Positions 1 to 34,670 are shown, numbered from the stretch's first letter. The stretch: DNA of 34,670 bases from Gemmatimonadota bacterium (GCA_038128265.1 JAYPJE010000004.1:1-34670), one strand, 5' to 3'. A program made the numbers and translations. The notes: a model not told the origin generated them from the letters alone.

Positions 1-13
1 CAAGCAGCAGCGT

Positions 14-42
14 TTGAATTCACGCCCAATTTTAGTTAAGAT
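14..42 (+). promoter_or_regulatory. Candidate sigma70 promoter for the 82..4144 operon
   Basis: TTGAAT (14-19), 17-nt spacer, TAAGAT (37-42) in an AT-rich stretch 39 nt upstream of the ATG at 82. Confidence 0.5.
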
Positions 43-81
43 TTCTCTAATGTTTTTTGTTCATTTTTTCCTGAGAATTGC

Positions 82-2022
82 ATGAACGGAGATCAACCGA
101 CGACGGGCGTCAGCGCACGCGCCGTCCTCACCGGAGCATTGCTCGTCTTAGCCATCAGCCTTCTCAGCCCTTGGGCCATCCTGATGGTTCAGGGATCTCA
201 GCTGACGAGCAATGCCATCCCCATTGTCGCCATATCGCTCCTATTTCTGTTAACCCTCGTCGTCATGCCGCTGCTGCGTGCACTGGGCTCGGCCTTTGCC
301 TTTCGTCGTCAAGAGCTCATAACCATATACATTATGATGTTGGTTGGCTCGGTAGTCGTCACGACGGGTTTTACCGGCTCTTTCCTCTCCATTATCACCG
401 GTGCAATGTACTACGCTGCGCCGGAAAACGAATGGGCAGAGCTGTTCTTGCCCTATATACATCCCATGTTGGCGCCAACGGATCTGGAAGCCGTGCGCTT
501 TTTCTACGAGGGATCACCCAAGGGGATGCCCATTCCCTGGGATGCCTGGACTACCCCGCTGCTGACGTGGATGGTATTTATCTTCACCTTTTATCTGCTC
601 ATACTGTGCCTCGGCGTGCTGCTACGCGGTCAGTGGGTGGAAAACGAGCGCCTCGTCTTCCCCCTCACGCGTCTACCGCTTGCCATGATCGAAGAGCCGG
701 AGAAGGACAGCCCCTTTGCCGCGCTCTACCGCAGTCGCCTACTGTGGATGGGCTTTTTGATTCCCTTACTGCTGCATTCGTGGAACTCGCTCAACTTCTA
801 TCACGATGCGTTCCAGCGCATCGCACTGAACGGCCAGATCGTGCTCATTCCCGGTGCGCTGGCGCTACCCTATCGCTTTAACTTGCCCGTTATGGGGCTA
901 GCCTACCTAATGCCCCTTAACGTCGCCTTTAGCATTTGGTTCTTTTTTCTCTTGGGCACACTGCAAAGCTGGGGTTTCGCGCGCATTGGTGTGGCCATTA
1001 AAGGGGGCAGCGATATTTGGACTTCCGGCGGTGCCCACACGGCTTTGACCCATCAAATGGCAGGAGGCTTCTTTGCGCTGGCCGTTTTTGTTCTGTGGAC
1101 AGCGCGGCCACATCTGCGCCGCCTGTGGGAACTAGCCAAGCAGGGCCGCAACGACGAGCGAGAAATCCTCTCTCCCCGCCTGGCCTTCCTGGGACTGATT
1201 GCCAGCGCACTGTTTATGGTTGCCTGGCTGAGCGTTACCGGCTTGGACGTGCTTATTGCGCTGCTCCTGGTCATTGGCGCCATCCTCACCTTTGTCGCCC
1301 TGTCGCGCATCGTCTGCGAGGCGGGTATTCCCGGCGCGCAGATGCCCATGGCACCGCAGGCTTTTATCACGCGCGGTTTTGGACCCGATGGACTCGGTTT
1401 GGGCAATATGACAGGTCTGGGCTATAGCACGGTGTGGTTGGGCGAAACGGCAGCTAATATGATGAACGCCATTATGCACTCGCTCAAGCTGCTATCCTCT
1501 TCAGATCGCCCCTCGCGCCGATTGCCGTGGGCTATCTTTCTCGCCATTGCCGTCGGCCTGATCGGGTCCATATGGATCACGATGGAGATGGCCTATACCT
1601 ACGGCGGCATTAACCTACACGGCTGGTACTATAACGGGGCACCGCGCTGGCCGTTTAATTATATGTCGTCGGTATACAATATGCCCGATGCCGATGTCGC
1701 CACCCGCTTTGGCTTTGCCGGCGGCGGCGCGCTCTTTATGGTCGGGTTGCTGTACTTGCGTCAGCGCTTTCTGTGGTGGCCGCTGCACCCGATCGGCTTT
1801 CCCATCGCTAACACCTTCACCATTATGTCGTACGGCTGGTTGGCTATCTTTATGGCCTGGCTCTTTAAAGCCGCGATCCTGCGCTACGGCGGGGTACGCC
1901 TCTATCGGCTGATGTTGCCTTTTTTCCTCGGCCTGGCCCTAGGCGAATTTTCCACCGCCGTGCTGTGGGTCTTTATCGACGGTGCCTTTGGAGTCCAAGG
2001 CAACATGATCTTCAACTTCTGA
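82..2022 (+). CDS. DUF6785/DUF6784-type multi-pass membrane protein, putative transporter (646 aa)
   Basis: Many hydrophobic helices. Motifs 'QWVENERLVFPL', 'IPWDAWTTPL', 'WWPLHPIGFP' and 'RYGGVRLYR..PFFLGL.LGEF' match my recollection of this family. Confidence 0.7.
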   Translation: MNGDQPTTGVSARAVLTGALLVLAISLLSPWAILMVQGSQLTSNAIPIVAISLLFLLTLVVMPLLRALGSAFAFRRQELITIYIMMLVGSVVVTTGFTGSFLSIITGAMYYAAPENEWAELFLPYIHPMLAPTDLEAVRFFYEGSPKGMPIPWDAWTTPLLTWMVFIFTFYLLILCLGVLLRGQWVENERLVFPLTRLPLAMIEEPEKDSPFAALYRSRLLWMGFLIPLLLHSWNSLNFYHDAFQRIALNGQIVLIPGALALPYRFNLPVMGLAYLMPLNVAFSIWFFFLLGTLQSWGFARIGVAIKGGSDIWTSGGAHTALTHQMAGGFFALAVFVLWTARPHLRRLWELAKQGRNDEREILSPRLAFLGLIASALFMVAWLSVTGLDVLIALLLVIGAILTFVALSRIVCEAGIPGAQMPMAPQAFITRGFGPDGLGLGNMTGLGYSTVWLGETAANMMNAIMHSLKLLSSSDRPSRRLPWAIFLAIAVGLIGSIWITMEMAYTYGGINLHGWYYNGAPRWPFNYMSSVYNMPDADVATRFGFAGGGALFMVGLLYLRQRFLWWPLHPIGFPIANTFTIMSYGWLAIFMAWLFKAAILRYGGVRLYRLMLPFFLGLALGEFSTAVLWVFIDGAFGVQGNMIFNF

Positions 2023-2042
2023 TATAGACAAGGGAATCGGCG

Positions 2043-2861
2043 ATGAGTGCACGCGATGAATACCGATACAACCGCCTGACCTGGGCCGAAATGAACGAGG
2101 CCATTGCCATGCAAAAACTCGTTCTGCTGCCCACCGGCTCCACCGAGCAGCACGGCCGCCACCTGCCGCTCGATACCGACGTATTCTTAGCGGAGTCTGT
2201 CTGCCTCGAAGTCGGACGCCGCATCCCCGAGAAAGTGCTCGTGCTGCCACCCATTGCCTACGGGCTCAATATGCACCACATGGATTTTCCCGGCACGATC
2301 CACATTGAACCCGAAGTATTTATCGCCTTCTGTCTCAACATAACCAAGTCGGTTGCCTACCACGGGTTCGAAAAAATACTGCTGGTAAACGGCCATGGAT
2401 CCAATGGCCCGCTAATCGACTTGGTTGCGCGCAAAACGACGCTGGCCACCGATTCGCTGTGCTTTGCCTGCAGCTACCCGAGCTTTTTATGGGAAAAGTT
2501 CGAAGAGGTGCGCGAGTCTGAGGTGGCAGCCCACGCCGACGAGTTTGAAACCTCGCTCTATCTGCACCTGGCGGGCGATCGCGTGCAAATGGACAAAGCG
2601 GAAAAGGGCGACGATCGCATGGGCCGCTATGTTAGCTCAGATTCGACCTCATCCTTTATCCGCTTTAACGATTATTGGGGGCGCTGGACGCAGCTCGGCG
2701 TGCACGGCGACCCGACGGTCGCGACCGCCGAAAAGGGGCGCATCATTTTTGAGGCCGCCGTTGAAGGGTTGGTCGATGCAACCGACGAACTGCGCGATTG
2801 GCCCATTGAAAAGCGTGCAGACATGCACGAACACCCCGTGCAAAAACACATTCGCTGGTAG
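2043..2861 (+). CDS. Creatininase/creatinine amidohydrolase family protein
   Basis: Metal-binding motifs GSTEQHGRHLPLDTD, NGHGSN, HADEFETS and a C-terminal GVHGDP..ATAEKG. Confidence 0.9.
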   Translation: MSARDEYRYNRLTWAEMNEAIAMQKLVLLPTGSTEQHGRHLPLDTDVFLAESVCLEVGRRIPEKVLVLPPIAYGLNMHHMDFPGTIHIEPEVFIAFCLNITKSVAYHGFEKILLVNGHGSNGPLIDLVARKTTLATDSLCFACSYPSFLWEKFEEVRESEVAAHADEFETSLYLHLAGDRVQMDKAEKGDDRMGRYVSSDSTSSFIRFNDYWGRWTQLGVHGDPTVATAEKGRIIFEAAVEGLVDATDELRDWPIEKRADMHEHPVQKHIRW

Positions 2862-2869
2862 GATTCTCG

Positions 2870-4144
2870 ATGATGCACATTGGCGCAGCACAGGTTGATA
2901 TAACCCCGAATGAATCGGTTTGGCTGGTGGGCTATGGCGACCGCGACCACGCCTCGGAAGGCGTCTATCAGCCGCTGCGTGCCGGCGCGCTCTACCTGCG
3001 CGGCGAAGGCGATGCGGCGCTGATTATCACCGCCGACCTGATCGGCTATGACCTAGCTTTTGCCGCCGAGAGTAAAGCACTTATAGCCGATGCGACCGGC
3101 CTCTTGCCGCGGCAGGTCGTACTGACGGCTACCCATACCCACTGTGCCCCGTTCTTCTATCCGTGGATTATGCCCGGCCAGCCAGACTTGGGCTATGCAT
3201 CATTTTTGAGGGAACGCCTTGTCGAGGTAGCGCGGCGCGCCCTGGCCAACACGCAACCCGGCTCCCTGTCATTTGCCCGCGGCCATTCAGCCTTTGGCGT
3301 CAATCGCCGCCGCCCCGATGGCAAAGGCGGCGTGCTCTTTGCGCCGCATCCCGAAGGTGCTATAGATCGCGATCTGGATACCCTTTGGTGCAGCGACGCC
3401 CAGGGGCGCCCACTGGCGAGCCTAACGTTTTTTGGCTGCCACCCAACGAGCCTCGGCGGTTATCTTATCGGCGGCGACTACCCCGGCTATTTGTGCCGAA
3501 AAATCGAAGAAGAGACCGGTGCACTCGCCTTTTTTGCCACCGGCTGTGCGGGCAATATACGACCCTGGTACGGCGACTCTGCCGACCACTTTGCCCGTCC
3601 TTCGTTTGATGAGCTCGAAGCCGCTGGCCGCAGTTTGGCCGACGATGTACTGGCCGCCGCCGATGCCGCCGTTCCCGTCGCGGCGCAGAACTTGCGCATC
3701 GACAGTCGCTTTCACGCACTCCCCTACGTCGAGTTGCCCGGTCCAGACCAACTCCGAGAAGCAGCGCATTCAGACGACCCCCGTCGCCGCGACTGGGCCC
3801 AAACCATGCTGGCCCGCCTCGAGCACGGCCCATTCTCCCCATCCTGCCCACAGGAAATTCAGGCTATCTCCTTTGACGAAGCGCACTGCGCTGTCTTCCT
3901 AGGCGGTGAAATTCTCACGGAAATTGGCCTACATATCAAGGCCGCACTGCGACCGCAGACCGCCATTACGGGCGCGTATGCAAACGGTCTGATCGCATAC
4001 GTCCCCTCCGAAGCAACCTACGACTTAGGCGGCTATGAGGTGGATGGCTCCTACCACCTGTTTATCCGCCCCGCTCCTTTTCAGCGGCACGTCGAATCGC
4101 TGATCGTCGAACAGGTAACAGCGCTGCTAGCCGAACTGCGCTAG
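2870..4144 (+). CDS. Neutral/alkaline ceramidase-like hydrolase
   Basis: GAAQVDITP..LVGYGDR, ATHTHCAP, GVNRR, GCHPT, DYPG, GCAGN, YVPSE..GGYE. Confidence 0.8.
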   Translation: MMHIGAAQVDITPNESVWLVGYGDRDHASEGVYQPLRAGALYLRGEGDAALIITADLIGYDLAFAAESKALIADATGLLPRQVVLTATHTHCAPFFYPWIMPGQPDLGYASFLRERLVEVARRALANTQPGSLSFARGHSAFGVNRRRPDGKGGVLFAPHPEGAIDRDLDTLWCSDAQGRPLASLTFFGCHPTSLGGYLIGGDYPGYLCRKIEEETGALAFFATGCAGNIRPWYGDSADHFARPSFDELEAAGRSLADDVLAAADAAVPVAAQNLRIDSRFHALPYVELPGPDQLREAAHSDDPRRRDWAQTMLARLEHGPFSPSCPQEIQAISFDEAHCAVFLGGEILTEIGLHIKAALRPQTAITGAYANGLIAYVPSEATYDLGGYEVDGSYHLFIRPAPFQRHVESLIVEQVTALLAELR

Positions 4145-4247
4145 GCTCCCCTCAAATAGTTCACCACATCGCCTATAGTATTTCTGCGCTCTGCCGAACG
4201 TTTAGCTATATTTCTTACGTGCGGACAACACTGAACCCTAGACCGTA

Positions 4248-5381
4248 ATGAACCGCCAGATCGATATCGAATTTGCCATAGCCGCTATCCTAGATAGCGA
4301 CCAGCAAGAGCTGCACTTGATCAGCGAGCTGGACCCCGAACGCGGCCACATACGCGTACGGGACGAGAATGTGCTCATTCGCGGCAAATCCATTGGCAAA
4401 CACCATATTGAGTGCACAGAATCGATTATCATCGACGCCTCGATAGACGGCGGCATTAGCCAGCCGGGCCGCATCGAGGCCATGAACGAAGCCATCATTA
4501 CCGGCGACGCCTTTAACCAGCACGTAACGGCTCATACGATTCGCATTGGCGGCAGAGCCGTAGACTGTCGACTGGAGGCCCTAGGCGATATTGTCGTACA
4601 GGGCAACTTAATCGAATCCCATGTGGTTCTGGGCGACATGGGTATTTGCAGGGCAGAGCTCCAACAATGGGAGGGGCAAATTCGTCGACGCGTGGAACAG
4701 CATGAGCTCATGGACCGCCAGATCGCGCGCGATGCAAACAACCTGCGCAAGGTATGCGACTCCGCCAGCTTCAATCTGAACCTCGCCGTTGGCCGCCTCA
4801 TTCAACACGAAGCCAAAGGCCTCAAAGTCGACCTAACTTTTTTTTACGAGCAAGTAAAAGACAAGAGCGAAGATGATGTGCGCATAGCGTTAAACGAGTT
4901 TTATAACCGCGGTATCGTCGGAGTTATCGCGCGCACTAACCGCAGCTATTTCGCCGGCAGCCCTGCCAACGAACGGCTCTTTACCAAAGCCCTATCTAGT
5001 CTCCGACAGCTAGTTTTTTCGGTCTATAAACGCGACGTTCTTGAGGGAGAAATCGTTCGCTGCCGCGAGGGTTTTGACGAGTATTTAACGCGCTATAGGC
5101 GCCCCAACCGCAACCTCCAGGTGCGCGGCAACCTGTCATCTGGATCAAAGGTGGATTTTCTATTTCCCTATCTCGAAATCGACGAGGAGGGCTGTGCCAC
5201 CGTTGAAAGCCGCGTTATCCGCCTCAGTATACTCGCCGGTGAACAAGGGACTGTGCTTCGACAAACGCACCCCGATGGCTCGGAAAGCTCGGCACAGGCA
5301 AGAGGCGAGCTCAAGGCGGTACAAATCAGCCTTCATGGGGATGACGAAACGGCCACCGTGCGCACGGTGCCCCTGCGCTAG
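4248..5381 (+). CDS. Hypothetical protein resembling the FapA/DUF342 beta-helix plus coiled-coil region
   Basis: 377-aa ORF filling the gap. Repeated short beta-strand/Gly units (ITGDA, IRIGGRA, ALGDIVVQGNL), a long helical insert, then LQVRGNLSSG. Confidence 0.55.
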   Translation: MNRQIDIEFAIAAILDSDQQELHLISELDPERGHIRVRDENVLIRGKSIGKHHIECTESIIIDASIDGGISQPGRIEAMNEAIITGDAFNQHVTAHTIRIGGRAVDCRLEALGDIVVQGNLIESHVVLGDMGICRAELQQWEGQIRRRVEQHELMDRQIARDANNLRKVCDSASFNLNLAVGRLIQHEAKGLKVDLTFFYEQVKDKSEDDVRIALNEFYNRGIVGVIARTNRSYFAGSPANERLFTKALSSLRQLVFSVYKRDVLEGEIVRCREGFDEYLTRYRRPNRNLQVRGNLSSGSKVDFLFPYLEIDEEGCATVESRVIRLSILAGEQGTVLRQTHPDGSESSAQARGELKAVQISLHGDDETATVRTVPLR

Positions 5382-5460
5382 TGCGCCCGACGTTACGCAG
5401 CCTGCCCACTGCGGCGGACCGACCCAAAATAAACCGGCCCGCCAGCGCTACGCTTCACCC

Positions 5461-6444
5461 ATGACACACATTATTGTCGAGAAGTTGGTAAAGACCTACC
5501 GCGTAGCCGAACGACGAGCCGGTCTCGGCGGCGCGGTGCGCGGACTGTTTAGGCGCAACTACCGAACGGTGCGCGCCCTGAGCGACGTCTCCTTTGCCAT
5601 CGGCCGGGGAGAGCTGGTCGGCTATATTGGCCCCAACGGCGCCGGCAAGTCGACTACCGTAAAGGTACTCTCCGGCATTCTCGTGCCCGATGCGGGCGTC
5701 TGCAGGGTGCTAGACCGCGTGCCGTGGCAAGAGCGCGTCGAACACGTGCGCCGCATTGGCGTTGTATTTGGGCAGCGCACGCAGCTGTGGTGGGATTTAC
5801 CCGTCATTGAGTCGTTTGAGCTCCTCGCCAGTATTTACAGCGTTCCGCCCTCCGTCTACACATCACACCTAGACGAACTGGTTGAGCAGCTCGATTTAGG
5901 CGGCTTTCTCGATGTTCCAGTGCGTCAGCTATCGCTGGGCCAGCGCATGCGCAGCGATTTAGCTGCCGCCCTCTTGCACGGTCCCGATCTGCTCTTTCTC
6001 GACGAGCCAACGATCGGCCTAGACGCCGTCTCTAAACTGGCAGTGCGCGCATTCGTCCAGCGCCTTAATACCGAGCGTGGCACGACGGTCATTCTCACCA
6101 CACACGATATGGATGATATTGAGGCACTGTGCAAACGGGTCTTGGTCATCGGAGACGGCACGATACTCTCCGACGGCTCGCTGGAGTCACTGCGGACCCG
6201 CGTCAGCCCGGAGCGCGACTTGATCGTAGATTTGGAGCGCAAAGAACCTATTGCAGATGCCGACGCACGCGTTATCCGCCAGGATGGCCTACGCGTTCAC
6301 CTGCGCTTCAACCCCCAACGGATCTCAGCTCCTATCCTGATTAGCCGCATCACCGCACGCTATCCCGTCCGCGATCTCTTTGTAGAGAATCCGCCTATTG
6401 AGGAGATCATTGCTCGGCTCTACCGCCAACAGGACGGGCCGTGA
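5461..6444 (+). CDS. ABC-2 type exporter ATP-binding subunit
   Basis: Walker A GPNGAGKST, signature LSLGQRMR, Walker B LLFLDEPT, TTHDM. Start set at ATG 5461 (MTHIIVEKLVKTY) because the track start overlaps the previous gene. Confidence 0.93.
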   Translation: MTHIIVEKLVKTYRVAERRAGLGGAVRGLFRRNYRTVRALSDVSFAIGRGELVGYIGPNGAGKSTTVKVLSGILVPDAGVCRVLDRVPWQERVEHVRRIGVVFGQRTQLWWDLPVIESFELLASIYSVPPSVYTSHLDELVEQLDLGGFLDVPVRQLSLGQRMRSDLAAALLHGPDLLFLDEPTIGLDAVSKLAVRAFVQRLNTERGTTVILTTHDMDDIEALCKRVLVIGDGTILSDGSLESLRTRVSPERDLIVDLERKEPIADADARVIRQDGLRVHLRFNPQRISAPILISRITARYPVRDLFVENPPIEEIIARLYRQQDGP

Positions 6445-7232
6445 GAGCCTATTGGGCCCTTTTTAGCGGTCGTCTGCGCATGCTGCTGCAGTATCGCACC
6501 GCCGCGCTGGCCGGCCTAACCACGCAGCTATTCTGGGGCCTAATACGCGTCATGGCGTTTGAGGCATTTTACCGTTCCAGCAGCCGTCCCATGCCTCTAT
6601 CCATCGAGCAAACCGTTGACTATATCTGGCTCGGCCAGGCTTTTCTCATGCTCTTGCCCATGCGCCTCGACGCTGAAATACGCGCCATGGTGCGCTCCGG
6701 CAGCGTGGCCTACGAGTTGGTGCGTCCCCTCGACCTATATACCCTTTGGTATGCGCGCACCGTTGCCTCGTGCTTGGCTCCTACCGCACTGCGCTGCCTG
6801 CCTCTATGCGGCATCGCTCTCTTTGTATTCGACATGCGGCTGCCTCCTTCGGCAGCAGCGGCCATGGCGTTCATCCTGTCGATGGGGACCTCGCTCCTCC
6901 TCGCTGCAGCTCTTTCCAACCTGCTCAACATAACGCTGCTTTGGACCCTGGCTGGCGAGGGTACGGCCAATATTCTACAGGTGGCAACGTTCCTTTTTTG
7001 CGGCATGATCGTTCCCCTCCCGCTCTTTCCCGACGTTCTCCAGCCCATCTTAGAGCACGCGCCCTTTGCCGGCTTGATGGACCTGCCCTTTCGCCTCTAC
7101 ACCGGTCATATTCCAGCGGACGAAGTCGCCAGCGTGCTGGGTCGGCAGATGTTCTGGATTGTCACCCTCGTGCTCGGCGGTCGCTGGCTGCTAGCGCGCG
7201 GCACCCGCGTCCTAGTGGCACAGGGGGGCTGA
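6441..7232 (+). CDS. ABC-2 family permease (DUF990-type)
   Basis: GTGA overlap with the ATPase stop; about 6 TM helices; 'VRSGSVAYELVRP'; C-terminal VAQGG. Confidence 0.88.
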   Translation: MRAYWALFSGRLRMLLQYRTAALAGLTTQLFWGLIRVMAFEAFYRSSSRPMPLSIEQTVDYIWLGQAFLMLLPMRLDAEIRAMVRSGSVAYELVRPLDLYTLWYARTVASCLAPTALRCLPLCGIALFVFDMRLPPSAAAAMAFILSMGTSLLLAAALSNLLNITLLWTLAGEGTANILQVATFLFCGMIVPLPLFPDVLQPILEHAPFAGLMDLPFRLYTGHIPADEVASVLGRQMFWIVTLVLGGRWLLARGTRVLVAQGG

Positions 7233-7233
7233 A

Positions 7234-8037
7234 ATGCACGATGGTCTTACATTATACGTTCGCTATATCAGCGCGTCGTTTCGCAGCCAGATGCAGTACC
7301 GCGCCTCCTTTATCATGACAACGTTGGCCCATTTCCTCATGACGGGTCTAGAATTTCTCGCCATCTGGGTGCTCTTTGCTCGCTTTGAGCACCTGGGCTC
7401 TTGGCGCTTAGAAGAAATCTGTCTGTTCTACGGTCTTATCAATATGGCCTTCGCCCTGACGGATGCGACTTCGCGCGGCTTCGACACCTTTCACCACATG
7501 GTCAAAACGGGTGAATTCGACCGCCTGCTGCTGCGTCCGCGCAGCACCGTGCTTCAACTCGCGGGTCAGGAATTTACCCTGCGGCGCATCGGCCGCTTTA
7601 GCCAAGGTCTGCTGGTCTTTCTCTACGCTACTCAAGCACTCAGCATCGAATGGACCGCGGCAAAAATGGCGCTAGTAGCCCTTACCATCTTGGGCGGGGC
7701 CTGCCTTTTTTACGGATTGATCGTGCTGCAGGCCACCCTGTCCTTTTGGACTACGGAATCGTTAGAAATCGTCAATACTGTCACCTACGGCGGCGTGCAG
7801 ACGGCGCAGTATCCGCTCACGATATACCGCACTTGGTTTCGCCAGGTATTCACTTATATCATTCCCCTGGCCAGCATCAGCTACTATCCATCCCTAGCCC
7901 TATTGGAACGGGTCGACCCGCTCGGGTCCGACCCACTGTTCCAATGGCTCTCACCGACCATTGGCATTGCCTTCTTACTCGTCTGTCTACAGATATGGCA
8001 TCTCGGCGTGCGTCACTACCGATCGACAGGGAGCTGA
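7234..8037 (+). CDS. ABC-2 family permease (DUF990-type), second subunit
   Basis: 'GEFDRLLLRP', 'QYPLTIY', C-terminal 'YRSTGS'; 1 nt after the previous stop. Confidence 0.88.
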   Translation: MHDGLTLYVRYISASFRSQMQYRASFIMTTLAHFLMTGLEFLAIWVLFARFEHLGSWRLEEICLFYGLINMAFALTDATSRGFDTFHHMVKTGEFDRLLLRPRSTVLQLAGQEFTLRRIGRFSQGLLVFLYATQALSIEWTAAKMALVALTILGGACLFYGLIVLQATLSFWTTESLEIVNTVTYGGVQTAQYPLTIYRTWFRQVFTYIIPLASISYYPSLALLERVDPLGSDPLFQWLSPTIGIAFLLVCLQIWHLGVRHYRSTGS

Positions 8038-8040
8038 TAA

Positions 8041-8069
8041 TTGACGTCTATGCCGCCGCGCCGTATCGT
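8041..8069 (+). promoter_or_regulatory. Candidate sigma70 promoter for the epimerase gene
   Basis: TTGACG (8041-8046), 17 nt, TATCGT (8064-8069). Confidence 0.5.
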
Positions 8070-8140
8070 TTGCCCCGGCATTGCCCAAGGTAAAGGGAAC
8101 GCGCGCTCATCCTCCTATTCGCCTGGATAGAAAGACCGCT

Positions 8141-8923
8141 ATGCATATACTCTTGGTTGGTGGCGCGGGACACGTCGGCAGCTTTGTTACACCCTATCTG
8201 CGCCGCCAGCACCAGCTCCGCGTGCTCGACATTAGACAGCCGCAGCACGACGTCGAGTACGTCCGCGGCTCGATTGATGACCCCACCGCGCTGAGGGAAG
8301 CGCTCAGCGGCGTCGATGCCTTTATTACCATGGTCATGCAGGGAGGCCAAGACGGCGTCGAGCGCACGCACACCATCGCTCAAGCCCAGTCCAACTATGC
8401 CGTCAATTGCACGGGTCTACACCTGCTGCTACTCACGGCCTTTGAAATGGGCATTTATCGAGGCGTGCATACTTCGACGATGAGCGTGCATCAGCGCGAG
8501 CGACGCTACTATCCGTCCGAAGAAGACGTGCCGATGGATGGTCCCAACGTCTACGGCTTGACCAAGCGCTTCTCCGAAGACATCTGCCGCTATTTTGCCC
8601 GCGAATACGATATGAGTTTGGCCGCTCTGCGCATTACCGGACCGCGCACGCGCGCCCAATTTCTCGAGCAATACGCCGATCCTCCGCGACGCCCCTGGGG
8701 CACGCCGCTCTACATCACAGACGAAGAGGATCTGGCACGTGCGTACCTAGCCGCGCTCGACTACGTGGCGAAGGGACACGGACGCTTTGATACGTTTTTT
8801 ATTTCCGGCGATGCGGCACACGCCGAAGTCAATATGTCAAAGGCAAAGATGCTGCTGGGATGGGAACCGCGCGCCCACATCGAGCTGGGGTTGGCCCATG
8901 CAGAGGAAGACGGCTGCGGTTAA
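8141..8923 (+). CDS. NAD-dependent epimerase/dehydratase (extended SDR, uronate-dehydrogenase-like)
   Basis: N-terminal ILLVGGAGHVG Rossmann motif, TST, catalytic YGLTK, ALRI; start ATG 8141. Confidence 0.85.
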   Translation: MHILLVGGAGHVGSFVTPYLRRQHQLRVLDIRQPQHDVEYVRGSIDDPTALREALSGVDAFITMVMQGGQDGVERTHTIAQAQSNYAVNCTGLHLLLLTAFEMGIYRGVHTSTMSVHQRERRYYPSEEDVPMDGPNVYGLTKRFSEDICRYFAREYDMSLAALRITGPRTRAQFLEQYADPPRRPWGTPLYITDEEDLARAYLAALDYVAKGHGRFDTFFISGDAAHAEVNMSKAKMLLGWEPRAHIELGLAHAEEDGCG

Positions 8924-8953
8924 GCCCGTTCGTGGGTAGAGAGCACCTATAGA

Positions 8954-9817
8954 TTAGCGGGCAAATACTTTCTCTTCTAGTGGCTTTTGCAACTCGTATA
9001 TACCGCCGCCGGCGCGCTCACCGGCGGGCAAGCGAGTGCGCGCCGTCATCGACACCAAACGAAAGTCATGGGTGGGCTCTCCCCGCAGTATATTGGCGTT
9101 AAACGCAGACCAATCGCTCACCCCACCCAGCGGCCAGGCATCAACCGCCGCATATTGATAGAGCAACAGCCGGCGCCCGTGCAGCGAGGTATTTTGTGCT
9201 GAACCATGCAGCGTTCGGGCATGGTGAATGGAAAGTGATCCGGCACTCAGCACCAGCGGCACGGCCGATGAGAGATCAATATGATCGCGCATTGGACTGA
9301 TGGCACCGATAAAGACCCCGTCCTGATGATGGTCGAGTATCGGCCCCTTGTGCGAACCGGGCACCACCATCATACAGCCATTTTCTTCTGTGGCATCTTC
9401 GAGCGCAATACCAACAGCACATAAGTCGTCATTGGTATGCGGATAGTGCGCAAAGTCTTGATGCCACTCGACGGCACTGCCCACCTCGGGCGGCTTCATG
9501 TTGAGCTTGTTCCCCTGGGCGCGAATGGCATGGCCTATCAGTGGAGACAGCATATCGAGCACGCGCGGATCGCGCATCAACTCATCGAAAAAGGGATGAT
9601 AGGTCACCGGAGAAGACATCCTACGCACCTTGGGGTTTTCCGCCGTATGCCCCGGTTCTAGGTCGAAATGTCGATTCTGCTCTGTAACCAGACGGGACGC
9701 TTCGACAAAATCATCGACGATTGCTCGCGCCGTATCAACTTCGTCTGCTCGCAGCACATTCTCAACTATTAGATAGCCCTGCGTCTGGTAGAATTCAACC
9801 TGTTCCTGAGTGAGCAT
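8954..9817 (-). CDS. PhyH-family Fe(II)/2-oxoglutarate dioxygenase
   Basis: LTQEQVEFYQTQGYL, WHQD, ENGCMMVVPGSH, HARTLHGS..N.S..RR; GGAGG RBS. Confidence 0.9.
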   Translation of the reverse strand: MLTQEQVEFYQTQGYLIVENVLRADEVDTARAIVDDFVEASRLVTEQNRHFDLEPGHTAENPKVRRMSSPVTYHPFFDELMRDPRVLDMLSPLIGHAIRAQGNKLNMKPPEVGSAVEWHQDFAHYPHTNDDLCAVGIALEDATEENGCMMVVPGSHKGPILDHHQDGVFIGAISPMRDHIDLSSAVPLVLSAGSLSIHHARTLHGSAQNTSLHGRRLLLYQYAAVDAWPLGGVSDWSAFNANILRGEPTHDFRLVSMTARTRLPAGERAGGGIYELQKPLEEKVFAR

Positions 9818-9847
9818 ATACCCTCCCGAATAATCTATGGCTTTGGG

Positions 9848-10180
9848 CTATGACGGATCGCAGCCATCGGCAAAGTCGCCGAAGGCAAAGGCCGTTTGCA
9901 ATTCGTCGACGACCGTTTTTCCGTCTTCTCCGGTTATCATCAGCGTCGCCATATATTCCTGCCAGCGCGCCATGGCTTCACCGGCATGGCTCTGTTCCAT
10001 CGCTTCGCGGCTGGGCGCTGTGGCAAAGAGAAATAGACGGTCTTCGTAGTAATGTATTACCATGCTAACGCCGTTGTCGCGCAGCGCCGTAGCGATTTCC
10101 GGCCACAGTTCGTCGTGGGCCTTCTTGTATTCGGCATAGCATCCCGGTTTTAGCGCAAAGGTTAATCCACTGCTGTACAT
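9848..10180 (-). CDS. L-rhamnose mutarotase family protein (RhaM-like)
   Basis: LKPG..AEYKKAHDELWPE, LFLF, RWQEYM pattern; 110 aa; GGAG RBS. Confidence 0.8.
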   Translation of the reverse strand: MYSSGLTFALKPGCYAEYKKAHDELWPEIATALRDNGVSMVIHYYEDRLFLFATAPSREAMEQSHAGEAMARWQEYMATLMITGEDGKTVVDELQTAFAFGDFADGCDPS

Positions 10181-10258
10181 TTGCCTTCTCTCCTATCTGC
10201 ACTGCTATCGCGCACACGTTCGTACTACCGATTGCACCTGCTGGTAGTTAACCCCAGG

Positions 10259-11071
10259 TTATCCATCGGACATAAAGCGGGTCTCGCCTTCGACTTGCCA
10301 TTCGGCGCACGCCGTCCAACCACCGTCGACCACCAGCGAGGTGCCGGTAATGCCCGATGAGTCTTCGCAGGCAAAGTAGAGAGCCGCCTTGGCTATATCG
10401 CTCGGCTGCAGGGCCGTCCCCATCGGCACGCGCTGCAGGCGCTGCGCCAGGGCCGCTTCGGGATCGCCGGCCGCGCTCAGATGAAAACGCAGCATCGGCG
10501 TATCCGTAATGCCCGGGCAAATGCAGTTGCAGCGCATTCCGAGGGCGGCGTAGTCGAGCGCGATGGAGCGCGTCAGCCCCAGCGCCGCATGCTTTGAAGC
10601 CGTGTAGGCCGGTGTTAATGCCTGCCCTATAAAGCTGCTGGCCGAGGCGATATTGACCATATAAGAGCGCGATTTCTGCCGCAGATGCGGCAGGGCGTAT
10701 TTTGTGGACAGATAAATCGCCTTTACGTTAATGCCCATAAGCTGGTCCCACTGCGCCTCATCGTACTCGTGTAGCGGTCCCACGTGTACGATACCGGCGC
10801 AGTTGACGACGATGTCCAACCCGCCAAACTGCGCCGTGGCTTCGGCTATAGAGCGCTCTACCTGCTCACCGGCGCCTACATCACACACAGAGGTAAGAGC
10901 GCGTCCCCCGCGCGCGACCAGGCGCTCCACAACCGCTGCAGCGCGTTCTTCCTGCACATCGACTGCGACTACGGAAGCCCCCTCGCCTGCGAACAGCTCG
11001 GCGATGGCCTCGCCCATGCCAGACGCCGCGCCGGAGACCCAAGCAACTTTACCCGCTAGTTTTCCACTCAT
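10259..11071 (-). CDS. Classical SDR family NAD(P)-dependent oxidoreductase
   Basis: SGAASGMG, VNCAG, YTASK, NCICPG.TDT, VDGGW. Confidence 0.92.
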   Translation of the reverse strand: MSGKLAGKVAWVSGAASGMGEAIAELFAGEGASVVAVDVQEERAAAVVERLVARGGRALTSVCDVGAGEQVERSIAEATAQFGGLDIVVNCAGIVHVGPLHEYDEAQWDQLMGINVKAIYLSTKYALPHLRQKSRSYMVNIASASSFIGQALTPAYTASKHAALGLTRSIALDYAALGMRCNCICPGITDTPMLRFHLSAAGDPEAALAQRLQRVPMGTALQPSDIAKAALYFACEDSSGITGTSLVVDGGWTACAEWQVEGETRFMSDG

Positions 11072-11089
11072 AAGACCAATATCTTCCGG

Positions 11090-11821
11090 CTAGCTCGCCA
11101 TCATTGAACGCATTTTTTCCGCAATCCAGTCGATGGCCACATCGGCCATCACGCGCCCTTTCTTCGGCGTAGACAGATCGCGTCCGGCTTGAAAATACTC
11201 CGGATCCCTCGGGCGATAGGTCTCACTCTGAATATCGAGGTTGGCCGCTTCGTAATCGACGCCTTCCCAGTGGATATTTTCCGGGAACGCGGCCATCGCA
11301 AACGAGGTTTCGAACTCAGCTGCATGCGCCGGACAATCTTTGGAATCCAAAATCTCGTCGACGAATTCCTTGGAGTAGGCTTCCCAGTAGCTGTGAAACT
11401 GCACGTCGATGCCTAGTTTTTCGCTAAAACCCGCCACTTCATTGCGCAGAGGTCCATTGCCGGCGTGGCCGTTGCAGATCAGAATGTGCTCGACGCCCAG
11501 GCGCTGCAGCGACTCACATATATCGTAGGCTACCGTAAAGAACGTCTCTGGGCGCAGGCTGAGCGTGCCTTTGAACTCCATCCAGTGCTCGGAAATGCCC
11601 ACCGACATCGGCGTGGCAACCACGGCCTGGGGGTAGAGCTGCAGAGCCGCCTGGTGGGCCACGTAAGCCGCACTAGCCGTATCGTGCTCCATCGCCAAAT
11701 GCTCGTTGTGCTGCTCCGTGCTGCCGGTCGGCAGTATCGCCGCCTTGATCAATCCCTCCTCTAAGCGCTGACGCACGTGGCGGCGAGTCAGCTTCCACAA
11801 GCGCACTTCTTCTACGATCAT
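11090..11821 (-). CDS. Creatininase family protein (second, divergent paralog; 243 aa)
   Basis: GSTEQHNEHL..EHD, NGHAGN, HAAEFETS; start at ATG 11821 after a GGGAGAACGGGAG purine tract. Confidence 0.87.
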   Translation of the reverse strand: MIVEEVRLWKLTRRHVRQRLEEGLIKAAILPTGSTEQHNEHLAMEHDTASAAYVAHQAALQLYPQAVVATPMSVGISEHWMEFKGTLSLRPETFFTVAYDICESLQRLGVEHILICNGHAGNGPLRNEVAGFSEKLGIDVQFHSYWEAYSKEFVDEILDSKDCPAHAAEFETSFAMAAFPENIHWEGVDYEAANLDIQSETYRPRDPEYFQAGRDLSTPKKGRVMADVAIDWIAEKMRSMMAS

Positions 11822-11860
11822 CTCCCGTTCTCCCTGATTCAGGGGCCTATGCCCCATTTG

Positions 11861-11889
11861 TTGACAACCTTCTTTACAGGCAGTATCAT
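11861..11889 (+). promoter_or_regulatory. Near-consensus sigma70 promoter for the 11933..14997 unit
   Basis: TTGACA (11861-11866), 17 nt, TATCAT (11884-11889). Confidence 0.75.
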
Positions 11890-11932
11890 GCACAATTATC
11901 GCCCTAGCCACAACCACCCTATGAGGTTTTTT

Positions 11933-14068
11933 ATGGCCCACCCGCAGCGCGTCCCAAGCGGAGTATTCGTCGACTGTCACAGCCATTGGAAGGGTCGATT
12001 TAACGGCGAACAGGCGATCTCATTCGCCAAGTACCAGGGGGGCATTCTCTCCGTCGGCAGCGACGGCAGCGACCGCCGCAGCGGGTTGCGCAACGCCGCG
12101 CTGCGCTTGGCCTGCCGAGTGCGCATGGTCTGTCGCCAAGAGCCTTCGGCTGACGACTGCGATCAACCGGTGCTCATCCGGCAGGAAAACGACCCGGCCC
12201 CCAAGTTTTCGTTTTTGGAAGAAGGCCCCGTGCGCTTGGGCATGCGGGTAGCCTTCGACCTACTCGACGAGGCGGGCCACTACCACGGCGACGGGCGCCA
12301 GGACGTCTGGTTCTATCCCAACGGCGACCTGCACTGCACCTTCACTATGCAGATCGTCGATCGCGCTGGCCACGGCCCCATCGGGGATGCCTTTGTCGAG
12401 GTGGTCGACGACGGACGCTATACGCAGCTACACCTCGGACCGGAAACGCTGAGCGAATACGGCGCGACCGACCGTCCGTTCGGCCCGCAGCTCGAAGAGC
12501 GGGCCGTATTTCTCGAGAACGAATCGGAAACGGCCGCCCTGTTCTGGGCGCGCGATGAGGGCCATGTCTGGAAGGTTGGATCCGACCACGGCCCGCTGCC
12601 GCCCTTTTACGCCTCGCGCTGGCCCACCGGCATGCAGCAGTGGGCGCGCGGCGGCATGGGGTGGACCTGTCGCTCAGCATCGGCCGGAGTCGAAGCCTCC
12701 CTATGGGAAGAGGGTTCGACCGTGCGCCTGTGCTGGCTGCGCGACGGCCGCGTCGAAGCAGAGCGGGAGGGCGAATGCACCTTTACCGCCTCGCTTATCG
12801 TGGCTCGCGGGGCCGATCGCCAGGCGCTGCAGAGCCGAATTGAGGCCGTGCAAGCACCGCTCACTCCCCGCGTTGTGGGCGGCGACCTACGCTGCTACAC
12901 CGAAGAAGACGGCACCTACGAAATCGGTCAAGTCGATCCAACGGCGGTGCAGATTGTCTTTCCGGCCGATCCGCTAGCGCGCGACGTGCGCGTGCGCTTT
13001 TACCGCCGCAAAACGGATCCGCGCCACCGCGGCGGCGTCGTAGCCACAGCCGACGGACAGCGCATTCCGGTGCAGCTGGTATCCGAGGGCGAACTAACCG
13101 ACGATATCTGCGTGCCCATTGAGATGTCGCACCGAAGAGACTCCGTCGACGACGTGCTGATCGCAGCGCGCTTACACCCAGAGCGCGAGACCGTTCTGCG
13201 CATCGAAAAAGTGCCCGGCATTCAGGTGGTGTATCAGAGCGAGATTGGCGGCGTCGACCTCAAGCGGCGCGCCGGCAACCGCCGCGATTTGGTCGTCTGG
13301 AGCAGCCACAACCCGCAGGCACCCCTGCTGGAATTCGACCTGTTCTCGGGTGCCGTCCACCGCCTGACGCACTACGCTTCGGCCGATCCGGTCGTGTGGG
13401 AAATGCCGATGGCTTTTTTCAAGTCGTGTGGCATTTCCAAGCACAACTACTGCAGCGATGTGCGCGCGTTTCGCCTCGACGAAGACGGTCCCGACGCCAT
13501 CGCCCTGTATTTCTGTGCCACCAATCCCAGCGGGCGCGCCCAGTCGGAAACCTGGCTGCGCATCCCCTACGACCATCCGCGGCCGCGCCTAGAGGTGCGC
13601 ATGCGCTTTACCGCGCTCGAGCAGTGGGACGATGACAACGTCGAGTTCACCGATATTTTCCCCTATCCCTCGCGCCTGCCGGAAACGTGGTTTCACGACG
13701 CCGTGCTCTTTGTTCAGGGCGGCGAGAGTTTTGTCAAACACAGCTACCGCCCCGACCTGAGTGGCGGCCAACAGGGCGAGGGACAGCGCCTCTTTTACGC
13801 CCTCTATCCGTCGCAGCGCGGCAACGTGCTCACACTAATCGACAATCCCGACCCCAACCAAAAGATGCACTATTCGGTCTGCGGCAACTACGTCGACATT
13901 CACGTCAACTTCCACCCGCAGCAGGTCCCCGCTCCGGCTGGCACCGCGTTTGACATCCGCTATATATGCGAGGTGTACGGCGACGAGCACGCGAGCGTAG
14001 ACGTGCTAAAACAAATCGGTTTGCGCGCTACCGAAACGGGCGATATACGCATTGATCCGGGAGCTTGA
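11933..14068 (+). CDS. Large hypothetical protein (711 aa), predicted beta-rich, possibly carbohydrate-active
   Basis: Long open frame; ATG 11933 is 6 nt after GAGG and downstream of the promoter; no signal peptide; no family recognised. Confidence 0.75.
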   Translation: MAHPQRVPSGVFVDCHSHWKGRFNGEQAISFAKYQGGILSVGSDGSDRRSGLRNAALRLACRVRMVCRQEPSADDCDQPVLIRQENDPAPKFSFLEEGPVRLGMRVAFDLLDEAGHYHGDGRQDVWFYPNGDLHCTFTMQIVDRAGHGPIGDAFVEVVDDGRYTQLHLGPETLSEYGATDRPFGPQLEERAVFLENESETAALFWARDEGHVWKVGSDHGPLPPFYASRWPTGMQQWARGGMGWTCRSASAGVEASLWEEGSTVRLCWLRDGRVEAEREGECTFTASLIVARGADRQALQSRIEAVQAPLTPRVVGGDLRCYTEEDGTYEIGQVDPTAVQIVFPADPLARDVRVRFYRRKTDPRHRGGVVATADGQRIPVQLVSEGELTDDICVPIEMSHRRDSVDDVLIAARLHPERETVLRIEKVPGIQVVYQSEIGGVDLKRRAGNRRDLVVWSSHNPQAPLLEFDLFSGAVHRLTHYASADPVVWEMPMAFFKSCGISKHNYCSDVRAFRLDEDGPDAIALYFCATNPSGRAQSETWLRIPYDHPRPRLEVRMRFTALEQWDDDNVEFTDIFPYPSRLPETWFHDAVLFVQGGESFVKHSYRPDLSGGQQGEGQRLFYALYPSQRGNVLTLIDNPDPNQKMHYSVCGNYVDIHVNFHPQQVPAPAGTAFDIRYICEVYGDEHASVDVLKQIGLRATETGDIRIDPGA

Positions 14069-14073
14069 ATACC

Positions 14074-14997
14074 ATGCGAATTGTGCTGATCTCTCTTGTT
14101 TTCATTGCCCAAGCCGCTTGGGCCAGCGAGAAACCCACCGGCGAATTTGCCGGCTATGCGGGCTGGTGGCTGCGCAATGCCCGCGTCGAGGCCTTTGTTA
14201 TCGCCGAACCCTATGCGCGCGTGATCGCCTTCCGCCCTATCGGCGGGGAAAACCCGCTGCACGTCAGTCGCGAGTACGAATACTTCGGCATACGCACCTG
14301 GTTTCTCGAACCGGAGCAAAATGCGCTTTCCCCGCTTCCGGCCCTAGAACCGGCCAGCGCCGAAACGATGGCCGAGGGCGGTCTGCGCCTGCTGGCCGCC
14401 CCTGCTGACAGCGCCGGCCTACAGCTCTGCATGGAGATCTCACTGCACGAAACAGAGCCTATTCTGCATATCCGCCACGGTATGAAAAACCTGCGCCCAG
14501 CACAGCGGCGCATCGCCCTGTGGGCCCTCAACGTCATCAAGCCCGACGGCGGCGTCGGCGTTGCGCCCTGGCGCAGCGAGAATCGCCAGCACTTTATCTT
14601 TTGGCCCAATACCGACCCCGACCAGGATGGACTGCACTTAGGCCGTCGCACACTCGCCGTAGACTACCGCGTGCTGCCGCGCCACGGTTGGCTCAAAGTA
14701 GGCACCGATACCGACCGCGGCTGGGTAGCCTACGTATACGGCGAACGCGCGCTGCGTTCCTCAGTAGCCCACGTGGCCAACGGCGTATACCCCGAGGGAG
14801 GCGGCACGGTCACGATGTTTAACTCGACTTCGGAGATCTTCGACGGCAAAGAGCGCTTCGGAGAAATTGAAAACGTCGGCCCACTCAGCGACGTACAGCC
14901 CGACAATTGGCTGTGGATGGATCAAGAGTTGGAGATTATTTCCGGATTGCAGGGCGACAACCCCGAGGAATGGATCGAAATGCTCGACGCGCGCTAG
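14074..14997 (+). CDS. Secreted hypothetical protein, DUF4380/galactose-mutarotase-like beta-sandwich
   Basis: Signal-peptide-like MRIVLISLVFIAQAAWA; LRNARVE..ARVIAFR..GGEN, 'YPEGG', 'EIENVGPL' resemble this family. Confidence 0.6.
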   Translation: MRIVLISLVFIAQAAWASEKPTGEFAGYAGWWLRNARVEAFVIAEPYARVIAFRPIGGENPLHVSREYEYFGIRTWFLEPEQNALSPLPALEPASAETMAEGGLRLLAAPADSAGLQLCMEISLHETEPILHIRHGMKNLRPAQRRIALWALNVIKPDGGVGVAPWRSENRQHFIFWPNTDPDQDGLHLGRRTLAVDYRVLPRHGWLKVGTDTDRGWVAYVYGERALRSSVAHVANGVYPEGGGTVTMFNSTSEIFDGKERFGEIENVGPLSDVQPDNWLWMDQELEIISGLQGDNPEEWIEMLDAR

Positions 14998-15011
14998 GCG
15001 CAACCCCACGC

Positions 15012-15047
15012 AAAGGGGGAGACCCGCCCTCGGGCGATCTCCCCTTT
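15012..15047. terminator. Hairpin between convergent genes, probable bidirectional terminator
   Basis: AAAGGGGGAGA..CGCCC-TC-GGGCG..TCTCCCCTTT imperfect inverted repeat with short A/T tails. Confidence 0.65.
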
Positions 15048-15076
15048 CACAACGCCGTTCGGCTAGTATTGATCCC

Positions 15077-16567
15077 CTACTGCTGCACGCCCTCTAACAG
15101 GTCCATTTGCGGCTTCTCGCCAATCTGAATGAGGGATCCAGCCACTTCAAAGGGCATGCGTCCACCGATGCAAAAGGTGCACAGATCGCCCTCTTCCAGA
15201 CCCGCACGCGCGAACGCGCGCAACATGCCCGCACGCGATAGGTAGAGCACCGGCATTTCCATCGCCTTGCCAATCTCCTCTACGCTCCGATTGCGCGCAA
15301 TAAATTCGTCGCCGGGCGGTGGATCGGGCGGCATGTCGACGCCAAACGTGCAGCCGCGAGGCACCCCGTCCTCGCCAATAATACCGATGGGGGGCGTATA
15401 GCTAACGAGGAAGGCCTTCTTTACCTGGGCCTCTTCGTAGAGCAGATCCCGCGCGCGCTTGGAGTTGTTGCCGCGCACAATGCTGTCGTCGAGCAAAATA
15501 ACGGTCTTGCCGCGCAACTTGTCTTTCATGCCCGGCAGTAGGTGTAGGTTTTGGCCTATCGACTCGCGCCGCTCTCCGGCGGTGGACCCCTGAAAAGAGC
15601 GCTCTCCGCGCATCTTGTAAAATACCGGCTCAAAGGGCAACTCGCTCTTTTTAGCAAAGGAGCGGGCGGCCACTTCTGGACAGCGAGGCAGATAGGTTAC
15701 CAAATCGGCTCCCTTCACATCGCCTACCAGCTCTTCGCTGAGTTCCTCCCCCAGCGACTCGCGAATGCTGCGCACGCTTACGCCGTTAATAATCGAGTCG
15801 AGATCCGTTATGTAGTTCCACTCAAAAAAGCAGTGTGCTCTATCGACATCGAGCAGTTTTTCTTTGGAATAGCCGCCCTCGGGTTTGATGTAATAGATGG
15901 TGCCGGGATCGAGGTCTTCGACATATTCGCCGCCGTTTTTGCGGAAAGCGATATCCTCCGAAGCCACTCCGTACTTTCCGTCTTTCCAACCGAGCACGCC
16001 GGGTTTAATACCGGTGCGGTCGCGCATGACAATGACGTCTTTCTTGCGCTTATCGGCGATGGCCAGCGTAAATGCACCGGGCACTTCTTTCAAGAAATTA
16101 GACTCGCCGCGCTCGCGATAGAGATAGAGTAGGGCCTCGGTATCACAGCTCGAATAGAGGTTTTCCGGAGCAACGTCGCGAAAGAATACGGGGTCGACCT
16201 GACCGTTGTGAACGGCGGCCATATCGCAATCCCATATTAAAATGTGGTTATCGCGGTTCTCAATCCGACCGCCGATGACGTGCGGATGCGCCTCTTCGAG
16301 AATCTTGTCTTTCGAACCGCGCGTGGCGTAGCGCACGTGCGCCAGGTAGGTGTGGTAATTGGGGCTGAGAAAAATTTTGTGGAGGTCGGTCACGTCAAAA
16401 GTGGAAACGGCCCCCTTCCACTTGATGACGTCAATCCGCCCATCGCCGACGGCGGCAATACCGGCCGCCTCGCGACCGCGGTGCTGAAGAGAATGAATAA
16501 ATCGATAGGCATCGTGCAGCGTATGCGCCACGCAGAAACCACAGTTGTGACGTACGTACTCGGTCAT
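15077..16567 (-). CDS. purF: Amidophosphoribosyltransferase (PurF)-like, divergent
   Basis: Ntn Cys after a short propeptide (..HNCG), LQHRG, HVRYAT.G, HNG, DTE, PRPP motif LLDDSIVRG, four Cys at Fe-S positions. Confidence 0.8.
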   Translation of the reverse strand: MTEYVRHNCGFCVAHTLHDAYRFIHSLQHRGREAAGIAAVGDGRIDVIKWKGAVSTFDVTDLHKIFLSPNYHTYLAHVRYATRGSKDKILEEAHPHVIGGRIENRDNHILIWDCDMAAVHNGQVDPVFFRDVAPENLYSSCDTEALLYLYRERGESNFLKEVPGAFTLAIADKRKKDVIVMRDRTGIKPGVLGWKDGKYGVASEDIAFRKNGGEYVEDLDPGTIYYIKPEGGYSKEKLLDVDRAHCFFEWNYITDLDSIINGVSVRSIRESLGEELSEELVGDVKGADLVTYLPRCPEVAARSFAKKSELPFEPVFYKMRGERSFQGSTAGERRESIGQNLHLLPGMKDKLRGKTVILLDDSIVRGNNSKRARDLLYEEAQVKKAFLVSYTPPIGIIGEDGVPRGCTFGVDMPPDPPPGDEFIARNRSVEEIGKAMEMPVLYLSRAGMLRAFARAGLEEGDLCTFCIGGRMPFEVAGSLIQIGEKPQMDLLEGVQQ

Positions 16568-16632
16568 CTGCTAACTACCTCACCGGAATTACTAGAAAGG
16601 GGACGCGATGTCCGTGCTAACGATGCGCCGCC

Positions 16633-18051
16633 TCAGCGCGCCGTATAGTCTGCCTGCAATGGGCACTCGGCACCGTCGCGCGCCAGCAGGGCGATGTGCG
16701 CCAAACCATGCTGCAGAAAAGACGGGCCCATTTGCGATTCATACCAGTCTATTCCCGCAGCGCCGCGCGGCAGTACCGCATCAAAATAGCAAGCGATTGC
16801 GCTTTCGGCCAGAGCCAATCCACTATCGAGCCAGTTTTTATCGCCGCTGACCGAATACAGGTCGGCCAGCAGACCAAGCCCCAGACCGGCATCCATCGCC
16901 GGCACGGCTACGTCGTCGGGCAGCGCTTCCCGAGCGTAGGCGTGGCCGACGGCGGCCGCCCAGTCGAAGAGGCGCCGATCTCCGGTGATGCGATAACCGC
17001 ACAGGCAGCTCAGCGCCACGTAGGAAGATGGCCAAACGCCGTAAACGCTCCCCCAGACGGGCATGGCCTGTGCGACCACATTGCCTGCGCGCTTGCTGAG
17101 AATGACGAATACGCCGGCATCGGGATCGTGCGGCGCGTTAAAAAAACCGTCTATGTAGGCACTGGCGCGCCGGCGCATAGTCCCTGCCAGTTGCGGGTGC
17201 GTTGCGTCTAAGAGGGGCGCGCTTTCCAACAGACTGATAGCCAACGACAGCGTCTGGCCCGGCGCATTGGTATCGTAGAAATGCGTATCCTCTATCGGCG
17301 AGCGGCTCTCTATCAGCAGTAGGTTGCGCTCGTCGCGCCGCGGCCACCAATAGTCGACCATGCGCTCGATTTGCTCGATCCAGCGGTTGTCGCCGCTGTG
17401 GGCATGGGCAAAGGCCCAGTCGAAAATGTAGAATCCCCCGTGCCGGGGAAAATCACAGGAGCGCGCTCCCCGACCGTGCCGCCTTTCCTCTTCGATGTGG
17501 GCGTGGCGTATGTACTCCCACCCTTCGCCCTCCGTCCAGTGGCCGTCCAGTCCGCGAGCGAATCCCTGCACGCAGCGCGGGTTGAAGTGCTGGAGCTTTT
17601 CCCACAGCCACAGGGGCGCCTGGCGCAGGTGGTCGTGGATCGCGCCGCTCGCATCGTCTGGATTGCGCAGGTGGCGGCTATTTCCTATGCGATCGCGCTC
17701 GAGATCCCAAAACGCATGTTCACCCCACGGGAACAGACCCGACGGCGTATCGGTGCAGTGGGTGGCAAAGCGCTCTATATAGCGATCGGCCGCCGCTGCG
17801 TAGTGCGGCCTGTCGAGCGCATCGGCCAGCGCGTAGAGCGTTTTAAGAGCCGCTTCGTCGTGGATGAGGTTGGAACCGCAGTAGGCGCGGTCGCCATCGC
17901 GCTGACCGGCTATAGCCGGCGGCATTGCATCGGGCGCGCGGGCTGAAAATCGATCGAGCACGGAGGGAAAAAGCCCCCCGTGCTCGTCGGCGCATTCGAT
18001 CAGTGTGTCAAACGACGCACTGACTTTTCCTAGCAGGTCTTCAGCCCGCAC
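16633..18051 (-). CDS. Alpha/alpha-barrel protein resembling polysaccharide lyase family 2
   Basis: SNL..LKTLYAL....Y..AAD.YI..F......SGLFPWGEH.FWDL recalls the PL2 'SN..LRTL..L....Y....SGL.YWGGH.F.NL' segment; GTG directly follows the fbaA stop. Confidence 0.55.
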   Translation of the reverse strand: MRAEDLLGKVSASFDTLIECADEHGGLFPSVLDRFSARAPDAMPPAIAGQRDGDRAYCGSNLIHDEAALKTLYALADALDRPHYAAAADRYIERFATHCTDTPSGLFPWGEHAFWDLERDRIGNSRHLRNPDDASGAIHDHLRQAPLWLWEKLQHFNPRCVQGFARGLDGHWTEGEGWEYIRHAHIEEERRHGRGARSCDFPRHGGFYIFDWAFAHAHSGDNRWIEQIERMVDYWWPRRDERNLLLIESRSPIEDTHFYDTNAPGQTLSLAISLLESAPLLDATHPQLAGTMRRRASAYIDGFFNAPHDPDAGVFVILSKRAGNVVAQAMPVWGSVYGVWPSSYVALSCLCGYRITGDRRLFDWAAAVGHAYAREALPDDVAVPAMDAGLGLGLLADLYSVSGDKNWLDSGLALAESAIACYFDAVLPRGAAGIDWYESQMGPSFLQHGLAHIALLARDGAECPLQADYTAR

Positions 18052-19080
18052 CTACCGCCCCATGCTCTTGCCAGCCGAATTGAGGTCGTGGCAAGCCTGC
18101 ACGACGCGAGCAGCCATATTCGCCTTGCCCTTTTTGAGCCAGGCACGCGGGTCGTACATCTTCTTGTTACCGACTTCGCCCTCAATCTTTAGCACACCTT
18201 CGTAATTGGTCAGCATGTGGTCTACAACCGGACGCGTAAACGCATACTGCGTATCGGTATCGACGTTCATTTTGATCACGCCGTAGTCGAGCGTCTCGCG
18301 AATTTCCTCCTGCGAAGACCCCGATCCCCCGTGAAAAACCAACCAAAAACGCGCCGCATCGCCGTGTTTGCCGGTCACCGCGTCTTGGCCCTCGCGCAGA
18401 ATGGACGGCGTGAGCACGACGTTGCCCGGCTTATAGACGCCGTGCACGTTGCCAAAGGTGGCCGCCAGCATAAAGCGCCCCCCTTCGATTGGGCTGAGCG
18501 CCTCGTATACGGCGAGCATGTCTTCGGGAGTAGTGTAGAGCTTTTCCTTGTCAATGCCCTCGCGGTTGAGGCCGTCTTCCTCTCCTCCGACTACCCCGGT
18601 CTCGACTTCGAGAACAATCTCATTGTCGCGGCACAGTTCAAGCAGGGGGACCGCGGTCTTGAGGTTATCTTCCAGCGGCAAATCACTGCCGTCATACATA
18701 TGGCTCGAAAAGAGGTTGGGCAGGCCCTCCTTGCGGCGGCGCGACGTCTCGGCAATGAGCGGTTTTAAAAAGGACTCGACCTTGTCCGTGGTGCAGTGAT
18801 CGGTATGCAAGGCAATATTGACATCGTAGTGTGCGGCAATGCGATGGGCGTGTTCGGCCAGCGAAATACCACCGAGCACCGCGTCTTTGAGGTTGCCGGA
18901 GGCGTGCTCACCCCCGCCTGTAGAAACCTGCACAATGCCGTCGCTCTCCGCCTCTACAAAGCCCTCAATGGCGGCATTGAGGGTATCCATATTAGAAATG
19001 TTAATCGCCGGATAGGCATATTTTCCCGCGTGCGCCTTGTCGAGCATTTCGCAATAGCGCTCGAAGTTGACTATGGGCAT
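18052..19080 (-). CDS. fbaA: Class II fructose-bisphosphate aldolase
   Basis: YAYPAIN, LHTDHC, SSHMYDGS, VGGEEDG, TFGNVHGVYKPG, VFHGGSGS, KMNVDTD, YDPR. Confidence 0.96.
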   Translation of the reverse strand: MPIVNFERYCEMLDKAHAGKYAYPAINISNMDTLNAAIEGFVEAESDGIVQVSTGGGEHASGNLKDAVLGGISLAEHAHRIAAHYDVNIALHTDHCTTDKVESFLKPLIAETSRRRKEGLPNLFSSHMYDGSDLPLEDNLKTAVPLLELCRDNEIVLEVETGVVGGEEDGLNREGIDKEKLYTTPEDMLAVYEALSPIEGGRFMLAATFGNVHGVYKPGNVVLTPSILREGQDAVTGKHGDAARFWLVFHGGSGSSQEEIRETLDYGVIKMNVDTDTQYAFTRPVVDHMLTNYEGVLKIEGEVGNKKMYDPRAWLKKGKANMAARVVQACHDLNSAGKSMGR

Positions 19081-19099
19081 ATCTTCCTCTCACGTGTGT

Positions 19100-19125
19100 T
19101 TTTTAGGGTCAAATCACCCTAAAAA
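19100..19125. promoter_or_regulatory. Perfect 10-bp inverted repeat upstream of fbaA (operator or hairpin)
   Basis: TTTTTAGGGT-caaatc-ACCCTAAAAA. Confidence 0.45.
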
Positions 19126-19168
19126 CATAAGCATTGGCGCTTCAATGCGACATAGGCAGATCGAAATT

Positions 19169-19978
19169 CTACCCCTCCAAAGCACCTATGAAATCGGCTA
19201 CATCAAAGACGAAGCCAAAGGCCAATGCCACGCGCCACAGCGCGATTTCCTTGCACAGCTCTGCGCGCGCAGTCTCCCTATTTTCCACTGCCGTAACGGC
19301 CTGGCGCAGCGCCGAACACATCAGACCGCGCTTGCTCATATCGGCCATCCCACCCGGCGAGAGCAGCAGGCACCAATTAATGGCAAAACCCGCGTAAATC
19401 AGATGGTTTATCTCGCGCTCCTTGCAGAGAGCAAATAGCTGCTCGGCATTTTCCGCGACGCCTTCCTCGCCTGCCGGCCGCGCCGCTTCCATAAAATCCA
19501 GCGCGGCAAAGCCCCTGCGCACATCGTCTTCGTTATGCGGTCCGACAAACACCTTTTCGCGGCGCAGCGCGCGCAGGCGCTCCAACGCTGGATCGGCGAC
19601 GGCCTGTTCCAGCGGCGCGGCTTGAGCTCCTGCTAATTGAGCGGCGCGCTGGTAGCCCGGATAATCTCCGTAATAGTCGCCGCCGCCCACTACGTGTAAA
19701 ACGGGCAGTTCCGACGCGCGCACCGCGCGCAGCAGCGGCGGAAAAACATCGCGGGCAATCTCGTTGGCACGCGGCATGTATTCAACGGCTCGATGCCAGC
19801 CTGGAAACGCTTCCCGCGAGCCCGTGTCCCAGGCGTGCATCACGACCAGCGCCGTATGTTGACGGGCCAGCTCCACTTCTGTGCGCCCCCAACCCCCATA
19901 CCCCTCGCCGGGCACCTCGCGATTAAAATCGGCGTCGAATTGTTGATAGTAACTTGCCTTGAGCCTATATGTCGACAT
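19169..19978 (-). CDS. Isochorismatase/cysteine-hydrolase-like protein, divergent
   Basis: TALVVMHAW, LLRAVR..LPVLHV, INHLIYAGFAINWC. Confidence 0.65.
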   Translation of the reverse strand: MSTYRLKASYYQQFDADFNREVPGEGYGGWGRTEVELARQHTALVVMHAWDTGSREAFPGWHRAVEYMPRANEIARDVFPPLLRAVRASELPVLHVVGGGDYYGDYPGYQRAAQLAGAQAAPLEQAVADPALERLRALRREKVFVGPHNEDDVRRGFAALDFMEAARPAGEEGVAENAEQLFALCKEREINHLIYAGFAINWCLLLSPGGMADMSKRGLMCSALRQAVTAVENRETARAELCKEIALWRVALAFGFVFDVADFIGALEG

Positions 19979-19994
19979 GGCCTTCTCCCTATAG

Positions 19995-20033
19995 AAAAAC
20001 CGCTCGTCCCATTAGCTGGGAGAGCGGTTTTTT
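19995..20033 (-). terminator. Rho-independent terminator after glnB
   Basis: AAAAACCGCTC-g-TCCCA-ttagc-TGGGA-GAGCGGTTTTT stem-loop with T tracts on both strands. Confidence 0.8.
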
Positions 20034-20056
20034 GATTCCGTTGTGCGCGCGGTGCT

Positions 20057-20395
20057 CTATATGGCCGCCTCGCCCGTCTCACCGGTGCGGATGCGCACGA
20101 CTTCTTCAACCGGCACGACAAAAATCTTGCCATCGCCGATCTTGCCCGAGTTCGCCGCTTCGCGCACGGCGCCAACGGCGCGATCGGCCACATCGTCCCC
20201 GACGACGACCTCGATCTCTACCTTAGGTGTGAAGTCTATTATATACTCCGCACCGCGATAGACCTCTTTATGCCCCTTCTGCCGACCAAAGCCCTTCACC
20301 TCGCTGACGGTCATCCCCATAATACCCAGCGAGCTGAGCGCTTCCTTAACTTTCTCCAGTGCGCTGGGACGCACGACGCATTTAAGCAGCTTCAT
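20057..20395 (-). CDS. glnB: P-II family nitrogen regulatory protein (GlnB/GlnK)
   Basis: 112 aa; GFGRQKG..EVYRGAEY, GKIGDGKIF, RIRTGE; AAGGAG RBS. Confidence 0.95.
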   Translation of the reverse strand: MKLLKCVVRPSALEKVKEALSSLGIMGMTVSEVKGFGRQKGHKEVYRGAEYIIDFTPKVEIEVVVGDDVADRAVGAVREAANSGKIGDGKIFVVPVEEVVRIRTGETGEAAI

Positions 20396-20657
20396 ACCAT
20401 TCTCTCCTTATCCAGAGCCTTACCCACTGCCCTAGTCAATCGACCAAATCGTCTATTAACCCTATGTGAGGTCCACACGCGAGAAACAATTGGGACGCGC
20501 GACGCGCTGCGCACACCTTGTCAGCCGCCTTATCGTCCGCTATTTTCCCCGCACAATCGGCCTGTAAAGACCGGCAAAACGTCCCTTTTACACGCCCTAT
20601 ATAATACAAGAAATCGAGCACCTCAAGTTTTTTTCACAAGAAGAAGGCACAGCAAAT

Positions 20658-21611
20658 ATGAAAATGGTCCTGCGAGGCCCCCTAAACGAGGATGCCGCTC
20701 GGCGCATTGCTCCCGAATTAATCATCGTCCGCGCGGACGGAGAAGAGGCCCTATTGGAGGCCAGCGCCGACGCCGAAATAGCCGTCATGATGGGCATGGG
20801 ATGGCTGCGCGGAGGCTTTGCCGCCTTTTTACAGCAGGCACCCAAACTACGCTGGTTTCACTGCTCCAGCGCAGGAGTCGATCCCCTTCTCTGTCCCGAG
20901 TTTATCGCCTCGGACGTCGTCATGACCTGTGCCAAGGGGACGCCCGTCGGCCCCCTGCTGGCCGAACACGCTTTTGCCCTGATGCTTTCCCTGTCGCGCG
21001 GCATTGCCGCCTGCGTGCGCCTCAACCGCTGGGACGGGCGCTCCGACGGGGCGCGCTCGGCCTACGAATTGGGCGGTAAAACGCTCGGCCTTGTCGGCTA
21101 CGGGGGCGTCGGCAGGGCGCTGGCAGTGCGTGCGCGCGCCTTCGACATGGACGTCATCGCCGTGCGCCGCCATCCCGAGTCAGAAAGCGAAGTAGAGCAA
21201 TGGGGTATGGAGCGCTTGGGCGAGATGCTCGCGCGCGCCGACGTCGTCGTCACCACCGTGCCGCACACGCCCGAGACGGAAGGACTTTTCGGCGCCGCCG
21301 AATTTGCGCGCATGAAAGACAGCGCCCTGCTCATCACAGTCGGCCGCGGCCAAACGGTGCAAACGGACGCGCTGGTCGAGGCCCTCAACAGCGGCGCCAT
21401 CGCCGGGGCCGGATTGGACGTCGTCGATCCCGAGCCGCTCCCCGAAGACCATCCTCTCTGGCGCTGCCCCAACACCGTTATTACGCCGCATATGGCCGGC
21501 AATGCACCTGAGCGCGCCGGACGCAACGAAGCGCTCGTGCTGGAAAACCTGCGCCGCTTCGTAGAGGGCCAACCGCTGCTGAGCACCGTCGACAAGCAGC
21601 TAGGCTACTAG
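20658..21611 (+). CDS. D-isomer-specific 2-hydroxyacid dehydrogenase
   Basis: SAGVD, LAEHA, GYGGVG, GRG, LDVVDPEP, TPHMAG. Confidence 0.92.
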   Translation: MKMVLRGPLNEDAARRIAPELIIVRADGEEALLEASADAEIAVMMGMGWLRGGFAAFLQQAPKLRWFHCSSAGVDPLLCPEFIASDVVMTCAKGTPVGPLLAEHAFALMLSLSRGIAACVRLNRWDGRSDGARSAYELGGKTLGLVGYGGVGRALAVRARAFDMDVIAVRRHPESESEVEQWGMERLGEMLARADVVVTTVPHTPETEGLFGAAEFARMKDSALLITVGRGQTVQTDALVEALNSGAIAGAGLDVVDPEPLPEDHPLWRCPNTVITPHMAGNAPERAGRNEALVLENLRRFVEGQPLLSTVDKQLGY

Positions 21612-22441
21612 GCCCACTTGTAGACGGCCAGCGCGTTTTTCCAAAAGTACTGCTCAGAAGCCCCCTCGCCCTTGGCTGCGAAAAAATCGCGCACGATGGC
21701 AAATGCATCGGCAAAGCTGCCAGCGCGCTCGCACACCGGCCAATTGCTGCCGTAGATAAGCCGCCCTGCGCCAAACACCTGCCACATCGCCTCGAGCGTG
21801 GGCGCGTAGTAGGCCACGTCTGCCGGCGCTGGCTGCTGCTGGCTCTGCTCCATGACCGCGGACACCTTCATATGCACATTGGCACACTGGGCCAAGCGCC
21901 CGATGCCGGCCAGCCACTCTCTATCGGGTTCCGATCCGTCAACGGGCACGTGACCAATGTGATTGATGACGATGCGCAGCGCGGGGAGGGAGGCGGCCAG
22001 CGCCTCCAAAGCGGGAAACTGCTCGGCGTTCAACAGCACATCCAGCGCCAGGTCGTTCGCAGCGAGTAATTCCATATCGCGAAGAAAGTCGTCTGCTGGC
22101 GCAGCGGCAAAATAGCCCGACCCACAGCGAATACCGCAAAAGCGCGGATGATCGGCAAAGCGCGCCAGTTCGTCGGCAAACTCCGGGCGGCATGGATCAA
22201 TATGGCCGACCAATCCCAGCACAAAGGGATCGGCCTTGGCCAGGTCCAATATCCACTCGTTGTCTTCCAACCAGGCGCTGGCTTCGACAACAACCGTGCC
22301 TGTCACCCCTTCGGGTTCGGCCAACGCCCGATAGTGCTCGGGCAACACCGTGCGGTAGAGCAGTTCGTTGTCCGGACCGGGCCACGGCACCCCCTGCGGG
22401 CGCGATGGGTCGTAAAAATGCGTATGCGTATCGACGATCAA
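21608..22441 (-). CDS. Amidohydrolase_2 family protein (L-fuconolactonase/L-rhamnonolactonase-like)
   Basis: IVDTHTHFYD, VVVEA, VINHIG, MKVSA, YGSNWPV; TTG start with GGAGG RBS. Confidence 0.85.
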   Translation of the reverse strand: MIVDTHTHFYDPSRPQGVPWPGPDNELLYRTVLPEHYRALAEPEGVTGTVVVEASAWLEDNEWILDLAKADPFVLGLVGHIDPCRPEFADELARFADHPRFCGIRCGSGYFAAAPADDFLRDMELLAANDLALDVLLNAEQFPALEALAASLPALRIVINHIGHVPVDGSEPDREWLAGIGRLAQCANVHMKVSAVMEQSQQQPAPADVAYYAPTLEAMWQVFGAGRLIYGSNWPVCERAGSFADAFAIVRDFFAAKGEGASEQYFWKNALAVYKWA

Positions 22442-22451
22442 GGGGTTCCTC

Positions 22452-23489
22452 CTAGTGAAATTGCTCCATGGTTTGCGCTATACATGCGACAAAAGCATCG
22501 ATGTCCTCTTCCGTCGTATCAAACGACGTCATCCAGCGCACTTCGCCGCGGGCCGCATCCCAGACGTAGAAGAAAAACTGTTCCTGCAGTATGGGAATGG
22601 CCGCCTGAGGCAAGCGCACAAAAACGGCGTTGGCCTCAGCATGCTGGGTAACTTCAACGCCGTCAATGGAACGCACCTGCGCCTCGAGCCGCTTGGCCAT
22701 GGCATTGGCATGTGCGGCGCTGCGCAGCCATAGGTCGCCCTCCAACAAGGCGGTAAACTGCGCGGCGACAAAGCGCATTTTCGATGCCAGCTGCATGCCC
22801 TGCTTGCGCACGTAGCGGTAGTCGGCGGCCAGTTCTTCGGCAAAGAAGACGACGGCTTCTCCCAGCAGCAGGCCGTTCTTGGTGCCGCCAAACGACAGCA
22901 CATCGACGCCGACGTCGGCGCTGATTGCCCTGAGTTCGACGCCGAGCGCGGCAGCGGCATTGGCAAAGCGCGCCCCATCGACGTGCAAAAGCAGCCCGTG
23001 CTCGTGCGCGCATTCGGCCAGCGCGGCTATTTCGTCGGGCCTGTACACCGTGCCCAATTCCGTCGTCTGCGTGATCGACACCATGCGCGGGCGCACCTGA
23101 TGTTCGTCGAGGCGCCCGCCCAACCGAGCGCGCACCTGCTCTGGGCGAAGCTTGCCGTCGGGCGTGGGCAACGTGAGCAGTTTGACGCCCCCCACGCGCT
23201 CGGGCGCGCCGCACTCATCGATATGCAGGTGGGAAGATTCAGCGCATAGAACGGCGTCGAACGAACGCGTTAACGAACCCAGTGCCGTAACATTGGCCCC
23301 CGTGCCATTAAATACGAAAAACGGCTGCGCATGCTCGCCAAAGTGTTGGCGCATAACCGTTTCGGCACGCCGCGTAAAGCGATCATCGCCATACGAGTGC
23401 ACGTGTCCCACATTGGCATCGGCCAGCGCCTGTAGCACTTCCGGATGCACGCCGGCGTGATTATCGCTGCCAAATCCCTTCTCAACCAT
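22452..23489 (-). CDS. ltaE: Low-specificity L-threonine aldolase (PLP)
   Basis: FGSDN, YGDD, NGTGAN, ITQTTELGTVY, HVDGARFANA, SFGGTKNG, SKMRF; start ATG 23489 with GAAGGA RBS. Confidence 0.9.
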   Translation of the reverse strand: MVEKGFGSDNHAGVHPEVLQALADANVGHVHSYGDDRFTRRAETVMRQHFGEHAQPFFVFNGTGANVTALGSLTRSFDAVLCAESSHLHIDECGAPERVGGVKLLTLPTPDGKLRPEQVRARLGGRLDEHQVRPRMVSITQTTELGTVYRPDEIAALAECAHEHGLLLHVDGARFANAAAALGVELRAISADVGVDVLSFGGTKNGLLLGEAVVFFAEELAADYRYVRKQGMQLASKMRFVAAQFTALLEGDLWLRSAAHANAMAKRLEAQVRSIDGVEVTQHAEANAVFVRLPQAAIPILQEQFFFYVWDAARGEVRWMTSFDTTEEDIDAFVACIAQTMEQFH

Positions 23490-23562
23490 ATCGTCCTTCA
23501 CATCTGCGCTGCTTTCTCGCCGCGCCGCGGTGCGCGAGCGGGGTTCTATTCTACGGGCGACC

Positions 23563-26295
23563 TCAATGCGCTTCGAGCCAGTCGCGCCCCGTGCCCATTT
23601 CCACTTCGATAGGCACCTCCATCGGCAGCGCCTCACGCATCGCTCGGCCAATCACCTCGGGCACGCTGTCCCTCTCGCTCAGATGCAGATCAAAAACTAG
23701 TTCGTCGTGCACCTGTAGGAGCATCTTGCTCTTGGCATCGCGCAATTCGGCGTGGATGCGATTCATCGCCAGCTTGATCATATCGGCAGCGGACCCCTGA
23801 ATGCGCGTATTGATTGCATTGCGCTCGGCCCCTTTGCGCGTGTTGGCATTGCGCGAGTTGATATCGCGCAGGTAGCGCCGCCGGCCCGTCACCGTTTCGA
23901 CATAGCCTTTCTCGCGCGCAAACTCCACCGTTTCTTCGATGTAGTTTTCCACGCCGGGATACTGAGCAAAGTACTGCTTGATAAGTTCGGCCGCCTCAAA
24001 GCGATTGATGTCGAGGCGCTCGGCCAGACCAAAGGCGGATATGCCGTAGATTATGCCGAAGTTTACGGTCTTGGCCTGGCGACGCATATCGTCGGTGACA
24101 CCCTCGGCATCGACGCCATAAATCTTCATCGCCGTGGTCATGTGGATATCGCCCCCCTCGCGAAAGGTCTGCAGCATATCGCCGTCGCTGCTCAGCTCGG
24201 CGGCCACGCGCAGTTCAATCTGCGAATAGTCGGCCGAAAGCAGCACAAAATCCTCCCCGCGCGGCACAAAGGCACGGCGAATTTCGCGGCCCTGCTCGGA
24301 GCGAATGGGGATGGTCTGCAGGTTGGGGCTGTGCGACTGCATGCGACCCGTTGCCGTCACCGCCTGTTCGTAGTGGGTATGTACGCGACCCGTATCGGCA
24401 AACACGGTACCGGGCAGCATGTCGATATAGGTCGATTTGAGCTTGGTGTGCAAGCGGTAGTCCAGCACCCGCTGGGCAATTTCGTGGCGATGGGCCAAGC
24501 GACGCAGCACCTGCTCACTCGTTTGAAACTGGCCCGTCTTAGCCGTGCGCCGCGCGTTGGGATCGAGGGCCAGCTTCTCAAATAGAATGGCACCTAGCTG
24601 CTGACCCGAGTTGAGATTAAACTCCTCGTCGGCCAGTTCGTAAATGCGCTCCGCCGTGTGGTCGATATGGTCTTGGAAATCGCGGGCCATTGCCTCCAAT
24701 ACCTGCGTTTCCATGCGGACACCCTCGTGCTCCATTTCTACGAGCACGGGCAGGAGCGGGCACTCTATTTCATAAAACACGCGCTGCTGGCCCATCTCGA
24801 CTATTTTCTCGCGCAGCACGCCGGCCAACTGCCAGGTGATATCGGCATCCTCAACCGCATACTCGACCACCTCGTCGAGCGGCACGAGATTCATACTGAG
24901 CTGATCCTCGCCCTTTTCGCCAATAAGCTCGGCAATGGAAATGGGCTGATAGTGCAGGATCGTCTGCGCCAAGTGGTCCATGCTGCGCCGTCCTTCGGGG
25001 TCGATTAGCGCAGCCGCCAGCATGGTGTCGAAGAAAGGGCCCTCGACGTGGATGTCGTGCCAGCGCAGCACGCCTAGGTCGAACTTCAGGTTGTGCCCCA
25101 CTTTCTCGCTCTGCCCTGCGAACACCGGACGAAATTCCTCTAACAGAGCCTGCGCTTTGGATCGTTCGCTCGGAAAGGGCACGTAATAACCCCGATGGGC
25201 CTCCCAAGAAAAGGCCAGCCCGACGAGCCCGCAGCGCTTCACGTCGAGCCCGGTGGTCTCGGCGTCAAAACAGAACGACGCGCATTCGAGCAGCTGGCGC
25301 ACCAACGCCGCGCGCGCCTCGGCGGTATCGACGAGCTGGTAGTCGTGCGGAACCGCTTCAATGGTCTTTAGTTCGACCGGTGCACTGCCCTGCCCTCCGG
25401 TGGCCATTTCGGCAAAGTCTTCGCCCAGCACGCGCTTGCCCAGGGTATTAAACTCCAATTCTACAAAGAGCGCGGCCAGCTTCTGCCCGTCCCACGCATC
25501 GAAGCGCATGGCGTCCCAATCGGGTTCGATGGGCACGTTGCGGTCGATGGTAACGAGCTCTTTTGAGAGCAGAGCCTGATCGCGATACTGCTCGACGTTT
25601 TCCTTCTGTTTGCCTTTCAGTTCACCCACGCCTTCCAGCACCCCTTCGAGGCTGCCAAAGCGCGCAATGAGCTTTTGCGCCGTTTTTTCGCCAATGCCGG
25701 GCACACCGGGAATATTGTCGGACGCATCGCCCATTAGGCCGAGCATATCGACAACTTGATCGATGCGTTCGATCGCCCAGCGCTCGAGGATCTCCCCGAC
25801 CCCCTGCACCTCGGCTTCATCGCCGGCGCGCCCCGGCTTGTAAATAACGGTCTTAGCGGAAACCAACTGGCCGTAGTCCTTGTCCGGCGTCACCATATAG
25901 GTAGTGAACCCCTCGGCCTCGGCCCGCTGTGCCAGCGTGCCGATCACGTCGTCGGCTTCCCATCCGGGCATTTTTATAACGGGCATATTAAACGCTTCGC
26001 ACAGCTGAAAAACGTAGGGTAGCGCCTGGCTCAGGTCTTCGGGCATGGCCTCGCGCTGCGCCTTGTACTCGGCAAACATTTTGTGTCGGTGCGTTGGTTC
26101 AGGCGTATCGAAGACGACGGCTATATGCGTAGGCTGCTCGCGGTCGAGAATGCTCAACAGGGTGTTGGCAAAGGCGAATACAGCCGAGGTATTCATGCCC
26201 TGCGATGTCATGCGAGGATTGCGCATCAGGGCAAAATGCCCGCGATAAACCAGCGCCATCCCATCGAGTAGAAAGAGTTTTTTCTCGTCGCTCAT
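23563..26295 (-). CDS. polA: DNA polymerase I
   Basis: 5'-3' exonuclease (LLDG, EADD, GDASDNIPG), 3'-5' exonuclease DAETTG, polymerase motifs ADYSQIELR, AKTVNFGIIYG, QVHDELV. Confidence 0.98.
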   Translation of the reverse strand: MSDEKKLFLLDGMALVYRGHFALMRNPRMTSQGMNTSAVFAFANTLLSILDREQPTHIAVVFDTPEPTHRHKMFAEYKAQREAMPEDLSQALPYVFQLCEAFNMPVIKMPGWEADDVIGTLAQRAEAEGFTTYMVTPDKDYGQLVSAKTVIYKPGRAGDEAEVQGVGEILERWAIERIDQVVDMLGLMGDASDNIPGVPGIGEKTAQKLIARFGSLEGVLEGVGELKGKQKENVEQYRDQALLSKELVTIDRNVPIEPDWDAMRFDAWDGQKLAALFVELEFNTLGKRVLGEDFAEMATGGQGSAPVELKTIEAVPHDYQLVDTAEARAALVRQLLECASFCFDAETTGLDVKRCGLVGLAFSWEAHRGYYVPFPSERSKAQALLEEFRPVFAGQSEKVGHNLKFDLGVLRWHDIHVEGPFFDTMLAAALIDPEGRRSMDHLAQTILHYQPISIAELIGEKGEDQLSMNLVPLDEVVEYAVEDADITWQLAGVLREKIVEMGQQRVFYEIECPLLPVLVEMEHEGVRMETQVLEAMARDFQDHIDHTAERIYELADEEFNLNSGQQLGAILFEKLALDPNARRTAKTGQFQTSEQVLRRLAHRHEIAQRVLDYRLHTKLKSTYIDMLPGTVFADTGRVHTHYEQAVTATGRMQSHSPNLQTIPIRSEQGREIRRAFVPRGEDFVLLSADYSQIELRVAAELSSDGDMLQTFREGGDIHMTTAMKIYGVDAEGVTDDMRRQAKTVNFGIIYGISAFGLAERLDINRFEAAELIKQYFAQYPGVENYIEETVEFAREKGYVETVTGRRRYLRDINSRNANTRKGAERNAINTRIQGSAADMIKLAMNRIHAELRDAKSKMLLQVHDELVFDLHLSERDSVPEVIGRAMREALPMEVPIEVEMGTGRDWLEAH

Positions 26296-26436
26296 TGCAG
26301 TCCCATCGAGTAAATGAAAAGCTGGCCATATACTACCTTACACCCGTATATAGCACAAGCGCCGGCCTGGGCAATCGCTTATCTTTCTGTGCATGAAAAA
26401 CGACCGCTCGAACCGCCTATCGCACTAGCCGTTGCC

Positions 26437-28107
26437 ATGGACGACCAACTAGCCGAGATACAGCGGCAACTCAAGGCGCAATGGGGGCTGGAATTCAGGC
26501 GCATCTGCCGTGCAGTCTGCGCGTTGAATACTGGCGCCTACGTGTTGCCAGAAGACCTGGTAACGCAGTCGAGCCTATCGCACCGAGCCGTCGAACAGGT
26601 GCTCAACTGTCTGCGGCCCGTTTTGCAACAGGACGGGGCGCGTGTGCGCTTCGACACCGCGCACCAAGCGCGTGTCGCACAGCTCTTTGCACCCCCAGAC
26701 CTGCCGGCCGACCCTTGGGAGGAGCGTGCCAGACAGCATCCAGCACTGGCATCGCTGGCGAAAATCCTGAGCGAGCGACCGCGGCCCAATCGCCACCTAG
26801 ACCACGTCGCGGCCACCCCGCTCACCGCGCTTAAACGCGCGCTGTTCCTGGCTACGCAGTACGATTTATCGGACGCGTCGCTGCTCATGCTTGGCGACCA
26901 CGATATGACGGCCCTAGCGCTAGCCCATCTCAACCCCGACCTCGACCTGGCCGTAGTAGATATCGAGGAGCACCTGCTCGACTACATCGGCACCTTTAAC
27001 AGACAGCACGGCGCCTCTATCCGCACCTACTTTGCCGATCTACGCGTGGAACTACCCGCGAGCATAGCGGGCCAATTCGACCTCGTCTTTACCGATCCAC
27101 CCTATAGCGAAAACGGCGTTGGCCTCTTTTTACAGCGCGCTATCTGCGCGCTCAACGAACGCGAGTTTACGCGCATTTTTCTCTCCTATGGCTACGGCGA
27201 ACAGCAAGTTAGCTTGGGACAGAAAGTGCAGGAAGTGCTCGGTCAGCTGCGCCTGCTCCACGAAGCCATTCTGCCGCGCTTTAACGGCTATGCGGCGGCC
27301 CCTGCTCTGGGTCGGCGCAGCGATTTATATATCCTACGGCCAACGCGGCGCAGCCTGCCGGCGGCCCTGCGCCGCCGCGGAGATGCGCAGATCTACACCC
27401 AGGGACGCAGTGCGCGTGAAACGAAGACCCAAGAGCAGCCTGTTGCGCTGAGTGCTGCGATGGCCGATGCAGCAAAAGACTGGGCGGCTAACGATGTCCT
27501 TTGCGTTGGCTCTCGGCCCCCTAACGCACCATCTGATGCGGCACTGCACATGGCGCTAGGCGAATACATACAGGCCATCCGCGAGGGCGATGCCGCTGTG
27601 CTCAAGCGACGCTGCGCCATCATCAACCTCTATCCGCACCATCCGCACTACGCGCTGCGCGCGTGCTTGCTTGGGCACGCCGAGCATCTGCTGGTCTGCG
27701 CGGAGCAACGCTCGCTGGCCGACCTATTCGCCCACCCATCCGAGCAGCTACGCCTCGTCGAATCGACCCTTACTCTGCGCCAGCGCGTGCAGGAAGGCAA
27801 CGTTGCTTTTGTCGAGCTGTACCGACGCGGCGATGTGTCTACCGACGATAGCACACTATTGCTGCGCCAGATCGTAGCGCGGCGACGTGCGCGCTTAGGC
27901 AACGCCTGGCGCGAAGCACTTATTTACACCGCGCGCACGGTCGGTATCGCCCTGAGCAAAAATCAAGCACGCCAGTTTATTGCCCGTACTGCACTGGGCG
28001 CAGAGCACGCAAAAAGCTATATATGGGAAGTGCCCGCCACCGCGCTAGCCCAACTGCCAAGCAGTGCCGAAGCGAGCATGCAATCAGCACGGCGCGAAGG
28101 CGCGTAA
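26437..28107 (+). CDS. BpsA/DUF43-like SAM-fold transferase (bis-aminopropyl spermidine synthase family) with C-terminal extension
   Basis: RPRP...LDH..ATP.T..KRA, LLMLGDHDMTALAL, VVDIE..LL.YI, DLR..LP, FDLVFTDPPY..G..LFL.RA; start uncertain (no clear RBS). Confidence 0.75.
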   Translation: MDDQLAEIQRQLKAQWGLEFRRICRAVCALNTGAYVLPEDLVTQSSLSHRAVEQVLNCLRPVLQQDGARVRFDTAHQARVAQLFAPPDLPADPWEERARQHPALASLAKILSERPRPNRHLDHVAATPLTALKRALFLATQYDLSDASLLMLGDHDMTALALAHLNPDLDLAVVDIEEHLLDYIGTFNRQHGASIRTYFADLRVELPASIAGQFDLVFTDPPYSENGVGLFLQRAICALNEREFTRIFLSYGYGEQQVSLGQKVQEVLGQLRLLHEAILPRFNGYAAAPALGRRSDLYILRPTRRSLPAALRRRGDAQIYTQGRSARETKTQEQPVALSAAMADAAKDWAANDVLCVGSRPPNAPSDAALHMALGEYIQAIREGDAAVLKRRCAIINLYPHHPHYALRACLLGHAEHLLVCAEQRSLADLFAHPSEQLRLVESTLTLRQRVQEGNVAFVELYRRGDVSTDDSTLLLRQIVARRRARLGNAWREALIYTARTVGIALSKNQARQFIARTALGAEHAKSYIWEVPATALAQLPSSAEASMQSARREGA

Positions 28108-28121
28108 AAAACGGAGGACCT

Positions 28122-28880
28122 ATGAACGATACGCTACGCACACTGGGCCTAAAGGCCGCCCCGCTCAGCGCCGAACAGCAGCGCCAGCTAGACGAACAGG
28201 GCTACTTGATTCTGGAAGGAATGATCGATAAGGACTGGTGCGAAAACCTACGCGCAGCCTTTGATCGAATTCACGCCAGCGAAGGAAGCGAAGCGGGCAA
28301 AGAAGTCGCCCAGGTCGAAGGCGTCCGACGCCTGGCAGACCTAGTCAACAAAGACGCATGCTTTGACGCGGTATATCTCCAACCCACGCTGCTGGCTGCC
28401 GTCCACCACGTATTGCAGCGACCGTTTAAACTGCATTCGCTCAACGGACACGACCCGCTGCAAGGATCCGGGCTGCAGAACCTGCACGCCGACACCGGCG
28501 AGCCCTGCAGCCCAGGCGGCCCATACCACGTCGTCAACTCGATGTGGATGCTCGACGATTTCACAGCGGAAAACGGGGCAACGCGCCTGGTACCCGGCAG
28601 CCATCTAAAAGCCGGACGCATTCGCGACTACGTAGAGGACCAAAGCGCCGACCACCCCGAACAGATCCACCTGCTGGGCAAGGCCGGTAGCGTGGCCGTT
28701 TTTAATGGCAGCGTCTGGCACAGTTCGTATATCAACCGCAGCGGCGCCACTCGCCGCACGCTGCACTGCGCCTTTATCGCGCGCGAACACAAGCAGCAGA
28801 CCGATCAGCGCCACTATCTGCGCCCCGATACGGCGGCTCGCCTCTCGCCGCTGGCGCGCTACGTGCTCGACGTCGACTAG
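28122..28880 (+). CDS. PhyH-family Fe(II)/2OG dioxygenase
   Basis: LDEQGYL, QNLHAD, WMLDDFTAENGATRLVPGSH, VWHS..N.S..RR; GGAGG RBS before ATG 28122. Confidence 0.9.
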   Translation: MNDTLRTLGLKAAPLSAEQQRQLDEQGYLILEGMIDKDWCENLRAAFDRIHASEGSEAGKEVAQVEGVRRLADLVNKDACFDAVYLQPTLLAAVHHVLQRPFKLHSLNGHDPLQGSGLQNLHADTGEPCSPGGPYHVVNSMWMLDDFTAENGATRLVPGSHLKAGRIRDYVEDQSADHPEQIHLLGKAGSVAVFNGSVWHSSYINRSGATRRTLHCAFIAREHKQQTDQRHYLRPDTAARLSPLARYVLDVD

Positions 28881-28916
28881 AGCACATTGCCTCCGTGCGC
28901 GACCGACGGCGCGAGA

Positions 28917-29762
28917 TTATACCACGGTGTTTTCTTCGTCGTAGTAGCGATTCACCCCCGGCTCCTCGCCCATACCGTGCCAGGCACCGCGGAAGAGCGT
29001 TTGCCGCTTGGCCGGCAGCGCCGCAATGACCTCGGCCGGCGGATGCCCTTTGCCCCATTTTGAGTTAACGGTATCGTAGCAGGTGAACAAGCTCAGGCGG
29101 TCGCGCTCTTCGTTGGACCAGCGCTGACCCGTGTGGCACAGCGCCTCGGTGAAAATAACGGCCGAACCAGCCGGACAGGCATAGGTTTCCCACAGCGGAC
29201 TATCGCGGCTGCTCCACTCTTCCGGACGCGGGAACGCCGCCTTGTGGCTGCCCGACAGAAAGAGGGTGCCGCCGTCTCCCTCGCCCACCTCATTGAGTTC
29301 CCATACTACGCGCGTCAATCCGGAGTGAATGCGCCCGGGCTGCATTTGGTAGATATGCGAATTGCCTCTGAAGTTGAAATAGCCCCCGCCCCCGTGCGGG
29401 CCAAAATTATCATTACCGGCCTTGCGATGGCTCGTATAGGTATGATCGTAGCGAAAGCCGTAACACTCCTCTGTGGCCAGCGCCTGATGGGAGAGAATTT
29501 CGTTGAGCACGCCCACGACAATCGGGTGGTCGAGCAGAATCTGCGACGGCCCGCCGTGATTGTCCCGTTCGTCAGGCGGCAGCGCATCGCGCTCATAGAG
29601 AAACTTCATTTGGTGCGCGCGCACGGCTTCGAGCTGCTCGTCGCTCAATAAATTGGGCAAGGCGATCCACCCCTTGACGTCAAAGAGGTACTTCTGTGCA
29701 TCGCTCATCGGCACAACGGCCAGTCCATCGCCATTGGTCGTCGGCAAAAGCTGCGCGCTCAT
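28917..29762 (-). CDS. PhyH-like Fe/2OG oxygenase with atypical H-G-G motif
   Basis: QKYLFDVKGW, LLDHP, PHGGG, VVWEL, GGTLFLSGSHK, FTEALCH, RLSLF. Confidence 0.82.
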   Translation of the reverse strand: MSAQLLPTTNGDGLAVVPMSDAQKYLFDVKGWIALPNLLSDEQLEAVRAHQMKFLYERDALPPDERDNHGGPSQILLDHPIVVGVLNEILSHQALATEECYGFRYDHTYTSHRKAGNDNFGPHGGGGYFNFRGNSHIYQMQPGRIHSGLTRVVWELNEVGEGDGGTLFLSGSHKAAFPRPEEWSSRDSPLWETYACPAGSAVIFTEALCHTGQRWSNEERDRLSLFTCYDTVNSKWGKGHPPAEVIAALPAKRQTLFRGAWHGMGEEPGVNRYYDEENTVV

Positions 29763-29818
29763 ACTCCGTGCTCCTCGTTAGAATTTGTTACGCGCCACGC
29801 GGCGCGAATAGTTGGATA

Positions 29819-30829
29819 TTATGTCTGCCAGTTAAATACGACATTGAGCATATTTTTTTCGCGGCGGTAGGCCATCTCATAGGCTTCGACCATATCGACA
29901 TAGGGCATGCGGTGGCTCACCAGTTGGCTGGGTTTAAGCTTTCCATCGGCCATCAGGTCAAGCATCTGCGCACAGAGCGCATCGGCGCCCAAGCGCGCAT
30001 CCGAACCCGGGTAGAGATCGCCGGCCTTTCCGCTGACGGCTATCAGCGAAATGCCCTTGGCGTAAAACCAACGCATATCGAGCGGATTGCAGTCGAGTGG
30101 GGCCTCGCCGCGACCCGGCAGAGCGACAATGGATACGCGCCCATCTTGGCGCACGACGTCGACGGCCGTGCGATAGGCCGGCCACGGATTGGCGGTTAGA
30201 ATAACCAAGTCAATACCTGCACCCCGCGTCCACTGCTGGAGTTTATCCGTTAAGGCCGCATCATCGGACAGCATCACCTCGTGCGCCCCCATGCGCCGCG
30301 CCATCTCCAGGCGCAGTGGGCTATTACCTAGCGCTACGACACGCGCACCAAAGAGCGGCCCCAGCGCCACGGCGCCCATTCCCAGCACGCCCAATCCGAC
30401 AACGGCCACGCGCTCTCCTGGCACGAAGTGAGCCTTTTGATAGCACAGCGCGCTCAGCGCGTAGAGGTGGGCAAACACGGCGTCCTCCCCATCAACGCCT
30501 TCGGGGACGCGAACGATGGACTCGCCCTCGCGCGCCACGTATTCGGACTGGTGCGGGTAGCGTGAAACTACGCGGTCACCCACCGCAAAGCGACTCACCG
30601 CCGCGCCGACCTTACGCACCACCCCCAAGTTGCTATCGCCTACCCAGCGCGGATAGTCGGGTGCTCCGGGCACGGGCTCGGCCCCCTCGTAGTTGCCGCG
30701 ATCGGTGCCGATCTTAAACCCCGTCACCAGCGTTTCAACCCAGAGCTGATCGTCCTCTAAATTGGATGCGTCGAGAGGATGCTCTTCAATACGCAAATCG
30801 CGCGGGCCGTGCAGCATGGCAATTTTCAT
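29819..30829 (-). CDS. MDR superfamily dehydrogenase lacking canonical Zn ligands
   Basis: GroES-like N-terminus (GPRDLRIEE, VGDRV), Rossmann VVGLGVLG, GIDLVI. Confidence 0.85.
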   Translation of the reverse strand: MKIAMLHGPRDLRIEEHPLDASNLEDDQLWVETLVTGFKIGTDRGNYEGAEPVPGAPDYPRWVGDSNLGVVRKVGAAVSRFAVGDRVVSRYPHQSEYVAREGESIVRVPEGVDGEDAVFAHLYALSALCYQKAHFVPGERVAVVGLGVLGMGAVALGPLFGARVVALGNSPLRLEMARRMGAHEVMLSDDAALTDKLQQWTRGAGIDLVILTANPWPAYRTAVDVVRQDGRVSIVALPGRGEAPLDCNPLDMRWFYAKGISLIAVSGKAGDLYPGSDARLGADALCAQMLDLMADGKLKPSQLVSHRMPYVDMVEAYEMAYRREKNMLNVVFNWQT

Positions 30830-30844
30830 CGGATCGATACTCCC

Positions 30845-32026
30845 TCACTCATCATACGCCGTATAGTCGTCTTCTATGTCATTAACGCGCACCGGCAGAC
30901 CCGCTTCGGCCGAGCGTATAGCCGCCAGCGTGCAGCGCAGCGCTCCGGTGCCTTCGGCCGCGCCGTAACGCACCTCGGTCCCACCCAAGATCGCGTCGAC
31001 CAGATGGTGGATCTGCGCGACGTGCCCGTGACTATAGTAGGCGATATCGGAATCCCACACATCATCGCCCCCTTCGTCAAAGCGAAACGTCTCGCTGGTG
31101 CGCCCGGATCGATGCAGCAGTAAGTGGGTCTGCTCCCCGCCCCATAGCAAATTGTGTCCGCCTTCGCCTAGCACTTCGATCATGCCCTTCTCGCCGCTTA
31201 TCGTCGTGGAAAAACCGCGGCGGTAATCGTACTGGCCGTTGAGTCGCTCCGAGCGCATCCACACGCCCTGACAGCGACCACTGGCGTGTTTCCAGGTTAT
31301 GATGGGTATGTCGACACCGCCGCGCGCATAGGGATCGTGACGCGCGCCGGCATGCCCATCGCCGTTCCGACGACCCTCTGCCCGCACCGCATAGATTTCT
31401 TCAATGGGGTCACCGAGCGCAAAATATTCGGCCGTGGCAAAAAAGTGCACGGCGTGATCGAAGATCCACGGGTGGTTGCCGCCACCCGAGGCACGCCCAT
31501 CAATGCGCCACGTGCGATCGGAAGGTCCCGTATCGATGCGCGGCTGGACGCGCTCGATCCAGTCGCCGTGGCGCTGGCGAATTTGCCGCGGGGAGCCAAT
31601 AGCACCCTCTGCGATCAGCTGATGGGCCTTTTGATGGGCGCTGATAAACACATACGTTTCACCGACAAGAAGCTGCACTCCGCGCGCGCGCGCCGCCCGC
31701 TGCAAGGCAAGCCCCTCACCAACGCTGCGACAAAAGGGCTTCTCGCAGTGGACATGGGCTCCGGCTTCAATCGCTCCGCGTGCCATCGGCGCGTGCAAAA
31801 AGGTCGGCGTGGCAATATCGACCACATCGAGCTGGGCCGAGGCGAGCATTTCAGCGTAGTCGACGTACACCCGATCTACAGAAAACTGCTCGGCAAAGCG
31901 GGCGGCACGCTGGCCATCGCGATCGCACACAGCCACTACCTCGGCCTGCGGATGGCTGGCATAGCCCTTCCAATGCGCCGTCGAGACCAGACCCAAGCCC
32001 ACCATACCTACGCGTAGGGCACCCAT
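30845..32026 (-). CDS. Gfo/Idh/MocA family oxidoreductase
   Basis: VGMVGLG, VVAVCD, IATPTFLH, HVHCEKP, DHAVH. Confidence 0.92.
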   Translation of the reverse strand: MGALRVGMVGLGLVSTAHWKGYASHPQAEVVAVCDRDGQRAARFAEQFSVDRVYVDYAEMLASAQLDVVDIATPTFLHAPMARGAIEAGAHVHCEKPFCRSVGEGLALQRAARARGVQLLVGETYVFISAHQKAHQLIAEGAIGSPRQIRQRHGDWIERVQPRIDTGPSDRTWRIDGRASGGGNHPWIFDHAVHFFATAEYFALGDPIEEIYAVRAEGRRNGDGHAGARHDPYARGGVDIPIITWKHASGRCQGVWMRSERLNGQYDYRRGFSTTISGEKGMIEVLGEGGHNLLWGGEQTHLLLHRSGRTSETFRFDEGGDDVWDSDIAYYSHGHVAQIHHLVDAILGGTEVRYGAAEGTGALRCTLAAIRSAEAGLPVRVNDIEDDYTAYDE

Positions 32027-33907
32027 CTACAGACCGATCTCGTGGCGCAGCGCCTGTGTCGATGCGACCCAATTGCCGACATTCCAGCGCCCAAACGCGC
32101 CGAGCCCACCGAGTGCATTATCGCCGTAGTAGACGGGAACATGTATGAGGGAAAGTCCATCGTAGGCGTGCGCCTTAGCCAGCGCGGATAACAGGTCTTC
32201 CGGCGCGTAGCCACCCGATAGTCCTTGCACACCGTCGATGGAATGAGCCCAGCCCACATAGTCGATCGCGACACCGTCTCGGGTGGCGAAGTCGGCTCCA
32301 TACTGCGCCGTTTGCAACGCGGATATCGCTCCCATGCGCCGATTGTCCAGGAGTAGAATGCAGCCGCGCGCTCCGTGTTCGACCCCGTCTATGAGGATCT
32401 GTGGATTCATGGTAAACGACCCATCACCGCTGAAAGCCAACCCGTAAAAAGGTGCATCAGCCAGCCCCGTAGCCAGCAGGGCCGATGCGGCAAAACCCAT
32501 ATAGCTGGCTCCCGTCTCCGTGAATGTCTGGCCAAGGCGCTCGTCCTCTACAACCTGGAAACCGTTGGCCTGCACGTCGCCGGCGTCGAAAAAAGCGACC
32601 GCACCGACCTCCCGCGCCCACGTGCTGGCGATGTGAATGGCCGCTGGCTGCGTTAGCACCTCCCTTCCCCACGTCTCGTCGTGCAGCACCGGTGCGCGGT
32701 AGCGCGCGCCTTTGAAGGCGTCCCACTCGGCCTTCTTTTGCCCACATCCCTGCAGCCAAGCCGAAGGCTCTTGTCCTCGTTGGGCTCCTTCCGCCCGCAG
32801 CGCCGCGTTGAGCATTTCTATCGTCGAAGCCGCGTCGCCCACTAGCGCAAGCGTGTTCCCGTAGTGGGTTGCCGCTTCGAGGTCGGCGTTGATATTGATA
32901 ACCTGTTGCACCTTCGGGTAACCGGTGCGCGAGCAGTCGGCCTGACAGACAGAGCGCGAACCGATGGCCACCAGCACATCAGCCTGCTCCATCGCATAGT
33001 TGCCGCTAATCGACCCCTTGGATCCCCCCACCGTCATATTGCGCGGGTGCCCGTAGGGCAGGACGCCGGAGACGAGCGGACTGGTGACGGCCACCGCATC
33101 GGCCAAATCGAGCAACGTAGGCAGTGCCTCGGCGCAGCCACGCGCGCCACCGCCCACTTTAACGACGACGCGGCGCGCAGATATCAGCGCGCGGGCCGCG
33201 CGCGCGTAGCGCCCCCCGTCAGCTGCTGCGCCTAACGGCGGCGGGGCACCCTGCGGTAGCTCCCGCATATTGAAGGCGACCATCTCAGCCGGTTGCGTAT
33301 TGAGCGGCAGCAGGAGAAAAAAGGGACTGGCGCGGTGCGGGTGATCGACGGCGTTGAGTCCGCGGCGCAGTGCCGTGGGCAGCGCCTGCGGGGTGTGCAG
33401 TGCGTAGGCCGGACCCGCCGTAGCAAAGAGGTTCAGATAGGCGCCCTGCCCGCCGCTGGGGATCTGCTGCATATTGGGGCCCTCGTCTTCGCTGGTCTCG
33501 TCGCCGAGCAAATACCAAACGCCCAGCCCGTTCGAACGGGGCACAAGAGAGGCCGCCAGCGCCTGCAGCGCACCGGGGCCAATCGAAGTGACGACGGCCG
33601 CCTTCTCGCCCGTTACCCAGCGCAGCGCCACCGCCGCGTGCGAAGCTTCAATTTCGCTGCGCACGCCGCAGACCCGTAGAAGGCCGGCATCGGCGTATAT
33701 GCGCAACACCTCGCCGACTTCGGTCGAGCCGTGTCCCAGTACGCACAGGAAGCGCGTCACGCCCTGGCGCAACAGCCCCAATACCAGCGCTTCTGATACG
33801 GTGAGATCTATCCGCTGCGGTAAGGCACCGCTGGCAAGTGCCCGTTCTAAACTCCCAGCGGCAGCGATTGCAGCAGCGCGGGCTGCGCGTTCTTCCACGG
33901 AATCCAT
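32027..33907 (-). CDS. ThDP-dependent enzyme, divergent IolD-like (cyclic 1,2-dione acylhydrolase)
   Basis: LTVSEALV, GHG, RSE..ASHAA, TSIGPGA, LGD....P.MQQI, SYMGF, ThDP motif GDGSFTM..DNRRMGAI. Confidence 0.8.
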   Translation of the reverse strand: MDSVEERAARAAAIAAAGSLERALASGALPQRIDLTVSEALVLGLLRQGVTRFLCVLGHGSTEVGEVLRIYADAGLLRVCGVRSEIEASHAAVALRWVTGEKAAVVTSIGPGALQALAASLVPRSNGLGVWYLLGDETSEDEGPNMQQIPSGGQGAYLNLFATAGPAYALHTPQALPTALRRGLNAVDHPHRASPFFLLLPLNTQPAEMVAFNMRELPQGAPPPLGAAADGGRYARAARALISARRVVVKVGGGARGCAEALPTLLDLADAVAVTSPLVSGVLPYGHPRNMTVGGSKGSISGNYAMEQADVLVAIGSRSVCQADCSRTGYPKVQQVININADLEAATHYGNTLALVGDAASTIEMLNAALRAEGAQRGQEPSAWLQGCGQKKAEWDAFKGARYRAPVLHDETWGREVLTQPAAIHIASTWAREVGAVAFFDAGDVQANGFQVVEDERLGQTFTETGASYMGFAASALLATGLADAPFYGLAFSGDGSFTMNPQILIDGVEHGARGCILLLDNRRMGAISALQTAQYGADFATRDGVAIDYVGWAHSIDGVQGLSGGYAPEDLLSALAKAHAYDGLSLIHVPVYYGDNALGGLGAFGRWNVGNWVASTQALRHEIGL

Positions 33908-33910
33908 CGT

Positions 33911-34501
33911 CTAGCCTACCAGATGCCTGCGAATACAGTAGGCCACGGCACCGCCCAAGATGCGACTGCCCTCGTCGCTAAAGTGCACGCCGTCTTCGCG
34001 GAGGATGGCGCGCTTGTCCGCCCGCTGAACGACATCGAATAAGTCGTCGATTTCTACTCCCAGCGCCCGGCAGTGTGCCGCCGCGCGCGCGTTATACGCC
34101 TCGACATCGGCTTCAAAGCGATCGAAGCCCTTTTTCGCATGGTGCAATTCCTCATCTACAGGCGTCGTCGATGCCCACAGCACGCACGTCCCTTCCATTG
34201 CCAATAGACGCGTAAGGATCTGTAGCACATTGTCCGCATACGCATCTAGGGGCACCTGGGGCGCACCCGTCGCAAAGTCTTTTTTTAGGTCGTGCAGTCC
34301 GCAGTTAACGTGCACGACGCGCGGATTCCGCTGGAACGCCCATTCGTCCAGGTGAGCCAGCACGTTGCGGCTATCGCCGCCGTTTGCCTGCGGGCTCCAG
34401 ACCTCGGCTTCGCCTTCTAACGCTTCGACCACGGTCTGCTGGTAGCCCATGCGAATAGAATCGCCGATAAGGACTACACCTGGCATTGCACTCTCTGACA
34501 T
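33911..34501 (-). CDS. SGNH/GDSL hydrolase (esterase)
   Basis: IGDSIRMGY, NGGDS, NCGLHD, STTPV, DGVHF; start at 34501 (or 34507/34486). Confidence 0.9.
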   Translation of the reverse strand: MSESAMPGVVLIGDSIRMGYQQTVVEALEGEAEVWSPQANGGDSRNVLAHLDEWAFQRNPRVVHVNCGLHDLKKDFATGAPQVPLDAYADNVLQILTRLLAMEGTCVLWASTTPVDEELHHAKKGFDRFEADVEAYNARAAAHCRALGVEIDDLFDVVQRADKRAILREDGVHFSDEGSRILGGAVAYCIRRHLVG

Positions 34502-34511
34502 GCACACCCCC

Positions 34512-34670
34512 TTAGTTCAGATAGGTATCGACCACTGCGCGCGTGTCGGCCAAGCCCTGCCACTCGTCGCCGGGGCTGGAAAAAATCAGCGAGTAGGGGC
34601 CGGCAAAACCCGCAGCCTGCGTCAGATCCAGGCAGCGAGAAAAATCGGCGCGATCCATACGGCCCTCTTC
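34512..34670 (-). CDS. C-terminal fragment of a xylose-isomerase-like TIM-barrel protein (continues beyond window)
   Basis: My translation: EEGRMDRADFSRCLDLTQAAGFAGPYSLIFSSPGDEWQGLADTRAVVDTYLN*. The G..D....L...GF.G..SL pattern is typical of the last strand/helix of this fold. Confidence 0.6.
   Translation of the reverse strand, partial: EEGRMDRADFSRCLDLTQAAGFAGPYSLIFSSPGDEWQGLADTRAVVDTYLN

Follow-up and report, generated by a model that had tools for sequence, protein, structure and literature searches.

The gene at 26437-28107 of a 34,670-nt stretch of a Gemmatimonadota genome (GCA_038128265.1 JAYPJE010000004.1:1-34670, called here, at its full length, the window) belongs to a long-form, unstudied branch of the DUF43/BpsA_C family. 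Its product may be a transferase with a docking module that uses SAM, not dcSAM, and methylates an amino nitrogen, with the adjacent PhyH gene as no conserved partner; this is the reading that we prefer, and we hold it tentatively. The analysis shows the family to which the gene belongs, the motif changes with their conservation, the folds, the phyletic patterns and the synteny; SAM use, methyl transfer and the type of substrate are inferred from these. An N-methyltransferase is most likely the kind of SAM-using transferase concerned. The protein would have retained the BpsA-type N-terminal winged-helix domain and class I core, with the part of the pocket that grips the dcSAM aminopropyl amine in BpsA altered (Asp159 to His, or Arg in some relatives) and the acidic, aminopropyl-carrying tail lost. 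Ordinary SAM could then be bound, its carboxylate opposite His/Arg155 and its amino group opposite the retained Asp156, the methyl group would be passed, with DPPY, to an amino nitrogen, and the C-terminal module would dock a large substrate, RNA or protein. Such an enzyme would be no branched-chain polyamine synthase.

Gene and genomic context

A reading of the DNA made without database searches (the sequence-only reading) had described a BpsA-like gene of this extent, divergent from polA and followed 14 nt downstream by a PhyH gene, and all three genes were recovered where it had placed them (Table 1). The start at 26437 is favoured over an in-frame ATG at 26314, which is likewise open, by 20 aligned homologues whose starts lie 0-11 residues from it; the stop codon is TAA (28105-28107). 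The polA product is a complete DNA polymerase I (by Pfam, DNA_pol_A at E 4e-149 and the two exonuclease domains), and a sigma-70 scan of the intergenic region between polA and the BpsA-like gene gave no consensus promoter. Orthologues of polA (69-88% identity) keep the synteny in 8 related loci (L001-L005, L009, L012 and L017), and those of the convergent gene P0003 occur at 79-89% identity in 7 related loci. The polA linkage is limited to one lineage; Actinomycetota and Spirochaetia loci have other neighbours, and no metabolic neighbour conserved across lineages was found at the compared loci, using all-against-all BLAST of a filtered ORF set and gene-order maps that are approximate, greedy ORF calling having sometimes taken antisense frames in high-GC actinomycete loci. 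Runs holding the stretch bear the habitat labels estuary, marine, seawater, aquatic or biofilm metagenome, with no RNA runs among those listed; by these labels the organism is not a thermophile, in agreement with the earlier remark that nothing else in the window suggests one.

Table 1 Features of the BpsA-like locus, in window positions
Feature	Position	Strand	Basis
Long BpsA-like gene (DUF43/BpsA_C family), 556 aa plus stop	26437..28107	+	Translation, Pfam PF01861
N-terminal winged-helix-like domain, residues 1-100	26437..26736	+	DSSP of model; common to BpsA
BpsA-type class I transferase core, residues 101-305	26737..27351	+	Pfam over 107-286; phmmer over 105-285
Motif I GDHD, residues 153-156 (G153 D154 H155 D156)	26893..26904	+	Aligns with Tk-BpsA G157 D158 D159 D160
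Motif IV DPPY, residues 220-223 (D220-Y223)	27094..27105	+	Aligns with Tk-BpsA DPPE (D225-E228)
Basic linker, residues 306-329, inside conserved RPTRRS...IYTQG stretch	27352..27423	+	Charge, conservation, low pLDDT
C-terminal module, first half, residues 330-468: class I methyltransferase-like Rossmann fold (modelled)	27424..27840	+	Domain model, VIA-align
C-terminal module, second half, residues 469-556: basic helical subdomain (modelled)	27841..28104	+	VIA-align, Foldseek, pI
14-nt spacer with Shine-Dalgarno GGAGG at 28113-28117	28108..28121	+	Sequence
PhyH-family Fe(II)/2-oxoglutarate dioxygenase P0002, 252 aa	28122..28880	+	PF05721 E 1.8e-28
Divergent intergenic region between polA and BpsA-like gene, 141 nt	26296..26436	.	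Sequence
polA (DNA polymerase I), divergent neighbour	23563..26295	-	Pfam
P0003, weak PhyH-like gene, convergent; separate conserved block, context only	28917..29762	-	PF05721 E 5.5e-7

A long-form branch in mesophilic bacteria

The long-form family comprises 204 full-length-type homologues, with members of 520-620 aa that are conserved end to end; its invariant residues include L/GDHD, DPPY, RPT, Y320/G323, W491-R492 and R512. Carriers are mesophilic marine, estuarine and soil bacteria, namely Latescibacterota-like and Spirochaetia MAGs, many Pseudonocardiaceae (soil members among them) and Chloroflexota, and the gene is patchy even within one genus. In passages of a 2026 review (PMC12979288), BpsA is phylogenetically confined to (hyper)thermophiles. 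The long form, in contrast, is about 200 residues longer than BpsA and is found in mesophiles, including genomes without the AdoMet decarboxylase PF02675. Canonical short BpsA sequences were not reached by an N-terminal 330-aa query. Literature searches turned up no paper on the long-form family, which databases name 'N4-bis(aminopropyl)spermidine synthase' or 'bis-aminopropyl spermidine synthase family protein'.

BpsA-type core and its altered motifs

The BpsA-type core proposed from the sequence alone was borne out by Pfam: BpsA_C (PF01861) matches residues 107-286 at E 1.5e-28 with 100.1 bits (cut-off 27), far beyond chance, covering profile positions 6-184 of 243 and leaving 185-243 unmatched. 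The nearest solved structures by phmmer are 2qm3 and BpsA 5xnc/6j27 (E 6.5e-16 to 4e-9), and the N-terminal domain and class I core are alike in BpsA (EC 2.5.1.128; Thermococcus kodakarensis, Thermus thermophilus) and the long form. In Foldseek, the full-length AF2 model (pLDDT 91.4, pTM 0.90) matches BpsA 5xnc with E 4.7e-18, a target-normalised TM of 0.62 and 22% identity. Because this alignment spans 330 columns of the 353-residue target, the N-terminal segment (DSSP of the model: H2-30, H38-45, H49-62, E63-66, E69-72, H74-83) is assigned to the BpsA architecture. The segment described earlier as HTH-like is thus present and winged-helix-like, but as modelled it is the ordinary BpsA N-terminal domain and no addition.

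Both catalytic motifs named in the sequence-only reading lie at the positions given there. The core differs from characterised BpsA in two changes that are fixed across the family, GDDD to GDHD (the contrast drawn in that reading) and DPPE to DPPY. As third residue of motif I, 197 of 210 relatives have His, 7 have Arg, and Gln, Asn and Asp occur in one each (3 not scorable); the Asp159 equivalent is accordingly replaced in all but 1 of 207 scorable relatives, and GDDD occurs in just 1/210. DPPY is present in 206/210. The motif I loop reads L-G-D-H-D-(L/M)-T, with no glycine-rich SAM-binding loop. Tk-BpsA is described in passages of PMC12979288 as depending on Asp159 and Asp160, both essential, for salt bridges to the dcSAM aminopropyl group, and as carrying that group on a flexible acidic C-terminal cluster (E339/D342-E345) in a ping-pong mechanism. 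The long form has lost Asp159 but keeps equivalents of Asp158, Asp160, Asp225, Glu259 and Tyr290 (in the alignment with Tk-BpsA, the structure's chain index is the native number plus 20). Within the polyamine site, D220, E255 and Y285 align with D225, E259 and Y290, each of them either invariant or conserved to 90% or above, and Tyr316 has no mapped equivalent; across phyla, conservation also reaches at least 90% at D154, D156, D220, P222, Y223 and E255. As the polyamine-binding and activating residues are kept together with Asp158 and Asp160, there is room for a small cationic amine acceptor and for alkyl transfer. The interchange of His and Arg at position 155 is what a carboxylate-binding or hydrogen-bond-donor role would lead one to expect.

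A (D/N)PP(Y/F) motif IV marks amino-methyltransferases, and a glycine-rich motif I is the SAM-binding loop of methyltransferases. The long form resembles the (D/N)PPY amino-methyltransferases (N6-adenine DNA/RNA methylases, RsmD/Cons_hypoth95 and HemK/PrmC) in having DPPY after strand 4 and weak HMM similarity around it, all matches being sub-threshold at E 0.004-0.014 (N6-adenineMlase 15.7 against a cut-off of 23.2, Cons_hypoth95 15.5 against 24, PrmC 16.7 against 199.1). It differs from them in its G-D-H-D motif I and in that its overall closest relatives are aminopropyltransferases. An amino-methyltransferase had been raised in the sequence-only reading as an alternative; it becomes our preferred one, with the near-universal DPPY in its favour, although no methyltransferase HMM exceeded its own cut-off. 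Anti-phage defence models gave a single 13.9-bit mad2 match, at the DPPY region, and a link to defence was rejected, there being nothing beyond it. An ESM Atlas search with residues 100-330 returned the nicotianamine synthase family as the nearest named clusters, on 20-72% of members and with scores of 0.82-0.83, a range also reached by shuffled proteins and hence noise.

Linker and C-terminal module

Sequence similarity to BpsA stops near residue 285, leaving about 240-270 extra residues, and in place of the acidic carrier tail of BpsA there is a basic linker, in the stretch that corresponds to the unmatched Pfam profile positions 185-243, with a 227-aa module after it. The linker columns R301 P302 T303 R304 R305, I319, Y320 and G323 are invariant or near-invariant, residues 306-335 have a net charge of +3, and the stretch has a pLDDT of 60-74 in the AF2 model. 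The roughly 240 C-terminal residues counted as extra in the sequence-only reading form a real additional domain, the folded module, whose separate domain model has a pLDDT of 94.1.

As modelled, the module is a second class I methyltransferase fold without a conserved cofactor motif, followed by a basic helical end that may be placed as in KsgA/Erm. Foldseek gave Dim1/KsgA as best matches (E 3e-5). The best VIA-align rows over the whole 227 residues were KsgA 3ftc (Z 11.8, 179 aligned) and DIMT1 6w6c (11.7), with KsgA 3fut at 11.4 and ErmC' 1qam at 10.7; module residues 1-135 by themselves reached Z 9-11 against many methyltransferases, Z 9-10 against generic methyltransferases being common. 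The apparent likeness to KsgA/Erm is at fold level only. The Rossmann-type domain and the basic helical subdomain would come in the same order as in KsgA/Dim1/Erm (RrnaAD, PF00398), but when both subdomains are aligned the rmsd is high, at 6.7-8.6 Å, and the module has neither profile similarity to that family nor a conserved cofactor-binding motif. In the module alignment (A3), no column among the first 78 residues is invariant or 90% conserved. An hhalign comparison with a 15-sequence KsgA alignment (A4) gave a probability of 0.7%, the module profile found only an antibody chain at E 1 in the PDB, Pfam returned scattered noise on 33 module members (0/33 matching RrnaAD), and an ESM Atlas search with the module gave no usable match. 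The helical end (pI 11.1, net charge +6) carries conserved NAWRE and (S/T)KNQAR motifs, in which W491 R492 and R512 are invariant. The module was found solely as the C-terminal end of the long BpsA-like family (316 representatives among 1.84 billion); independent occurrences were sought and rejected, the shorter matches looking like fragments. Counting against the preferred reading, the whole protein is near neutral (median pI 7.4) and lacks the strongly basic character of many RNA enzymes.

Linkage to the downstream PhyH gene

P0002 matches PF05721 with 100.7 bits against a cut-off of 22, over profile positions 2-212 of 213. It starts 14 nt past the TAA behind its own GGAGG, a scan found no terminator-like site between the two genes, and they are probably co-transcribed in the source genome. 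An orthologue follows the BpsA-like gene in L002, L003 and L004, three of the four closest relatives, and is missing in L001. Three Spirochaetia genomes have P0002 orthologues (52-54%) outside the fetched BpsA-like loci, and no comparable match was found inside those loci. The PhyH gene that comes after the Spirochaetia BpsA-like gene is another paralogue: it follows in L007 and L008, lies 2-3 kb away in three genomes and is degraded in one (L013), where the transferase is intact.

PhyH is absent within 6 kb at 63/79 loci. The 4.29-Mb source genome has 122 PhyH matches and the Spirochaetia genomes have 125 to at least 150 each, roughly 3% of genes, and adjacency is weak evidence in genomes of this kind. 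PhyH as a conserved partner was rejected, its orthologue being adjacent only in the source and three close relatives, and the dedicated two-gene system of the sequence-only reading fails on synteny, a refuting condition which that reading had itself set; in this locus PhyH is probably a local operon neighbour and no conserved functional partner. Nor does the 'oxidative eraser' suggested for it find support in the family, P0002 being distantly similar to the small-molecule PhyH oxygenases DhiD, SptF, TlxI and KanJ. Two sister clades of a quick family tree have some PhyH genes directly downstream, somewhat above the per-neighbour chance rate of ~3%, an observation that runs against a PhyH-independent role.

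AdoMet decarboxylase and spermidine synthase in carrier genomes

AdoMet decarboxylase (SpeD, PF02675) is present in 12/19 family-bearing genomes tested, including the source genome. It is missing from 7/19, comprising 6/6 Spirochaetia genomes (4.2-7.1 Mb) and G143, in a search in which positive controls matched; one of the seven also lacks SpeE. Class 2 AdoMet decarboxylase (PF01536) was found in 0/5 Spirochaetia genomes, in a search without any matching control genome. In the source genome no SpeE scored above cut-off, an 809-aa protein at 17 bits being the only match; SpeE is present in 75/75 relatives from its taxonomic family, including 7/7 congeners, and the gap most likely reflects the source assembly, which is 84% complete. 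The BpsA-like gene as the genome's sole aminopropyltransferase was rejected on this count. Given SpeD in the source genome and SpeE in all these relatives, dcSAM and spermidine are probably available in the source organism. The neighbours of SpeD there (a metallophosphoesterase, a two-component system and other unrelated genes) led us to reject a link between its locus and the BpsA-like gene. The occurrence of SpeD in most carriers tested, like the motif I that is not glycine-rich, counts against a SAM-dependent methyltransferase.

Alternative explanations

The main proposal of the sequence-only reading, a dcSAM-dependent aminopropyltransferase with which a mesophile would make an unusual and possibly branched polyamine for hydroxylation by PhyH, seems to us improbable. 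The BpsA_C match, BpsA as best fold match, the conserved equivalents of Asp158, Asp160, Asp225, Glu259 and Tyr290, SpeD in the source and 12/19 carriers and SpeE in all congeners speak for this proposal, as do the close PhyH gene with its own ribosome-binding GGAGG and no intervening terminator and the non-orthologous PhyH next to the gene in two Spirochaetia loci. It is at odds with the replacement of Asp159 in 206/207 scorable relatives, the absent acidic carrier tail, the six Spirochaetia carriers without PF02675 (and, with the control limit given above, five without PF01536) and a PhyH orthologue that is unlinked outside three close relatives and absent in L001, the Spirochaetia PhyH being degraded in L013; most loci have no PhyH within 6 kb, and the family makes up ~3% of genes. 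We regard as unlikely a SAM-dependent 3-amino-3-carboxypropyl (aminobutyrate) transferase, which would keep the alkyl-transfer geometry of BpsA, accommodate at His/Arg155 the carboxylate that dcSAM lacks and yield a carboxy-aminopropylated amine, with chemistry like that of nicotianamine synthase, CntL or RNA acp modification. In its favour, the family is independent of SpeD in Spirochaetia, the closest characterised relatives move a propylamine chain and not a methyl group, the acceptor-side residues are kept, and at the very place that the extra carboxylate would occupy the acidic residue has given way to His, Arg, Gln or Asn. What it shares with nicotianamine synthase and CntL is the idea of a class I fold that moves the SAM amino(carboxy)propyl chain to an amine, but the sole tool signal is the language-model lead, at noise level, and no opine dehydrogenase, decarboxylase or other pathway partner is conserved nearby. 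Class I fold enzymes are, moreover, overwhelmingly methyltransferases, and the aromatic residue of DPPY is typical of amino-methyltransferases.

Very improbable, in our view, is a catalytically inactive or regulatory protein, in which a winged-helix domain and two degenerate methyltransferase folds would serve to sense SAM or polyamines or to bind nucleic acid, the place beside polA reflecting a role in DNA metabolism. The N-terminal winged-helix domain, the non-canonical motif I and the polA-divergent arrangement kept in 8 related loci would fit such a protein, but the cross-phylum conservation of the catalytic-type residues D154, D156, D220, P222, Y223 and E255 points to chemistry, BpsA has the winged-helix domain too and is catalytically active, and the polA linkage is confined to one lineage.

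A more far-reaching SAM-dependent reading would make the family a new enzyme class, an aminopropyltransferase scaffold switched from dcSAM to SAM by the Asp-to-His/Arg change and fused to a degenerate KsgA/Erm-like docking module, and modifying amino nitrogens in rRNA, tRNA or protein with a methyl or 3-amino-3-carboxypropyl group; in this full form we consider it unlikely. Were it true, a macromolecule-modifying enzyme would be hidden under the name 'bis-aminopropyl spermidine synthase family protein'. The conserved longer form, without two catalytic hallmarks, is present in several hundred mesophilic bacteria, which makes systematic mis-annotation likely, and the long form offers a natural experiment in re-tooling an aminopropyltransferase pocket for another donor. 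Cultured carriers occur in Saccharopolyspora, Lentzea and Kutzneria.

A long-form family of BpsA-like proteins

The window encodes a 556-aa protein that is probably not a bona fide branched polyamine synthase (BpsA), and the PhyH dioxygenase gene beside it is probably not a conserved partner. The protein carries the DUF43/BpsA-type core proposed by the sequence-only reading: the BpsA_C profile (PF01861; cut-off 27 bits) scores 100.1 bits, E 1.5e-28, on residues 107-286, which align to positions 6-184 of its 243. The nearest solved sequences (2qm3, and for BpsA 5xnc and 6j27; E 6.5e-16 to 4e-9) match residues 105-285 alone. A second possible start exists at an in-frame ATG (26314) upstream of 26437; homologue starts fall 0-11 residues from the 26437 start (20 aligned). 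The downstream PhyH gene (P0002) begins 14 nt past the stop of the long-form gene and is preceded by GGAGG (28113-28117), with no terminator-like site found between the two genes. This spacing, the GDHD and DPPY motifs and the divergent polA all lie where the sequence-only reading had placed them.

Features of the window discussed in the text
Feature	Position	Strand	Basis or remark
DUF6785/DUF6784 protein with creatininase-family gene, ceramidase-like gene and ABC-2 transporter set	82-8037	+	
PhyH-family gene	8954-9817	-	
Second creatininase-family gene	11090-11986	-	
polA, complete DNA polymerase I	23563-26295	-	divergent from long-form gene, 141 nt between
Long-form BpsA-like gene	26437-28107	+	556-aa translation
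GDHD motif	26893-26904	+	translation
DPPY motif	27094-27105	+	translation
PhyH-family dioxygenase gene (P0002)	28122-28880	+	Pfam E 1.8e-28
PhyH-family gene, weak match (P0003)	28917-29762	-	
Zinc-type dehydrogenase, GFO/IDH/MocA oxidoreductase and TPP enzyme	29819-33907	-	conserved block headed by P0003

A word-indexed search returned 204 related proteins at E ≤0.001, nearly all aligning over 95-100% of the query and mostly 520-600 aa long. Source names, where given for these homologues, include 'N4-bis(aminopropyl)spermidine synthase', 'bis-aminopropyl spermidine synthase family protein' and 'predicted methyltransferase'. Conservation runs from end to end in alignments of 20 and 74 members; positions that are invariant or conserved in at least 90% include some in the core (L-G-D-H-D-x-T at 152-158, D220-P-P-Y223, E255 and F282-N-x-Y285), the linker stretch (R301-P-T-R-R, I319-Y320 and G323) and the C-terminal module (W491-R-E and K508-N-x-A-R). 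A search of one genome per species gave 198 stretches coding for a relative, and 79 of these loci were kept for comparison. Carriers among the 79 include MAGs titled Gemmatimonadota, Latescibacterota or Planctomycetota, six Spirochaetia MAGs, Chloroflexota, Dormibacterota and many Actinomycetota, chiefly Pseudonocardiaceae (Saccharopolyspora, Lentzea, Allokutzneria, Kutzneria and others). The gene is patchy in the window's own phylum (10/168 genomes) and present in 5/8 genomes of its genus, counting the assembly that holds the window (G000). A quick, unrooted maximum-likelihood tree groups the six Spirochaetia proteins with the clade of the window and its four closest loci, L001-L004 (SH-aLRT 99), and leaves proteins of four MAG loci (L005, L009, L012 and L017) outside that clade despite a polA much closer to the window's. 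These sequence relationships suggest that the long-form gene may have been transferred between lineages.

Departures from characterised BpsA

According to a 2026 review (PMC12979288), G157-D158-D159-D160 of BpsA is indispensable, Asp159 and Asp160 form salt bridges to the aminopropyl group of the donor dcSAM, Asp225, Glu259, Tyr290 and Tyr316 activate the polyamine, and an acidic C-terminal cluster (E339/D342-E345) is the aminopropyl carrier in a ping-pong mechanism. Residues were mapped by HMMER alignment to 5xnc, in which chain numbering runs 20 ahead of the native numbering. The GDDD motif corresponds to G153-D154-H155-D156 of the window protein, placing His at Asp159, and the Glu of BpsA DPPE is replaced by Y223; Asp225, Glu259 and Tyr290 are kept as D220, E255 and Y285. 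The Asp159 position, compared in 210 relatives no shorter than 500 aa, holds His in 197, Arg in 7, and Gln, Asn and Asp in 1 each (3 undetermined), so the departure from GDDD noticed in the window protein is a family trait, and DPPY occurs in 206. Positions 185-243 of the Pfam profile, which cover the tail, are unmatched in the window protein, and the stretch at the BpsA acidic tail is basic (net charge +3 over residues 306-335). Because the Asp159 position is replaced and the tail stretch is basic with its part of the profile unmatched, the protein lacks two defining features of BpsA, and it keeps the acidic and aromatic residues of the acceptor side.

Habitat differs too. That review confines BpsA to thermophiles on phylogenetic grounds (PMC12979288), whereas the long form occurs in mesophilic bacteria. 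The window's stretch is present in metagenome runs whose labels read estuary, marine, seawater, aquatic or biofilm; the host is thus not a thermophile, in keeping with the lack of thermophile signs remarked on from the window itself.

Predicted structure and the C-terminal module

The full-length AlphaFold2 model (pLDDT 91.4, pTM 0.90; 74 sequences) has BpsA structures as its best Foldseek matches (5xnc, E 4.7e-18, 330 columns, TM 0.62 on target). The N-terminal segment described as HTH-like by the sequence-only reading is indeed winged-helix in the model; these matches, however, show it to be the ordinary BpsA N-domain and not an addition. The extra C-terminal residues also noticed there fold, in a model of residues 330-556 alone (pLDDT 94.1; 33 sequences), into a second alpha/beta domain of class I methyltransferase type and, after it, a helical subdomain. 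Top Foldseek matches of this module are Dim1/KsgA (E 3e-5). Another structure search ranked KsgA 3ftc (Z 11.8, 179 aligned) and DIMT1 6w6c (11.7) highest, followed by KsgA 3fut (11.4), Erm38 (11.0) and ErmC' (10.7); generic methyltransferases scored Z 9-10 over the first 135 residues only. The modelled module resembles KsgA/Dim1/Erm, though at an rmsd of 6.7-8.6 Å over both subdomains, and profile similarity was not found: the module profile matched nothing in PDB or Pfam, and hhalign against an alignment of 15 KsgA sequences taken from relatives gave a probability of 0.7%. No conserved column was found in the first 78 residues, the expected place of cofactor loops. The likeness, as modelled, is confined to the level of fold. 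The helical end is basic (pI 11.1, net charge +6) and holds the family's most conserved C-terminal motifs. Among 1.84 billion proteins the module was found in 316 representatives, only at the C-end of long-form proteins; in the 150 matches listed of the 316 it is terminal in all proteins of at least 500 aa, and shorter ones resemble fragments. G000 also encodes two full-length KsgA-family (RrnaAD) genes (C62:8897-9676 and C5:49480-50118), as do several congeners.

Adjacency of PhyH genes

Orthologues of P0002 (73-82% identity) directly follow the long-form gene in L002, L003 and L004 and not in L001, whose BpsA-like protein is most similar to the window's; two enolase-superfamily genes take this place in L005, L009, L012 and L017. 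Spirochaetia loci do have a downstream PhyH (Pfam E 1.8e-11), which is another paralogue (22% identity to P0002) best matched in G000 by copies on contigs C12 and C96. This paralogue adjoins the long-form gene directly in L007 and L008, lies 2-3 kb off in L006, L010 and L011, and is reduced to three fragments in L013 (7613-7964; 23, 60 and 45 aa, 85-100% identity to the L007 copy) beside an intact transferase ORF. The true orthologue of P0002 in three Spirochaetia genomes (52-54% identity) lies outside the fetched long-form loci, in which tblastn with P0002 gave only weak matches (~26% identity), and at least 0.2 Mb from the long-form gene, provided that contig numbering follows the records. 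An HMM from 72 sequences placed PhyH ORFs within 6 kb of the gene in 15/79 loci plus the window, and in no actinomycete, Chloroflexota or Dormibacterota locus. Because these copies are non-orthologous, lost or decayed, they argue against an obligate pair, and the two-gene system with PhyH that had been proposed probably does not hold as a conserved linkage. PhyH is greatly expanded in these genomes: G000 (4.29 Mb) has 122 matches, three of them in the window, and five Spirochaetia genomes sharing the long-form gene have between 125 and at least 150 apiece; 14 control genomes gave none. Since PhyH makes up roughly 3% of genes in the expanded genomes, chance adjacency is expected at a few per cent per neighbour. 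P0002 itself resembles the small-molecule oxygenases DhiD, SptF, TlxI and KanJ (E 1e-9 to 1e-6).

Cofactor and probable function

AdoMet decarboxylase (PF02675) was detected in 12/19 long-form-bearing genomes, including G000, and was absent from 6/6 Spirochaetia carriers (4.2-7.1 Mb, mostly chromosome-level records) and from carrier G143 (95% complete); seven control genomes gave matches. A search for class 2 AdoMet decarboxylase in five Spirochaetia carriers, run without a positive control, gave no match, and spermidine synthase (SpeE) was not found in the one Spirochaetia carrier checked. G000 has no SpeE above the Pfam cut-off. As SpeE is present in 75/75 relatives of the taxonomic family, including 7/7 congeners with or without the long-form gene, this gap probably reflects an incomplete assembly (84% completeness), and the BpsA-like protein was rejected as the sole aminopropyltransferase of G000. 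An 809-aa protein on contig C24 of G000 has a SpeE-like domain below threshold.

The Asp-to-His/Arg change and the carriers without PF02675 together favour SAM over dcSAM as the cofactor of the family, although dcSAM use in the window organism is also possible. Our leading, still tentative, reading is a SAM-dependent transferase on a BpsA scaffold, most likely an N-methyltransferase, in which the KsgA/Erm-like module would dock the substrate, possibly RNA or protein. SAM-dependent aminocarboxypropyl transfer is an unlikely but credible alternative. Aminopropyl transfer from dcSAM in a pathway with PhyH, as first proposed, gains from two sister clades having some PhyH downstream, slightly above chance expectation; set against the replaced Asp, the 7/19 carriers lacking PF02675 and the turnover of PhyH copies, it is doubtful. 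A non-catalytic role is very improbable. No publication on the long form of the BpsA_C family came up in literature searches. This long form matters chiefly as a probable mis-annotation and as a testable case of cofactor switching.

Wider genomic context

The long-form loci of different lineages have no partner gene in common. Eight loci, all from a single lineage, retain polA in divergent orientation. GNAT, AzlC or GT2 genes adjoin the long-form gene in other actinomycete MAGs, and in Pseudonocardiaceae (L025-L079) an OpuA-type glycine-betaine ABC transporter lies divergent upstream and a PAS-GGDEF-EAL protein (~1080 aa) convergent downstream, an arrangement constant over at least 8 genera. 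Across 7 related loci P0003 keeps 79-89% identity; in the four more distant of them, L005, L009, L012 and L017, the value is 79-81%, against 69-75% for polA.
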